This document shows, one piece after another, positions 1-64,000 of a DNA stretch of 64,000 nucleotides (position 1 is the stretch's first letter; each line of letters begins with the position of its first letter). The stretch is taken from NCBI GenBank assembly GCA_963797095.1, contig CAWCNY010000002.1, positions 864,001 to 928,000 of the forward strand, given 5' to 3'. This stretch comes from an uncultured Chloroflexia bacterium (GTDB taxonomy: Bacteria > Chloroflexota > Chloroflexia > QHBQ01 > JADMIH01). The position numbers were made by a program, and so were the translations under genes. Under the pieces are notes generated by a model. The model ran no database searches, was not told the DNA's origin, and saw only the letters and a program-made list of their open reading frames with translations.

Positions 1-75
1 GGTGGTTTGGAGGATGGCCTGGTCGGCCTCGGAGCTCCGAGGCCGACCCGCTGTTTTCTGGGTGATCGTGGTCAT
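1..75 (-). CDS. TetR/AcrR family transcriptional regulator, N-terminus only (runs off window edge)
   Basis: Reverse strand from ATG at 75 reads MTTITQKTAGRPRSSEADQAILQTT, a typical TetR GRPR..D.AIL start; directly downstream of the permease; too short for the ORF track. Confidence 0.75.
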   Translation of the reverse strand, partial: MTTITQKTAGRPRSSEADQAILQTT

Positions 76-105
76 GTTGTAGTATATCAACTTCCGATCT
101 GCTAA

Positions 106-1245
106 TCATACAGAATGTACAGGCTGGGGTGGTCGCTGGCGGCTAGGTATGAACGAGAGGCGTGCAATTCCTCCAGCGAAGATGAGCAATCCTGCCCCCG
201 CCAGGAGAGCCAGCCCAAGCGTCATATCGGGTGTGGTGCTCCCACCGATCAGGATGTTGCGGATGCCTTCCACCATGTAGCGCAACGGCGAGAAATCGGC
301 CAGCCAGCGTACAACATCTGGAGCGAACGACGGCGGGTACGAAGCGCCTGACACGGGCTGCTGTACGAAAAGCCCGATCAGGCCGAGCGCTGCTCCAAGC
401 TCCAGTCCGAACAGCCTTATCATTCCCTGGACAAGCCATGCCGAAGCCAGCAATCCGATCCAGAGGAAGGCGGCCAATCCCACGAAGTCGATGTCCCAGC
501 GCCACATGAAGAGCGCGATATCAAGGGTAATAACCACTGCCACGATAAGCGCGCCAATCGCGCTCACGCCCAGCTCAACCAACCCTCCTTGCATCGCGCT
601 GACCCCCTGCGTGCGGCGCAAACTAGCGCCCGCCCGAGATAGCAAAACAGAGAAGGCAAGTGTAGCGATCCAGATAGGCAGCACCAGCACGGCAGGGATC
701 ACCGAGAATCGGAAATCTGCGGCTGTAGCTACCGTGGCAACCACCGTCGTTACCAGCGGCTGCGAGGGCTGCCCGCCCAGCATCCCAGGCAGGGAAGCAT
801 CCAGATTTGCGGATAGCTGGCTGGCGATATTGGTCATGAACAGGCCAGTGAATTGATCGCTGGCGTCCGACTTGACTATCGTTATCTGCACAGGCTGGTG
901 GGCTTGCAAGTCGCGGGTCATGTTCTCAGGGAAGATTATGCCGCCCGATACATGGCGCGAGAGCACGGCGTTTCTCAGGTCGGCCTCCGTGGTATATTGA
1001 ACGGCCTGGACGGGGATCTGATTGTGCAGGCCCCCCGCCAGTTGCCCGCCAACTGACACTGTGCCCTGGGGAGTCTGGACGCCTGCATCAAGAACAGTGA
1101 TACCAATGCTCACCTTATCGATCTGCGTCGATGGATCGACGGCCAGGGTTAGCGCGAAGAAAAGAAACAGGGTCGGTATTATTACCCAGACAGCGATAGC
1201 GAGCTTCGCCTCGCGCTGGGCAAAGAGCATACGAAGAGCGGACAT
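106..1245 (-). CDS. YhgE/Pip-like ABC-2 type membrane protein (permease)
   Basis: N-terminal TM, extracellular loop, several C-terminal TMs, FSPLRYMVEGIRNIL ABC-2 motif; AGGAGG RBS before ATG 1245. Confidence 0.75.
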   Translation of the reverse strand: MSALRMLFAQREAKLAIAVWVIIPTLFLFFALTLAVDPSTQIDKVSIGITVLDAGVQTPQGTVSVGGQLAGGLHNQIPVQAVQYTTEADLRNAVLSRHVSGGIIFPENMTRDLQAHQPVQITIVKSDASDQFTGLFMTNIASQLSANLDASLPGMLGGQPSQPLVTTVVATVATAADFRFSVIPAVLVLPIWIATLAFSVLLSRAGASLRRTQGVSAMQGGLVELGVSAIGALIVAVVITLDIALFMWRWDIDFVGLAAFLWIGLLASAWLVQGMIRLFGLELGAALGLIGLFVQQPVSGASYPPSFAPDVVRWLADFSPLRYMVEGIRNILIGGSTTPDMTLGLALLAGAGLLIFAGGIARLSFIPSRQRPPQPVHSV

Positions 1246-1284
1246 TTGTGAACCTCCTGCGAGTAATTTCATTGACGATCATGA

Positions 1285-1335
1285 AACGAAACGACACTGT
1301 ATCGTAACTATATACCAAATCGTATCACCTGTCAA
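1285..1335 (-). promoter_or_regulatory. sigma70 promoter TTGACA-17-TATAGT with adjacent imperfect palindrome (putative TetR operator)
   Basis: Reverse complement TTGACA (1335-1330), TATAGT (1312-1307), then CGATACAGTGTCGTTTCG. Confidence 0.65.
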
Positions 1336-1370
1336 GAGGTTCAAAGCACCAATTTCAGCCCTTTTCTCAG

Positions 1371-1405
1371 CCAGGAACCAGGAACCAGGAATTTGGAACT
1401 TGGAC
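1371..1405. repeat. heptamer tandem array (CCAGGAA)3 TTTGGAA CTTGGAC
   Basis: Read directly from sequence. Confidence 0.8.
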
Positions 1406-1638
1406 CTCATGAAGAAACCACCCGAATGGCCCTTGTAAAGCATCAATTCCGCCCGCATTATTAGTACAAATATTCTAAATTCATGCACGGGGGCCTATGA
1501 CATTTGATTACGTCACATTTGTGAATACCACAATTGGGCTAACAGGCGTCTGCTCGATGGGCCGAGAAAATACCTCAAGGAGAACTTATGAGCCACAAGC
1601 TGCCCAACGGGACTTGCTTTGGATTTGCTCTAGACTTG

Positions 1639-1700
1639 CCCTCACTTACTAAATGGCATTGGTGGGACAAAACTGGACAGGTTTTGGGGTGTACTTTGGT
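1639..1700 (-). promoter_or_regulatory. conserved promoter-like motif, copy 1 (AAAGTAC-N4-CAAAACCTRTCC-N20/21-TWTAGT)
   Basis: Matches 31191-31271 (+) and 49855-49912 (-). Confidence 0.55.
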
Positions 1701-1821
1701 ACAGTTTTAGGGTCTTTCGGACAAGGAGGCGGCTCGGGTCGCGTAGAGGGCTAGAGTAGTGTAATATAGGCGCGATGGCATACGATGTTTGCCGGATTTC
1801 CTATGCAAGAAGGAGAGAAGC

Positions 1822-2493
1822 ATGATTAGCCAGGCCCCTAGAGACACAGGTTCGCATAAGGCTTTGCTGCCCTATGAGATAGATTCGGAACAACGCCGCG
1901 TATATGACCGGCGGGTTGCGACGTGGCCTCTGAGGCTGGCAAGTATATTGATTGGTATTCTCTGGCTGACCAACATGGGCTGGCGGCTGCCCTGGAACGA
2001 TTTTGTGACGCCTGGCGAGCAGGTGAACGGAGCGGAAGTAAACACAGTGCAAACCGATAAGCAGCCGGGGCCATTCGTGGATAACGGCAATGGCCTTTAT
2101 CACTGGCTGACGCTGATGGCGCAATATGGCAACAATGGGCCGGTGCCGGGGTTTGGAGATGCGATCAAGAATGTGGTGCTGCCCAACTGGCGGCTCTTCG
2201 GGTGGATCAGCTTCTTCTGGGAGGGCGCAATCGTGGTCTCTTTAATCCTGGGCTTGCTCAGCAGAGTTGGAGGGTTCCTCAGCCTGATCCATGGTGCGAT
2301 CCTCTACCTGGGGGTAGGGCAGGTGCCTGGGCAGTGGACATGGTCCTATGTAATGTTAGCCGCATTCGGATTCGTCTTTATGTTTACGGGGGCTGGGAGG
2401 TTCCTCGGGCTGGACCAGTTGATCCGGCCCAAGCTGCGCGAGTTGATGGGGATGGGGCGCGAGGGACTGAGATGGCTGTATACGTTGACGTGA
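1822..2493 (+). CDS. DoxX/TQO small subunit (DoxD)-like membrane protein
   Basis: Four TM segments, LRLASILIGILWL and GAGRFLGLDQ motifs; AAGGAG RBS before ATG 1822. Confidence 0.7.
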   Translation: MISQAPRDTGSHKALLPYEIDSEQRRVYDRRVATWPLRLASILIGILWLTNMGWRLPWNDFVTPGEQVNGAEVNTVQTDKQPGPFVDNGNGLYHWLTLMAQYGNNGPVPGFGDAIKNVVLPNWRLFGWISFFWEGAIVVSLILGLLSRVGGFLSLIHGAILYLGVGQVPGQWTWSYVMLAAFGFVFMFTGAGRFLGLDQLIRPKLRELMGMGREGLRWLYTLT

Positions 2494-2498
2494 TCATA

Positions 2499-2544
2499 TG
2501 ACGAGTAACGAGTGACGAGGAGCTATCGACTACCGGCTACTGGC
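2499..2544. repeat. heptamer array TGACGAG-type followed by CTACCGG-type
   Basis: TGACGAG TAACGAG TGACGAG ... CTATCGA CTACCGG CTACTGG just after the stop codon. Confidence 0.7.
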
Positions 2545-2636
2545 CCGAAAGTTGCAAAGTAAGCGCGCATATCTCTGTGTTATAATATTGTGCTTGTTGG
2601 GCGTAATTGGGCACAGATTCTAAAGGAGGGAAATCT

Positions 2637-3476
2637 ATGATCTACATGCAGAAAGCAAAAAAGGGCGTTCTGGCGGCGCTGCTGGTAGGAGTTGGCGTGC
2701 TCGGCCTCGCCGGGTGTGGCGACACCCCCACCGCCACGCCGATCGCTCCCACGGCCACTACTGCTAGCTCTACGGGAGATGTAGCAGCTACAGCCACGAC
2801 CGGCGTTATGGAAGAGCCTACTGCTACCACTGATACCAGCATGACGGAAGAGCCAACCGCTACAACAGGTACGTCTGGCACAGGTGGTGGAGAGGCTATG
2901 GACCTGCTCACCAGATCGGCTGATGCCATGAAGAACCTCAAGAGCTACCATATGTCGATGCAGCTTGAAAGCGCTGGCACAACCACCTCTATCGAAGGCG
3001 ATGTGGAGCTACCTGACAAGTACCGGCTAAATATCGATGCGGGCGGCGGCGTGAGTACCGAGACCATCATTGTAGGAGGCTCCAGCTATACCAAAATGCC
3101 GGGTACAGACCAGTACGTAGCGTCTCCGTTCAACTCCTCACTTCTGGACGCGGCTAATACATCCGATATTGCCGATGTGGCTCAGAATGCCACGGTGGTA
3201 GGAGATGAGACGCTGGATGGCGTAGACACCACACATGTCAAGTACAGCGCCAACGATCCGACCGGCACAAGTGGCGCTACGGGCGATGTAGATGCGTGGA
3301 TTGAGAAGTCGACAGGATACATCCACCAGTATAAAGTCTCATCCAGCGCCGCTGGGGTATCGTCTACGACCACTGTAATGTACTCGAAGTTCAATGAGAC
3401 CATAGATCCTCCAATCGAGAAGCCGGACAATGTAATGGATCCTGGTAACCTTGTGCCTACTGTCTCCGTTCCGTAA
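2637..3476 (+). CDS. LppX/LprAFG-like lipoprotein
   Basis: Lipobox LAGC, Thr-rich linker, LolA-fold style motifs (LKSYHM..., VGDETLDGVDTTHVKY, YSKFNE); AAAGGAGG RBS. Confidence 0.75.
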   Translation: MIYMQKAKKGVLAALLVGVGVLGLAGCGDTPTATPIAPTATTASSTGDVAATATTGVMEEPTATTDTSMTEEPTATTGTSGTGGGEAMDLLTRSADAMKNLKSYHMSMQLESAGTTTSIEGDVELPDKYRLNIDAGGGVSTETIIVGGSSYTKMPGTDQYVASPFNSSLLDAANTSDIADVAQNATVVGDETLDGVDTTHVKYSANDPTGTSGATGDVDAWIEKSTGYIHQYKVSSSAAGVSSTTTVMYSKFNETIDPPIEKPDNVMDPGNLVPTVSVP

Positions 3477-3500
3477 TCCGCACAGAGCTAGCAACTAATA

Positions 3501-3540
3501 AGAAAGCGGGCCGCCTGCGCGCCCGCTTTCTTCCTTTTCC
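3501..3540. terminator. bidirectional intrinsic terminator
   Basis: AGAAAGCGGGC...GCCCGCTTTCT stem between convergent genes, followed by pyrimidine tract. Confidence 0.75.
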
Positions 3541-3553
3541 ATCACTCTCTATT

Positions 3554-5818
3554 TCAATCACTTTGCTGCGGTGCCTCCAATGGCTCCAGGGGCAGCATGA
3601 AATAGAATCCGCTCCCTTTGCCCTCCTCCGACTCAACCCAGATCCGGCCCCCGTGGCGGCTCACTATTTCATGTGAAATATAGAGGCCGAGACCAAGCCC
3701 GCTGAAGGCTGTTGTTGCGACGTTGCGCGCCCGGAAGAAGCGCATAAACACCTGGCTTTGTTGGTCGGCAGGGATGCCCAAACCGTAATCGCGTACCGAG
3801 ACTTTGGCCCTGTTGCCGCCATCTTCGGGTACTACGCTTACTTCTATCCGGCGACTCTCGCCTGAGTATTTGATGGCGTTCTGGATCAGGTTCGTGATTA
3901 CCTGCTCGATGCGGATCCGGTCACCGAATACCGGCGCATTTCTCAAAGGGGTATCGAGCACTATAGTGAAGTCGGGGGCGGTAGGCGCAAGGTCTTCGAC
4001 AGTGCCCTGGACTAGCTCTCGCAGGTCGAAGTGTTCGTAATGAAGCGGAAGAGTATCGCTTTGTATCCGGGAAACCTCAAGCATCTCGTTGATAAGCCTG
4101 GTAAGCCTGTTGGCTTGCTCGTCAATAGTGCCCAGTATGCGGCGAAGCCTTTCGTCGCTTTGTGAGCCTGCCATGCGGAGGGCGAGCTGCGAATAGCCTT
4201 TGATGGTGGTTGTAGGTGTCTTTAGCTCATGCGAGGCCAGCGCGAGGAGGGCATCTTTTTGCTTATCCAATTCGTGCCGCTCGGTAACGTCGATCACAGC
4301 GTTGAGCATGCCCACCACCGCTCCTGAGGCATCAAGCACCGGCCTGAGGTAAATATCGCGATAATAGGTGGTTTCGTCACCTGGGATAGAGTACGGGATA
4401 TCGCTCAGGTCAACCGCTTCGCCTGCCAGCGCTTTATCGTAATAGACACGCCGCTCGGCAAATGCGGGGGCCAGATCATAAAGCACTTTGCCCTGGGCCC
4501 CAATATCCACATTGGTCATACGCGCCCATTCGGTGTTCAGGCTGAGGACCCGGGTCTCTTTGTCGAGAAGAGCCAGCCCAATCGGCATACCTTCGACCAT
4601 TGTTTCCAGGATAGCGCGCTGCGACTCCGTTTGTTCGCGCACCTCGTCTTCAAGTTGCTTGCGCTGGCTCACATCCATCGTGACACCGCGCATACCTATT
4701 GGGTTGCCCTGCTCGTCTTTTATTACGACGTCGGTCGCTTCGACCCACAATGTGCGGCCATCCTTTGTGACCCACCGGAATCTGTTGGTGCCCCCGCCTG
4801 TTTTGTAATTATCGGCGGCGTTCCTGGCTGCCTCTTCTTTATCATCGGGGTGGACGATTGTGAGCCAGAAATTGGGCGTCGCGTGCCACTCTTCGCTGGT
4901 GTAGCCAAGCAATCTCTCAACATACGGGCTTACGAAGTCGATCCTCTGGGTAGCCTCATCGGGTTTGCCCCATGCCTCCCACACAACGCCCGGTACGCTT
5001 GCCATGAGGTCGTTCAGGCGTCTACGTTCGCGTTCCACCTGGACCAGGAGTGTCGCGTTGGCTTGCTCCGCTTCCCTACGTTGAGTTATATCGCGAAAGA
5101 CCATGATCACCCCTGTGATACGGCCTTTGAGGTCGTAAATAGGCGCGGCGCTGTCATCGATGGGCCGCTCGGTGCCCTCCCTGGAGACCAGGATTGTGTG
5201 GTTGGCAAGGCCCATTACCTTATGTTCCCTGAGCACATGTTTGACCGGGTTCTCGGCTGGTGTTCGGGTGTTTTCGTTGATGATGTTGAGAACTTCGCCC
5301 ACCTGCCTGCCCACGGCATCCTGTCGGCTCCAGCCTGTAAGAGTTTCCGCTATGCCGTTTATGAAGGTGATTCGCCCTTCGATGTCCGTGGCGAGGGCTG
5401 CGTCGCCGATACTCGATAGAGTGGCCTCAAGTGTTGCACGTTCCTCGTAGACTCTGTTATCAGCTTGCCTGCGAGCATAGCTCAACCCGTTGATAATTAG
5501 GGTAACCAGCACAAACAGGAACAACTGCAAGTTTGCATCGGGATTGCCCAGCACGAAAGAGTTGTAGGGTGGCAGGAAGAAGTACTCAGCAACTACAGCA
5601 CAGAGGGCGGTGGAGAACAATCCAGGGCCAAGCCCGCCAAGCCAGGCGCTGAGGGCAACCGCCGCGAAGAAGGGTAGAAAAGGGATCTTGTAGGCGAGAT
5701 CGCCAATCGAGAGATGGAAGATCAGTGCAATCGCTACGGACGCACCCGCCAGGCCATAACCCAAGGCTGGGTTCAAATTGCCAAAACGCAGCCAAATTGC
5801 ACGGGAAGTTAGGCTCAT
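3554..5818 (-). CDS. PAS-domain sensor histidine kinase with N-terminal DUF4118-like membrane domain
   Basis: Four TMs, three PAS/PAC regions, H-box ASHELKTP, N-box NLIQNAIKYS, G boxes DYGLGIP and GLGLGLYI. Confidence 0.9.
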   Translation of the reverse strand: MSLTSRAIWLRFGNLNPALGYGLAGASVAIALIFHLSIGDLAYKIPFLPFFAAVALSAWLGGLGPGLFSTALCAVVAEYFFLPPYNSFVLGNPDANLQLFLFVLVTLIINGLSYARRQADNRVYEERATLEATLSSIGDAALATDIEGRITFINGIAETLTGWSRQDAVGRQVGEVLNIINENTRTPAENPVKHVLREHKVMGLANHTILVSREGTERPIDDSAAPIYDLKGRITGVIMVFRDITQRREAEQANATLLVQVERERRRLNDLMASVPGVVWEAWGKPDEATQRIDFVSPYVERLLGYTSEEWHATPNFWLTIVHPDDKEEAARNAADNYKTGGGTNRFRWVTKDGRTLWVEATDVVIKDEQGNPIGMRGVTMDVSQRKQLEDEVREQTESQRAILETMVEGMPIGLALLDKETRVLSLNTEWARMTNVDIGAQGKVLYDLAPAFAERRVYYDKALAGEAVDLSDIPYSIPGDETTYYRDIYLRPVLDASGAVVGMLNAVIDVTERHELDKQKDALLALASHELKTPTTTIKGYSQLALRMAGSQSDERLRRILGTIDEQANRLTRLINEMLEVSRIQSDTLPLHYEHFDLRELVQGTVEDLAPTAPDFTIVLDTPLRNAPVFGDRIRIEQVITNLIQNAIKYSGESRRIEVSVVPEDGGNRAKVSVRDYGLGIPADQQSQVFMRFFRARNVATTAFSGLGLGLYISHEIVSRHGGRIWVESEEGKGSGFYFMLPLEPLEAPQQSD

Positions 5819-6061
5819 TATGTTCCTTCTACATCAAGAGGTCGTGAAGCATGTGTCGCGATTGTGCAGCGATCTGATGATATCGTGATGCCTCTGCATC
5901 CAGGAACGTAAAAAAGACAGGATCGATACCGTGCGGCATACAACAGGCCTGTGCCTGATCGTCATTGCATTTTAGGTATTTGTGCTATTAGTATACGGCT
6001 ATTGTCAATGGGGAGCAGTTCGGATGGGGCGGTTATGCTGCGACCCATCACGAGCAAGCCT

Positions 6062-6562
6062 CTAGACGAGGGTAGCCCGCCCGGCGTCGATCTCCACCTC
6101 GGCTTCTATCTCGACGGGCATATCGAAGGGTAGCTCGGCTACGCCGATTGCAGCGCGGGCATGCTGTCCAACGTAGGGACCATAAAGCTCCACGATAAGG
6201 TCGGAAAAGCCGTTGATAACCGCTGTAGTGCGATTGAAGCCGGGGGCGGCGTTGACCATCCCGAACACGCGCAGCCAGGCGCTTACGCGATCCAGGTCGC
6301 CCAATTCGCGCTTGAGACTGCCGAGGATGGCAAGGGCAGTGAGCCTGGCGGCATTGTAAGCTTGCTCGATTGTGATGTCGGCCCCGACTTTACCGAATGG
6401 CCCGGCGATGGAGCCGTCCTGGGCCTGGGGGCCGTGTCCGGCGATGTACACCCGGTTGCCGCGCACGCGCACCCAACGGAAGGGGAGTTGTAGCCCGGCG
6501 GGAGGAGTGAACGCCTCCGGTAGGACCAGCCCCAACTGTTCCAGATGATTCTCGATCTTCAT
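6062..6562 (-). CDS. RidA/YjgF family protein
   Basis: GNRVYIAGHGP, VINGFSDL, HARAAIGVAELP..PVEIE motifs. Confidence 0.85.
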   Translation of the reverse strand: MKIENHLEQLGLVLPEAFTPPAGLQLPFRWVRVRGNRVYIAGHGPQAQDGSIAGPFGKVGADITIEQAYNAARLTALAILGSLKRELGDLDRVSAWLRVFGMVNAAPGFNRTTAVINGFSDLIVELYGPYVGQHARAAIGVAELPFDMPVEIEAEVEIDAGRATLV

Positions 6563-6734
6563 TCGTGTGTTCCTTTGATTCCGCTTATGTTGATGTATCC
6601 TTTGCTCGCATTGATCTTTGCGCTGTCAGTATATACGCAATGGGTGAGCATGGGTTATCATCTTGTGGGCAGCGTTTATGGTTTGCAACAAAAAAGCCGT
6701 TTGTAACGCATCTCAGCATTAACAACCGGCTGTG

Positions 6735-6809
6735 GGAGCGGGGAAAGGGGCTCGAACCCTCAACATCCAGCTTGGAAGGCTAGCACTCTGCCAATTGAGT
6801 TATCCCCGC
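6735..6809 (-). tRNA. tRNA-Gly (TCC)
   Basis: Reverse complement GCGGGGATAACTCAATTGGCAGAGTGCTAGCCTTCCAAGCTGGATGTTGAGGGTTCGAGCCCCTTTCCCCGCTCC folds as a cloverleaf with anticodon TCC. Confidence 0.95.
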
Positions 6810-6820
6810 GTGGCCCACCA

Positions 6821-6884
6821 ATTATAGCGTATGGGGGGATGCTATGTCAATCGCTTGACACTGCTGAGCGCTATCTGTTACACT
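6821..6884. promoter_or_regulatory. back-to-back sigma70 promoters for the two tRNAs
   Basis: Minus: TTGACA(6850-6845)-18-TATAAT(6826-6821). Plus: TTGACA(6855-6860)-18-TACACT(6879-6884) with TG extension. Confidence 0.75.
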
Positions 6885-6904
6885 ATGAGACGGACGTGTA
6901 CCGG

Positions 6905-6981
6905 GGCGCATTCGTCTAGAGGCCTAGGACACCTCCCTCTCAAGGAGGAGACCAGGGGTTCGAATCCCCTATGCGCTACCA
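6905..6981 (+). tRNA. tRNA-Glu (CTC)
   Basis: GGCGCAT/ATGCGCT acceptor stem, CCTCC-CTCTCAA-GGAGG anticodon arm, GGTTCGAATCC T-loop, encoded CCA. Confidence 0.95.
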
Positions 6982-7016
6982 GAAAGCCCCGCTCAGGCGG
7001 GGTTTCTTCGTTTCTT
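6982..7016 (+). terminator. intrinsic terminator after tRNA-Glu
   Basis: GAAAGCCCCGC-TCAG-GCGGGGTTTC stem plus T-rich tail. Confidence 0.7.
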
Positions 7017-7093
7017 CGGGTCCAGCGCCGGTCATTGACAACGGCCTTGTTTCCCATACCTACTCCCAGCGATATTTATCGTTGGAGGCTTGT

Positions 7094-7897
7094 ATGATAG
7101 ATCGCCAGGTACGCACACAACTCTACTTGAAATACAGCAAAGCAAGCCAATTACCTCTCATGGTATTGGCCTTGTTGATGATCCCTCTATTGCTCGCCCC
7201 CGAATTGTTTGAACTCACTACCAATCAACTCAACTTCATAGATGACCTCGATTGGTTCATCTATGCCTGTTTCGCAACTGATTTTGTCATAAAGATCTAT
7301 CTTGCGCCCTCAATCCGCGAGCACCTGCGCGATAACTGGCTCGATGTTGTAATCGTTGCCTTACCCTTACTCCGACCGCTCAGGTTATTACAGAGCGCCA
7401 GGTTGTTACGTTTGTTGCGGGCCATGCGTCTTGTAGTCTTCGCCGCCGAAGGAACCAGCAAATTGAAGTCGATCCTGGCACGCAGGGGTTTTAGTACCGT
7501 TCTGGGTATTACTATGGTGGTTGTGGTCCTGTGTGCCGCGCTGGTCTATGCTTTCGAGCGTTCGGAAGAGGGCACTATTCAAAGTTTCGGTGATGCTCTC
7601 TGGTGGGCGCTTGCTACTGTAACCACGGTCGGGTATGGCGATGCTGTGCCACACACTCCTGAGGGCAGGGGCATCGCGATCTTCCTTATGCTGGCAGGTA
7701 TTGCCTTCTATAGTATTCTTACCGCAAATATCGCAGCCTTCTTTGTGGGGGCTGATGACGAACATGCCAACAAAGATATGGAGCTAAAACTAGATCTTAT
7801 TCTGCGACGCTTAGACCTTATCGAAGCGTCAATGAACGCGCCTGCCAGGGAGGATGGCGGGTCGAACGATCCTGAAAACAAAGAGCTATCATCATGA
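7094..7897 (+). CDS. voltage-gated potassium channel family protein
   Basis: S4-like RPLRLLQSARLLRLLR, selectivity filter TVTTVGYGD; GGAGG RBS before ATG 7094. Confidence 0.9.
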   Translation: MIDRQVRTQLYLKYSKASQLPLMVLALLMIPLLLAPELFELTTNQLNFIDDLDWFIYACFATDFVIKIYLAPSIREHLRDNWLDVVIVALPLLRPLRLLQSARLLRLLRAMRLVVFAAEGTSKLKSILARRGFSTVLGITMVVVVLCAALVYAFERSEEGTIQSFGDALWWALATVTTVGYGDAVPHTPEGRGIAIFLMLAGIAFYSILTANIAAFFVGADDEHANKDMELKLDLILRRLDLIEASMNAPAREDGGSNDPENKELSS

Positions 7898-7977
7898 TGG
7901 CCTCATTCTAGCGGCTTGCAGGTAGCGGTTGGGGTGGAATGCCTGTATAGGTTACAATGCTTCCGGGAGGGTGTTAC

Positions 7978-8742
7978 ATGGAAGTGAGATTGCTCGGCGC
8001 TCACCAGGGGCAAAGCCGTGAGATCGGGTTTATGTCGATCCTGGTGGATGGGAAGCTGGCGATAGACGCCGGGGGGCTGACCACTGCCCTTACATTGGAG
8101 GAGCAAGAGGGTATCGAGGCTATGCTGGTCACGCACCGGCACTTCGACCACATCAAGGATCTGGTGGGGTTGGCTCATAACAACTGGCAGGTACGAAGCC
8201 TGAACATTTATTGTATAGACGATGTGCGCTCAGCTTTGCGGGCGCATATTTTCAATGATGTGTTGTGGCCCACCATGAGCGTGCAGATGGGACCTCTGTA
8301 TCCACTTACATGGCACAGAGTGGAGATTGGTGTGCCGTTCGAGGTGGTGGGCTATAAGGTGACCGCCATAGAGATGTCGCATACGGTGCCGACGGTGGGG
8401 TATTTTGTAGAACGGGGCGGCAGCAGTTTCTTCTACACGGCGGATACGCGTGGTGATGGCGATCCATCGTGGGCGGGCATAAGGCCCGATCTGCTGATCT
8501 CTGAGACGACGATGGCGAGCGCGAACGAAATGATCGCATATGCCGCCGGGCACATGACGCCGCTATCGCTGGGACGTGAGTTGCGGGCCTTCAAGGAGCA
8601 AGAGGGATATTACCCGAAAACCGTGTGCGTGCACATCAACCCGCACCAGGAGCCGGATGTTGTGCCGGAACTGGGGGCGCTGGCGAAGGAACTAGACGCC
8701 GATATCACGCCGGGGCGCGAAGGTATGGTTTTCAACCTGTGA
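7978..8742 (+). CDS. MBL-fold hydrolase, class II cAMP phosphodiesterase-like
   Basis: LAIDAG, THRHFDHIKDL, HIFNDVLWP, HTVPTVG, YTADT motifs. Confidence 0.8.
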   Translation: MEVRLLGAHQGQSREIGFMSILVDGKLAIDAGGLTTALTLEEQEGIEAMLVTHRHFDHIKDLVGLAHNNWQVRSLNIYCIDDVRSALRAHIFNDVLWPTMSVQMGPLYPLTWHRVEIGVPFEVVGYKVTAIEMSHTVPTVGYFVERGGSSFFYTADTRGDGDPSWAGIRPDLLISETTMASANEMIAYAAGHMTPLSLGRELRAFKEQEGYYPKTVCVHINPHQEPDVVPELGALAKELDADITPGREGMVFNL

Positions 8743-8795
8743 CGATGGACGATAGTTCCAAGTTCCAACTATTGACTACCGACCACCGACCTCGC
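8740..8795. repeat. composite heptamer array (GACGATR)2 (GTTCCAA)2 GACTACC GACCACC
   Basis: Read directly; its reverse complement resembles the 11065-11197 array. Confidence 0.7.
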
Positions 8796-8796
8796 C

Positions 8797-10101
8797 CTAA
8801 ATCACTCTTGCTCGTATTCTTGCTGAGGCCCAGTCCATCGCGATAACTACTATGGCGATAGCCCAAACTACGGTAGCCGCTTTGTGGTAGTCGCTAATGT
8901 TGATATATTGGATCAGCAGGAAACCAACCCCGCCGCCTCCCACGAAACCTATGATCGTGGAGGCGCGCACATTTCTGTCCCACATATATAGTGTGAACGC
9001 TATGAACTGCGGGATAAACTGCGGGATGACCGCGTACTGAATCACCTGTATGCGATTCGCACCGGTAGCCGTGATTGCTTCCAGTGGGCCGGGATCGATT
9101 GCCTCGATTGCTTCCGAGTAGAATTTACCCAGAGATGCTATGGCGTAGACCATAAGCGCCAGCACGCCCGCGAAGGGGCCTAGACCCACTGTGGCCGCAA
9201 AGATTACTCCCAGGATCAGCGACTCGATTGAACGCAGGATGTTGAATATCGTGCGAGCAATGGTATAAATGGCTGTTCCCCAGAAAGTATGTGGCATCAG
9301 GTTGCGGGCGGCCAGGAAGCTCAAAGGCAAGCTTATGACAATAGCAAAACTGGTTGCCATCAGCGCCAGGAAGATCGTTTCGATGATCTTCTGAACTACC
9401 AGATTAAAAGTGTCGCTAAGGTAGATGTTGCCGAAGCTCCAATTCTGAGTAACAGCGAGCGTATTAGGGAAACTGAATGAGTTCACAACGCGGTCGCTCT
9501 CGCTTGGGACCTGTACTTCAGTGCTGAAGTTGCCACTAGCGTCCGCTGTGAATGTTCCAATGCTTTGTGTGAATGCGTTGGTGCCTGTGCTTTGCCAGAG
9601 TATTTTGCCCTCGGTGTTGGGCCGGAACCCTTTGCCCGTAATGGTCAGGGTCTGACCCGGCATCACCTGGTCCGTGGATGTGGTAAGTGTTACGCTGTAG
9701 GTCTCCTCATCATTGATATCCGTTGCCTGGCTGTTCGCATCGCCTGCCCTCTGGATTATGGGGCTTACTGAGGTCTCGACGTTACCCTGGTTTACCTGCG
9801 CGGGTGGGGTTTCGACACCTACAATCGGTAGTGATACCTGTAGCTGCTTCTGATCTTGTGCGATCACGTCAGGCTGTACTAGTTCACCCAACCTGCGCGT
9901 CAACTCAGGCCACTTGGCTATAAGGGTAGGAGGATCTATCTGGGCGACCTTCCAGCCTACCACATGAGCTGCTACGATCACGATCACGAGTATCAAGGCA
10001 AACCATGAACGCAGGAAGAAGGGCCTGGGAGGTTTGACCACAGGCTGTGTGGTATCGGGCATGTTGCTCTGCCTGGTTAGCGGTTTGTCCACTGTTGCCA
10101 T
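8797..10101 (-). CDS. phnE: phosphonate ABC transporter permease with large extracytoplasmic insertion
   Basis: ETIFLALMAT, LAARNL, GLGPFAGVLAL, GKFYSEAIE, NVRASTIIGFVGGGGVG motifs. Confidence 0.85.
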   Translation of the reverse strand: MATVDKPLTRQSNMPDTTQPVVKPPRPFFLRSWFALILVIVIVAAHVVGWKVAQIDPPTLIAKWPELTRRLGELVQPDVIAQDQKQLQVSLPIVGVETPPAQVNQGNVETSVSPIIQRAGDANSQATDINDEETYSVTLTTSTDQVMPGQTLTITGKGFRPNTEGKILWQSTGTNAFTQSIGTFTADASGNFSTEVQVPSESDRVVNSFSFPNTLAVTQNWSFGNIYLSDTFNLVVQKIIETIFLALMATSFAIVISLPLSFLAARNLMPHTFWGTAIYTIARTIFNILRSIESLILGVIFAATVGLGPFAGVLALMVYAIASLGKFYSEAIEAIDPGPLEAITATGANRIQVIQYAVIPQFIPQFIAFTLYMWDRNVRASTIIGFVGGGGVGFLLIQYINISDYHKAATVVWAIAIVVIAMDWASARIRARVI

Positions 10102-10155
10102 GCTTCAACCTCCGGTTTGACGAAGTATGAATAAGCCTCTCATCTGCAACCTTCG

Positions 10156-10977
10156 TCAGCGAATAGTGCTTGCCATGCTCCTATCGGGTGCGACTTTGCC
10201 GTCGCCTGGGCCGATCTCCACTTCCACCGCATCTTCTCCGTAGATATCGCGGAACTTCTTTTCATCGATTTCGAGGGCGGGGCCATCGAACACGATATGC
10301 CCGCCTTCGCCATCGTTGCGGAGGGCGATCACGCGGTCGGCGTAGCGGCGGGCAAGCGACAGGAAGTGGAGATTGCAGAGGACCGTGATACCATCCTCCT
10401 TGTTGATCTGCTCAAGGTACTTCATCACCGAGTGCGAGGTAGCAGGGTCAAGCGAGGCCACCGGCTCATCGGCGAGCATATAGCGGGGGTTCTGCATGAG
10501 GGCGCGGGCGATGCCTACACGCTGCTGCTGGCCGCCCGATAGCTGGTCGGCGCGGTTCCAGGCTTTCTGCGGAATGCCCACACGCGTGAGGTTATGCATC
10601 GCCATCGTGTAGTCTTCCTGTGAGAAGCGATGAAAGAGCGAAGGGAGGGTCTGTTTGTAGCCAAGCCTGCCCGACAGCACGTTGGTTATAACCGAAGATC
10701 GCCTGACCAGATTGAACTGCTGGAAAATCATCCCTATCTTGAGGCGTATCTTGCGGATCTGCGCGGCATTGGCCCCGGTAACGTTTTCGCCATCGATCAT
10801 GACGCGCCCGGAGGTCGGCTTGATGAGGCCGTTGATACAGCGCAAAAGGGTGGATTTGCCTGAGCCGGACAGACCTATGATCACGAGGAATTGGCCGTCC
10901 GGAATGTCGAGGTTGATATTGTGCAGCGCCCTGGTGCCATCGTCGTAGGTCTTGCTGAGATTTTCGATCTTGATCAT
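10156..10977 (-). CDS. phnC: phosphonate ABC transporter ATP-binding protein
   Basis: Walker [44 protein letters not shown]. Confidence 0.9.
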
Positions 10978-11064
10978 AGCGCCTCCATAGCAAAGCGAAA
11001 CGCTGAAGCGCGCCCCAAAAGGGCGGGCTTATTCGCACCATATGATACCACAAAGATCAAGGTT

Positions 11065-11197
11065 GGTAGTCGGTAGTCGGTAGTCAGAGGATAACTGACG
11101 AGTGACGAGTGACGAGCGACAAGTGACGAGTGACAGGAACTTGGAACCAGGAACTTGGAACTTGGAACTATAGTCCGACTACCGACTACCGACTACC
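11065..11197. repeat. composite heptamer array (GGTAGTC)3..(TGACGAG)~5 (GGAACYW)~5 TAGTCC (GACTACC)3
   Basis: Read directly; the outer blocks are reverse complements of each other. Confidence 0.85.
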
Positions 11198-11896
11198 AGT
11201 GAACTCCTGCCAGGCGAACTCTATGTTTCGCAAGTGGTCTTCTACAAAGGGGTAGTCTTCATAAACATCGCGGGCTACAGACAGAACACGGTCGAGTGGT
11301 AGGCGGGCGGCCAGCGACGTTAGGACGTGGCGGACGAGATTCTGGGTGTACTCGCGGTCGGCGGCTATGCGCGAGCGTATCTCCCGCTTGCCCTGGGCCG
11401 GTGATCCCCGTTGAGGGAGCTCAAGCCTGGTATCGAACGTTTCTATTGTTTCCAGAGCTTGCAGGTAGCTATCCGCGCCTCCATCGAGGAGTGGTATATA
11501 ACCGGCAGAGAGCAGGCCCCCGCAAAGAAGGATGCGCGCCTTTTTGTGGTATACCCCGATCCGGTTGGGCGAGAGAGATGCGGTTTCCCAGCCCGACACA
11601 GGTGGTGGCAGCAGAGGCGCGCTTGCGCTTGAGACTGGCGTAATGACGATGGCATTGGGCCAACGCAGGCGCGCAGGGTGGTCGCCCGGCTCCTCAGTGA
11701 AGAGGAGCGCGCCGATTCCGCGCTCCATATCCCCGGCAAACTTGCCAAGTGCATCAATTTCAATGGTCAGGTCGCCGGGATCAACTACCACCAAAGGTCC
11801 ATCGCCCTCGACATCGAGAAGCACAGCGATATTACGCTCGTTATCGCTGTTGTGTAACGCCCATAGGCCGGGTGCGAGTTCGGTGCTCTGGATCAT
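11186..11896 (-). CDS. degenerate MBL-fold-like hypothetical protein
   Basis: MBL-like spacing (VVVDPG, ILLCGGLL, PQRG) but HxHxDH replaced by TEEPGDH; downstream of pknB. Confidence 0.55.
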   Translation of the reverse strand: MIQSTELAPGLWALHNSDNERNIAVLLDVEGDGPLVVVDPGDLTIEIDALGKFAGDMERGIGALLFTEEPGDHPARLRWPNAIVITPVSSASAPLLPPPVSGWETASLSPNRIGVYHKKARILLCGGLLSAGYIPLLDGGADSYLQALETIETFDTRLELPQRGSPAQGKREIRSRIAADREYTQNLVRHVLTSLAARLPLDRVLSVARDVYEDYPFVEDHLRNIEFAWQEFTGSR

Positions 11897-11900
11897 GAAA

Positions 11901-11952
11901 GTGTGGAGTGCGGAGTGCGAAGTTCGGAATGGGATGCTTTGTACTCCGCATT
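11901..11952. repeat. heptamer array GCGGAGT-type with inverted partner ACTCCGC
   Basis: GTGGAGT GCGGAGT GCGAAGT TCGGAAT ... ACTCCGCATTC. Confidence 0.7.
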
Positions 11953-11955
11953 CAT

Positions 11956-14001
11956 TTATTGCTTTCGCCTGGTGACAATATCTACCGTGCTGTACTTCTT
12001 GACAACCGTATCCGGAAGGGGGTTCTGGCGGAGCACTGCACCCGGCGGAACGCTCTCGGTGGGATCGTCCTCCTCGGTGATCGAGCCTACTTTGAGACCC
12101 GCCAACTCCAGGCGCTGGATCGCGAGATCCATATCTACAATACCGATCAGGTTCGGAACTGTGGCGGTCACGCCCATGCTGACCACCATGGTCACATTGC
12201 CTCCGGGATAAACCACTTCGCCCGCCGCGGGATCGGTCTTGATTACCGCACCTTCAGCGATAGTGTCGCTCCCTTTCTGGCTGACCTTCACGATCAGGCC
12301 TGTGCTTTCGAGCAAGGCTCGCGCCTCGTTGGCGTCTGTATTGGCGAGGTCGGGCAGAGCGAAGCCGGGCGGACCGCTGCTCACGCGCACGGTGATAATC
12401 CTGGTTTGCTGGTAAACCGCGTCGGGTGGAGGGTCCTGCTGGGCCACTATATCGGCGGGGTACTCAATGCTCTCGATGCGCCCGATCTCAAGCAGCACAA
12501 AGCCCTTTTGCTTGGCAAGCACTGCCGCATCCTTCACATTGAGTCCGAGCAGCCTGGGTACAGCCACCGAGATAGGCGTGTTGGTGGCCGTGGGGGTCGA
12601 TGTGGGCGTGGCGGTAGCCGTGGGCGTGGCGGTGTTAGTGGGTGTGGCGGTGGGCACGGTGGGTGTGGGGGTTGGGCTTGGGATCACCACTTCGCTAGGC
12701 GTGACCAGGTTCACGATCTGCGGGAAAAAGATGGCGATACCCCCTCCCAGGAGGGCCAGCCCGAAGAGGAGGAAGAGCGCGATGGCGGCTGGACTGCAAC
12801 CAATGCCCGCGCCCTGCACGCGCACAGCGCTTGGGCGGATCGCCATCGAAGTGGGGCCGCCCAGGGCGCTCATGTTGCGGGCAGCCGCGCTTGCTCCACC
12901 GTTGCCAGCGCCTAACGGGATCGGGTAAGCGCCTCTCGACAGGCTGCCGGTCCTAAGCGAGCCTGTGTTGCCCCTGAGTGAACCCGTCGAGCCTCTGAGG
13001 CTGTTGGTGGCGGCTCCCTGGCCCGCCAATTGGCCTCTGACCACATGTGTGCCTGCGCCCGTAATGTTGGGGCGGGCTTGCGGGACGCTGAGGCCGATCT
13101 CCTGGGTGGTTTGCTGGCCGGATAGCTGGAGGCTGCGAAGCGAGCGCTCCATCTCGGCGGCGCTGCCGTAGCGCTGGATCGGATCTTTGGCGAGGGCTTT
13201 GAGCACTATCGCTTCCAGGCGTAAGGGCACGTTGGGGTTGAGAGTGCGGGGTGAGGGTGGCGGCTCACTGATGTGCTTGTAGGCCAGCCCCACCGCGTTT
13301 TCGCTCTCGAACGGGAGCCTGCCAGTGATCATCTCGAAGAGGGTGACGCCCAGCGCGTAAATATCCGATTGCGGCGTGACCCGCTCGCCTTTGGCCTGTT
13401 CGGGCGAGAAATAGTTGGCGGTTCCCAGGGCCGTGCCCGCGTCGGTGAGGCTGAGGTCGGACACGCTCTTGGCGATGCCGAAGTCGGTCACCTTGACGGT
13501 GCCATCGCCCGTGATGAGGATGTTCTGGGGCTTGATATCGCGGTGGATCAGGCCGCTGCGGTGGGCGTATTCGAGGCCGGCGAGAATCTGGGCCGCGATA
13601 TTTACCGCCCGCTCAAGGGGGAGGGGTGCGCCTGGGGTCTTATTGAGCAACTCTTTGAGGCTTTGCCCGGCCACGAACTCCATCACGATGTAATGGGTGT
13701 CGCCATCCTGGCCCACGTCATATACGGAGACGATGTTGGGGTGGGTGAGGTTGGCGGCGGCCTGGGCTTCGCGGCGGAAACGGGCCACGAATGGCGCGTC
13801 TTCAGCATACTGCTCGCGCAGGATCTTGACGGCCACGATCCGGCCCAGGATGTTATCGCGGGCTTTGTAGACGGTAGCCATCCCGCCACCGCCCACCGGG
13901 GCTATGAGGGAATAGCGCCCGTTGAGGACGCGACCGTTTCCACCTTTTGCCGGTTGCCTGTCGCCGGATAGACCGCTTGCGCCGTTATTTGCAGATACCA
14001 A
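11956..14001 (-). CDS. pknB: Stk1/PknB family Ser/Thr protein kinase with PASTA domains
   Basis: GGGGMATVY, HRDIKPQN, DFGIAK, TM helix, Pro/Thr linker, three PASTA repeats; start codon uncertain (TTG). Confidence 0.9.
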   Translation of the reverse strand: MVSANNGASGLSGDRQPAKGGNGRVLNGRYSLIAPVGGGGMATVYKARDNILGRIVAVKILREQYAEDAPFVARFRREAQAAANLTHPNIVSVYDVGQDGDTHYIVMEFVAGQSLKELLNKTPGAPLPLERAVNIAAQILAGLEYAHRSGLIHRDIKPQNILITGDGTVKVTDFGIAKSVSDLSLTDAGTALGTANYFSPEQAKGERVTPQSDIYALGVTLFEMITGRLPFESENAVGLAYKHISEPPPSPRTLNPNVPLRLEAIVLKALAKDPIQRYGSAAEMERSLRSLQLSGQQTTQEIGLSVPQARPNITGAGTHVVRGQLAGQGAATNSLRGSTGSLRGNTGSLRTGSLSRGAYPIPLGAGNGGASAAARNMSALGGPTSMAIRPSAVRVQGAGIGCSPAAIALFLLFGLALLGGGIAIFFPQIVNLVTPSEVVIPSPTPTPTVPTATPTNTATPTATATPTSTPTATNTPISVAVPRLLGLNVKDAAVLAKQKGFVLLEIGRIESIEYPADIVAQQDPPPDAVYQQTRIITVRVSSGPPGFALPDLANTDANEARALLESTGLIVKVSQKGSDTIAEGAVIKTDPAAGEVVYPGGNVTMVVSMGVTATVPNLIGIVDMDLAIQRLELAGLKVGSITEEDDPTESVPPGAVLRQNPLPDTVVKKYSTVDIVTRRKQ

Positions 14002-14198
14002 GAGATTGCCTTTTGTCCCGGAATGCTGGGGCGATGCGCCCGTCCCCGTGTTTGCTGCTCCTCAGGACTCTATCGTAATCATAAACGCAGGCAAAAGTGA
14101 ATTATCCACATCGTCGGGGACAGTGACGCCTGGCGATTAATTGTAAGGCAGCGCAGGTGGGTTGTCAAACGGGGCAGTACGGAAAATTGCGTAGTGCA

Positions 14199-14747
14199 CT
14201 AGAGGATCTTGTCCAGCGTTTGTGCCACCGCTGCCGTCGCCAGCCCATAGGCTACATGCGCACCCAGTGTATGCGCGTGAAGCTCAGGCGGGGAAGAGGT
14301 CGGCCCTTCCGCGAGGCCGAGCAGAGGCACCGCCAGTTCATCACCGAGGCCCCACAACCCCACCGCCAGCGCGAGGCCACCGAGCAGATCGGGTATACGA
14401 GCCGAGCCGCGCACCGCGCCATAAAGGGCGGCCATCGACAGGCCGAACGCCCAATGTACTTCTGTGCTCAGCGTCGTTTTGGTTTCCTTCGTTTTAGGCT
14501 CTTTGCCTGTCACACCCTTGTATATGATACGGCCCGCAGCCTCGGTCGAGCCTTCGCCCTCCTTGTGCTGTTGTCCTACAAGCGAGATATCGTCCAGCGG
14601 GCCAGGCTCCTTGTTGCTTTCCTGGCGCGGGTCCTTGCCTGTGATAGCGTTTATCGCCTGCCAGTAACCTTTCATCGCCTGGATGCCCGCCGCCCCACCG
14701 ACCGCACCCAACACCAATCCCTTCCATCTATTTACTTGCTCGCCCAT
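14199..14747 (-). CDS. DUF1440-like membrane protein
   Basis: N-terminal GLVLGAVGG TM, VHWAFG, GDELAVPLLGL, AHVAYG motifs. Confidence 0.65.
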   Translation of the reverse strand: MGEQVNRWKGLVLGAVGGAAGIQAMKGYWQAINAITGKDPRQESNKEPGPLDDISLVGQQHKEGEGSTEAAGRIIYKGVTGKEPKTKETKTTLSTEVHWAFGLSMAALYGAVRGSARIPDLLGGLALAVGLWGLGDELAVPLLGLAEGPTSSPPELHAHTLGAHVAYGLATAAVAQTLDKIL

Positions 14748-15026
14748 ATAATCCCGCCTTTCGCAATCTAGACTTTCGCGCCCACTCCCTTGATATAGCA
14801 ACTGTCGTACCATGCACAGAAGGAGTATTGAGGCATTTGCAGGCGCTATTCGCGACCTGGCGGCCTGATCCTTGCTTAAAATTTGGTATTGCGCATGTTG
14901 CAAAAGCGTGTAAAATGGTGGGGATATCTTCCCCATTCACTTTTTCGTCGCAAGAATCATTTGTAACTCCCGCCTTATTGCAGCCATAGCGCTGTTATTC
15001 AAGTCTATTTACTCAGGAGAACGCAC

Positions 15027-17180
15027 GTGGCAACCCAGACCAAAGAAGAAGCAACATATTACGGCATGGACATCGCACAGCTATCGATCAACACAATCAG
15101 AACCCTCTCAATGGACGCTGTGCAGAAAGCCAATTCGGGCCACCCCGGCACACCGATGGCGAACGCGCCTCTGGCCTACCTACTCTATACCGAGACGATG
15201 CGCCATAACCCCCGCGACCCTCACTGGCAGAACCGCGACCGCTTTATTTTGTCGGCAGGGCACGCCTCAATGCTCCTCTACTCCATCCTATATTTGACGG
15301 GCTACGATTTGAGCCTGGAGGAGCTAAAGAACTTCCGCCAGTGGGGCAGCAAAACGCCAGGCCACCCCGAATACCACGACACGCCCGGAGTGGAGACCAC
15401 CACCGGGCCTCTCGGTCAGGGCTTCGGCAACGGAGTAGGCATGGCCCTCGCCGAGCGCTGGCTGCGCGAGCGTTTCAACAAGGATGGCTTCCCCATCGTG
15501 GACCACTACACCTACGCCCTCTGCTCCGACGGCGACCTCATGGAGGGCGTGGCCTCCGAAGCCGCGTCCATCGCGGGCTTCCTCAAGCTGGGCAAGCTGA
15601 TCTATTTCTACGACGATAACACCATCACCATCGACGGCCACACCGATCTAGCCTTCAGTGAGGACGTGGGTAAGCGCTTCGAGGCATATGGCTGGCATGT
15701 GCAGCACGTAGACGATGCCAACGACCTGAATGCTCTCCGCAAGTCGATCAAGGTGGCGCAGGGCGTGGATGACCAACCCTCGCTTGTCATCGTCAAATCG
15801 ATCATCGCCTACGGCTCGCCCAACAAAGCCAACACCTCGGAGGCGCACGGCTCGCCGCTCGGCAAGGACGAGGTCATCCTGACCAAGCAGAACCTCGGCT
15901 GGCCCTGGGAGGAGCCTTTCTATGTGCCCGACGAGGCGCTGCAATATTGCAGACAGGCGATCCTGCGCGGCGAGCAGGAGCAGGAATCGTGGGAAGACCT
16001 GATGAAGCGCTACAAGGCCGAGTTCCCGGAGGCAGCCCGCGAGTACAAGCTATTTATGTCGGGTGGCCTGCCCGACGGCTGGGACGATGACCTTCCCACT
16101 TTCGGCCCTGAGAAGGGTCCAATGGCTACCCGCACCTCGTCGGGGCAGACGGTGAACGTTGTGGCTAAGAAGGTGCTCAATCTTGTGGCCGGGGCAGCAG
16201 ACCTCTATCCCTCAACGGATGTATATATAAAGGAAGGAGGCGACCTGAGAGGCGATAATTTCATGGCCCGCAATGCCCACTATGGCATCCGCGAGCATGG
16301 CATGGGGGCTATCCTCCAGGGAATCGCGCTGCATAAGGGCATGATAGCTTTCGGCTCGACCTTCCTCATCTTCTACGACTATATGCGCCCTCCCCTGCGG
16401 TTGGCAGGCATCATGAAGAATCCGTTGCTCATGGTCTACACACACGACAGTATAGGGTTAGGGGAGGATGGACCCACCCACCAGCCTGTAGAGCAGCTTT
16501 CGGGCCTGCGGTCGGTGCCCAACATGTGGATGATCCGCCCCGCCGACGCCAACGAAAGCGTCTACTCCTGGCGGGCAGCCCTAATGCGGCGCGATGGCCC
16601 TACCTGCCTGGTCATGTCCCGCCAGAAGGTGCCCATCTTCGACCGGGCCAGGTATGCCGGTGCCGAGGGCGTCATGCGCGGCGCGTATGTGCTGTCGGAG
16701 GCTAAGGGCGGCAAGCCCGACCTGATATTGATCGGCACGGGCACCGAGGTGCAGTGGGCCATTGGCGCTCAGCCTGTATTGGAGGGGCAGGGGATCAAGA
16801 CACGTGTGGTCTCCATGCCTTGCTGGGAATTATTCGAGGAACAGGACAAATCATACCGGGAGGAGGTGTTGCCGCCTGACGTGAAGAAACGGATCGCTCT
16901 CGAGGCAGCGTCGCCGATGGGATGGCATAAATGGGTAGGGGATGAGGGCGATATCATAGGCGTTGAAACCTATGGCGCGTCCGCCCCCGCCGAGATCATA
17001 TTCCAGAAATACGGGTTCTCCGTCGAAAACGTGGTAGAGCACGCGCTGGCTCTGTTCGGCAAAGGAAGCACAGGAGAGCGCCCCGCCCAATCAGGCAAAT
17101 CGGCCTCCCACGAGCGTGATCTGGAGAGGAAAGGCAAGACACAGACGGAGATGGAGACGCCTGCGGAGAAGCAGAGTTAG
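15027..17180 (+). CDS. tkt: transketolase
   Basis: [45 protein letters not shown]. Confidence 0.97.
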
Positions 17181-17197
17181 CGCCAAAGGAGATAATT

Positions 17198-20056
17198 ATG
17201 GGAAAAACCACACTACATAAGTTGTTCGAGTTGGGGCAAAGCCCCTGGCTTGATAACATCACGCGCGGGATGATCAAGTCAGGGGCTTTGCAGGAGTTTA
17301 TCAACAAAGGAATCGTAGGGGTGACGGCCAACCCCACGATTTTCGAGAAAGCTCTGGCAGGCTCAAGCGACTACGATATGGCCATAAGCGACCTGTTTCG
17401 CCAGAACAAATCGGCCCGCGACATCTATCATTCCCTTCTGATAGGGGATGTGAGCGCCGCCGCCAACCTCTTCCGGCCTGTATATGACAGGACCAACGGC
17501 CTGGACGGCTTCATCTCCATCGAGGTGGACCCCGATATCGCCGCCGACACCGCGACCACCATCAAACAGGCACTTGAGTTCTTTGCGACGGTCAACCGTC
17601 CCAATATCTTCGTGAAGGTGCCCGCCACACCTGAAGGGTTGCCGGCTATCGAGGAACTGCTCTACCAGGGCGTGAATATCAATATCACTCTCATCTTCTC
17701 GGTCGAAGTGCACAAGCAGGTGATGGAGGCCTATCTGAGCGCGCTTGAGCGCCGGGTTGAGGAGGGCAAGCCTGTGGACAAGATCGCGTCGGTCGCTTCG
17801 TTCTTCGTGAGCCGCGTCGATACGAAAGTCGACAAAATGCTTCAGATCCTCCTCGACAATGAGAGCGACCCCTCCTGGCGGCAGACCATCTCCTCACTGA
17901 TGGGCACCGCAGCCGTCAACAACAGCAAGATGGCGTACCAGGAGTTCCTCAAGATGTTTGGGACCGAGCGGTTCGAGCGCCTGAAAGATCACGGCGCGCG
18001 CGTGCAGCGTCCTCTCTGGGCGTCCACATCCACCAAGAACCCGGCATACAACGATGTGATGTATGTGGAGGATTTGATCGGCCCGGACACGGTCAACACT
18101 ATGCCCGACCAGACCATCGCCTCCTTTCTGGATCACGGCAAGGTCGAGCGCACGATCGATCGCGACCTCGACAAGGCCCGCGAGCAGCTTGAGCAGCTTG
18201 AGCGCCTGGGCATTTCGATGAAGCGAGTGACCGACGAATTGACCGTTGAGGGCGTGGAGTCGTTCAGCAAGAGCTTTGATACCCTGGAAGCGGGGATCGA
18301 GAGCAAACGCGAGCAATTGATGTCCGGTGCTGCCGCTGGAGGTCAGTCCAGCCTGGGGGGGCTTGAGCCGCAGGTCCGCGAGGGCCTGCGGCGCGCCCAA
18401 ACTGAGAACTTGACGACCCGTATCTGGGAGCATGATGCCTCGCTCTGGAAACAGGACGAGGCATCATGGAAGATAATCAGCAACCGCCTCGGCTGGCTCA
18501 GAGTGATCTCTATAATGCAGGCTAATGCCCGCGAAGTGAAGGCATTTGCCCAAGAGGTACACGATGCGGGTTTCACCTCGGTGGTGTTGCTCGGCATGGG
18601 CGGTTCGTCTCTCGCGCCTGAGGTGATCAATCGGGTGTTCGGCCCTGAAGAAGGCTGGCCCCGCTTCTTCATGCTCGATTCTACCAACCCAGGCACCATA
18701 GAGGCTATCGAGAGACGGATCGACCCAGCCAAAACGCTCTTTCTCGTTTCGACCAAGTCGGGCGGCACGATAGAGACGCTCAGCTTCTATCACTACTTCC
18801 GCGAGAAGGTCGAATCCACGAAGGGCGCGCGTGCCGGGGAGAACTTCGTCGCCATTACCGACCCCGGCACCTCTCTTGAGAAGCTGGCGAAGGACGCCGG
18901 GTTCCGCCGTACCTTCCTCAACATGCCCGACATCGGCGGGCGTTACTCCGCGCTTTCCTATTTCGGCATTGTGCCCGCCGCGTTGATGGGACACGATATA
19001 GAAGCTATCTTGGCCTCGGCTTCTGTCATGGCTGAAAGCTGCGCCGAACCTACGCCGGGCGACAACTGCGGCGTATGGCTTGGCGTGGTCATGGGTGTGG
19101 CCTGTCAGGTTGGGCGTGACAAGCTCACTATCTTCACATCGCCCGACCTGGACAGCTATGGATTATGGGCCGAGCAGTTGATCGCTGAAAGTACAGGCAA
19201 AGAGGGTCGCGGCCTGGTGCCTGTGGCCGGTGAGCCTGTTGGTAGGCCATCGGCCTACGGGCGTGACCGTCTCTTTGTCTACCTGGCGCTGGATGGGGTG
19301 GTCGATGTGCACCAGGAGCACGACATACACAAATTGGAGGCGGCGGGCCACCCGGTGGTACAACTCTTGATGGCAAGCAAAGGCGACCTGGGAGCTGAGT
19401 TCTTCAGGTGGCAGCTTGCGACGGCGGTGGCCGGTCATTTCATCGGGATCGACCCGTTTGACGAGCCGAACGTGCAGGAGAGCAAGGACAATACAGGGAA
19501 CCTCCTCGCAACTTATGAGAAAGAAGGCAAATTGCCCCAGGTATGGCCTCTGGTGTCCGATGGTATTTCGCTCTACGGTGATGGCGAGGCCCTGGCGCGT
19601 GCCGGGTCTGAGGGCACGCTGGAGAGCGCGCTTCACGCCTTTTTCAGCACCGTCAGGGCAGGCGATTATGTGTCGATCCTGGCGTATATGCCCACCACGG
19701 GCGAGCATGAAGAGTTGTTCCAGGATACGCGTGTGAGCATTCGAGATACGTTGCGAGTAGCTACCACCTTCGGTTACGGCCCGCGTTATCTTCACTCTAC
19801 AGGCCAGTTGCATAAGGGTGGGCCAAACAAAGGTGCATACATCCAGGTGACATGCGAGCCGCGCCGCGACCTTCCCATTCCAGGCCGGCCTTTCTCGTTC
19901 GGCACGCTCATCAAGGCCCAGGCGATGGGCGACTTCCAATCTTTGGAGAAGCATGGGCGGCGCGCCATCCGCCTCCATATTACAGGCGATCACGGCGAGG
20001 GTGTAGAGCGCATAAGGGAGGCGATCAAGGACTCCCTGGCGGGTTTGGGAATATAA
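17198..20056 (+). CDS. bifunctional transaldolase / glucose-6-phosphate isomerase
   Basis: Tal motifs GVTANPTIF, KVPAT, SVASFFVSR; Pgi motifs GMGGSSL, TKSGGT, IGGRYS, QLIAESTGK, LHSTGQLHKGG. Confidence 0.93.
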   Translation: MGKTTLHKLFELGQSPWLDNITRGMIKSGALQEFINKGIVGVTANPTIFEKALAGSSDYDMAISDLFRQNKSARDIYHSLLIGDVSAAANLFRPVYDRTNGLDGFISIEVDPDIAADTATTIKQALEFFATVNRPNIFVKVPATPEGLPAIEELLYQGVNINITLIFSVEVHKQVMEAYLSALERRVEEGKPVDKIASVASFFVSRVDTKVDKMLQILLDNESDPSWRQTISSLMGTAAVNNSKMAYQEFLKMFGTERFERLKDHGARVQRPLWASTSTKNPAYNDVMYVEDLIGPDTVNTMPDQTIASFLDHGKVERTIDRDLDKAREQLEQLERLGISMKRVTDELTVEGVESFSKSFDTLEAGIESKREQLMSGAAAGGQSSLGGLEPQVREGLRRAQTENLTTRIWEHDASLWKQDEASWKIISNRLGWLRVISIMQANAREVKAFAQEVHDAGFTSVVLLGMGGSSLAPEVINRVFGPEEGWPRFFMLDSTNPGTIEAIERRIDPAKTLFLVSTKSGGTIETLSFYHYFREKVESTKGARAGENFVAITDPGTSLEKLAKDAGFRRTFLNMPDIGGRYSALSYFGIVPAALMGHDIEAILASASVMAESCAEPTPGDNCGVWLGVVMGVACQVGRDKLTIFTSPDLDSYGLWAEQLIAESTGKEGRGLVPVAGEPVGRPSAYGRDRLFVYLALDGVVDVHQEHDIHKLEAAGHPVVQLLMASKGDLGAEFFRWQLATAVAGHFIGIDPFDEPNVQESKDNTGNLLATYEKEGKLPQVWPLVSDGISLYGDGEALARAGSEGTLESALHAFFSTVRAGDYVSILAYMPTTGEHEELFQDTRVSIRDTLRVATTFGYGPRYLHSTGQLHKGGPNKGAYIQVTCEPRRDLPIPGRPFSFGTLIKAQAMGDFQSLEKHGRRAIRLHITGDHGEGVERIREAIKDSLAGLGI

Positions 20057-20069
20057 AGCAAGGATACTC

Positions 20070-20617
20070 ATGAGTTCTGTAGCCCATCGATTACTCACAG
20101 CCGAAGATTTCCGGCATCTATCCGGAAGCGAGCATAAAGAGCTTATACGCGGGGAGGTGGTTGAAACTGTGCCCCCAGGCAAAGATCATGGCACGATTGC
20201 TCTTGCCATAGGCACTTTGCTACGCCTATGGGCCAGGCAGGGCGTAGGTGGCAAGGTAGGTGTCGAATCAGGCTTTATCCTGGCTCGCGATCCCGATACT
20301 GTGCGTGGGCCGGATGTATACTATGGAAGCCCCAGCCGAGTGACTTCAGATAGTAAAACCAATGCCTTCTGGACTATTGCGCCCGATCTGGCCGTCGAGG
20401 TTGTCTCCCCAGCGAGACAGCAGATGAGATTCGGGAGGAAGTGCGTGACCTCCCGACAGCAGGAACACCTCTCGTGTGGGTAGTTTATCTTCGCACTCAC
20501 GAAGTTGTAGCTCATACTTCGGATTGCCTGGCGAGAACCTACGGTCAGGAGGACCTCCTTGAATTGGCCGATCTGTTGCCAGGGTCTTCATGTAAGGTGG
20601 CTGAATTGTTCGAATAA
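20070..20617 (+). pseudogene. Uma2 family endonuclease, frameshifted
   Basis: ELIRGEV, PDTVRGPDV, APDLAVEVVSP; one base is missing at TCCCCA (~20406-20411) and the continuation SETADEIRE..VWVV..LLPG..VAELFE* lies in another frame, ending at 20617. Confidence 0.8.
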
Positions 20618-20670
20618 TTTATATCGCCCCGCGGTCAAAACCGCGAAAAATCTTCTTGAGGAGCAAACAT

Positions 20671-21825
20671 ATGGAACTAGGTTTTATTGGACTGGGCAAA
20701 ATGGGTGCGAACATGGTGCACCGCCTCCTTCTTGGCGGCCATCGCGTGGTAGCTTACAATCGCTCGCCCGACAAGACCAGGGAAGCCGCCGAACTGGGGG
20801 CTGTGGCGACCTTTTCGGTTGAAGAGCTGATAGACAACCTGCAAGAGACGCCCAAGGCAGTGTGGATCATGGTTCCTGCGGGTGACGCCACCACCCAGCA
20901 GATACAGCACCTCATCCCACTGATGAAGGCAGGCGATATCATCATTGACGGCGGCAACTCCAACTTTCGCGATTCTATAGCGCGCTCCAAGATGCTTGCC
21001 GAGCACGACATGCACTTTGTAGATGTGGGCACCTCAGGCGGCATCTGGGGATTGAAAATCGGCTACTGCATGATGATCGGAGGCGAGCGCGCTATCTTCG
21101 AGCACCTGCGCCCCCTATTCTCGACCCTCGCTCCCAACGAAGACGGTTACGACTATTTCGGCATGCACGGCGCAGGCCATTTCACCAAGATGGTGCACAA
21201 CGGCATCGAGTACGGCATGATGCAGGCCTACGGCGAGGGCTTCGAGATCATCAAAAACAGCGATTATAATGTGGACCTTGCCCGCCTGTCGCGTATATGG
21301 AACAACGGTAGCGTGATCCGTTCGTGGCTCCTTGAGCTGGCCGAGCGCGCCTTCGAGCAGGAAGGAAACGATCTCGCAGAGATCAGGGGCTATGTCGAGG
21401 ACTCAGGCGAGGGTCGCTGGACTGTCCTCGAAGCGATCAACCAGTCTGTGCCAGCCCCCGTGATCACTCTCTCCCTGATGGCGCGCTTTATCTCGCGCCA
21501 GGAGGAGTCGTTCAGCGCTCAGGTGGCCGCCGCTCTCCGCAATCAGTTCGGCGGGCACGCTGTACGTATAGCCGAAGCCATCGAGTTGCAGGTGGCAGCC
21601 GAGGCGATGAAATCAATCGCCCCATCTACACCGGGCGTTTCTGCTTCAACCGGCGATTCCTCGCGTGAAGAGGCTGGCGAGGCCGTGATGCAGAAGACTC
21701 AGGCAGCCGAAGATGCCGCCGAGAAAATGCCTGATGCCGGCAAGGTTGTGGAGGCTCTTCAGGGCACGGCGCAAGATATCTACCGGAGCAACACAGAGAA
21801 GGGGACGAACCCCTCCGATAAATAG
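20671..21825 (+). CDS. gnd: decarboxylating 6-phosphogluconate dehydrogenase (short type) with C-terminal extension
   Basis: IGLGKMG, IDGGNS, GTSGG, KMVHNGIEYG, DSGEGRWT, LRNQFGGH. Confidence 0.93.
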   Translation: MELGFIGLGKMGANMVHRLLLGGHRVVAYNRSPDKTREAAELGAVATFSVEELIDNLQETPKAVWIMVPAGDATTQQIQHLIPLMKAGDIIIDGGNSNFRDSIARSKMLAEHDMHFVDVGTSGGIWGLKIGYCMMIGGERAIFEHLRPLFSTLAPNEDGYDYFGMHGAGHFTKMVHNGIEYGMMQAYGEGFEIIKNSDYNVDLARLSRIWNNGSVIRSWLLELAERAFEQEGNDLAEIRGYVEDSGEGRWTVLEAINQSVPAPVITLSLMARFISRQEESFSAQVAAALRNQFGGHAVRIAEAIELQVAAEAMKSIAPSTPGVSASTGDSSREEAGEAVMQKTQAAEDAAEKMPDAGKVVEALQGTAQDIYRSNTEKGTNPSDK

Positions 21826-21872
21826 CGGGCAAGCCTCATCTCCCTTAATCATCTTCAGTGTAAGGAACTAAG

Positions 21873-22400
21873 ATGTCGCATACTATCGAGACTTTCAGGT
21901 CGATGCTGGCGCCGTTGCCCGCATACTGGATCTTTCTCGCCGAAAGTGTGCCTGATGATCTCATCCGGCGCCCTGCTGCCGAGGGCGAGTGGTCGGCCTT
22001 ACAATGCCTCAGCCACCTGCTCGATACCGAACGGATGGTGTTCCCGGCACGTGTGCGTGTCTTCCTCTCCGGAGGCGACTCTTTTGCTGCTTTCGATCCG
22101 GACGAGGAAGGCACGGATTACTCGCAAATGTCAGCCCCACAGGTAGCGCAGGAGTTCGCACGCTACAGGCGCGAGAACCTGCAACTCCTTGGGCAGGTAC
22201 AACCCCAGCACCTGTTGCAGGAAGCCCGCCACTCCGAACTGGGTATGGTCACTCTTGAAGAAATGCTCAATGAGTGGGTCGCACACGACCTCAACCACAC
22301 CGTCCAGGCCGAGCGCGCCCTGATGCAAGCCTTCATTCCAGGCTCAGGCCCCTGGAGGCACTATTTTAGGGATCATGATATAGAGATGGACGATAGGTGA
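21873..22400 (+). CDS. DinB family protein
   Basis: GEWSALQCLSHL and WVAHDLNH metal-binding His motifs. Confidence 0.8.
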   Translation: MSHTIETFRSMLAPLPAYWIFLAESVPDDLIRRPAAEGEWSALQCLSHLLDTERMVFPARVRVFLSGGDSFAAFDPDEEGTDYSQMSAPQVAQEFARYRRENLQLLGQVQPQHLLQEARHSELGMVTLEEMLNEWVAHDLNHTVQAERALMQAFIPGSGPWRHYFRDHDIEMDDR

Positions 22401-22512
22401 CGAGTGACGAGTGACGAGTGACGAGTGACGAGTGACCAGGAACAAGGAACAAGGAACTAGGAACTAGGAACTAGAGTCCAACTCCGACTACCAGGAACAA
22501 TCGTCCACTGTC
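22398..22512. repeat. composite heptamer array (TGACGAG)5 TGACCAG (GAACWAG)5 AGTCC..GACTACC
   Basis: Read directly; the first unit contains the DinB stop codon. Confidence 0.85.
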
Positions 22513-22530
22513 CAAAGTGAAGGAAATACC

Positions 22531-24150
22531 ATGGTATCGCTTCTAGCACCTCCTATAGTTGAGAACCCCCTGCGCGAGGGACTGCGCATGCGGCGCACCC
22601 CCAACCCCTGCATCTTTGTGCTGTTCGGCATCACCGGCGACCTAGCACATCGCAAGCTCCTTCCCGCCCTCTATAACCTGTCGGTGGAGCGGAGGCTGCC
22701 GCCCAACTTCACCATCGTGGGCTTCGCGCGCCGCGCGTATACCGACGAAGAGATACGCAAAGAACTGAAGGCTTCGGTCCAGAAGTATGCGCGCAATAAG
22801 CCTTCCGAGCGCCCGGGAGTGTGGAACTCGTTCGCAGAAGGCATATTCTATGTTCAATCGAACTTCGATGACCTGGAGGGCTACAAGAAGCTTGAGCGTC
22901 GCCTCTCAGAGATCGACAAACAGCGCGGCACGCTTGGCAACCGCCTCTACTACCTTTCCACGCCGCCCGACTTCTATCCCACAATCGTGCAGCAATTGGG
23001 GGCGGCGGGCCTTTCCAACACTCGCCCGGTCTCCATTGCCGATGGCACAAGCAACGGTGCGGGCGGCCTCTTTATGCCCCTGGAGACCGAGGGATCCTGG
23101 CGGCGCATCGTGGTAGAAAAGCCTTTCGGCCACGACCTGCCAAGCGCCCACCAGCTAAATCGCCAGATCAGCGAGGTCTTCCACGAGGAGCAAATCTACC
23201 GTATCGACCACTACCTGGGCAAAGAGACGGTTCAGAATATCCTGGTGTTCCGCTTCGCCAACGGCATCTGGGAGCCTATCTGGAGCCGGCGCTATATAGA
23301 CAGCGTGCAAATAACAGTGGCCGAGAACCTGGGCGTTGAGGATCGAGCCTCCTACTATGAGACCGCGGGCGCTCTGCGCGATATGCTTCAGAACCACATG
23401 ATGCAGTTGCTAACCCTGGTCGCGATGGAGCCTCCAGCTTCGTTCGATGCCCAGTCGGTGCGCGACGAAAAAGCCAAAGTATTGCGGTCTATCAAGCCAT
23501 TCACCCCCGCAGAAGTAGCTCATAATACGGTGCGCGGGCAGTATGGGCCGGGGTCGATCTTCGGCAAGCCTGTGCCCGGCTACCGCCAGGAGGCCAACAT
23601 CCCGCCCGATTCGGACACCGAAACTTTCGTGGCTGCGCGCTTCTTCGTAGATAATTGGCGTTGGTCGGGCGTGCCGTTCTATCTGCGCCACGGTAAGCGC
23701 CTGCCCAAGCGTGCCACCGAGATCGCGATCCAGTTCAGGCCCGCGCCCCTTGCCCTCTTCCAGCACACCGCCGCCGACGAGTTGCAGCCGAACGTGCTTG
23801 TGCTCCATATCCAGCCGGACGAAGGCATCTCGATCAAGTTCGAGTCGAAGCTGCCAGGCCAGGATATCCGCCTGCGTTCCGTTGATATGAACTTCAATTA
23901 TGGTACCTCATTCGGTATAGAAACACCCGACGCGTATGAACGGCTATTATGGGATGCGATGATCGGCGACTCGACGCTCTTTACCAGGCGCGACGAGGTC
24001 GAACTGATGTGGACGCTTGCCACCTCTATCCTCGAAGGATGGAAGCGCATCCCACCGCCCACTTTCCCCAACTATAGAGCGGGCAGTTGGGGCCCAAGCG
24101 TAGCCGATGATCTGATAGCCCGCGATGGAAGGCAGTGGAGGCGTGTGTAA
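22531..24150 (+). CDS. zwf: glucose-6-phosphate dehydrogenase
   Basis: FGITGDLA, EKPFG, RIDHYLGKE, NWRWSGVPFYLR. Confidence 0.97.
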   Translation: MVSLLAPPIVENPLREGLRMRRTPNPCIFVLFGITGDLAHRKLLPALYNLSVERRLPPNFTIVGFARRAYTDEEIRKELKASVQKYARNKPSERPGVWNSFAEGIFYVQSNFDDLEGYKKLERRLSEIDKQRGTLGNRLYYLSTPPDFYPTIVQQLGAAGLSNTRPVSIADGTSNGAGGLFMPLETEGSWRRIVVEKPFGHDLPSAHQLNRQISEVFHEEQIYRIDHYLGKETVQNILVFRFANGIWEPIWSRRYIDSVQITVAENLGVEDRASYYETAGALRDMLQNHMMQLLTLVAMEPPASFDAQSVRDEKAKVLRSIKPFTPAEVAHNTVRGQYGPGSIFGKPVPGYRQEANIPPDSDTETFVAARFFVDNWRWSGVPFYLRHGKRLPKRATEIAIQFRPAPLALFQHTAADELQPNVLVLHIQPDEGISIKFESKLPGQDIRLRSVDMNFNYGTSFGIETPDAYERLLWDAMIGDSTLFTRRDEVELMWTLATSILEGWKRIPPPTFPNYRAGSWGPSVADDLIARDGRQWRRV

Positions 24151-25553
24151 TGTCTGACTCTAAAGCAACCCACGTTGCCGAACCCAAAGAGCCTGCCGAT
24201 GCAGACCAGGTAATAGATAAAGACCCAATTACCTTCGAGGAAAGCTCCTCAACAATAGATTCGGGCGCGCCGATCCCCGTGGCGGTTGAGTACGTTGATT
24301 CTCAACTAACCGAGTTGTGGCGCGATGTGGCCGAGGCAGCGCAAGCTAAGGGCGGCACACAGGCCGTGACTACCGCGCAAGTGCTCAACCTTGCCATACG
24401 TGCCAACTCCTATAAATCCGCTAACCAGTACGTTGACGCCGTCGAGCAGATCACAGGCCGCCACCCTTGCCGCGTGATCGCTGTGACCACCGACCCCGAC
24501 GAGCCCGATTTGCCGGTGCAGGCTTGGGTTTCTATCCACTGCCAGTTGCCCCCCACCGGTGGGCGGCAGGTCTGTTCTGAACAGGTGACGGTGGCCGCCG
24601 GTGGCGACTCGACGCGCCGCTTGCCCGCCGCCGTTATACCGCTCCTCCTGCCCGACCTGCCCGTCTTCCTCTGGTGGCCCGAAGGCGACCCGTTTGACGA
24701 CTATATCTTCCGCAACCTGGCCGACTCGACCACACGCCTCATTATCGATACATCCGCGTTCGAGAACCCGGAGGGTGCCCTCGCCAAGCTGGCGTCGCAA
24801 GGCAGAAGCCAGTGGCCCAAGATCGCAGTCAGCGATATGAACTGGGGCCGTCTCACTCCCTGGCGTGAGATGGTGGCTTCTTTCTTCGACCCGCCTGCTA
24901 TTCGTCCCTACCTCGACCACATCTCTCATGTGAGGATCGAGTATGCTCAGCCTATTGACCGGCACTCCCATGTGAATCGCTCCCAGGCGCTCATGATGGC
25001 TGGATGGCTTGCGAGCAGGCTCGATTGGGAGTCGATGGAGAATGCCTATAAGCTGAGCCATAGCGAGATCAGCCATATACCAAAGGCTGCTCTTACCCTG
25101 AAGGCCGGGAAGCGCACGGTCACCATGGATCTGCATGCCGTGGACTGGAAAGGCACCTGCCCAGGCGAACTTTTCTCCATCACCCTTGAGATCGCGGGTG
25201 ATCACCCCGGCGATCCACCTGCTGCCACCTTCACGCTGAAACTGAGCGACCAGCAGGAGTCGTGCGCCGTATCCACTGTCGAGCTACCCGATTCCGAACC
25301 CACCAGCCGCATCATTCAGCTGAGGCCCCTCGAAGTGACCGACCTGCTGGATGATGAACTGGAGATTTACAGCCGCGATACAGTCTACGAAGAGAGCCTG
25401 GCGATGGTAGGAGCGTTCATCAGGGGCACTCGCCATTCCACCAGGTCAACGGTGATGAGCCACAAAGTGCCGAGCGGCGAACCGATCAGCGCCGCCCAGG
25501 CTCAACAGCAGCGCGGCTCGCGACCTCAGAGGCCCCATCGTCCCGGTGGATGA
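24150..25553 (+). CDS. opcA: OpcA G6PDH assembly/effector protein
   Basis: HPCRVI, VCSEQV, LLLPDLPVFLWW, DMNWGRLTPWR motifs; start overlaps zwf stop (TAATG). Confidence 0.88.
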   Translation: MSDSKATHVAEPKEPADADQVIDKDPITFEESSSTIDSGAPIPVAVEYVDSQLTELWRDVAEAAQAKGGTQAVTTAQVLNLAIRANSYKSANQYVDAVEQITGRHPCRVIAVTTDPDEPDLPVQAWVSIHCQLPPTGGRQVCSEQVTVAAGGDSTRRLPAAVIPLLLPDLPVFLWWPEGDPFDDYIFRNLADSTTRLIIDTSAFENPEGALAKLASQGRSQWPKIAVSDMNWGRLTPWREMVASFFDPPAIRPYLDHISHVRIEYAQPIDRHSHVNRSQALMMAGWLASRLDWESMENAYKLSHSEISHIPKAALTLKAGKRTVTMDLHAVDWKGTCPGELFSITLEIAGDHPGDPPAATFTLKLSDQQESCAVSTVELPDSEPTSRIIQLRPLEVTDLLDDELEIYSRDTVYEESLAMVGAFIRGTRHSTRSTVMSHKVPSGEPISAAQAQQQRGSRPQRPHRPGG

Positions 25554-25623
25554 ACGGGCAATTCAAAATGTTGGACGCAAAACTTACCGCGTAAGGCGAA
25601 ATCTTGCGGCATACCTCCAGATT

Positions 25624-26094
25624 ATGATAGAAGATACCCGTCCTATGTTGGAAAAAACCGCCACGCGCTCGATCCTCATAAATGCGCCCGCGTCTCAGGT
25701 GTGGGCGGTGCTTACAGACCTGGATCTGGTCAAGCAGTGGCACTCCCCCGAAGGTACAGCGTACATAAACACCACCTGGGAGGTGGGCAGTCCGATCCTA
25801 TTTGAAGGGATGTGGCACAAGATCAGGCTTCGAGACAAAGGGACGGTCTTGCAGTTCCAGCCGGAAAAGACGCTTCAATACAGCTATTACAGCAAACTAT
25901 CCCGGCTGCCTGATGCTCCCGAAAGCTACTCCGTAACCGAGCTTGAGTTGACCCCACAAGACAATGGCACGTTGCTAACGGTAACCCTGAGCCACTTCGC
26001 CCAGGAATCAGGCTACGGTCACGCCAGATTCTACTGGACTACGGCCTTGCACCGCATCAAACAACTGGTCGAGAATGGATCAACCGAAACCTAA
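25624..26094 (+). CDS. SRPBCC/AHSA1 domain protein
   Basis: SILINAPASQVWAVLTD, WEVGSPI, C-terminal helix; start may be 25645. Confidence 0.75.
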   Translation: MIEDTRPMLEKTATRSILINAPASQVWAVLTDLDLVKQWHSPEGTAYINTTWEVGSPILFEGMWHKIRLRDKGTVLQFQPEKTLQYSYYSKLSRLPDAPESYSVTELELTPQDNGTLLTVTLSHFAQESGYGHARFYWTTALHRIKQLVENGSTET

Positions 26095-26852
26095 TGCCAA
26101 CTACAACCGTCCAAATCATAGACTCCCCTGCTGACATAGCGCGTGCCGCAGCCGAGCGATTTGTGCTGCTCGCCAATTCTTCCACCGCCGGCGGCAACGA
26201 ATTCAGCGTGGCCCTTTCGGGTGGCTCCACTCCCAAATTGCTCTACGATCTCCTTACCTCCACCGAGTTCCGCGACGATGTACCCTGGCAACACCTGCGC
26301 TTCTTCTTCGGCGACGAACGTTGGGTGCCTCACACCGACCCCCAGAGCAACTTCAAGCTCGCAAACGACTATCTCTTTAAGCCCCTCAACATCTCGCACA
26401 CAAACGTATACCCGGTGCCAACCAGTGGCGACCCCGACAGTGCAGCCTCTCATTACGAGACTACCCTCCGCTCGGCCTTAGACCTCAACAAAGGCGAAGT
26501 GCCGCGCTTCGACCTGATATTCCTCGGCATGGGCGATGAGGGGCACACCGCCTCTCTTTTCCCTCACACCAACGTGCTCCATGAGAACGATAGGCTGGTG
26601 TCTGCCACCTTCGTGCCCAAACTGGATGCAAACCGGATCACTCTCACCCCTCTTACCCTCAATGCAGCCCACCAGACTATCCTCATGGTAGGCGGCGCGG
26701 GTAAAGCCGAAGCTCTCCACCAGGTGTTAGAGGGCGAGTACAACCCCGATGAATACCCAGCCCAACTCCTGCGGAACTCGCTGGGGCAGGTGACCTGGCT
26801 GGTAGACAAAGCCGCCGCTTCCTCATTAGAAGGCGACTACCCGGGAGTATAA
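26094..26852 (+). CDS. pgl: 6-phosphogluconolactonase
   Basis: ALSGGSTP, GDERWVP, LGMGDEGHTASLFP. Confidence 0.95.
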   Translation: MPTTTVQIIDSPADIARAAAERFVLLANSSTAGGNEFSVALSGGSTPKLLYDLLTSTEFRDDVPWQHLRFFFGDERWVPHTDPQSNFKLANDYLFKPLNISHTNVYPVPTSGDPDSAASHYETTLRSALDLNKGEVPRFDLIFLGMGDEGHTASLFPHTNVLHENDRLVSATFVPKLDANRITLTPLTLNAAHQTILMVGGAGKAEALHQVLEGEYNPDEYPAQLLRNSLGQVTWLVDKAAASSLEGDYPGV

Positions 26853-27535
26853 TGCATTACACCACACGCCCAATACACATAGTTCCCTCCATTCTCTCCG
26901 CCGACTTTGCTCGCCTGGGCGACCAGGTGCGCGAGGCCGAGGCTGCCGGTGCCGGGCGCATCCAGGTGGACGTAATGGACGGCCACTTCGTGCCCAACAT
27001 CACCGTTGGCCCTCTCATCATCGAGGCGATCCGCCCACATTGCACTATCCCAATCGAAGCGCACCTGATGATCGAGCACCCTGAGCTATATATCCCACAG
27101 TTCGCGAAGGCCGGGGCCGATTACATTCTCGTTCACGTCGAAACCTCGCCCCACCTGCACCGCACCATCCAGCAGATACGCGACGAAGGCAAAGGCGCGG
27201 GCGTTGTTCTGAACCCGGCCACCCCCCTTGTTGCCCTCGAAGAAATCCTCATCTACGTCGATATGGTGCTTGTAATGACGGTCAACCCCGGCTTCGGCGG
27301 GCAGGAGTTCATCGAGTCGATGTTGCCCAAGATACGCCGCTTGCGCGCCATGCTCGACGAGCATAACCCCGATTGCGATATAGAGGTAGACGGGGGCATT
27401 CACGAAACCACCATCGCCGATGCCGTCCATGCTGGGGCCAATCTCCTTGTCGCAGGCTCCGCCGTCTACAGCGCCCTCGAAGGCGTGGCTGCCGCCATGT
27501 CTCGCTTGCGCGCGGCCATCGACCAACCTCTCTGA
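26852..27535 (+). CDS. rpe: ribulose-phosphate 3-epimerase
   Basis: PSILSADF, DVMDGHFVPN, MTVNPGFGGQ, EVDGG. Confidence 0.96.
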   Translation: MHYTTRPIHIVPSILSADFARLGDQVREAEAAGAGRIQVDVMDGHFVPNITVGPLIIEAIRPHCTIPIEAHLMIEHPELYIPQFAKAGADYILVHVETSPHLHRTIQQIRDEGKGAGVVLNPATPLVALEEILIYVDMVLVMTVNPGFGGQEFIESMLPKIRRLRAMLDEHNPDCDIEVDGGIHETTIADAVHAGANLLVAGSAVYSALEGVAAAMSRLRAAIDQPL

Positions 27536-27672
27536 GAACAGCACAGGTAGATGCAAAGCTGGCTCGAGGTCGCGAAGTCGATCTCCTATTATAATTGAAC
27601 ATTACCTTCGCGCTCCTCGTTCACCTTCGCATCTTCGTGCACAAATAACAACCTCCAGGAAGGATTCTTTAC

Positions 27673-29475
27673 ATGACCACCTCTACTCAAACCCTGCCTC
27701 ATTGGGACATGACCCCCATTTTCCCCGCGCTCGACTCGTCTGAGTTCGATACCGCCTTCAAATCGCTCATCGGCCAGATCGATGATCTCACTGCCCTCTT
27801 TGATCGCTACAGCGTGAGCAGGCAGGAGCCTGCCCCCCTCGATGATGCCACCGTGTCCCACTTCGATGCGGTAATCACGCAATGGAACACCCTCTTGGAG
27901 AATTACCGCACCTTGAGCGCCTACATCCACTGCCATCTTGCCACCAACACCCGCGATAGTCTCGCGCAGAATCGCTACAGCGAGATGCAAGGCCAGGCTG
28001 TGCGCATAAACTTGCTTGGCGCTCGCTGGACCGCCTGGGTTGGCTCTCTCGACATCGACGCCCTGATCTCTCGTTCCCGGCAGGCGCGGGACCATGCCTT
28101 TAACCTGCGCAAAACTTCCGAGCGTGCCCGTCACCTAATGTCGCCCGCCGAAGAAACCCTGGCAGCCGAGCTTTACCCTAGCGGCGGGGGCGCATGGGAG
28201 AAACTGCACATCAGCTTCACTTCGCAACTGAGCGTGACTATCGACAACGATGGCGAACCCCAGGCCCTCCCTATAAGTGCCATCCGCAACCTTGCCTTCG
28301 ACCGCGACCGCGATGTGCGCCGCAGTGCCTACAAAGCCGAGCTTGCCGCCTGGGAGCGCGCCGAGGTGCCTGTTGCCGCCGCTCTCAACAGCGTGAAGGG
28401 CGAGGTCGCAACTCTATCGCGCAAGCGCGGTTGGGCCTCGCCTCTCGATGAAGCCATCTTCGACAGCAACATCGACCGCCCCACCCTCGACGCGATGCTC
28501 GGTGCGGCCCGCGAGTCGTTTCCTCACTTCCGCCGCTACTTGCGTGCTAAGGCTCGCGCCCTCGGCCTCGAACGTCTCGCCTGGTACGACATCTTCGCCC
28601 CCGTTGGCGAGAGCACCGGTGTGTGGGAATACTCCGACGCTATGCGCTTCATAGTCGAGCAATTCGGCTCCTATTCTCTCCGCCTCGGCTCATTCGCCGA
28701 GCGCGCCTTCAACGAAAACTGGATCGATGCCGAGCCTCGCGTCGGCAAGCGCGACGGCGCTTTCTGCATTCCCCTTCGCCGCGACGAATTGCGTGTCTTC
28801 GCCAACTTCAAGCCCTCCTACGGCGGCATGAGCACCCTCGCACACGAGCTGGGGCACGCCTACCACAACCTCAACAAAGCCGAACGCACCACCCTCCAGA
28901 AGAACACCCCAATGACCCTCGCCGAGACCGCTTCGATCTTCTGCGAAACCATCGTTCGCAACGCTGCCCTCCAGGTTGCCACTTCCCAGGAGCAACTGAC
29001 CATCCTCGAAGCCTCCTTACAGGACTCCTGCCAGGTAGTAGTTGACATAACAAGCAGGTTCCTCTTCGAGAGTCGTGTGTTCGACAAGCGCAAAGAGCGA
29101 GAGCTTACCGCCGACGAGTTTTGCGCCCTCATGCTCGAAGCCCAGAAAGAGACCTACGGCGATGGCCTCGACCCCGACGCTTTGCACCGCTACATGTGGG
29201 CCGTCAAACCCCACTACTACCGCGTCGGCCTATCCTTCTACAACTTCCCCTACATGTTCGGTCTTCTCTTCGGTCTCGGCCTCTACGCGCAGTATCGCCA
29301 GGACCCCGAAACCTTCCAGCGCAACTACGACGACCTCCTATCCTCCACCGGCCTCGACGACGCGGCGGGCCTGGCCTCGCGCTTCGGCATAGACATCCAC
29401 ACCCCCGACTTCTGGCGTGCAAGCCTCGATATCATCCGCCAGGATATAGACAAGTTCGAGGCCCTGGTGGGCTGA
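27673..29475 (+). CDS. M3 family oligoendopeptidase (PepF-like)
   Basis: GKRDGAFC, TLAHELGHAYH, AETASIF, FYNFPY. Confidence 0.92.
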   Translation: MTTSTQTLPHWDMTPIFPALDSSEFDTAFKSLIGQIDDLTALFDRYSVSRQEPAPLDDATVSHFDAVITQWNTLLENYRTLSAYIHCHLATNTRDSLAQNRYSEMQGQAVRINLLGARWTAWVGSLDIDALISRSRQARDHAFNLRKTSERARHLMSPAEETLAAELYPSGGGAWEKLHISFTSQLSVTIDNDGEPQALPISAIRNLAFDRDRDVRRSAYKAELAAWERAEVPVAAALNSVKGEVATLSRKRGWASPLDEAIFDSNIDRPTLDAMLGAARESFPHFRRYLRAKARALGLERLAWYDIFAPVGESTGVWEYSDAMRFIVEQFGSYSLRLGSFAERAFNENWIDAEPRVGKRDGAFCIPLRRDELRVFANFKPSYGGMSTLAHELGHAYHNLNKAERTTLQKNTPMTLAETASIFCETIVRNAALQVATSQEQLTILEASLQDSCQVVVDITSRFLFESRVFDKRKERELTADEFCALMLEAQKETYGDGLDPDALHRYMWAVKPHYYRVGLSFYNFPYMFGLLFGLGLYAQYRQDPETFQRNYDDLLSSTGLDDAAGLASRFGIDIHTPDFWRASLDIIRQDIDKFEALVG

Positions 29476-29476
29476 T

Positions 29477-29872
29477 ATGAGCAGCAAGTGTCGAGACTCT
29501 TACGAGAAACTGCGCGACTTCGCGCTTGGGCTGCCCGAAGCGTTTGAAGATCACCCCTGGGGCGAGAACGTGGTCAAAGTCAATAAGAAGGTCTTCGTCT
29601 TCTTCGGTCTTCCTGAGAGCCTGGACGAACGGCTCCTTTTGGTCGTAAAGCTGCCGCGCACGGGCGAATACGCCCTCGATATGCCCTTCGTCAAGCCGAG
29701 CGGCTATGGCCTCGGCAAGCACGGGTGGGTCAACATCCAGCTGGGCCCCGACGATGATCTGCCAATGGATCTCCTGTTGGAATGGGTGGAGGAAAGCTAT
29801 CGCGCGGTAGCTCCCAAACGTCTTGTTGCGCGACTCGAAGAAACAAGGAGTGAGGATGATCTCTATTCGTAA
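29477..29872 (+). CDS. MmcQ/YjbR family DNA-binding protein
   Basis: LPEAFEDHPWG, KVNKKVF, GKHGWV, ESYRAVAPK. Confidence 0.85.
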   Translation: MSSKCRDSYEKLRDFALGLPEAFEDHPWGENVVKVNKKVFVFFGLPESLDERLLLVVKLPRTGEYALDMPFVKPSGYGLGKHGWVNIQLGPDDDLPMDLLLEWVEESYRAVAPKRLVARLEETRSEDDLYS

Positions 29873-29974
29873 AGCGTTTCCTCTCTGTATGCTCCCCCTT
29901 CAACCCCCTGGACTCCTGATCCCAATCCCATCGTAGGGTGAAGCATAGCTAGCCCTCTTTAGCCCCAGGCATCA

Positions 29975-30031
29975 TTCCGCACTCCGCACTCCGCACTCCG
30001 CACTCCCCATTTCGCACTCCCCATTTCGCAC
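29975..30031. repeat. heptamer array CTCCGCA / CTCCCCA / TTTCGCA
   Basis: About eight degenerate 7-bp units, same family as 11901-11952 on the opposite strand. Confidence 0.8.
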
Positions 30032-30049
30032 GTTGGAGCATGTTCATAA

Positions 30050-31186
30050 TTGGAGCAACAACCAATGCCCGCGCCCCAATTCATCCCAGGTCTGGAACTC
30101 AGCAAACGCTTCTACCAAGAAGCGGTTTTCCCCATACTCAATGAGCACTTCCCCAACCTTCCCTACGCTGCTGCCCGCGTAGGCCACGGCAGCGAGGTGC
30201 TCGGCTTCGACACCCCAATGTCCACCGATCACAACTGGGGACCCTCCTTGCAGATCTTCCTGCGCGATCAAGATGCCGCGCTCGCTCCCCAGATCACCGA
30301 GGTGCTGAGCCACAATCTCCCCTACGTCTTCTACGGCTATGCAACCCACTTCATCAACTCAACTCTCGAACCGGGCAAAGGCACCGTACACCAGGAAATC
30401 AAGTCCGAAGGCCCGATCAACCACATGGTCTACACAGGCACTCTCCGCGCTTTCATCCAGGACGACCTAGCCTACGACCTCGACGATCCCCTTACGCCCG
30501 CCGACTGGCTCACCTTCCCCTCGCAAAAGCTACGCACCCTCACTGCCGGTGCGGTCTATCGCGACGATACCGGCGACCTGACGGCCCTTCGCCAGCGCCT
30601 CGCCTGGTATCCTCATGACGTTTGGCTCTACCTGCTGGCCGCCGGTTGGAAGCGCATCTCCCAGGAAGAACACCTCATGCCGCGTGCAGGCTATGTCGGC
30701 GACGAACTGGGTTCAGCCCTCATAGGCTCCCGCCTTGTGCGCGATCTCATGACCCTCTGCTTCCTCATGGAGCGCCGCTACGCCCCCTACCCCAAGTGGT
30801 TCGGCACCGCCTTCAAGCAGCTAAAGTGCGCCCCCGCCCTCACCCCCGCCCTCTGGTGTTCCCAGATCGCTCCCACCTGGCAGGAGCGCGAAACTGGCCT
30901 GAGCGAAGCCTACGAATACATCACCCGCGCCCACAACGCGCTGGGGATCACGCCACCTCTCCCCACCACCGTGTCGCACTTCTTCGGACGCCCCTTCAAC
31001 GTGATCTACGGCGAAAAATGCGTCGACATCATCCTGTCGCAACTCACCGACCCCGCCGTCAAGCTAATAGCCTCCTCAACCCTCATCGGCAGCCTCGACC
31101 AGTTCAGCGACAGCACAGATCTGCGCGAAGATACCCACCGCCGCAAGCGCCTGCTATCTCTCTATAGAGACGACCTACCCCAATAA
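30050..31186 (+). CDS. DUF4037 domain protein (nucleotidyltransferase-like)
   Basis: GHGSEVLGFD..STDHNWGP, WYPHDVW, YAPYPKW motifs. Confidence 0.8.
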   Translation: MEQQPMPAPQFIPGLELSKRFYQEAVFPILNEHFPNLPYAAARVGHGSEVLGFDTPMSTDHNWGPSLQIFLRDQDAALAPQITEVLSHNLPYVFYGYATHFINSTLEPGKGTVHQEIKSEGPINHMVYTGTLRAFIQDDLAYDLDDPLTPADWLTFPSQKLRTLTAGAVYRDDTGDLTALRQRLAWYPHDVWLYLLAAGWKRISQEEHLMPRAGYVGDELGSALIGSRLVRDLMTLCFLMERRYAPYPKWFGTAFKQLKCAPALTPALWCSQIAPTWQERETGLSEAYEYITRAHNALGITPPLPTTVSHFFGRPFNVIYGEKCVDIILSQLTDPAVKLIASSTLIGSLDQFSDSTDLREDTHRRKRLLSLYRDDLPQ

Positions 31187-31190
31187 TTCA

Positions 31191-31271
31191 CCCGAAAGTA
31201 CACTCCAAAACCTGTCCCGTTTTGCCCCACCATTGTCATTTACCCCACCATTGTCATTTAGTATATGAGGG
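31191..31271 (+). promoter_or_regulatory. conserved promoter-like motif, copy 2, with an internal 18-bp tandem duplication
   Basis: CCCGAAAGTACACTCCAAAACCTGTCC...; CCCCACCATTGTCATTTA at 31225-31242 and 31243-31260. Confidence 0.55.
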
Positions 31272-31426
31272 AGATATACACGGCAATTCCTGCAAGGCAG
31301 CCTAGATCGATCAAAATACAATATCTCGTCCCGGAATAACCCTCAACTGGAACAATCCTTGCTTGATCATCGTCAGATAACTGTTGACAATCAACGAACT
31401 GAGCTACAGACAGGAGGCTTCACACT

Positions 31427-32032
31427 ATGCAACGATTGCTCAGATACATAGCAGCGTTTTCCCTGCTGGCCATCGGCCTTTTTTCAGTGGTAAGTCTGGC
31501 CCACGCCCAGACCGGCCCTTCCCTCGGTATCGCCGGTGAGGGATGGCATCTCACCCAGATACAGCGCTCTGCAGGCAATTCAACCGACACCTCGGACGTA
31601 ACCATCACCATCAACTTCGACGACCAGTGGCAAGCTTCAGGCCACAGCACCTGCAACAGCTACGGTGCTTCCTACCAGCAAGGCGCTGACAACTCGCTGA
31701 CCTTTAGCGACTTCCTCCAGACCTTCCGCGCCTGCGTCGATACCCGTCTTATGGGCCTGGAAAACGAATACTTCGCGGCCCTCCAGAATGTCACATCCTA
31801 CAACCTGAATAATGACACCCTACAGTTGTTCTATAACGGCGGCAACAGCGTGCTAACCTTCGAGCCGACCCCGGTTCCCGGCACAACCGGCACGACCGGC
31901 GGTACAACGATTGGGATGCCTCAGACCGGCCTCGGCGTCGCCGATATCACACCTTCCGTGATCTTCGGTGTGTCGCTCCTATTGCTTGGAGCAAGTCTGC
32001 TCGTGTGGCGTCGCCTCGCCCGCTCGGCCTAG
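31427..32032 (+). CDS. secreted META (HslJ-like) domain protein with MPQTG sorting-like signal
   Basis: Signal peptide, W.L..I, GHSTCNSYGASY, T.RAC; C-terminal MPQTG-TM-RR. Confidence 0.8.
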   Translation: MQRLLRYIAAFSLLAIGLFSVVSLAHAQTGPSLGIAGEGWHLTQIQRSAGNSTDTSDVTITINFDDQWQASGHSTCNSYGASYQQGADNSLTFSDFLQTFRACVDTRLMGLENEYFAALQNVTSYNLNNDTLQLFYNGGNSVLTFEPTPVPGTTGTTGGTTIGMPQTGLGVADITPSVIFGVSLLLLGASLLVWRRLARSA

Positions 32033-32841
32033 CTCATCTTCTTGCCCCGCACTGCCCAGGCCCTGCCCACCAACCGGATCGAGCCATCCGCCTCAACAGG
32101 CAACCTCGATCTTATCAACTCACGCAATTCTGAGCGTTCCTCAGCGCCAAGCGACATAGCGTAGTTTGGCGCTGGGCCTTGCCCACCGAGAAAGGGCGAC
32201 CAGTAGTCGTCAAAGTCACGGAAGTGCGTGGGTGCATCAATAGGTCTCGCTGCCACATCTCTCAGACCTGCTTGTTTCCATAACTCCTTGAGAGGTTCCG
32301 GCCTGCAAATAAGGAATCGCCTTCCCTCGTCCAGTTCCAGTGCTCCTGGATTAAGGTCCGCTGCCGCATCCCAGAAGTACTTCATCAACTCCATCTTCTC
32401 GGCGTAGTCCCACACGTAAACCGCCACCGTTCCCCCCGCCGCGGCAACTCGCGCCATCTCACTCGCTGCTTTCGGGGGATCGGGCACAAAGTTGAGCATC
32501 AGCCCAGACACAACAGCGCCGTACATACCTGCTTCGTATGGTAAAGCCTGCGCATCACCTACATCGAACCGTACCGCCGTCCCCTGCACGTTGGCGCGTG
32601 CGAAACCGATAAAGCCCTCCGAAGGGTCTATCCCGGTCACAGACTCAGGATGCGCCGCTTCCAGGATGGTCCTTGTGAGCGCGCCCGTTCCGCACCCCAC
32701 ATCCAGCCACTTTGCTCCGTCCGGCAGTTCGAGCCACGCCACAAACTCTCGCGCCACCAGCCTGCTCCAGCGCCCCACATAAGGCTCGTAGGCATCGCCA
32801 CTGGCCCATGCTTCCTTTCGCTTTGCTAAGGCATCTTCCAT
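32029..32841 (-). CDS. class I SAM-dependent methyltransferase
   Basis: WLDVGCGTG motif I, GIDPS, GDAQALP. Confidence 0.9.
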   Translation of the reverse strand: MEDALAKRKEAWASGDAYEPYVGRWSRLVAREFVAWLELPDGAKWLDVGCGTGALTRTILEAAHPESVTGIDPSEGFIGFARANVQGTAVRFDVGDAQALPYEAGMYGAVVSGLMLNFVPDPPKAASEMARVAAAGGTVAVYVWDYAEKMELMKYFWDAAADLNPGALELDEGRRFLICRPEPLKELWKQAGLRDVAARPIDAPTHFRDFDDYWSPFLGGQGPAPNYAMSLGAEERSELRELIRSRLPVEADGSIRLVGRAWAVRGKKMS

Positions 32842-32909
32842 AACACTCTCCCCTACTCATTCTCGCCAAATCGCGGACCCTCTATGTTATACATGGCCGA
32901 CGCAAAGTG

Positions 32910-32941
32910 TTGTAGGGGCGAGGCATGCCTGGCCCCTACAA
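32910..32941. repeat. REP-like palindrome (GTAG family)
   Basis: TGTAGGGGCGAGGCATGCCTGGCCCCTACA. Confidence 0.7.
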
Positions 32942-33193
32942 CCAATTCATCCTTCCAACAACGTACCGACTTTGCACTCGCCCTGCTATGGTATGCCTCC
33001 AGGCTCGATGCATCGGTGAAACATATTATATGATCATATGACCCTTCCCTTACTCATGGGTGTTACCAATACTCATGGGTGTTACCAAAGCACATAGGCA
33101 AGCTGCAAAGATAGGACTATGCAAGCCCGATGAGTGCGCGTTATACTACAGTATAGAAACCACTCCAAACTGAAGAAAGGAAAGCCTCAGGCT

Positions 33194-33421
33194 ATGCCCA
33201 TTTACGAATACTTCTGCCCACATTGCAAGACAGCCTTCGAGAAGCTGCGCCCTATCGCCTCGAGCGACAGCGATATTGAGTGCCCCAAATGTGGCTCCAA
33301 AGTGCGGCGAATGCTCTCTGTAGTGGCCGCTATCAGCCGTAGCTCTGAGGCCGGCCAATCGTACAGCGGTGGAGGCGGCTGTGGTTGCGGCGGCAACTGT
33401 GCCTGCGGCAGGCATAACTGA
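33194..33421 (+). CDS. FmdB family zinc-ribbon protein
   Basis: MPIYEYFCPHC..FE..CPKCGS plus Cys/Gly-rich tail. Confidence 0.85.
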   Translation: MPIYEYFCPHCKTAFEKLRPIASSDSDIECPKCGSKVRRMLSVVAAISRSSEAGQSYSGGGGCGCGGNCACGRHN

Positions 33422-33603
33422 CGATTCTCCGCTGAATTGTACCCGGACTTCTGTATTTGTACGGTGTGGCAATTTCCACATGCTGTGCTGATCATTCCAC
33501 CGATTCTTTACCGATTTAGACCCATTCTGCAACTAATAAGCATTAATATGAAGGTGAAAACGTCTATTTTGCGTATGATCCGGCGTTCATGCCGGAACAA
33601 CGG

Positions 33604-33632
33604 TTGCACGCCTGTAAATGTAGTGCTATAAT
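33604..33632 (+). promoter_or_regulatory. sigma70 promoter of gatB
   Basis: TTGCAC-17-TATAAT with TG extension. Confidence 0.65.
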
Positions 33633-33664
33633 TAAGATTGGCCCTATGAGGAGTGCGTTATAAA

Positions 33665-35224
33665 ATGGCAAATACAGCCGAAGCGTCAGACGGGATATCT
33701 ACGCTCCGTGATGACTTGCAAGAGGCAGCGGGTTCCGGCTTTCTGACTACAATCGGCCTGGAAGTGCACGCCCAACTCCTCACGGAGAGCAAGATGTTTT
33801 GCGGTTGCGGCGCGAGCATTGCCTATGCTCCGCCTAACTCTCACGTCTGTCCTGTCTGCATGGGTATGCCCGGCACTCTCCCCGTGATCAACTCCGAAGC
33901 TGTGCGCAAGACGCTTCTTACCGGCCTGGCACTGCACTGCACAGTCCCTCCTCTTTCCAAGTTCGACCGCAAGAATTACCCCTATCCCGACCTGATGAAG
34001 GGTTACCAGATCTCCCAGTATGACCTTCCCTTCTGCAAGGATGGTTACATCGATGTTGAGGAGACCGATCCCAGGGGCAACATCACGCGCACCTTTCGGG
34101 TGGGCATCATCCGCGCGCACCTTGAGGAAGACACCGCCCGCCTCATGCACCGCACCGACCCTGATGGTACCCCCTACAGCCTGATGGATGTGAACCGGGC
34201 AGGCGTGCCCCTCATGGAAGTAGTATCGGCCCCCGACATCAACTCCCCCGAAGAGGCCGAGCTTTATTTGATGCAATTGCGCCACCTGCTCCGCTGGCTA
34301 GCCGTATCGACGGGCAATATGGAAGAAGGCGCTTTCAGGTGCGATGCCAACGTTTCGGTGCGCCCAGCCGGGCAACAAGAGTATGGTACCAAGGTCGAGA
34401 TCAAGAACATGAACTCGTTCAAGGCCGTGGTCGCCGCGCTCAAGTACGAGGTCAATCGCCAGGTCGAAATGCTCCAACGTGGCGAGCGCATTGTGCAGGA
34501 AACGCGCGGTTGGGACGACGTGCGCAACATCACCGTTTCTCAGCGCACCAAGGAAGAGGCCCACGACTACCGCTACTTCCCCGAACCAGACCTGCCCCCT
34601 CTCACCTTCTCGCCTGAGCAGGTTGAAGCCTTGCAAGCTCAGTTGCCTGAGCTACCCACCGCCCGCCGCGACCGTTTCATGAGCCAGTACGGCGTTTCGG
34701 CCTACGACGCCAACCAATTGTTGTCGAGCCGAGCCACCGCCGACTACTACGAGCGCGTGGTCGAAGGGATAGGCTCAAACGACGAGCGCGCCCGCATCGC
34801 GGCAAGTTTCATTGTGAACGACCTTGCCCGCCTCCTTAGCGAAGAGGGCGGCTCCATAGAAGAGAGCACTCTTGAGCCTTCCACCCTGCGTGAACTTGTA
34901 GATCTGGTAGCGGAAGGCACTATCAACCATACAATAGCCAAGGGTCTCCTTCCTGATCTTTTCAGGGATGGCGGCTCGCCGAAATCCATTGTAATCGAGC
35001 GTGGGTTGGCGATCCTGCGCGACGAGTTGGCCCTCGAAAAAGCGGTGGATGACGCCATCTCCGCCAATCCGAAGGCCGTTGCGGACTATCTGGGGGGCAA
35101 AGAGAGCGCAATCGCCGCGTTCCTCGGCCCCATCATGCGGGCAACCCGGGGCCAGGCAGACGCCAATACGGTTCGCGAGATGCTCAAGCGGAAATTGGAA
35201 GGAATGCGGGAGAGTCACGAGTAA
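33665..35224 (+). CDS. gatB: Asp-tRNA(Asn)/Glu-tRNA(Gln) amidotransferase subunit B
   Basis: IGLEVHAQL, FDRKNY.YPD, HLEED, RCDANVS, EIKNMNS, YRYFPEPDL. Confidence 0.96.
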   Translation: MANTAEASDGISTLRDDLQEAAGSGFLTTIGLEVHAQLLTESKMFCGCGASIAYAPPNSHVCPVCMGMPGTLPVINSEAVRKTLLTGLALHCTVPPLSKFDRKNYPYPDLMKGYQISQYDLPFCKDGYIDVEETDPRGNITRTFRVGIIRAHLEEDTARLMHRTDPDGTPYSLMDVNRAGVPLMEVVSAPDINSPEEAELYLMQLRHLLRWLAVSTGNMEEGAFRCDANVSVRPAGQQEYGTKVEIKNMNSFKAVVAALKYEVNRQVEMLQRGERIVQETRGWDDVRNITVSQRTKEEAHDYRYFPEPDLPPLTFSPEQVEALQAQLPELPTARRDRFMSQYGVSAYDANQLLSSRATADYYERVVEGIGSNDERARIAASFIVNDLARLLSEEGGSIEESTLEPSTLRELVDLVAEGTINHTIAKGLLPDLFRDGGSPKSIVIERGLAILRDELALEKAVDDAISANPKAVADYLGGKESAIAAFLGPIMRATRGQADANTVREMLKRKLEGMRESHE

Positions 35225-35258
35225 CGAGTTACAGCATAAGCACTCGTCACTTACCACT
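35213..35258. repeat. heptamer array with inverted partner at the gatB stop
   Basis: AGTCACG AGTAACG AGTTACA ... ACTCGTCACTTACCACT. Confidence 0.6.
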
Positions 35259-35314
35259 TGCCCGCCCTGAAATCAAATCGGCCATTATTACACTCAATGA
35301 GGAGAACCAAACCA

Positions 35315-36580
35315 ATGTCGGCAGAACCAAAACTACACAAGCCTAACCCATATCAGGTAGCCGTCGAGCAATTTATGATTGCCGCCGAGAAGCTGAACCT
35401 GGAAGAGGGGATGAAGCAGGTACTTTCCAAACCCAAGCGCGAGTTGATCGTGAACTTCCCCGTCCGCATGGACGACGGTTCCCTGCGCGTCTTTACCGGT
35501 TTCCGGGTGCAGCATTCCCTCACTCGCGGCCCCGCAAAAGGCGGTATCCGCTATCACCAGGATGTTTCCCTTGACGAGGTGAAAGCCCTCGCCATGTGGA
35601 TGACCTGGAAGTGCGCCACCGTCGGTATTCCCTACGGTGGAGGCAAGGGCGGCGTTATTGTTGACCCCAAGCAACTGAGCCTCGCCGAGACCGAGCGCCT
35701 CACTCGCCGCTTCGCCGCCGAGATAGCCCCTATCATCGGCCCCGAGGTGGACATCCCCGCTCCCGATGTGAACACCAACTCTCAGACGATGGCCTGGATA
35801 ATGGACACCATTTCCATGATGCGCGGCTATCCGATCCCCGGCCTCATTACCGGCAAACCTATCGCCGTCGAAGGCTCGCTTGGGCGCAACGAAGCGACCG
35901 CGCGCGGTCTCCAGTACGTGGTGCGTGAAGCCGTCAAAGAGCAGGGGATGGACCTCAAGGGTGCTCGTGTTGTGGTGCAGGGCTATGGCAACGCAGGCGC
36001 GATTGCTGCCCGCCTCCTCTCCGAGGATGGGGCTACTGTTATCGCCGTCTCAGACAGCAAAGGTGGCATCTACAACACAAAGGGTATCGATCCTGTGAGC
36101 GCCCTCCGCTACAAGCAGGAGCACGGCACCCTCTCCGGCTTCGCAGGCTCGGACGATATCTCCAACGAGGCTATCCTGGAGGTCGATTGCGACATCCTGG
36201 TGCCCGCCGCTCTCGAAAGCGTGATCACAGAGAGCAACGCCTCTCGCATCAATGCCAGGATGATCGCCGAGGCCGCCAACGGCCCCACCACCCCGGAAGC
36301 TGATCGCATCCTGTATGACAAGGGGATTATGGTCCTACCTGATATCCTGGCGAACGCCGGTGGCGTGACCGTCTCGTATTTCGAGTGGGCTCAGAATATC
36401 CAGGGCTACTACTGGGCAGAGGACGAGGTCAACGAGAAGCTGGAGCGCGTGATGAAGCGTGCCTTCCTCGATGTACACCAGATCTCCGACAACAACTCGG
36501 TAGATATGAGGACCGGTGCCTATATGCTGGCTATTTCGCGTGTAGCTGAAGTAACCCGCCTGCGCGGCATCTTCCCGTAG
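35315..36580 (+). CDS. gdhA: Glu/Leu/Phe/Val dehydrogenase (glutamate dehydrogenase)
   Basis: GPAKGGIRY, GGGKGG, PAPDVNT, QGYGNAG, ANAGGVTVSYFEW. Confidence 0.92.
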   Translation: MSAEPKLHKPNPYQVAVEQFMIAAEKLNLEEGMKQVLSKPKRELIVNFPVRMDDGSLRVFTGFRVQHSLTRGPAKGGIRYHQDVSLDEVKALAMWMTWKCATVGIPYGGGKGGVIVDPKQLSLAETERLTRRFAAEIAPIIGPEVDIPAPDVNTNSQTMAWIMDTISMMRGYPIPGLITGKPIAVEGSLGRNEATARGLQYVVREAVKEQGMDLKGARVVVQGYGNAGAIAARLLSEDGATVIAVSDSKGGIYNTKGIDPVSALRYKQEHGTLSGFAGSDDISNEAILEVDCDILVPAALESVITESNASRINARMIAEAANGPTTPEADRILYDKGIMVLPDILANAGGVTVSYFEWAQNIQGYYWAEDEVNEKLERVMKRAFLDVHQISDNNSVDMRTGAYMLAISRVAEVTRLRGIFP

Positions 36581-36603
36581 TAGACAAAAGACGAAACGTG
36601 AAA

Positions 36604-36790
36604 CATCCCCAAATTTAGATTCAGCTTCGCAGGCGTGCAATCTGGTTCTAAAAAGAGCGAAATTGGCGGCTAGCCGCCAATTTCGCTCTTTTTAGAAGGC
36701 CCATCCCCAGATCTTGGAGATGATTGGGAGGGGTCTTTGGTCGTTCCCAATCTGTTGTACGCACGAAACTAAAAGTCGGGATGATCCATG
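36604..36790. repeat. ~120-bp palindromic MITE/REP-like element, copy A, with an extra distal inverted end
   Basis: 52-bp perfect palindrome at 36646-36697; homologous to 59560-59675. Confidence 0.75.
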
Positions 36791-36796
36791 TATCCC

Positions 36797-38155
36797 CTAC
36801 TTCAAGGTGATCATCACGGCCATAGTGCCGTCCCCTGATTCCAGGTTCGCCATGGCCTTGCCGATGACCGACCCAAACACGGTCTCTTTGGGATCGGCCT
36901 TCATCGCCACACCCGCTGTGTCGCTCGCTACCAGCAGGTCGCCCACGTGGATCGGCCCGTTCGCCGCGCTGACCTTCACGTTCTTGTAAGCACCCGATGT
37001 GACCACCCCAAAGTATTCCCCCGGCTTGATCGCCGTGGCCGCATGGTCGTAGTAACCGGTGCGCTCTCTGGTGCCTTCGCGCGCGCTGGGGTCGGCTGTT
37101 ATATAGCGATCATAAACTACCCCTGCTACTGCCGTGCTGTATGCTCCCTCGGCACGTCCTGCGCCTACTAGCGGCGTATTCCCAATCTCCGCCGGGCCGC
37201 TAGGTGCTGAGGTCATCGCCGCTATTTCGCCCTGGTGCAGGTCAGTCGTGCCTGTGTTCTGCATGATAACTACCAGTGTGCAGCCGGTGCAATTGCCCGC
37301 CACCTCAAGGTCGCCGCCTATATACGAGTCGTTCAACGGATCGTCGCCGCTGGTTCCAACAGAGAAGCCGCCCTGTTGTTGCATTACATACAGGCCGTAG
37401 TTATTGCCGGAAGCGGCCATGCTGCCGATCCATGCCCCGTTGTCGTTATCCGACACTGCCACCATGCCTACGCTGTTGCTGGAACCTCTGCCATAAGAAA
37501 AGACACCGGAGTTGAGGTCGCCGATCGTTCTACCTATTCCGGTACCGGTGCCGTAGCCTGCCAATCCTGCACTGTCGGCGTATGATCCGAAGCCCACGAC
37601 TCCAGCACCGTTGTTTGCGTTGGTTACTACTGAGATAGGAACATTCCCGGACGCTATGTCTATCCCTTCAAGGTGTCGTGCGTTGTCGATGAATTTGGAC
37701 ATTTGCGCCCTGCTCACGGTGGCCCCTGGTCGGTAATATGGACGGTGCTCCGAGTTGCAAGGCTCGCCGGGGCCGCCGCACGGATAACCCGATACGAGGT
37801 CTTGCATGTAGATTTTGTTGGTGAAGGTATAGAACGGGTCGCCTGCCGGAACGTCCGAGAAGCATGGCAGGATCGGGCAACCCGCATCAGGCGCTTCCGC
37901 CTGGCCTGGATTGTCACCTCCAGACGTGTTATATAGACCGCTATTCGTGGGGCTTTTCTCCATGCCGGGGAGAGTGTTCCCTCCACCATTTTGTGCGGCA
38001 CTGCCCATAGTCTGCACTACGGTCGCCAGGTTTGTTTGCTCTGCGGAAGCACTATAAGCGGCGCTACCACCGCCTGTCACGATTGCCAGGGACATCAATA
38101 CCGCCAGTGCAGCTATCCCAAAGCGAAGGTATGTCAGGTGCAACTGTCGCTTCAT
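36797..38155 (-). CDS. secreted SLH-domain protein with Gly-rich beta-helix-like region and conserved C-terminal domain
   Basis: Signal peptide, FSDVPAGDPFY..SGYPCG..SRAQMSKF SLH, C-terminal V.A..GPI..GDLLV.S..G.AMKA. Confidence 0.7.
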   Translation of the reverse strand: MKRQLHLTYLRFGIAALAVLMSLAIVTGGGSAAYSASAEQTNLATVVQTMGSAAQNGGGNTLPGMEKSPTNSGLYNTSGGDNPGQAEAPDAGCPILPCFSDVPAGDPFYTFTNKIYMQDLVSGYPCGGPGEPCNSEHRPYYRPGATVSRAQMSKFIDNARHLEGIDIASGNVPISVVTNANNGAGVVGFGSYADSAGLAGYGTGTGIGRTIGDLNSGVFSYGRGSSNSVGMVAVSDNDNGAWIGSMAASGNNYGLYVMQQQGGFSVGTSGDDPLNDSYIGGDLEVAGNCTGCTLVVIMQNTGTTDLHQGEIAAMTSAPSGPAEIGNTPLVGAGRAEGAYSTAVAGVVYDRYITADPSAREGTRERTGYYDHAATAIKPGEYFGVVTSGAYKNVKVSAANGPIHVGDLLVASDTAGVAMKADPKETVFGSVIGKAMANLESGDGTMAVMITLK

Positions 38156-38381
38156 CCTCGTTCTCCTTTTCCGGCCCTCTACTGCTTGTTCTACTGCATA
38201 GCCGCAGGCCGAGCGCGACGTATGCCTGGGGCATCCCCCATGTTACATATTTACCAGGGTAGAAGTGAGCATCCGGGAGATCGCCTGGCCTGAGACCGAT
38301 ATCTTCGGTGGACCTCACCACTGCCCTATCTTAGATCAACGAATCTGTGGGTAGAGGGTTTTTACTCCACCGGGCCAAATA

Positions 38382-38424
38382 CAAAAAGGCGAAGGACGGA
38401 AGCATGATACCTCCGTCCTTCGCC
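38382..38424 (-). terminator. intrinsic terminator
   Basis: Reverse strand GGCGAAGGACGGA...TCCGTCCTTCGCC TTTTT. Confidence 0.75.
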
Positions 38425-38479
38425 CCGACAAGCAACCGGTACGCATTGAGTACTGAGTGCTGCCTATTCCATAGCGCTC

Positions 38480-38516
38480 CGGCTACCGGCTACCGGCTAC
38501 CGGCGACTATAGTCCA
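38480..38516. repeat. heptamer array (GGCTACC)3 followed by ACTATAGTCC
   Basis: Read directly; ACTATAGTCC also occurs at 11167-11176. Confidence 0.7.
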
Positions 38517-38520
38517 TCCG

Positions 38521-39867
38521 CTACGTCGTCACGCAGAAGTAGATCACTGACTGGTGCTTACTGTAATCACCCTGGAATGTAATTGCCCACCTGCCCGGTA
38601 CGAAGTTGAAGTCGATAGGCACATCCAGGTAGAAACTGCCGCTGTCGGGAACCTGGAAGGAGGGGTGAGAAGTGCCCACCACGCTACCATCAGGAGCGGT
38701 GAACCACAGCGAAAGAGGCTCCTGTGGAGTGAAGTTCCAGGCCGTTACACGGATCGTCTGGCCGGGTTTGGCGCTCGTGGGATTGGCCATTCCGTCAACC
38801 GATGCGCTTACATCGCAGCCCCCACCGCCAGGGTTAGGTGTGGGGTTCGGATTAGGATTTGGGTTGGGGCCGCCGCCGCCGCACTGATCCGTATTGGCAA
38901 CGACCTGGAAGTAGCCTATTGACTGGTGGCTGCTGTAATCGCCCTGCCAGGTCATAGCCCACCAACCCTGCGCCCAGTTGAAATCGGTCGTTATATCGAA
39001 GTAGAACTGGCCGTCTGAAGGTGTAAGGAAGGAGGGGTGCGAGGTGCCCACTACACTACCATCAGGAGCGGTGAACCAGGCCGACAGAGCCTCCCCAGGC
39101 GTGAAGCCGGAGCCGTAGTAGCGGAAGGTAGTGCCCGGCGTGCCGCAGCCCGGCTCGACCCTGGCATCGACATTTGTGTGGCCCGAAGGTGCGGGTGAGC
39201 CGCCCTGGTTCTGGTACTTGGCCTTGTACCTGTATGTCCCTAGCTGGCTCAACAGCACTTCATAAGGTGTGCCCGCGTTCTCAGGGTGATACTCGAACAC
39301 GGCGCGCTCGAAATACTGCACAAGGTATGTATTCCCGTCCAGGTCGCTCTTCTCCATGAATTCGTCAGAGATCGGATAGCCCTGCTGCGCGAGACCCCCG
39401 TGGGTGTCCCAGTAAGTCTTGAACTTTCCGCCGAGCCTCTTGCCGGTTTGCTGGTAGAGCACCGAGCCTGCCGATGTATTGGGCTGCTGTCCAGGCGCTC
39501 CGCTCGCATACTTCTGCTGCTGTAGGAATACACCCAGCAGTTGGAGCAGCACCTTGTTAGCTGTGGTCAGTTCAGGGTGCATCTCAAACACTGCCCGCTC
39601 GAAGTACTGGACAGTATAAGTCTTACCATCGGTATCCGACCTCTCCTGTATCTCTTCGGAGATCGGATAGCCCTGTTGGGCCAATCCCCCATTATTGTTC
39701 CAGTATTGAAGGAACTGCCCATTGACCGTTTTGCCCGTTTCGGGGAAGGTGCGGCTATCTCCTTGTGCGCTGGCCGGAGTAACACCGCTCGCCAACGGCA
39801 ATGCCATCAGGATGGCACCTATAACCGCGAGCCATCTACCGTTCTTGATCCTGGTAAATCTGAACAT
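38521..39867 (-). CDS. secreted protein with Chloroflexota FPETG/YFERA (LGFP-like) repeats and two similar C-terminal beta domains
   Basis: Signal peptide; two GGLAQQGYPIS..QYFERA repeats; duplicated F.P.E.LS.WFTAPDGSVVGTSHPSF..QGDYS domain. Confidence 0.75.
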   Translation of the reverse strand: MFRFTRIKNGRWLAVIGAILMALPLASGVTPASAQGDSRTFPETGKTVNGQFLQYWNNNGGLAQQGYPISEEIQERSDTDGKTYTVQYFERAVFEMHPELTTANKVLLQLLGVFLQQQKYASGAPGQQPNTSAGSVLYQQTGKRLGGKFKTYWDTHGGLAQQGYPISDEFMEKSDLDGNTYLVQYFERAVFEYHPENAGTPYEVLLSQLGTYRYKAKYQNQGGSPAPSGHTNVDARVEPGCGTPGTTFRYYGSGFTPGEALSAWFTAPDGSVVGTSHPSFLTPSDGQFYFDITTDFNWAQGWWAMTWQGDYSSHQSIGYFQVVANTDQCGGGGPNPNPNPNPTPNPGGGGCDVSASVDGMANPTSAKPGQTIRVTAWNFTPQEPLSLWFTAPDGSVVGTSHPSFQVPDSGSFYLDVPIDFNFVPGRWAITFQGDYSKHQSVIYFCVTT

Positions 39868-40012
39868 AAACTCCTATCCTCCTATTTATTGGCTGAGTTG
39901 AAGTTATCGCGAAACCTACCAAGTATACCACTATCAATGCCACTAAAGTTAAGGGGCTAAGGGGCTAAGCGATCAAAGACCAAAGAATTAAGACTAAAGC
40001 AGTATCAAGCAC

Positions 40013-40047
40013 AACAAAAAGGGCGGTGAGAAGCCGCCCTTTTTGTT
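40013..40047. terminator. intrinsic terminator
   Basis: AACAAAAAGGGCGG-TGAGAAG-CCGCCCTTTTTGTT. Confidence 0.75.
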
Positions 40048-40071
40048 ACTTTATGTCTACTTCGCTTGTCT

Positions 40072-43000
40072 CTACTGTTTGTTATCGCTGGGAGTGTAGC
40101 AGTTGGGATAGAAGGTGTTCGCTACTATCTTCGATGCTTGTCCTCTCGTCGCGTTGGAGCCTGGCCTGAAGTATGGCAGGTTGTCTGGGCCTACACACGG
40201 CTCTCCCGGGCTGCCGCATGGGTATCCGTTCATGATGCCAAGGTCTGTCAGCCTCCAGATGTAGTCGTAGAACGTCGAGCCTGGCAGTACGTCCTCGAAC
40301 TGCTGTGCTCCAGGTGTCGTGTTGTACCCTGCTGCCTCTGACACTATCTTCGACAGTTGTCCTCTCGTGATGTTGGCGTTCGGTCTGAAGTACGGCAGGT
40401 TATCCGGCCCTACACACGGCTCTCCTGGGGAGCCACATGGGTACCCTGTCACGATGTTGCGGATTGCCAGCCTGTTGATGAACGCGTAGAACGTTGAGCC
40501 TGCCGGTACATCCTGGAACATCTGCAGTCCTGGGTCGTCGTTGAAGCCAGCCGAGTTGGACACTATCTTGGATAGCTGACCTCTTGTGACCAGGTTACCA
40601 GGGCGGAAGCATGGATTGCCAGTCTCACACCCTGTCGAATAGCCGTTGATGATGCCTCTGCATGCCAGGCACCTGATGTAGGTGTAGAAGGTGTTGTCTG
40701 GCAGCACATCTGTGAACTGCATTGGACACGAGGTTGGTGTGGCTGTTGGTACCCCTGGTGTGTCGGTGGAGGTGGGTGGCACTAGTGCTGTGTCAGTCGG
40801 TGGCACTACTGCCGTATCGGTTGGAGGCACCACTGGTGTACCCGTGTCAGTTGGAGGCACCACTGGTGTATCTGTTTCGGTTGGCAATACGGGTGTGTTG
40901 GTAGCTAAGCTTGTTGAGGTGCTCGTTGCAAGCGTACCGGTTGGAGTGCTAGTGGGTGTGCCGGGCGTGTCAGTGCTCGTTGGTATGGTGGTGTTCGTAC
41001 TGGTAGGTACCGTTCCCGTGGGGCTGTTAGTAGGTGTGCCGGTAATAGTAGGCGTATTTGTCGGGGCATTGGTGGGCGTATTGGTGGGTACGCTCGTAGG
41101 TGTGTTCGTGTCTGTAGGTGTAACGGTGACCGTGCCGGTGCTGCAAGCTCCCGTGATTATGATGTCATCAATGCGCCACCCTGTGGCTGATACACTGCTG
41201 TCTGTGCCTTCCCTGAACCTTACCAGCAGGTTCTGCCCTGCATATGGGCTGAGGTCCACCACACTCTGTACATACCCACTGCTCGAGGCTACCCATGCCT
41301 GCCTGCTTGCCAGCGGGTTATTGCAGCATGTGGATACCGTGCCTCCATACCCTCCTGAGATGATGTTAGCTCCCATATCAGCCCAGGTGCTCCCACCATT
41401 GGTAGAAGCCTCAAGCACTCCTCCATCGTAGTAATTGGAGCCGTTGAACTCGAAGGCGTAGTCATGCCAAAAGGTGAGTTGTGAGCCTGCCACGGGCACC
41501 ACAGCAGAGACTAGGGTAAGTTGTTGGTCCGATATATTACTTACATCGGGGGCGAATGCTGAGAAGCTGCCTGAATGTGGACTGGCAGCCTGGGCAGCCC
41601 ACCCACACCCACCAGGCACACAGGTGGGAACCACCGAGGTGAATGCCCCAAGCGTCCCCGACTCAAATCCTTCGGCCAGTACCACCCCACAAACTGTAGG
41701 GCTGGGTGAAGGTGTGCGCGTGCTCGTGCTTGTGAGTGTACTGGTGTTTGTGGGCGTGGAAGTAGGAGGAGTGCCCGTTGGCGTGGGGGTTGCCGTACCT
41801 CCGCCTTGCAGGCTCATGCTTCCCATATAGAGATCGAATTGATGCAGAGTGCCGTTGGCGTTGGTGCCATCGCAGTTGGCGTTATCCGCCCACATCCCGA
41901 CGAACCTGCCTGCATAAGCGTCATTAGCCACGTAGTCGCCATAGTCAATGCCGTTGCCGGCATCATCAGCATTCGAGAAGCCGCCGCTCAGGCGCTGGTT
42001 GGGTGCCCAGGTGGCCCCACCATCGGTGGTATAAGTCGCATAATACTCGGAGTCGTCGTTGGGCGTATTGTTCGTGCCTCCTGAGCCGGGCACGCCGTCG
42101 TCGTTGCGCGCATCGTGGAAGCTCACTGCTACAGTTCCGCTTGTCCGGTCGAGCGCGATGTACGGCAGGAACTGGCTGCGAATTGGACCTGATGGATCAT
42201 CGTTCACACGCACAGGCGCAGACCATGTCGTGCCGTCATTGTCCGACGTGCGCACATATATATCCATGTCGTTGCTTTCGTTGACAATCTCTTCCGTATA
42301 AACCATGTATACGCGTCCATTGTACGGCCCGCCGGTCGAATCCCACACAAGCCCGGACTCAGCATCGACCGAGCGGCCCGACTGTGCCGGGATATAGTCG
42401 AATCCGCCCACGTTAGTGGTCGTTACCGTGATCTGCGACCCGAAGTTCGATGGGCCAAGACCGTCCGGGTCCACATTGGCATAGATAGTGGCTGGGCCTT
42501 GCCCTCCTGTTGGGTTCTGGTACACGATCATGACCTTGCCGCCGGGGCCTACCGCGATGCCTCCAAAGCTACCGGAGGCGCTTGGCGGTGTTTGTGTGGC
42601 GGCGAACGGTCCGTAAACGCCAAGTCCTGTGACCGGCGCACCACGCGCCCTCATGCTTCCGCTCTGGTTCCAGTCTACCCACACGCTTCCAGCGCCAACG
42701 GCAATTGAAGGCTGGTCGATGCTGCCTGAACCTACTGTAAGGGGCGCGGTGAAAGTCACTCCGCCATCGGTGCTTGAGATCACATTGATCTGGTTGACCG
42801 AGCCGTTGATATACACCAGGAAGAGATTGCCGTATGTATCGAACACTGCCTGCCCATCGCAGCAAGCCACGCCTGTCGCGACCGAGCCGCGTGTCCACGT
42901 AGTGCCGCCATCGAATGAATACGCCCGGAATATGTTGTTGACCGATGCCTCATTGGAAAACGCTACCAGGTTTTGCGTATTGGTCGGGTTGATGAGTATA

Positions 43001-43284
43001 GCGCTCTCGGATTGGTTACCGCTTTCTACGCTGACATTGACCACAGGTTCCACGCACGCTTGCGGTTGGTAGCTCGTATCGGGCGGTGTTGTTCCCGGTC
43101 TATCTGCCGGGGGTGGAACCTTGAGCGTACCATCCTGTACATCGACCTTGGTTCCCCCCTGGATAATTGCCCCGGAGAGCGCTGCTTCTTGCGGCCCAGC
43201 GGTCGCCGGTGCGCTGCTCACCACCAGGAATGCCAATAGAACCAGGATTGCAACAGTGATTGTTGACCAGTATATGCGCCGCAT
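40072..43284 (-). CDS. large SLH-anchored surface protein: BNR/Asp-box (sialidase-like) propeller, beta-sandwich module, Thr/Pro linker, three SLH repeats
   Basis: Asp boxes SFDGGTTW, STDGGVTF, SDNDGTTW, TTDGGATW; F.DV..TF SLH repeats; AAGGAAGG RBS before ATG 43284. Confidence 0.85.
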   Translation of the reverse strand: MRRIYWSTITVAILVLLAFLVVSSAPATAGPQEAALSGAIIQGGTKVDVQDGTLKVPPPADRPGTTPPDTSYQPQACVEPVVNVSVESGNQSESAILINPTNTQNLVAFSNEASVNNIFRAYSFDGGTTWTRGSVATGVACCDGQAVFDTYGNLFLVYINGSVNQINVISSTDGGVTFTAPLTVGSGSIDQPSIAVGAGSVWVDWNQSGSMRARGAPVTGLGVYGPFAATQTPPSASGSFGGIAVGPGGKVMIVYQNPTGGQGPATIYANVDPDGLGPSNFGSQITVTTTNVGGFDYIPAQSGRSVDAESGLVWDSTGGPYNGRVYMVYTEEIVNESNDMDIYVRTSDNDGTTWSAPVRVNDDPSGPIRSQFLPYIALDRTSGTVAVSFHDARNDDGVPGSGGTNNTPNDDSEYYATYTTDGGATWAPNQRLSGGFSNADDAGNGIDYGDYVANDAYAGRFVGMWADNANCDGTNANGTLHQFDLYMGSMSLQGGGTATPTPTGTPPTSTPTNTSTLTSTSTRTPSPSPTVCGVVLAEGFESGTLGAFTSVVPTCVPGGCGWAAQAASPHSGSFSAFAPDVSNISDQQLTLVSAVVPVAGSQLTFWHDYAFEFNGSNYYDGGVLEASTNGGSTWADMGANIISGGYGGTVSTCCNNPLASRQAWVASSSGYVQSVVDLSPYAGQNLLVRFREGTDSSVSATGWRIDDIIITGACSTGTVTVTPTDTNTPTSVPTNTPTNAPTNTPTITGTPTNSPTGTVPTSTNTTIPTSTDTPGTPTSTPTGTLATSTSTSLATNTPVLPTETDTPVVPPTDTGTPVVPPTDTAVVPPTDTALVPPTSTDTPGVPTATPTSCPMQFTDVLPDNTFYTYIRCLACRGIINGYSTGCETGNPCFRPGNLVTRGQLSKIVSNSAGFNDDPGLQMFQDVPAGSTFYAFINRLAIRNIVTGYPCGSPGEPCVGPDNLPYFRPNANITRGQLSKIVSEAAGYNTTPGAQQFEDVLPGSTFYDYIWRLTDLGIMNGYPCGSPGEPCVGPDNLPYFRPGSNATRGQASKIVANTFYPNCYTPSDNKQ
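41132..41674. repeat. 543-bp direct repeat, identical to 47413-47955
   Basis: No mismatch seen by eye; constant offset of 6281. Confidence 0.9.
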
Positions 43285-43524
43285 ATAGAACCTTCCTTCC
43301 TTGCTGAGAATAACTACCTGCAAATAACCGGATAATCATAGCGAATCGTGCGCACAAAGATGAAGCAGGGACATATAGATGGGTAACATTGGAGCAGTAG
43401 GATCGTTGTCCCCTTGAGTTCGGATGAGAACGCACTGTGTTGAGGGGCCTCAAGAATATTCTAGCGACTAGATTGTAGATTGTAGCACCTATTCTTCTCG
43501 CTTGTCAATCACCGATCCGCTTGG

Positions 43525-44151
43525 GGGTGCGCGCCATCGTTTAGGCGACTTTTCTGAGAGGGCGAGTTTTGGGCCAGCATTGCTCCCACCTCTCACTGAG
43601 CAGTTCGGCTCTCAGTGTCAGCACCCCTTGTGCTCCTGGTTTGCTCCAACACATGCCTGCTCCCTTGAGACGGGCACCAATCAGCCGCTTGCATGCACTC
43701 TCCACCGTGCCTGAACCAACTGGGAAGCCCAATGCCCGGTACTCGGAGTAGCGCATCCTCTCTTTGTTCGTCTGGAAGTAATGAATCTGCTCTCGTGCCG
43801 CTTCTCCCGCCTCCCCTTCACGTTTGCTCTCTCTGTGTAGAGCCACAATGACTGCTTCTACCCTTCCCTCCCATAATTCCTTCTCCCAACGCTTCACCCA
43901 TCTTGCGGCGTCTGGTGTGCCCTGCCCGAAGATACCATTACCTGCTTGCCACAGGTGCTCCATGGCGTGATACCAGTCGAGTACCTCTACCCTGTTGGCA
44001 AAGTGCTCATCGAACTGTATCCAGTTGGTGGGTGCCCCATCTCCCAGACATACAACCTGCTCCTCAGGGCCTATCCCTCTCCTCCATGCTTCAGCACTCA
44101 ACCGCTTTCCTGCCCGCTCCATCGAGCCGACCTCCGCCACATAGCTCTGAT
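43525..44151 (-). mobile_element. truncated ISKra4-like element (3' half of transposase and one end)
   Basis: ORF 43541-44140 has LGDGA, VLDWYHA, GSGTVESACK, GMCWS; end begins GGGTGC; 5' part absent. Confidence 0.75.
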
Positions 44152-45697
44152 GGGTGGCTCAGATAGGGGGCGAGTTGTAGACCAGGTGCCAGCACTGATC
44201 GAAGCGTGAACTGAGGATTGCCGTCCGCACTGGCAACAGCTTTTCGGCACCCAGGCGGCTCCAACGCATACCTGCTCCGGCGAAGCGAGCCTTGAACTGC
44301 TTGCCTGCGCTCTCCACCGTGCCTGAGCCAATAGGGTAACCTGCTTCGCGCATCTGGGAGTAGTTCATACGATGTGCGTTATTGCTGAAGTAACCAGCCT
44401 CAATGTTTAGCTGTTCAGCTTGTTTTGGTTGCCGCTCTGCCAAGTCAGCTAGCACCTGTGCCAAGTAGCCTGCTCCACCCTCAAATAGCAGCTTTTTCTG
44501 TGCCTCTAGCCATTGTTTGGAGGCGCTCGCGTCGCCTTCGTGTGATGCTAAAGATGCTTGGGCCAGGTGCTGCGCTCCATGATACCAGTCTACCAGTTGA
44601 GCACTGTCATACAAGTGCTCGGTGGCCAGGTTCCAAATCCACCCAGCACCATCTGCTACTACCAGCGTGTGATCAGCCCTCTCCCACCCTCTGTGGTGTG
44701 CCTCTCCCCATAGCATCTGTCCGAACACGGTGGGTCCGCCTAGATGGGCTACATAGCTTTGGTTAGTAGCACGGGCACGACTATCTTCGCTTCCTTCCTC
44801 CTCAAACTCAGTGGCCAATGCAGGCTCCGTTTTATCAGCCTCCATCTCCATAGCTTCAATGTCGAAGACGCACCCCACCTTCAACTCTTTCCAACCTTCC
44901 CCACGAATGTGGATCATAGCGCCATCCATACTCGCACCCATCTTTGTGAATTGCCCAAGGCACCCCAGGCACCCCAGGCACCCCAGGCACCCCGGGCGCA
45001 AATGCGTTGGAACCTTCTGCCTTAGAACCTTCCCTCTCGACCTGTATATGTACATCGTTGGCGGAGTTGGCTGCTCTCCACCGTGCAGCCTCCACCTCTC
45101 CAAAGCTACTACCCCACTCCTGGCACAGCCTCCAAACAGTGCTGTCGGAGATGGACACACCTCCTATCTGCTCAAGTACTTGTGCCCCTCTCTCGAAGTC
45201 CACCAATCCTCCCAGCCATACTGACTGCTTGAATATCCATTCGCTCCAATGCACGTCCCACAAGTGCAACTGCTCATCCAGGGGGGAAAAGCCCCTTACG
45301 GCAGTAGGAGCAATAGTAGTAGGAGCGTTGTACTTTGATGGTGCCTATCCTGCTTTCCACAGGGTGAGCCTTCTCTCCCTTGTAGCGCATCTCCCGGTTG
45401 CACTCAGGACAAGGTGGGCCAGGTACATTCTGAGTGGAGACCTCTTGCTGTGCCAGCACCGCTTGTGCCATCTGCTCACTCAGTTGAGTGCGCAGCTTCA
45501 CTACCGCCTCCTCGATCTGAGCTAGTGTGGGTTGGGGGGTGTCGGCTGACCAGCCAATCAGTTGTTCAATTGCTTGCTCTGCCTGTGCCATCAGGTCCGC
45601 CTTCATCTGTTCTCGGGTACGTTTCATCAGGAGCCTCCATGCTACGCGCAAGATCCTCCTATTATCTCAAACCTTGCCCCCTATCTGAAATGCACCC
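44152..45697 (-). mobile_element. ISKra4-family insertion sequence, transposase split over three frames
   Basis: Imperfect TIRs GGGTGGCTCAGATAGGGGGCGAG / GGGTGCATTTCAGATAGGGGGCAAG; CPEC..YYCSYC zinc ribbon, SMDG, WKELK, ADGA, DWYH, GSGTVES. Confidence 0.85.
44958..44993. repeat. 9-bp tandem repeat (AGGCACCCC)4 inside the ISKra4 transposase
   Basis: Read directly; encodes (GVP)4 on the coding strand. Confidence 0.9.
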
Positions 45698-45751
45698 TAC
45701 GCTTATTCGACATAAGCCGCCTGGTCTTGCTGGGCAATGTGATACTCCAGA

Positions 45752-45805
45752 TAATAAGCAAAGGGAGGTGGACGGCTGGACCATCCATCTCCCTTTGCTT
45801 ATTAC
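45752..45805. terminator. long hairpin terminator after the SLH gene
   Basis: TAATAAGCAAAGGGAGGTGGA...TCCATCTCCCTTTGCTTATTA. Confidence 0.7.
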
Positions 45806-45815
45806 TCCCTTCCCT

Positions 45816-48800
45816 TTACGGTGAATAGGTCACGGCCAGATAGACGATCTTGCTGATCTGGGCGCGAGTTGCGTTGTCTCCCGGCAGGAAGTAAGGCTTA
45901 TTCCCCGGCGCTACACATGGGCCTGCGGGTGGTGTCCCGCATGGATACCCTTCCACCACGCCATGTGCAACAGCCGTCTCTATGAACTGGTAGAAGGTAC
46001 TTCCCTTAGCCACGTCCTGGAATGTGTTAGTTGCTGGATCAAGCAGAGTCCAGTTCGTGGGGTCTGCGATTATGGCCGCATTTACCACGATCTTCGATAG
46101 CTGGCCCCTCGTGATGTACGCGTCCGGCCTGTAGGTGTTGTCCGGGTAGCCTGAGAAGATACCAAGATTGAAGCCGGTCTCTACATAAGGGTAGAAAGTG
46201 CTTCCCACCCTCACATCGCTGAAGTGTGGCCCGCCGCTGGTGTTGATCGGGAAGTCGAACGCCAACACCACGATCTTCGCCATCTGCCCGCGAGTGGTGT
46301 TGTTGCCCGGCTTGAAGCAATTGACGCCAGGTGCGCTGCACGGAGGCGAGGTGCTATATCCATTCACCACCCCATGACAGTACAGGTAATGCACGTAATC
46401 GTAATACCAGTTGCCAGGAACCACATCCTCGAAGCTCATCGGACAGAGGGTGGCCGTAGCGGTGGGCATGTTGGTGGGCGTGCCTGTCCTGGTCGGCGTG
46501 TTAGTTGTCGTGTTTCCGGGCGGGTTGGTAGCGGTTCTTGAAGGTGTATTCGTAGCAGTGTTGGGAGGAGCGCCGGTTGGGGTCCTGGTTGTAGTACTGG
46601 ATGGCGTGTTGGTAGCAGTATTGATAGGCGTCAGAGTTGCAGTATTGGACGGTGTGCTGGTAGTTGTGTTCGACGGAGTGCCGGTCGTAGTAGTATTGGA
46701 TGGGGTATTGGTAGCGGTATTGACAGGCGTGCCGGTCGCGGTGCTCGTAACTGTGTTTGTGTTAGTTGAGGTCCTGGTTGGCGTACTGGTTGGTGGTGGG
46801 GTGCCCGTTGGAGTGTTGGTGGGAATGTTGGTTGGGGTGTTGGTCGGTGCATTTGTACTACTAGGGGTATTGGTGGGTAAGTTGGTTGGGGTCCTGGTTG
46901 GAGTACTAGTTGGCGGTGTAGTGCCTGTCGGAGTACTAGTTGGCGGTGTAGTGCCTGTCGGAGTACTGGTGGGTATGTCGGTTGAAGTGTTGGTTGGCAC
47001 AAGCGTACTGCTTGGGGTATTGGTTGTCGTATTTGTCCGCGTAGGAGTGTTGGTGGGCGGTAACGTGGCGGTAGGAGTATTCGTCGGAACAGGGGTGAAT
47101 GTGGCTGTAGGCGTACTGGTCGGCACATTCGTAGATGTTGCCGTAGGCGTATTTGTGTGGGTTGAAGTGGCCGTAGGCGTATTGCTCGCTGTACCGGTTG
47201 CGGATGGTGTATTGGACGCGGTACTGGTCGCCGTTGACGTGTTACTCGGCGTACTCGTTACAGTGGAAGTACTGGTCGAAGTGTTCGTTCGTGTGGGGGT
47301 GCTGCTGGTCGTGTTGGTCGCCGTTGACGTGTTAGTGGCCGTATTTGTTCCGGTTGGCGTATTAGTCGGTACGCTGGTTGGTGTACGAGTTGACGTACTG
47401 GTGGAGGTAGCTGTGCCGGTGCTGCAAGCTCCCGTGATTATGATGTCATCAATGCGCCACCCTGTGGCTGATACACTGCTGTCTGTGCCTTCCCTGAACC
47501 TTACCAGCAGGTTCTGCCCTGCATATGGGCTGAGGTCCACCACACTCTGTACATACCCACTGCTCGAGGCTACCCATGCCTGCCTGCTTGCCAGCGGGTT
47601 ATTGCAGCATGTGGATACCGTGCCTCCATACCCTCCTGAGATGATGTTAGCTCCCATATCAGCCCAGGTGCTCCCACCATTGGTAGAAGCCTCAAGCACT
47701 CCTCCATCGTAGTAATTGGAGCCGTTGAACTCGAAGGCGTAGTCATGCCAAAAGGTGAGTTGTGAGCCTGCCACGGGCACCACAGCAGAGACTAGGGTAA
47801 GTTGTTGGTCCGATATATTACTTACATCGGGGGCGAATGCTGAGAAGCTGCCTGAATGTGGACTGGCAGCCTGGGCAGCCCACCCACACCCACCAGGCAC
47901 ACAGGTGGGAACCACCGAGGTGAATGCCCCAAGCGTCCCCGACTCAAATCCTTCGCTGAACACCACACAAGCGGTAGGAGTAGGTGAAGGTGTGGCGGTA
48001 GAGGTAGGAGGCGTGCCCGTTGCTGTAGGAGTTGGCGTAGCTCCCGTGCAGCCCGGGAATTTGAAGTTCCCTATGCGTGTGCGCCAGTTGAATTGGCCTG
48101 TGGAGGCGTAATACTCGTTGGTGTACCAGAATGTGCAGTCGTCCACCGGATCTACGGTCAGGTCGCTATAGTCACCCCAACGATTGCCGGTGCCTGTTTG
48201 CGAACCTGTGCCCGCAAAGAGAGTGACTTCGCCTTGAGACAGGTTATTGATTGGGTCGGTGGAGAGACGCCCCGCGTAGCGCAACTGAGGGAATATGGAA
48301 GACGACGACGCGCTGAAGCCGACAGCCAGGTTGCCCTGCTGGTCCATCGCCGCACTGCCCAGCCATCTCCAGGTGGTATCCGGCTGGTAAGTGCTCTGCT
48401 GAACGAAACTGGGCGTGCCCGATGTGGCGTTGGTTACCTCCCACCAGCGCACGCCTGCTACCCCGCCTGAGCTAACGCTCTTGTTGCCGACCAGGGCTTC
48501 ATGTCCATCGGTGAAGCGCCTGTACGCCAGGCGGAACATCGGCCTGTCGCCTATCCCGTCCAATCCGCTGGCGGTGCCCGACTGCGGCACGCAGTTGCGG
48601 GTGGCCGAACACAGGGTAGTGTAGCCCGCCGGTGAGAGGTTGGTCGCCAGGGTAAATGTGCTGTTGGCCGGAGTTGCGAAGTCCACATGGTACCGGTAAA
48701 CGGGCCATGTGGACCCCGAAGCACCCATGAAAGGCGCGGGAGCGCCGGCAGGCGGTAGTATCGAGCCGTCGATGTCAGCCGGTAGCATGAAACCTATTGC

Positions 48801-49646
48801 CGTGGAAAGTGGGCTGGCTGTAGATAAGAAGGTGGCTGCCCCGCCCGTCAGCATAGCAGAGCGATCAAAAGCGAACGGCTGAGGCCCCAGGTAAGTGGTG
48901 CCAGCAGTGTTGAACACATTGTCGCCCATATAATAGGCATCGGGCCACACGCCGATATGTGGGTAGTCGAAGAAGTTGGAACCGAGGTGGAACCCGTACC
49001 GGTAATAAGTCCCTGTTGCGTCGCTTGTTGTCGAGATAGCGATGCACTCGTCGGTGGGAACCGAGCTACCGGCGAACTGGCTGACCAGCCAGCGATTCGC
49101 CAGTTGATCGTATAGCACAATAGGGTCCCCGTGCCCTGCCGTTTCGCACACCCCTCCGAAGCCGTTCCAGAGGCTGATAATCGAAAGAGGGCCAAGCACG
49201 GATGCGCCGGTAGTCTTATTGAACACCTGGAAGCCTTCATTCACCATCTGCACGTATTGGGTCGCACCCACTTCGCCATCGGTGTCGGGTGGCGCGCAAT
49301 TACAGATGACCCCTGGGAACGGTATGCCGTCGAAGTTGAGGATCGGTGTGGGCATTGCGAGCGGCCCCATCACCTTTTGCACAACGGTGTCGGGTTGGTC
49401 GGCGTACTGGACCATCGTGTACGGGTTCGGGTTCGCCTCCACCTCTTTACCGGGGTTGACCTGTATATTCGGCATGTCACGCAAGGGTGGCGTTTCGTCA
49501 TTGTGGTACGAGTGGCCCTCGATCAGGCCCGACGGTACCTTTACCCCGGCGCGGGCCGCATTAGCTGTAAGCAAGATCGCGGCAAGCAAAAACGGGAGCG
49601 CAAGAAGATACTTCCAGTTCCTGTGGCTCTCTTTCCTCGTGTTCAT
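45816..49646 (-). CDS. large SLH-anchored surface protein: PPDT..RWGDY N-terminal domain, shared beta-sandwich module, very long Thr/Pro/Asn stalk, three SLH repeats
   Basis: Signal peptide, [23 protein letters not shown] motifs, SLH repeats at C-terminus. Confidence 0.85.
47413..47955. repeat. 543-bp direct repeat, identical to 41132-41674
   Basis: Same sequence as in the neighbouring gene. Confidence 0.9.
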
Positions 49647-49854
49647 CTTTACCCCTTCCTTTTCCTGTCAAAGCCCATAATGAAACCTGACCCGATCATA
49701 TGAGAATGCCGATCAGCAAGCGTAGTGAAACAAGTGAGTGAAACAAGTGATGGAATATAGCCTGATCGCGCGTATGATAGCATGGACTGGCACCATGCGG
49801 AAGAGAATGCACAGCAAAGTAAAAATGCAAAGTAATTTCTCTTTGCCGGCGATC

Positions 49855-49912
49855 ATACTATATGCTACCGGGGGCCACAATTGGATAGGTTTTGGCCGGT
49901 ACTTTCGGGTAA
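49855..49912 (-). promoter_or_regulatory. conserved promoter-like motif, copy 3
   Basis: Reverse complement CCCGAAAGTACCGGCCAAAACCTATCC-N20-TATAGT upstream of the SLH gene. Confidence 0.55.
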
Positions 49913-50053
49913 TCTCCGTGTGACTTTTCGACTACGCCTCAGCGCTCCCACAACCTCACCCCACCCATTGCCTGCTTGGTGACTGTGCAGCCTGACGCCC
50001 CGGCGGCTTTCTGGTATAATCATGGTTAGCCTTATAAAAAGGGAGTCATAGAA

Positions 50054-51559
50054 TTGAACGTTACACGTGAAGACTTGCCGGGCAGGCAAGTTGCCCTCAC
50101 AATCGAACTTGATGCCGATACCGTGAACTCGGCATTAGACCGAGCCTACAGGCAGTTGGTGAACCAGGTGAACGTGCCGGGATTCAGGCGCGGGCGCGCA
50201 CCCCGCTACATACTTGAAAGCTATGTTGGCAAAGATACATTAACCGAGCGTGCGGTTCGCAACATCCTGCCAGATAAGGTGCAGGATGCCATCAAAGACC
50301 AGGATATCACTGCGATGGACGTAAGCGATTACGAGATCGTCAGTATGGACCCTGTTCAGATCAAGGTGATCATAGTTCAGCCGCCGAAGGTTGAGCTTGG
50401 AGACTACAGCAACATACGCGTCGAAAAAGAATTGAAAGAGATCACCGATGCTGACGTTGAAGAGGTTATGCTTGAGTTGCGCCGCGAAGGTGCGCCCTGG
50501 AACGAGCCTGCCGAGCCTCGCCCCATCAAAGAAGGCGATATGGTCTACCTCAACCTGGAAGGGTTTACCACTCAAGGCCCATTAGAAGCCGCCACCCGCG
50601 AGAACTTTCCCACGATTGTGGGAGTCTCTCGTGCAGGCGTGCCTGAGGTGGTGAATCAGGCCCTGGTTGGTATGAACGTGGGCGATGAAAAGGATGTTAC
50701 CGACACTCTCCCCGATGATTATCCAATAGAGGAGCTTCGCGGCCTCGATGCAACCTACCATGTGACGGTGCTCTCAATGAAAGAGCAGGAACTGCCGGAG
50801 GTAGACGACGAATTCGCCAAGAAGGTCGGGTACGATACCATTTCGGAGTTGCGCGAAGCCGTGGAGGGCAATCTGAAAAACCGCGCCGAGGAAAACGCTT
50901 CGTCCAATCAACTGGACGCGATTATTGACCAACTGGTAGCGAGTTCCCAGGTGGAAGTGCCGGATGTCCTCGTCAATGAGGAACTTGACGGCATGCTCCA
51001 GAACCTCGAAGCACGCCTCAAGGAATCTCGTATAAACATTCGCCAGTACTTCACCTATAACGGCATTACCGAGGCCGAGTGGCGTGAAGCCAACCGGGAA
51101 CGCGCCAGGGAGCGCGTGATCAGAACGCAGGTCCTCTCCGAATTCGCCCGCCGCGAAGGTATCTCGGTGGACGAAGATGATGTGGATGGAGAGATCAATA
51201 CGATCCTGGAGCGGTTTGAGGGCGAAGAGCGCGATGCTGCCCAGAAGGTGCTAGGCGAGCACGAAGCCCGCCACGACCTCGAGGACAGGCTCTTCCAGCA
51301 AAAGATCGTTGAGCGCCTTGTGGGGATTGCCGAAGGTAAAATCGAGGCGGCCAAGCCTGACGAAACTGAAGCGGCAGAAGATGAGACCGGGGAAAGCTCT
51401 GGCGAAGCAGGCACAGCAGATGGCCTGGCTGAAGCGGGCGGCGCTGCCGAGGTGCTCGGTACAGGGGACGTAGACCTACAGTCCGAGAACGAAACAGGCG
51501 ACGCCCCAGGCGGTGGCACGCCCACCACAGCGCCCGGCCTGGACGAGACCGAAAGTTAG
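50054..51559 (+). CDS. tig: trigger factor
   Basis: VPGFRRGRAP ribosome-binding motif, LPEVDDEFAK, acidic tail; TTG start after GGGAG. Confidence 0.93.
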   Translation: MNVTREDLPGRQVALTIELDADTVNSALDRAYRQLVNQVNVPGFRRGRAPRYILESYVGKDTLTERAVRNILPDKVQDAIKDQDITAMDVSDYEIVSMDPVQIKVIIVQPPKVELGDYSNIRVEKELKEITDADVEEVMLELRREGAPWNEPAEPRPIKEGDMVYLNLEGFTTQGPLEAATRENFPTIVGVSRAGVPEVVNQALVGMNVGDEKDVTDTLPDDYPIEELRGLDATYHVTVLSMKEQELPEVDDEFAKKVGYDTISELREAVEGNLKNRAEENASSNQLDAIIDQLVASSQVEVPDVLVNEELDGMLQNLEARLKESRINIRQYFTYNGITEAEWREANRERARERVIRTQVLSEFARREGISVDEDDVDGEINTILERFEGEERDAAQKVLGEHEARHDLEDRLFQQKIVERLVGIAEGKIEAAKPDETEAAEDETGESSGEAGTADGLAEAGGAAEVLGTGDVDLQSENETGDAPGGGTPTTAPGLDETES

Positions 51560-51590
51560 CCCTGCCTGCTATCTCAATTGCATACAAAAC

Positions 51591-51643
51591 AGACGTTGCC
51601 TGGCGCTTTATTCTGAGATAACATAGAGCGTCAGGCAACATCT
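51591..51643. terminator. hairpin downstream of tig, abutting the IS insertion site
   Basis: GTTGCCTGGCGCTTTA...TAGAGCGTCAGGCAAC. Confidence 0.55.
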
Positions 51644-51645
51644 AT

Positions 51646-53312
51646 CTCTATCTTTGCACATTTCAAAGTGAAAGATTGAAGGCATAGGGCCTATCGGGTA
51701 TAAGAGGGTTGCGAACACCAATCCTTACCCGAGGAGGACCACTATGCCTACCCCCATTATATGCGCCGATGGGAGCGTGCGCTACTTCGCCCAGACCTTC
51801 CGTCACTGCTTCAGCAAGCCTCAATTCCAGTACTTTGTTACCGTACTGCTGGCCTTGCTGTTGTGCATGGAAGCTCGTACCCTGTGTGGACTGCACCGTG
51901 CTGTGTGCGGAGGCGGAGTACGCACCCGCGCTCGCGCTTACTGTGGCCTGAGCCGCTTCTTGAGCCGCGCTCCTTGGGAAGGGCAGGCTGTTGTGGCTGC
52001 CTGGTGTGCCCGTTTCCGAGCACAACTTGCCCCCCAGGTAGCCCAAGAGCGTGCCACCTTGCGTAGTCACCACCGACGCTACACCGGTCGGGGTCGTAAG
52101 GGTCGCCTTCCTGCTCGTGTAACCTCTGTGACCGGTTCTTGATTGGAGACGACTCCACCATGCACAAGCCCAAAGGCCGCAAGATGGCTGGGATAGGCCG
52201 CCACTTCTCCTCGACGGTGGGGCACCCGGTGCAAGGGCACAACATGTTGACCACCCTGTATGTGTTGCCTACGTTGGATAGGTGCTGTCCCCAGGCTCCT
52301 TGTCTGTATCGGCAGCGAGAGGTCTGTGAGCGAGAGGGTGTGCCCTTCAAGAGCAAGGTTGACCTGCTGGTGGAGCAGATTGAGAGTTTCGAGCCGGTGG
52401 AAGGGACCGACACCCATGTGCTGGTGGACAGTTGGTTTGGGTGCAAGGCGGTATGGAAGGCGGCTCGGCAGCGAGCCTTCCATATTACCAGTGGGCTGAA
52501 AGCCAATCGCTCCATCCGAGTAGAGCAGCTTGTCGGCGGTACGAGTGCCGCCAGTGCCGCCAGTGCCGCCAGTGCCGCCAGTGCCGCCAGTGCCGCCAGT
52601 GCCGCCAGTGCCGCCAGTGCCGCCAGTGCCGCCAGTGCCGCCAGTGCCGCCAGTGCCGCCAGTGCCGCCAGTGCCGCCAGTGCTGCAGACTGGTGTTGGC
52701 AGCCTCTGCCGGAATATGTGGCGGGCTTGAGCGAGGCCGATTACGTGCTGGTACGCTGGCCCAGAAGCGAACTCGGTTGCGGTCGCGATGCCGATGCCAA
52801 AGGGGAGGTGAGCACTGTGTACGCGCATGCGATTACCACAATGGTGCGTAAGCTGTACAAGTGCCAGGTGCTGGTAGTGAGGCACAGCCTGGGTGCTCCT
52901 GTGTCCGAGACCAGATACTGGGCATCGAGTGACTTGGGGGCAAGTGTGGAGCAGTTGCTGCAATATGTAGCGGCACGCTGGGACATCGAGGTGCTGTTTG
53001 CCGACTGCAAGGAGTTGATGGGGCTTGACCACTACCAAGTGATGAGCGCCCCGGCTATCGAGCGGTTCTGGACGTTGGTGTTGGCGGCGTACCTGCTCTT
53101 GGACGAGGAGCGTGCCCGTTTGCAGGCCACCACGACCGAGACTGAACATGTTCGTGTGACCATCGGGGATGCGCGCCGAGAAATGCAGCGAGTGCATCGG
53201 CGGCACTTGCTGGATTGGCTGCATAAGCAGTTTGTGGCGGGTGTTGCTCAGGAGCATCTGTATGACCTATTCGCCGCTTGACGGGCCAGTTCTAAAATCT
53301 GCAAAGATAGAG
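51646..53312 (+). mobile_element. IS701-like insertion sequence with frameshifted DDE transposase (51744-53281)
   Basis: TIR CTCTATCTTTGCA at both ends, ATCTAT duplicated on both flanks (51640-51645, 53313-53318); IGDDS, VLVDSWF, RWDIE motifs; frameshift near 52137. Confidence 0.88.
52544..52687 (+). repeat. 9-bp tandem repeat (AGTGCCGCC)15 + AGTGCTGCA, encoding (SAA)16 in the transposase
   Basis: Read directly. Confidence 0.95.
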
Positions 53313-53337
53313 ATCTATTTACAATGGGAGAAGAAGG

Positions 53338-54612
53338 ATGATAAACGAAGCCTCAATCAAAGCGGTAGCCGGCGCGCAATGGAACGAGCATTTCATCCGG
53401 CCCCTTTACGACTCGTATTGCTTCTCACAGATCCCGCGCCTCCTGCAATCGCTCTTTACCGGCGAAGATACCGAAATCCAGCAAAGGCTGCTTGGCCCAT
53501 TAGCCGGGCGATATGATAAGGTCATCCTTTTCTTCGTAGACGCGTTCGGCTGGCGCTTCTTCGAGCGCTATGCCGATGGCTATCCGGTGTTGCGTCGCAT
53601 CCTGGACGAGGGTTATGCTACCAAGCTCACTTCGCAGTTCCCCTCCACCACAGCGGCCCACGTAACCGCCATCCACACAGGCTTGCCCGTTGACCAGAGC
53701 GGCGTTTTCGAGTGGTTCTACTACGAGCCGAACATCGACGCCATGATCGCGCCTCTCCTCTTTTCGTTTGCGGGTGACAGGCAGCCTGGCACACTCCTAC
53801 AGGCGGGGGTCAAGCCGACCGATGTCTTCCCTTACCCTATTGAAACTGTCTACACAAAGCTCGCCGAGGCAGGTGTACGCTCGGCGGTATACCAGTCTGC
53901 GGCTTACACGCCATCGCCGCATGGGGCTATCGCGTTCCAGGGCGCTGAGGTTGTCCCCTTCGCCAAATTTGATGTGGCCCTCACCATACTTGCCGACCGG
54001 GTGCATAGCGAAGCCGGTCCTCGCTACTATTTCCTCTACTTCGATGGCATAGACTCAATCGGGCACGAAAGTGGCCCCAACTCCAGCGAATTCGATGCTT
54101 CTGTTGGCTATGCAATGAAGCAGATCGAGAAGTTCCTGTCAGATGCGCTCCGAGGCAGTCGTGGTCGCACCCTTTTTCTAATGACCGCCGACCACGGCCA
54201 GACCGAGACCAACCCCAAAACCACCTTCTATGTAAATCGCGAGATTCCAGGCTTCGACCGTTTCGTCAAGACCAACCGCAAAGGCCAGCTCATGGTGCCC
54301 GGTGGGTCGGCCCGCGACCTCTTCCTCTATATAACGGAAGAGCACGAAGAGGAAGCCTATTCTATCCTTCGAGACCGCCTCAATGGTCGTGCCGAAGTCT
54401 ACCATGTACGCGACCTTATTGCCGATCACATCTTCGGTTCGGGCGAGCCGTCCCAACGCCTTCTGGATCGTCTCAGCAATCTCGTTGCCCTCCCATACGC
54501 TGGCGAATCTATTTTCTGGTACGAGCAAGGCCGCTTCGAGCAACCCTTCTACGGCCATCACGGGGGCCTGACCCGCCACGAAATGGAAACGATCCTGCTG
54601 GCGCAAGCGTGA
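53338..54612 (+). CDS. alkaline phosphatase superfamily / nucleotide pyrophosphatase
   Basis: FFVDAFG, FPSTTA, DSIGH, TADHG, GHHGG. Confidence 0.85.
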   Translation: MINEASIKAVAGAQWNEHFIRPLYDSYCFSQIPRLLQSLFTGEDTEIQQRLLGPLAGRYDKVILFFVDAFGWRFFERYADGYPVLRRILDEGYATKLTSQFPSTTAAHVTAIHTGLPVDQSGVFEWFYYEPNIDAMIAPLLFSFAGDRQPGTLLQAGVKPTDVFPYPIETVYTKLAEAGVRSAVYQSAAYTPSPHGAIAFQGAEVVPFAKFDVALTILADRVHSEAGPRYYFLYFDGIDSIGHESGPNSSEFDASVGYAMKQIEKFLSDALRGSRGRTLFLMTADHGQTETNPKTTFYVNREIPGFDRFVKTNRKGQLMVPGGSARDLFLYITEEHEEEAYSILRDRLNGRAEVYHVRDLIADHIFGSGEPSQRLLDRLSNLVALPYAGESIFWYEQGRFEQPFYGHHGGLTRHEMETILLAQA

Positions 54613-54707
54613 TACGTGATACGCAATACGTGAAGACGAGAACAGGAATACGAGGTAAGTAGTAAGCAATAGTCACATATCACGTTTCATGTATCACTCG
54701 TCACGGC
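54608..54707. repeat. paired inverted heptamer arrays CGTGATA-type / TCACRTA-type between convergent genes
   Basis: Both flanking stop codons lie inside repeat units. Confidence 0.7.
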
Positions 54708-56008
54708 GACACTCGACCTGAGTCTCGCGGAAAGATGGTCACCTCCCTGACGTTGGATGTGCCGGTCAATCGCGCTACCCACCTTTCCAGGCCAATAGCG
54801 AACCCTCCATGCGGCGGCATCCCGTACTTGAACGCTTCCAGGTAGCTCTCGAACGGCTCAGTTTGCAACCCTCGCTCCTCCAGCGCGTTCAAATAGTCCT
54901 TATAGCGATGCAGGCGCTGGCCTCCCGTTACAAGCTCAAGCCCTCGAAACAGCAGGTCGAAGCCATTCGAGTAGCCCGGCCTCTCCGGGTCGGGGTGTGT
55001 GTAGAATGGCCGCTTCGCCATAGGATACCCGACCACATACAGGAACTCGGACCCGTATTCACGCATAGCCCATTCTCCCAGCCACGCCTCCTCCGACGGG
55101 CTTAGGTCGGGTTCCGCGCTCACATCCTCGCTCGTCGCCTCTACATACAGCTTCTTGGCCTCGGTGAAATGTATGCCCGGTATCGTCTCCGGGACCTCGG
55201 GCAACTTCGCACCGGCCAGCGCAACCGCCTCCGGCTCTAATGCCACTGCTGCCACCATCTCCCGTAATACTTCGGTCAGCATCGCCATCACATCCTTGTG
55301 ATCCTCGATGAACCCCATTTCCATGTCCAGCGATACAAATTCGTTCAGATGGCGCGGCGTGCTGTGCGGCTCGGCGCGAAACACCGGGCCAACCTCATAC
55401 ACCCGCTCGAACACCCCAACCATCGTCTGCTTATAGAATTGTGGGCTTTGTGCCAGGTAAGCAGGCTCTCCGAAATAATCGATCTTGAACACATTCGCCC
55501 CGCTCTCAGTGGCGCTCGCCACGATCTTGGGGGTCTGGATCTCCGTAAATCCTCTGCTATTGAGTGCTGCCCGGAAGCCTGCCATCGACGCTGTTGCCAT
55601 GCGCCACATAGCACGCGCCCTGGGGTGCCTGAGCGATAGCGCGGCATGGTCCAGGATCGTGGGCAGGAGCGCCTTGATCTGCGGGCGAAACATGTCGAAC
55701 ATCGGCGTTTCTACGGCGGGCGAAATCACCTCGATCTGAGGCTCGTGTATCTCGTATCCTCTCAGCGCTTGCGCTTCTGCCACAACCACTCCCTCCACGG
55801 CGATCACCGACTCATGGGGCACACGCAGATTCTCCCCGGCCATCGAATGCTCACCGGAAACGATCTGCGCCAATCCCTCCTTGTCCCGAAGGATGATAAA
55901 GCTCACCTCGCTCAAGCGCCGGTAGTGGTGTAGCCACCCCATCAGGCGCACCCGCTGGCCTTCGTGTTCGGCCAGTTGCGTGGTCCATATTCTTCTTCTC
56001 TCTTGCAC
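54701..56008 (-). CDS. aspS: aspartyl-tRNA synthetase, short archaeal-type (likely non-discriminating)
   Basis: 435 aa, no GAD insert; YLAQSPQFYKQ, FRAEPH, ELVTGGQR, GMPPHGG. Confidence 0.92.
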   Translation of the reverse strand: MQERRRIWTTQLAEHEGQRVRLMGWLHHYRRLSEVSFIILRDKEGLAQIVSGEHSMAGENLRVPHESVIAVEGVVVAEAQALRGYEIHEPQIEVISPAVETPMFDMFRPQIKALLPTILDHAALSLRHPRARAMWRMATASMAGFRAALNSRGFTEIQTPKIVASATESGANVFKIDYFGEPAYLAQSPQFYKQTMVGVFERVYEVGPVFRAEPHSTPRHLNEFVSLDMEMGFIEDHKDVMAMLTEVLREMVAAVALEPEAVALAGAKLPEVPETIPGIHFTEAKKLYVEATSEDVSAEPDLSPSEEAWLGEWAMREYGSEFLYVVGYPMAKRPFYTHPDPERPGYSNGFDLLFRGLELVTGGQRLHRYKDYLNALEERGLQTEPFESYLEAFKYGMPPHGGFAIGLERWVARLTGTSNVREVTIFPRDSGRVSP

Positions 56009-56029
56009 AGTAGTACCTCCATAGCAGAA

Positions 56030-56285
56030 TCAAGAAGCCCCCTTCGCCATGCGGACGAAGGAGGCTTCCGTGGTACCACCGCACTTCGCGATTGCGTTCC
56101 CATCCCTTGGGAACTCTAGCAATCGCCTCATGCCCGCTAACGGGGGCGAACCGTCAAGGCTTACTCGATTTCTCTTTCTTCCTCGCGCTCAGGAGTGTCT
56201 CCGCAGGTACCGGATGCCGCCCTCCCACCCTCGACGGCTCTCTGTGCTCCGATTACGCCTGCTACTCTTCTCCGTCGTAGCTTTT
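56030..56285 (-). ncRNA. T-box riboswitch (Asp, GAC specifier)
   Basis: Reverse strand has AGTA, AGAGA and GGTGGGA stem I motifs, GGAGACA specifier (GAC 56199-56197), T-box AAGTGCGGTGGTACCACGG, and terminator hairpin before aspS. Confidence 0.88.
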
Positions 56286-56387
56286 CCTGTATGATCCTAC
56301 CTTACCAGATTGGCGTGTAGCCTGCAATCGGTCTGCGGTCTGACCTGTATAATCACAATGAAGTATCTTGCGATCCGGAGCGCCGTC

Positions 56388-57005
56388 ATGCCAACCCACG
56401 ATTGGAGATCGTTTCTTTCCCAGTTCAGCAAAGAGTTACTGGCCGACCCTCAGTTTCGTGCGGCTTCCCCCATCGAAGCCATAGCGTCAGGCTGGCTTGG
56501 CTTTCCCGGAGCCTCTGAGGCGCAGCTAGCAGATGCGGAGGCACGGCTCGGCACCAGGTTACCCCCTTCCTACCGGCAATTCCTTGGCACTACCAACGGC
56601 TGGCTAACTCTTGGTCATTTCATCAACAATATCTGGCCCATCGAAAAAGTAGATTGGTTCAGGGTGCGCAACCAGTGGGCCATCGATGCCTGGCAACTGG
56701 GCGAGAACTACTACAGTTCTGCCCCAACCACACGTCCTAGCGTGCCCGATGAAAAGTATTTCATCTACGGCGCAGATCAAGACCCCGCCTACCTGCGTTC
56801 CGAGTATTTGCACACTGCTCTGGAGATCAGCGATTGGGGTGATTCCGCCATCCTCCTGCTAAATCCACAGGTAGTTTTCGATGACGGAGAGTGGGAGGCG
56901 TGGTTCCATGCTAATTGGCTCCCTGGTGCCAGGCGATATCGTTCCTTCCTGGCTCTAATGCAGGATGAGTATCAAGCTTATCTCTATGTGAGAGATCACG
57001 GCTGA
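56388..57005 (+). CDS. SMI1/KNR4 family protein
   Basis: GASEAQLADAEARLGTRLPPSYRQFL..TNGW, GEWEAW..ANW.PG. Confidence 0.85.
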   Translation: MPTHDWRSFLSQFSKELLADPQFRAASPIEAIASGWLGFPGASEAQLADAEARLGTRLPPSYRQFLGTTNGWLTLGHFINNIWPIEKVDWFRVRNQWAIDAWQLGENYYSSAPTTRPSVPDEKYFIYGADQDPAYLRSEYLHTALEISDWGDSAILLLNPQVVFDDGEWEAWFHANWLPGARRYRSFLALMQDEYQAYLYVRDHG

Positions 57006-57050
57006 TGCAAAGTCAGATAAAGCGGTGTTTCCCACCGCCCATCCAGGCCT

Positions 57051-57205
57051 TGTCATTCTGAACGAAGTGAAGAATGACATTACCAAACCTGGTGTGTCCG
57101 ATCCGACTTTGCATCAGCCGTTCATGAGCCTGTGGCACACCCCCAAGGATGAAAATTGGCCAAGCGCCTGGTACAGTTGTTGGTTACAGCGCCTATTTTC
57201 TTGGC
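57051..57205. repeat. REP/MITE-like remnants
   Basis: TGTCATTCT-GAACGAAGTGA-AGAATGACA palindrome; TTCATGAG..GGATGAAAAT..ATTTTC inverted pieces. Confidence 0.45.
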
Positions 57206-57433
57206 AGCCCTGTGTGAGAGATAACGACAATAGAGAGTGATCCGCATGGTATGGTATAATAGAAGAAGGCTGACCGTCTATACAGATCGCCTTACCTTAT
57301 AGCCCCAAATCCCCAAAATCAGCAAAAGTTAATGACATAACATCCAATAATCCCCGAAATTGGCTGGGGAAAACCAATTGTACTCCGTTATGTCATGCAG
57401 TATAATGAGCCCAAGAGGGCAGGAGTAAGAAAC

Positions 57434-58138
57434 ATGAATCAAATTTCACCCCTGTGGACCCCATCGTCCCAGACTCAGCCTGTTGCGCCCCAGTCTGTGA
57501 TCCCTTATGTAGTGGAGAGCAGCAACAGAGGTGAGCGCGTATACGATATCTACTCGCGCCTGTTGCGCGACCGCATCATCTTCCTCGGCACCCCGATCGA
57601 TGATCAGGTCGCCAATGCCGTAGTCGCTCAGCTACTCTTCCTTGACCATGAGGACCCTGAGCGCGACATCCAGCTATATATCCACTCGCCGGGCGGCTCC
57701 GTAACTGCCGGTCTCGCGGTCTACGATACCATGCAGTTCGTTCGCCCCGACGTGAGCACTCTTTGTGTGGGTCTCTCTGCATCGATGGCTACCGTCCTCC
57801 TGTGCGCGGGCGCGAAGGGCAAGCGCTATGCTCTCCCTAATTCCACGATCCACCAGCATCCTGCGGGCGTTGGCGGCATCGGCGGCTACGCCCCCGATAT
57901 CGAGATCCAGGCCCGCGAGCTTATCCGCCAGCAGTCGAGGGTCCGCCAGATCATGGCTGACCACACCGGCCAGTCTATCGAGCGTATATCCCGCGACTTT
58001 GACCGCGATATGTACATGGACACCCAGCAGGCCAAAGAGTATGGTATCATCGATGAGATCATGCCAACTGCTCATGCAATACCAGGCAACGAAAAGAACT
58101 CCGCCGATTCACTGATAGCGGGCGGACTCAAGCTCTAA
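57434..58138 (+). CDS. clpP: ATP-dependent Clp protease proteolytic subunit
   Basis: [24 protein letters not shown] catalytic Ser, IHQH. Confidence 0.95.
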
Positions 58139-58202
58139 AGTGATATGTGATATGTGGTACGTGAATTCTCACTCACGTACCACATATCACATATCACATA
58201 CC
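58139..58202. repeat. inverted heptamer arrays forming a hairpin, (GTGATAT)n / (ATATCAC)n
   Basis: GTGATATGTGATATGTGGTACGTGA ... TCACGTACCACATATCACATATCAC. Confidence 0.85.
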
Positions 58203-58222
58203 AATCCGAGGAGTTGACCAGC

Positions 58223-59530
58223 ATGGCTAGCACGAGAGGTGGGAAGCCCCAATACCGTTGCTCGTTCTGTGGTAAAAGCCAGGAAGATGTGCGCCGCCTT
58301 ATAGCAGGGCCGGGAGCTGTCTATATCTGCGACGAGTGCGTGGAGCTTTGCCGAGAGATCATTGATGAAGACGATCTCACAGCATCCCACAAACCAGGCT
58401 TCAGACTGGACCGCGATATCCCCAAGCCTCGCCGTATATCCGAGATGCTTGATAGCTATGTAATAGGCCAGGACCGAGCCAAAAAGGTGCTCTCCGTGGC
58501 CGTCTACAATCACTACAAGCGCATTGTTTCCGGCATCAAAGGCGATGAGATAGAGCTTCAGAAGAGCAATATCCTCTTGCTTGGGCCTACAGGTTGCGGC
58601 AAAACTTTGCTCGCCCAGACCCTCGCCAAGATACTCGATGTGCCCTTCTCCATAGCCGACGCCACCGCCCTCACCGAAGCAGGCTACGTGGGTGAAGACG
58701 TGGAGAATATCCTCCTGAGACTCCTCCAATCGTCTGACCTCGACATACAGCGCGCCGAAAAAGGCATCGTCTACATAGACGAGATCGATAAGATTGCCCG
58801 CAAGAGCGACAACCCTTCAATTACCCGCGACGTATCGGGTGAGGGTGTGCAACAGGCGCTCCTCAAGATCATCGAAGGCACCGTCGCGAATGTGCCTCCT
58901 CAGTCGGGCAGAAAGCACCCCCACCAGGACTTCATCCAGGTAGATACCTCCAACATCCTTTTCGTCTGTGGCGGAGCGTTTGAAGGCCTGGAGGAGATCA
59001 TAGCCAGGCGCGTGGGTGGGGGCGATACCATCGGGTTCGGCAAGCACCTGACCGGTGAGGAGCGGATGCGCCAATCAGCCAATCTCCTCTCCAAAGTGAT
59101 CCCTGAGGACCTTCTCAAGTATGGCCTGATCCCCGAATTCGTAGGTCGCCTCCCCATAATCGTGGCCCTCGACCCATTAGAGCAGACGGCCCTGGTGCGC
59201 ATCCTTGTAGAGCCAAAGAACGCCATTGTCAAGCAGTATGAGAAACTGCTTCAGCAAGACAAAGTCGAGTTGATTTTCACCCAGGATGCCCTCGAAGCCG
59301 TGGCCGACAAAGCCCTCAAGCAGAAAACCGGCGCTCGCGGTCTGCGCACGATCATCGAGGAGATTCTGCTCGACGTGATGTTCGACATCCCATCACAAGA
59401 GAGCGTGCGTCAGTGTGTGATCAATCGCGAGGTAATAGAGGGCACGCGCCCTCCCCTCCTTGTTACCCGCAACGACCGTGGTCGCACTATCGAACGGGGC
59501 AGCACCAAAGACCTCGAAGAGAGCGCTTGA
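58223..59530 (+). CDS. clpX: ATP-dependent Clp protease ATP-binding subunit
   Basis: CSFCGK zinc finger, [18 protein letters not shown] loop, GARGLR. Confidence 0.97.
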
Positions 59531-59559
59531 TCCCTTCGCGGAATCTGAAAAACATGGGT

Positions 59560-59675
59560 CATCCCGAATTTTAGATTCAGCTTCCCAGGTGTATAATCTG
59601 CTTCTAAAATAGGCAAAATGGCGGCGAAGCCGCCATTTTGCCTATTTTAGAAAGCCCCTCCCAAAATTGGGGATG
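59560..59675. repeat. ~116-bp palindromic MITE/REP-like element, copy B
   Basis: 24-bp arms with GAA loop at 59602-59652; ends CATCCC..GGGATG. Confidence 0.75.
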
Positions 59676-59823
59676 CCTTATGTTTCCTACCTGACCTTCG
59701 GTCCAGAACTTCGCTGTCTTTGGCTCTTGCGTAGAAACGCAATGCTCGTTACAATCCAGGTGTTGTTCGTAGAGCCCTGTTGAATATCTGCCGTTGCTTG
59801 CAATACGGCCGAAAGGGTACCTT

Positions 59824-61431
59824 ATGCTTACTCACCCGTTGCGCTCTCGCCTCCCTATTCTGGGGGTTGTTGTTCTTTTGCTCTCCCTTTTGCCCTGGCA
59901 AGGCTCGTCCCGTGCAGTTGCCGCCCCCGTTGCCCAATCAGGCGACAGGCTGGTGCTGGCCTTTTACTACGCCTGGTACAGCCCCGCCGACTTCGCCAAG
60001 GGCCAGATGCTCGATACCCCCTCCAGCCCCTACGACTCCAATCAGCCTGAAACAATCGAGAGGCAGGTGCGCGAGGCTGCCGGGGCCGGCATAGATGGTT
60101 TTATCGCATCCTGGTCTGGCCTCGATACGCAAAGCGATGCCAACTTCGGAAAGCTCCTCGATACAGCAGCCAAGAACAACTTCAAAGCCACCATCTATTT
60201 CGAGACAGACTCGGTCGTGCAGCACGGCGACGTAACAAGCCAGCTACAGGGCCTCCTTGCCAAATACGCCAGTCACCCCGCCTTTCTCCATTGGAACGGC
60301 AAGCCTGTGATCTTCTTCTGGTGGCCGCAGGCGGTGGGCGGTGCGGCACAGTGGCAGGCGGTACGTACCGCCGTTGATCCGTCCAATGGGCAGCTATGGT
60401 CTGTCGATACCACCGATACCTCCTACCTCGACGCGTTCGACACAATACATTTCTTCAGCGCGGGCAAGTGGACTGGCACCACCGATGCTGGCAAAGTTGA
60501 TGCTCAGTGGCGTACAACTATCGACAACTACAACAAACAGCACGGCACCAACCGTCTCTGGGTGGCGGGTGTGATCCCCGGCTGGGATGAAAGCAGAGTG
60601 CTGCCGCCACGCCCCGACGCTAAAGTCTTTCCCAGGAACGACGGCGCGCTCTACAACGACATGTGGAAGGGCGCAATCGCCAGCAATCCTGTATGGATCA
60701 CTATCACCAGCTACAACGAATGGTACGAAGGCACGCAGATCGAGCCTGCCTCCTCTTATGGCACGCGCTACCTCGACCTGACAAAGCAAAACATCCAATC
60801 CTGGAAAGGCGTTGCTTCTGCTCCACCCACGCCTGCACCTGCGCCTGCACCCGTCTCCAACCCCGGCGCAGGCGATTCATGCGCGGGCGGCACTCTATTC
60901 CCCGAAACCCAGCTTGTCATCTGCAAAGCGATGGAGAGCTACTGGCGTGCCAACGGCGGCTTGCAGCAATTCGGCTACCCCATCTCCAACTCTTTCAGCG
61001 AAAAAAGCGCCCTCGATGGCAAGGCCTACACCGTCCAGTATTTTGAGCGCGCAGTTTTCGAGCTACACCCCGAAAATGCGCCGCCCTATGACGTACTGCT
61101 CTCCCAATTAGGCACCCTCGCATATCGCCAGACCTATCCCGATGGCGCTCCCAACCAGCATCAGAACCAGGAAGGCGGCAGGCTCTTCCCAGAAACGGGC
61201 AAGTGGGTAGGAGGTGGGTTCCTCCAGCGCTGGGAGAACAACGGCGGCCTCTTCGTCAACGGCTACCCGATCACAGACGAATTCCAGGAGCAACTCTCCG
61301 ACGGTAATACCTACGTGGTGCAGTACTTCGAGCGTGCCCGCTTCGAGTTCCACCCTGAGAACCCTCCACCCTACAATGTGCTGCTGGGTGCGTTGGGCCT
61401 ACTGGCGTGGGACCAGCATGGAGGGCAGTAA
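59824..61431 (+). CDS. secreted GH99/GH71-like glycoside hydrolase with FPETG/YFERA repeats
   Basis: VLAFYYAWY, AGIDGF..SW, ITSYNEWYEGTQIEP; two C-terminal GYPI..QYFERA repeats. Confidence 0.8.
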   Translation: MLTHPLRSRLPILGVVVLLLSLLPWQGSSRAVAAPVAQSGDRLVLAFYYAWYSPADFAKGQMLDTPSSPYDSNQPETIERQVREAAGAGIDGFIASWSGLDTQSDANFGKLLDTAAKNNFKATIYFETDSVVQHGDVTSQLQGLLAKYASHPAFLHWNGKPVIFFWWPQAVGGAAQWQAVRTAVDPSNGQLWSVDTTDTSYLDAFDTIHFFSAGKWTGTTDAGKVDAQWRTTIDNYNKQHGTNRLWVAGVIPGWDESRVLPPRPDAKVFPRNDGALYNDMWKGAIASNPVWITITSYNEWYEGTQIEPASSYGTRYLDLTKQNIQSWKGVASAPPTPAPAPAPVSNPGAGDSCAGGTLFPETQLVICKAMESYWRANGGLQQFGYPISNSFSEKSALDGKAYTVQYFERAVFELHPENAPPYDVLLSQLGTLAYRQTYPDGAPNQHQNQEGGRLFPETGKWVGGGFLQRWENNGGLFVNGYPITDEFQEQLSDGNTYVVQYFERARFEFHPENPPPYNVLLGALGLLAWDQHGGQ

Positions 61432-61464
61432 GGGGAGGAGTGCAAGCGAGCGCGATCTATTATT

Positions 61465-61492
61465 TGTAATACTGTTGTAACACTTTCGTAAG
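61465..61492 (+). promoter_or_regulatory. OmpR-family direct-repeat box
   Basis: TGTAAT-N5-TGTAAC-N5-CGTAAG, 11-bp period. Confidence 0.5.
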
Positions 61493-61628
61493 CAGTTTTA
61501 CCCATAGGTAAGCAAGCGCAAGTACGATAGGTGCGAGACCTGTGCGCCCTACCTCCGGCGAACTCGAGCCGGGCCAGGTGTTCCAGATTCACACCTATCC
61601 ACACTTATCACGAAAGGAAGCAACAGTG

Positions 61629-62627
61629 ATGTTCAAAACAATCAGGAAGTTCGCGCTCGCTTTCGCACCTGTTCTGGCCGTTCTCGCGCTTGTAACTCCT
61701 GCTCTGGCACAGACAGGCAGCGTATTTACAGATCCCCCCAAGTCGTACACGCTTACCACCGGCTGGTATCAGGGGCGTGCCACTTTTTACTACGACTTCG
61801 GTATGAATTCCCCCGTTGACAAGAGCAGCGGCAAGGTAATACCCGCCCCCATTTATGTCCTCATAACAGGCATGGACGCTGATGGCAACCCCATTATGGT
61901 CCCCGACCAGCGCAACATAATAGACGTGGTGCCCGGCGACGCAGGCTATTCCGACCTTTGGCAGGTCAATCTCGTGGTCGTTCCCTCTGATTACGTTGCA
62001 AACACCTTCAAGTCAGCCGACGACGTGAAGAACTCAGGTTACCAGACGATCGTACCAGGTCTGCTTGTGAACTGCCCGGTCGTCCCCCTAAACTCCACTC
62101 TATCCGAGCCTAGTCCCGCCTCCGGCAGCACCACTCCCACCAAGGGTTGGTACAAAGGACAGGAAGTCGACTACTTCGACTTCGGCCCAAACCCCAACTC
62201 AACAGCTCCCATCTATGCCTTCATCACCGGCTTCGACTCCTCGGGGATGCCCCAGTTTGTTGACGGCCAGCACAACATCATCGACGTGCTGCCCGGCCTG
62301 GATGGCTACAGCGCATTCTGGGATGTGACCCTCGTAATGGTCCCCGATGGCTACCAGGCAAACTCGATCACCACTCGCCAGCAGGTGCTTGATTCAGGCT
62401 ACGATATGATTAACCCCGGTCTGACAGTCAATTGCCCCGTCATCCGCACTGACGATGCGGTCACAGGCAACACAGGCCCCGTGGTGGTGGTCGGTATGCC
62501 TCACACGGGCGCTCCCGCCGGCGATAACCTCGCCATCTGGACAGCACTGGCAGCAGGCCTCGCGGTAGTGGCCGGTCTGGGCCTTCGCTTCAGAAGCTCA
62601 ATCGTCTCAAAGAGCCGCGCCAACTAG
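61629..62627 (+). CDS. secreted two-repeat protein with MPHTG sorting-like signal
   Basis: Signal peptide; duplicated GWY.G..Y.DFG..APIY..Q.NIIDV.PG..GYS..W..VNCPV domain; MPHTG-TM-basic tail. Confidence 0.75.
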   Translation: MFKTIRKFALAFAPVLAVLALVTPALAQTGSVFTDPPKSYTLTTGWYQGRATFYYDFGMNSPVDKSSGKVIPAPIYVLITGMDADGNPIMVPDQRNIIDVVPGDAGYSDLWQVNLVVVPSDYVANTFKSADDVKNSGYQTIVPGLLVNCPVVPLNSTLSEPSPASGSTTPTKGWYKGQEVDYFDFGPNPNSTAPIYAFITGFDSSGMPQFVDGQHNIIDVLPGLDGYSAFWDVTLVMVPDGYQANSITTRQQVLDSGYDMINPGLTVNCPVIRTDDAVTGNTGPVVVVGMPHTGAPAGDNLAIWTALAAGLAVVAGLGLRFRSSIVSKSRAN

Positions 62628-62685
62628 CATATCCTCCTTCCTTCAAGCGTTGAATGGGTGCGTTCGTGGCGTGCCCATTCAACGC

Positions 62686-64000
62686 TTAATTCCCCAGCCA
62701 ATCGGTCACAGCAGTGGGCAGATTGACGCTGGGTCCCCTCTTTATTGTGCAATCGGGCAGCGAGTTGAGGAATGCCTGCCCGTAGTATTTCGAGAGCACC
62801 CGCCGGTCCAGCACGGCCACCACTCCCCGGTCGTTCTTGCTGCGGATCAACCTGCCAAAGCCTTGCTTGAACTTCAAGATCGCCTGCGGCACCGAATACT
62901 GCGCGAACGCGTTGTCGAACAACTCAGACCGAGCCGCGAACACCGGATCGCTCGGCACCGAAAAAGGTAGCTTCGCGATCACCAGCACCGACAGCGCATC
63001 CCCCACCACATCGATCCCCTCCCAGAAAGAGGACGTACCCAGCAGCACCGTGCGTGGATTGCTCTTGAACCGCTCCAGCAACTGCTTGCGTGAGCCGTCG
63101 ATATTGTGCCCCAGCACCATGATCCCGCCGTCTTCCAGCGACCTCTGGATCCCCCTGTAGGTGGCCCTCACCGCGCTGTGTGACGTAAACAAAATGAGCG
63201 CGCGTCCAGCCGATGCCTTGCACAGTGCGATAAGCGTTTGCTCTAGGGCTCTCTGGTAGCCCGCCATGCCAGGCTCCGGCATATCTGCGGGCACGTACAC
63301 AAGTGCGGCCTGCCCGTAATCGAATGGTGACGACAATTGCAGGTCTACCCCTGTGCGTAGGCCCAAACGCTCGCGTACGTACGAGAAATCGTTGTCGGTT
63401 GACAGTGTGGCCGAGGTAAGCACCACCGTCTTCTTCTGCGAGAAAAGGTGCTCGTCAAGCAGCGGGCCAACGTGCAGGGGTGCGCACTTCAGGGCAACAT
63501 CCCCGCCTCGCGCTTTCGCCTCCAGCCAGTACACCGCCCCATCCTCCGGGTTGGTGACCGCCGAGTTAGCGTTGGCCCGCAGGTCGTGCAGCCGCGTGAT
63601 GTGGTTGCGTAGCTCAATTGCCACGTCAGAATATGAGGCCACCTCGTCGCCGTCCACACTCCTCGGCATTGAGTTCCAATCTACATCCCCCAGCAGATTA
63701 TTGATCCTGGTCAATCCCTTCTCTATATCGGCCAGTTGCAGCCCCAGGTTGTCCCACACCAATTCAAGATGCCCCCACGTTGGGTGCTTGCGCACCTCCT
63801 CCGTGATCCTCTGCCGCAGGTCATACACGTTTTGCTCGTCGTGGTACACGTCCAGTAGCGTGATAAGGGTGGCGAACATCTCCGAGGCCGAACCTTTGGC
63901 CCGCTCTATGGCCGTGCGCAAGCCCGCCGATACCTCGTCCACCGACACCAGCAAGTTTCGCATTGATGACACCCGATTGGCCATAGACGATGGGCCTTCC
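62686..64000 (-). CDS. DinG family helicase, C-terminal part (5' end outside window)
   Basis: LTSATL, SPFDY, LILFTS, SFWEGID, KLPF..P, KQGFGRLIRS. Confidence 0.92.
   Translation of the reverse strand, partial: EGPSSMANRVSSMRNLLVSVDEVSAGLRTAIERAKGSASEMFATLITLLDVYHDEQNVYDLRQRITEEVRKHPTWGHLELVWDNLGLQLADIEKGLTRINNLLGDVDWNSMPRSVDGDEVASYSDVAIELRNHITRLHDLRANANSAVTNPEDGAVYWLEAKARGGDVALKCAPLHVGPLLDEHLFSQKKTVVLTSATLSTDNDFSYVRERLGLRTGVDLQLSSPFDYGQAALVYVPADMPEPGMAGYQRALEQTLIALCKASAGRALILFTSHSAVRATYRGIQRSLEDGGIMVLGHNIDGSRKQLLERFKSNPRTVLLGTSSFWEGIDVVGDALSVLVIAKLPFSVPSDPVFAARSELFDNAFAQYSVPQAILKFKQGFGRLIRSKNDRGVVAVLDRRVLSKYYGQAFLNSLPDCTIKRGPSVNLPTAVTDWLGN

Follow-up and report, generated by a model that had tools for sequence, protein, structure and literature searches.

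We read the array at 11065..11197 of the window (the whole 64,000-nucleotide stretch of DNA that was analysed) as one locus of a genome-wide STRR-like heptanucleotide system that is shaped by slippage, fast replacement of repeat units and copying of blocks between arrays without a dedicated enzyme, a reading to which we give an even chance. What stays fixed in this system is the polarity, with G-rich blocks positioned 5' of C-rich ones whichever strand is read. Knowledge of bacterial heptanucleotide repeats dates from about 1990, and STRRs, the short tandemly repeated repetitive heptanucleotides of heterocystous cyanobacteria, go back to Calothrix. This kind of repeat is already known; a grammar of multiple units and a polarity independent of orientation appear to be undescribed.

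TRF analysis of the locus gave a G-rich left arm, (GGTAGTC)3.0 (11065..11085), which is joined via AGAGGATAAC (11086..11095) to a (TGACGAG)5.6 block with 87% matches (11096..11134). This block is followed by a (GGAACTT/GGAACCA)4.9 block of the GGAACNN family (11136..11169), the switch-point junction ATAGT within GGAACTATAGTCCGAC (11170..11174), and a C-rich right arm, (CCGACTA)3.3, equivalent to (GACTACC)n (11175..11197). The outer blocks are mutually reverse-complementary and the array thus has inverted ends, a property that had gone unremarked in the first-pass annotation. Junctions of the AGGA/AGA type were found repeatedly 3' of GGTAGTC arms, and the TATAAT/TATAGT-like word of GGAACTATAGTCCGAC was found again at other GGAAC>GACTACC junctions. 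The array is located 88 bp upstream of the start of an ABC-transporter ATPase gene (10156..10977, minus strand), beside the conserved word CATATSATACCAYAAA, and its right arm supplies the TAG stop of a 236-aa ORF without a Pfam family (11186..11896, minus strand). The locus was predicted to fold with -68.4 kcal/mol (z -8.3; equally stable shuffles, 0/200), including an outer stem of 23 bp formed with the left arm. Rfam 15 covariance models gave no match at E<=1 in the window segment 10900-11400. An intrinsic terminator was not evident, as no T-run was present on either side of the array; AGTGAACTCCTGCC comes after the right arm, and on the other strand AACCTTGATC stands ahead of the left arm. 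Public data comprised three DNA runs from one study, which yielded scattered short contigs only. A single weakly supported contig (depth 2.6, side 22), which may derive from another locus, joins 11086 to 11143 and omits 56 = 8x7 bases.

The inner block order of this array is shared by a sister locus at 22397-22500. There, a (GTGACGA)5.7 block (22397..22436), starting directly after the stop (ATAG) of a DinB-superfamily gene (21873-22400), is followed by an (AGGAACA/AGGAACT)5.3 block (22438..22474) that continues into ..AGAGTCCAACTCCGACTACC, and by the junction AGAGTCCAACTCC with one GACTACC unit (22475..22500); the start of G6PD (zwf), at 22531, lies 31 bp downstream. The order TGACGAG > GGAAC > ACTA.AGTCC > GACTACC, reported for both loci in the first-pass annotation, was present as described. 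The pieces of the pattern listed at four further sites were also verified. They are a (CCAGGAA)3 array of the GGAACNN family (1371..1391), a miniature module of three TGACGAG-like units, GAGCTAT and CGACTACCGGCTAC (2499..2545), a partial module with an inverted middle block composed of GTGACGATGGACGAT, (AGTTCCA)2.1, CTATTGACT and (ACCGACC)2.0 (8740..8790), and (CCGGCTA)3.7 followed by GACTATAGTCC, with a junction word identical to 11166-11177 (38479..38515). In the window, TRF returned 16 period-7 rows at approximately 12 loci, among them a (TCCGCAC) array (29976..30031) within a 208-bp spacer, and recovered every heptamer unit that had been listed. No fold was predicted for the sister locus (z -0.2 and +1.4), and the hairpin was thus rejected as the reason for the shared block order.

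In the genome under study (G000), the enrichment of period 7 that had been proposed as a check was far above chance. Period 7 accounted for 1326 of the 4665 TRF rows; on contig C2, 378 such rows were found, compared with 26 when the same contig was simulated with a 5th-order Markov model, and exact runs of 3+ copies numbered 409 at period 7 versus 51, 7 and 68 at periods 6, 8 and 9, respectively. The repertoire comprised 267 canonical units, nine of them with at least 44 arrays each, and the commonest unit was TGACGAG (175 TRF arrays). Arrays formed around 1000 loci and occupied about a sixth of the spacers; by crude ORF calls, 607 of 1016 loci were intergenic, 86 lay at boundaries and 323 inside ORFs, and 31% of array bases fell in called ORFs versus 84% for the genome. 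The median distance to the gene end was 6 bp at stop-ends and 30 bp at start-ends, and the spacers of a tRNA cluster were also occupied. The arrays resemble STRRs in their head-to-tail 7-nt tandem copies (3-5.7 per block, 85-100% matches), their several unit types per genome, their intergenic location, and their lineage-specific and fast-changing nature. They differ in their host, a member of the Chloroflexia rather than a cyanobacterium, and in their units, since no STRR unit known to us was among the 50 commonest canonical units; HIP1 was not enriched in G000 (72 copies). Unit repertoires differed between G000 and its congeners, and period-7 enrichment was absent from the class-level relative G040, indicating that the heptamer trait was gained or lost by lineage.

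The blocks do not adjoin at random. For 310 adjacencies at 236 loci, the adjacency statistic was 411, compared with 188 ± 17, 99 ± 15 and 207 ± 12 under three nulls, and this value was reached by 0/2000 shuffles under each null, including the one that preserves unit abundances. Junctions recurred as well: GGTAGTCGG followed by AG and GACGAG was found in 6/9 loci, TATAAT/TATAGT/TAAAT-like words recurred between GGAAC and CCGACTACC, and a 20-mer of the GGAAC/CCGACTACC junction had four exact copies in G000 and none in the 25 congeners. As these four copies differ in their neighbouring blocks, the modules are mosaic. The non-random adjacency and the recurrence of junction words at separate loci thus suggest that composite modules spread by copying. 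With regard to the fixed block order previously claimed, non-random adjacency and orientation were borne out; strictness was not, as inner GGAAC blocks next to GACTACC occurred in both orientations (24 vs 7) and modules are mosaic. A promoter reading of the TATAAT-like junction was rejected, because among 36 modules the next gene end was a start 22 times and a stop 14 times, which is not significant.

If slippage had acted purely independently, each array would have grown locally and the shared order would be a coincidence among a few abundant units. The variants GGAACTT, GGAACCA and GGAACTA within blocks resemble mutation plus local expansion, and a 7-nt slippage preference has been proposed in print (Mrazek 2007, cited in excerpts of PMC4679880 and PMC4692102). 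We nevertheless consider this explanation improbable in view of an adjacency above 2000/2000 shuffles even with unit abundances preserved, identical junction words at unlinked loci, and a polarity that does not derive from the background composition of spacers. In this respect, the earlier argument that independent slippage is insufficient holds.

The polarity was evident from the sign transitions of G minus C between adjacent blocks, which in G000 followed the rule at a ratio of 95:17 (p=2.5e-14), at 52:9 when counted by distinct unit-pair types and at 78:16 for different, non-complementary unit pairs; the 17 exceptions mostly belong to the GGAACNN family. Inverted arms occurred in one polarity only (27:0, 10:0, 4:0, and 2:0 three times). 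Inward-facing GGTAGTC..GACTACC pairs numbered 25-27 and TGACGAG pairs 10, the opposite polarity was never found, and the same one-way arrangement of inverted ends was observed in 17 other units. The reverse-complement unit was located 3' of the G-rich array at 77 vs 19 loci in G000 and at 19 vs 0 in G003. Congeners with other units obeyed the rule (G003 17:0, G041 10:1); the very few transitions in G004 (1:2) and G012 (0:1) were not in its favor. A purine skew measure gave 131:32 in G000 and 22:2 in G003, and was not effective in G041 (6:4). Outside the genus, polarity was not significant at fetched TAACTGA-unit loci (8:3 transitions; partner side 8:5), other skew measures were inconsistent, and composite loci were rare in family f2 (G033, 235 kb).

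Decayed copies of a single MITE, the account that the first-pass annotation had set against its own, would represent one transposase-mobilised hairpin element with (GGTAGTC)n as terminal inverted repeats. The inward-facing GGTAGTC...GACTACC ends of 25 loci, with no opposite case, and some conserved internal junctions agree with such a family. As in MITEs and REP/REPIN-RAYT systems, the repeats are intergenic, present in many copies, hairpin-capable and provided with inverted ends in one relative orientation. In contrast to these, the arms are microsatellites of variable length, and neither TSDs above chance nor conserved flanks were found: TSD-like repeats of classes 0, 2, 3 and 4 occurred at 12, 10, 1 and 2 loci versus 11.7, 9.1, 2.8 and 1.2 for re-paired flanks, and flank information was <=0.3 bit per position. 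The element would also have no defined length, with arms of 14-58 bp that are unequal in copy number within a pair and interiors of 14-89 bp with differing contents. Together with the 17 other units of one-way polarity and an orthologous spacer in the closest relative that carries other units instead of being empty, these results make a MITE origin very improbable.

The polarity did not depend on the orientation of the flanking genes (++ 30:8, -- 31:6, convergent 12:3, divergent 4:0) and was observed at start-ends (243:96, 72%), at stop-ends (271:114, 70%) and at tRNA ends (15:1). Translation does not account for a polarity that is found alike at the starts and stops of genes and at tRNA ends, and a DNA-level cause that is independent of gene orientation appears probable. 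Geometrically, the sense strand is G-rich after 3' ends and C-rich before 5' ends. Array-free spacers had no polarity, and background spacer skew was rejected as its source (near zero, with the opposite sign near starts). Further rejected candidates were stop-codon selection (stop-free units 17:2, tRNA ends 15:1), start/stop words (units symmetric for such words stay polar, 14:46 and 42:23) and SD-like words (no preference, 33:40 and 27:26).

Orthologous spacers were compared between G000 and its closest relative, G017 (gene identity 77-86%). Both spacers examined in G017 hold arrays at the same boundary as in G000 with different units, and other spacers carry an array in only one of the two genomes; the orthologue of the 208-bp spacer with the array at 29976..30031 is reduced to 2 bp in G017. 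At the flagged spacer, the proposed comparison for empty sites gave in G017 an array of other units at the same boundary, not an empty site. In 10 more distant congeners, the flagged spacer contains no array. Arrays kept at the same boundary despite complete unit replacement could instead indicate selection for function.

Such selection would act on an RNA-level or protein-binding element, with arrays kept as modular spacers, in transcripts or in DNA, for example as RNase III-cut processing or stability hairpins, as insulators between cistrons or tRNAs, or as OB-fold/cold-shock-type binding arrays with ~7 nt per protein. Polarity would then reflect tolerance for G-rich sequence after the 3' end and C-rich sequence before the 5' end of a functional RNA, in line with the geometry observed. 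The common array boundary of G000 and G017 despite unrelated units, the proximity to gene ends (median 6 bp after stops), the filling of tRNA-cluster spacers and the very strong fold of the flagged locus are also expected for such an element. Precedents exist in tandem heptamers at an RNase III site of the Coxiella IVS (excerpt of PMC4990558) and in CspB, which binds heptamer repeats with one protein per unit (excerpt of PMC4679880). Against this, no fold was obtained for the sister locus, which has the same order of blocks, and units are only weakly oriented with respect to transcription (TGACGAG 61:40, GACTACC 52:49). Numerous spacers carry an array in one of the two close species and not in the other, and the flagged spacer has none in the 10 more distant congeners. 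Equal polarity at starts and stops is unexpected under different selective logics, start, stop and SD words fail to explain it, and no Rfam match was obtained. On balance, a selected element is an unlikely explanation.

The idea that a dedicated repeat-writing enzyme made the arrays, with RT, HUH nuclease or four-helix-bundle genes as candidates, is unsupported, as none of these links held. RVT_1 reverse transcriptases were not found in the heptamer-rich congeners G003 and G041 (0 matches; genomes 71% and 83% complete), and the RT link was rejected. RAYT-like HUH genes (150-aa) were present in G000 (G000:C4:495048-495389) and G003 (G003:C8:381825-382166). They are flanked by GC-rich REP-type hairpins and not by heptamer arrays, unlike a cognate RAYT gene flanked by its own repeat, and the HUH/RAYT link was rejected. 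Only two four-helix-bundle PF05635 genes were identified in G000, too few for a general link; one lies between the inverted arms (GCCGGTA)4.7 and (ACCGGCT)4.4, and the second is flanked by (ATCCAAA)4 on a single side.

Directional writing at the DNA level can also be formulated without a known enzyme: repair synthesis would extend 3'-ended strands from both sides of a spacer break or gap with G-rich heptamers, either copied from other arrays or added by an unrecognised polymerase, and the ends would join head-to-head. We regard this as rather doubtful. If true, it would explain why the (G-rich)n-(C-rich)m polarity resembles a telomere fusion and is the same at the ends of genes and tRNAs and at starts and stops, why the arms are unequal and why copied modules form a mosaic; it would also provide an origin, long sought, for the heptanucleotide repeats of bacteria. 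In the version in which this synthesis is templated by other arrays or performed by a dedicated polymerase or RT, with head-to-head joining as in telomere-telomere fusion, it is quite unlikely. A polarity that is symmetric about the spacer, blind to gene orientation, present at untranslated tRNA ends and shared by dozens of unrelated units in three species and by non-complementary pairs argues for this version, as do the unequal copy number of arms, arrays that begin at the gene boundary and the lineage dependence seen in G040. It is opposed by the enzyme searches described above, which provided no candidate, by the 10+ abundant units per genome, which oppose a single template, and by periodicity decay, which showed no asymmetry indicative of a growth direction (0.39/0.34/0.29 vs 0.41/0.36/0.33).

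In the preferred reading of an enzyme-independent heptamer system, the copy number of arrays would change by slippage and units would be replaced quickly. Composite blocks would be copied from array to array, the most likely route being homology-driven recombination, or template switching, among arrays with a common unit. Both flagged loci would carry the copied module TGACGAG, GGAAC, ACTA.AGTCC, GACTACC, and every composite locus would obey the G-rich 5' of C-rich rule on either strand; the order shared by the two loci would then result from the copied module plus the polarity rule. The commonest form would be a convergent pair of one unit, able to form a long hairpin as DNA or as RNA. Recombinational copying alone does not create the G-to-C polarity.

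Several heptamer systems have been described. Three tandem heptanucleotides are cited for Calothrix PCC 7601 (excerpt of PMC4692102), and neither block grammar nor polarity is described for STRRs in the source excerpts at hand. Among long SSRs (5-11 nt), prokaryotic genomes have an excess of heptanucleotides (Mrazek 2007, as cited in the excerpted PMC4679880 and PMC4692102); as here, period 7 is the most abundant class, with polymerase slippage proposed as its source. In that work, as far as the citing excerpts convey it, arrays are treated singly, whereas the composite loci with copied junctions and polarity found here are not predicted by slippage alone. For the Xanthomonas GGGAATC repeat (Rehm 2015, PMC4692102), the excerpt gives convergent pairs, one repeat per strand, 70 in Xcc and 75 in Xac, varying in length and sequence between close species with position and type kept. 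These G-rich intergenic heptamers show the same G-rich-then-C-rich polarity. They are, however, a single unit that contains G-tracts and was taken to form a G-quadruplex, whereas the present system has dozens of units without G-tracts (no run of at least three G in GGTAGTC, TGACGAG or GGAACTT), extends the rule to non-complementary pairs and shows it with respect to the ends of genes and tRNAs. The TAACTGA direct repeats found in Beggiatoaceae, cyanobacteria and Bacteroidetes (MacGregor 2015, PMC4679880) are likewise intergenic and often mixed with other heptamers, with near-identical assemblages at two Elizabethkingia loci; in the excerpt they differ in having one focal unit in fixed orientation directly upstream of start codons. 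In the same phylum as the present host, Chloroflexus aurantiacus has abundant heptamer-derived (GATAGRA)n satellites, which the excerpt of PMC6749651 counts without describing their architecture.

Heptanucleotides are the most over-represented class of long microsatellites, and a 7-nt slippage preference is the sole published idea of their origin in the excerpts cited. The genus studied here constrains the mechanism by its many units per genome, its copied junctions and a polarity that is blind to gene orientation and includes tRNA genes, and the G-rich-then-C-rich order may help to explain how heptamer repeats arise. Together with the Xanthomonas convergent pairs, the polarity provides a quantitative signature: any genome can be scored for it and the values correlated with the genes present, so the question of origin becomes directly testable. 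In practical terms, heptamer arrays can add repeats to protein ends, an addition that annotators should expect, and they break short-read assemblies, many of the arrays of congeners being located at contig ends.

The array at 11065–11197 reads (GGTAGTC)3 AGAGGATAAC (TGACGAG)5.6 (GGAACTT/GGAACCA)4.9 ATAGT (CCGACTA)3.3, and the sister locus at 22397–22500 reads (GTGACGA)5.7 C (AGGAACA/AGGAACT)5.3 AGAGTCCAACTCC GACTACC, as derived from a tandem repeat caller (TRF) and the sequence. Both belong to the approximately 12 loci (16 period-7 TRF rows) of the window; the partial copies at 1371, 2499, 8740, and 38480 were seen as described in the first-pass annotation, to which we add that the outer blocks of the first array are reverse complements of one another. 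This array is flanked by the minus-strand gene of an ABC-transporter ATPase (10156–10977) and a minus-strand ORF without family assignment (11186–11896), the TAG stop of which lies inside the right arm. The sister locus is flanked by a DinB-superfamily gene (21873–22400) and the glucose-6-phosphate dehydrogenase gene zwf (22531–24150). RNA folding of the first locus gave −68.4 kcal/mol (z −8.3) for the plus strand and −56.3 kcal/mol (z −7.8) for the minus strand, with a 23-bp outer stem and none of 200 shuffles equally stable; Rfam gave no match to this region. In the plus-strand fold, the TGACGAG and GGAACTT blocks (11096–11169) pair mutually via G-U (CGAGU with ACUUG), which makes this strand 12 kcal/mol more stable than the minus strand. 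The sister locus gave no stable RNA fold (z −0.2 and +1.4), and hairpin formation is thus ruled out as the purpose of the common block order.

The 7-nt period was enriched throughout the source genome (G000; 6.02 Mb, 58% G+C), where it accounted for 1326 of 4665 TRF rows, followed by periods 9 (768), 12 (529), and 6 (375). Contig C2, which carries the window at 864001–928000, yielded 378 period-7 rows, whereas 26 were obtained when this contig was simulated with a 5th-order Markov model; exact runs of at least three copies numbered 409 at period 7 versus 51, 7, and 68 at periods 6, 8, and 9, respectively. There were 267 canonical heptamer units, led by TGACGAG (175 arrays) and GACTACC (144). 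Compared with a crude ORF map (4430 genes, 84% of the genome), 607 of the 1016 heptamer loci were intergenic, 86 lay across a gene boundary, and 323 within called ORFs, which contained only 31% of the array bases. Approximately 690 loci fell within the 3907 spacers and showed no strong bias as to whether the neighboring genes were co-directional, convergent, or divergent. The window also holds repeats of other periods: a perfect 9-bp tandem, (AGTGCCGCC)15.6, at 52544–52683 (100% identity, its top-scoring short repeat); a second 9-bp array, (CCCCAGGCA)4.9, at 44954–44997 (94% identity); and, at 40124–41088 and 46586–46967, a 219-bp tandem duplication with many 12-, 24-, 30-, and 51-bp repeats, of which at least the 40124–41088 group lies inside a large minus-strand ORF (40072–43323).

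The heptamer arrays are a known kind of repeat. In many genomes, heptanucleotide SSRs are reported to outnumber all other long-SSR classes, with 7-nt polymerase slippage as proposed source (Mrazek 2007, as cited in passages of PMC4679880 and PMC4692102). Passages of PMC4679880 report mixed heptamer assemblages as well as near-identical ones at two loci; further examples in excerpts of the literature are the (GATAGRA)n satellites of Chloroflexus aurantiacus (PMC6749651) and tandem heptamers at the RNase III site of the Coxiella rRNA intervening sequence (PMC4990558). Searches of the open-access literature turned up no paper with a multi-unit block grammar, copied junctions, or a polarity defined by the ends of genes and tRNAs.

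To evaluate block order, we scored how often oriented pair types recurred over the 310 adjacencies of the 236 loci that have two or more distinct neighboring blocks. The resulting value of 411 was reached in 0 of 2000 shuffles under each of three nulls: order and orientation shuffled within loci (188 ± 17), blocks shuffled across loci (99 ± 15), and orientation alone randomized (207 ± 12). The non-random order proposed in the first-pass annotation is thus real. The most frequent oriented pairs were GGAACCA > GACTACC (n = 16), TGACGAG > AATACGC and TGACGAG > ACGCAGT (n = 11 each), GGTAGTC > TGACGAG (n = 9), and GGAACTT > GACTACC (n = 8); the order is not rigid, as CCTGGTT > GACTACC, with the GGAAC block inverted, occurred seven times. 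Junction words recurred as well: GGTAGTCGG-AG-GACGAG at 6 of 9 loci, TATAAT, TATAAAT, TATAGT (twice), TAAAT, and TAAT between GGAAC and CCGACTACC, and a recurrent ...CGTC(C/T)T ahead of CCGACTACC. A 20-mer spanning the GGTAGTCGG-AG-GACGAG junction was present four times in G000, with differing outer neighbors, and in none of 25 congeners; the closest relative, G017, lacked it although both units are present there. These sequence comparisons indicate that composite modules were copied from locus to locus, recently and within the lineage, the outcome being a mosaic.

The non-random order has two components: this copying of modules from locus to locus, and a strand polarity that does not depend on gene orientation and places the G-rich block 5′ of the C-rich block. 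For runs up to 300 bp apart in G000, the order GGTAGTC...GACTACC was found in 25 pairs and the reverse in none; either order would be self-complementary. Inverted arm pairs of all units up to 250 bp apart likewise showed a single polarity (27:0, 10:0, 4:0, three at 2:0, and 12 singletons). By hand count, G outnumbered C in the 5′ arm of 14 out of 18 unit types, which account for 55 of 59 loci; the two were equal in three types, and C was the more frequent in one. From one TRF block to the next, G minus C switched from plus to minus 95 times versus 17 in the opposite direction (p = 2.5e-14), 78:16 for pairs of different units only and 52:9 by distinct unit-pair types; the 17 exceptions mainly involved the weakly skewed GGAACNN family. 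This statistic is invariant to reverse complementation and unit rotation, which excludes an orientation artefact. The same polarity has been published for one unit in two Xanthomonas genomes, where 70 and 75 GGGAATC pairs are described 'with convergent orientation' in the relevant passage of PMC4692102.

Among congeners, G003 (400 kb; 193 of 420 TRF rows at period 7) gave 17:0 G-to-C versus C-to-G transitions with units such as ACGCATC, ACGATAG, AAAGGAT, and AAAATCC, neither dominant G000 unit reaching three tandem copies there. G041 (200 kb, 88 of 232 rows) gave 10:1, and G004 (120 kb, 37 of 83 rows) and G012 (80 kb, 30 of 85 rows) had too few transitions to be informative (1:2 and 0:1, respectively). 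Relative to the G-rich-oriented array, the reverse-complement unit lay on the 3′ side at 77 loci and on the 5′ side at 19 in G000 (19 and 0 in G003). At 77 (TAACTGA)3 loci from other phyla (1.17 Mb), polarity was non-significant (8:3 transitions, 8:5 by partner side).

Polarity in G000 held in every gene context (30:8 for ++, 31:6 for −−, 12:3 convergent, 4:0 divergent, 18:0 within called ORFs) and for unit pairs stop-free on both strands (17:2). In the outermost block, the G-rich strand pointed away from the neighboring gene when read 5′ to 3′, both at start-ends (243:96, 72%) and at stop-ends (271:114, 70%); median array-to-gene distances were 30 and 6 bp, respectively. Start and stop words were rejected as cause, since units symmetric in these words remained polar (14:46 and 42:23), as were SD-like words, for which no preference was seen. 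Background skew was rejected as well, because array-free spacers stayed within ±0.04 with the sign reversed beside starts. Untranslated tRNA gene ends gave 15:1 (5′ ends 7:0, 3′ ends 8:1, p = 5e-4), a count in which many arrays belong to one cluster outside the window (C2:1272685–1283378). Being symmetric about the spacer and present at tRNA ends, the polarity more likely stems from a DNA-level process than from selection on translation. The tRNA cluster comprises at least 20 genes, all on the minus strand, with spacers full of heptamer arrays that differ widely in unit. Across G000, array orientation and local GC skew were moderately correlated: arrays were counted 237:167 and 387:246 for agreement of the G-rich strand with the G-skewed one (odds ratio 2.2, p = 5e-10). 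Periodicity decayed equally on either side of arrays.

The arrays turn over between relatives. The ABC gene is conserved throughout the genus; in G017 (86% identity) its spacer carries (GTTGTCA)2.9 (GGTTGTC)4 (GGTGGTT)10.7, with a start no more than about 3 nt away from that of (GGTAGTC)3 in G000, and in 10 farther congeners (76–80% identity; two of these loci, L008 and L012, belong to G022 and G021, which are unpublished genomes) this spacer had no heptamer array. In the zwf spacer, the array of both species begins right after the upstream stop (ATAG), and G017 has its own G-to-C hairpin, (TTGTCRG)4, loop, (GACAACT)2, built from units that bear no relation to the G000 ones. Three further spacers of the same 11-kb synteny carry an array in only one of the two species; one of them, at 29862–30090, measures 208 bp with its array in G000 versus 2 bp in G017. 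On the G017 contig (C135, L175), insertions of 629 and 899 bp, apparently with extra small genes, lie opposite G000 spacers of just 37 and 33 bp (20611–20668 and 26809–26862). (TGACGAG)3 was found in 10 of 41 relatives, counting the unpublished G022, and (GGTAGTC)3 in 4 of 41; a reversed control pattern had 25 matches in G015. Period 7 was enriched in G033 of family f2 (54 of 193 rows), whose 235 kb contained too few composite loci for a polarity count; the class-level relative G040 (140 kb) showed no enrichment (8 of 71 rows, all of about two copies).

The most economical mechanism is that heptamer arrays would arise by slippage and homology-driven copying between arrays, neither of which by itself would produce the polarity. 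Decayed copies of a known MITE, named in the first-pass annotation as a competing origin, find no support at 25 hairpin loci, where target-site duplications stayed at the level of re-paired controls and flanks were unconserved. The dedicated repeat-writing process suggested there is improbable, as reverse transcriptase and HUH candidates lend it no support. RVT_1 matches numbered 22 in G000, 4 in G033, and 0 in G040 and in the heptamer-rich G003 (71% complete) and G041 (83%). Y1_Tnp matches numbered 4 in G000, one each in G003 and G041, and 0 in G033 and G040; the RAYT-like 150-aa Y1 transposase genes (G000:C4:495048–495389, G003:C8:381825–382166) are flanked by inverted GC-rich REP-type hairpins without heptamers. 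G000 further encodes two PF05635 four-helix-bundle genes, one between inverted (GCCGGTA)4.7 and (ACCGGCT)4.4 arms. Some of its 22 RVT_1 matches cluster at C2:823155–826348, C3:569041–572231, and C1:29142–32386, with open frames of 555–696 aa and some near-identical copies. The other three Y1_Tnp copies of G000 look like IS200/IS605 tnpA; two of them encode identical 129-aa proteins followed directly by identical DNA.
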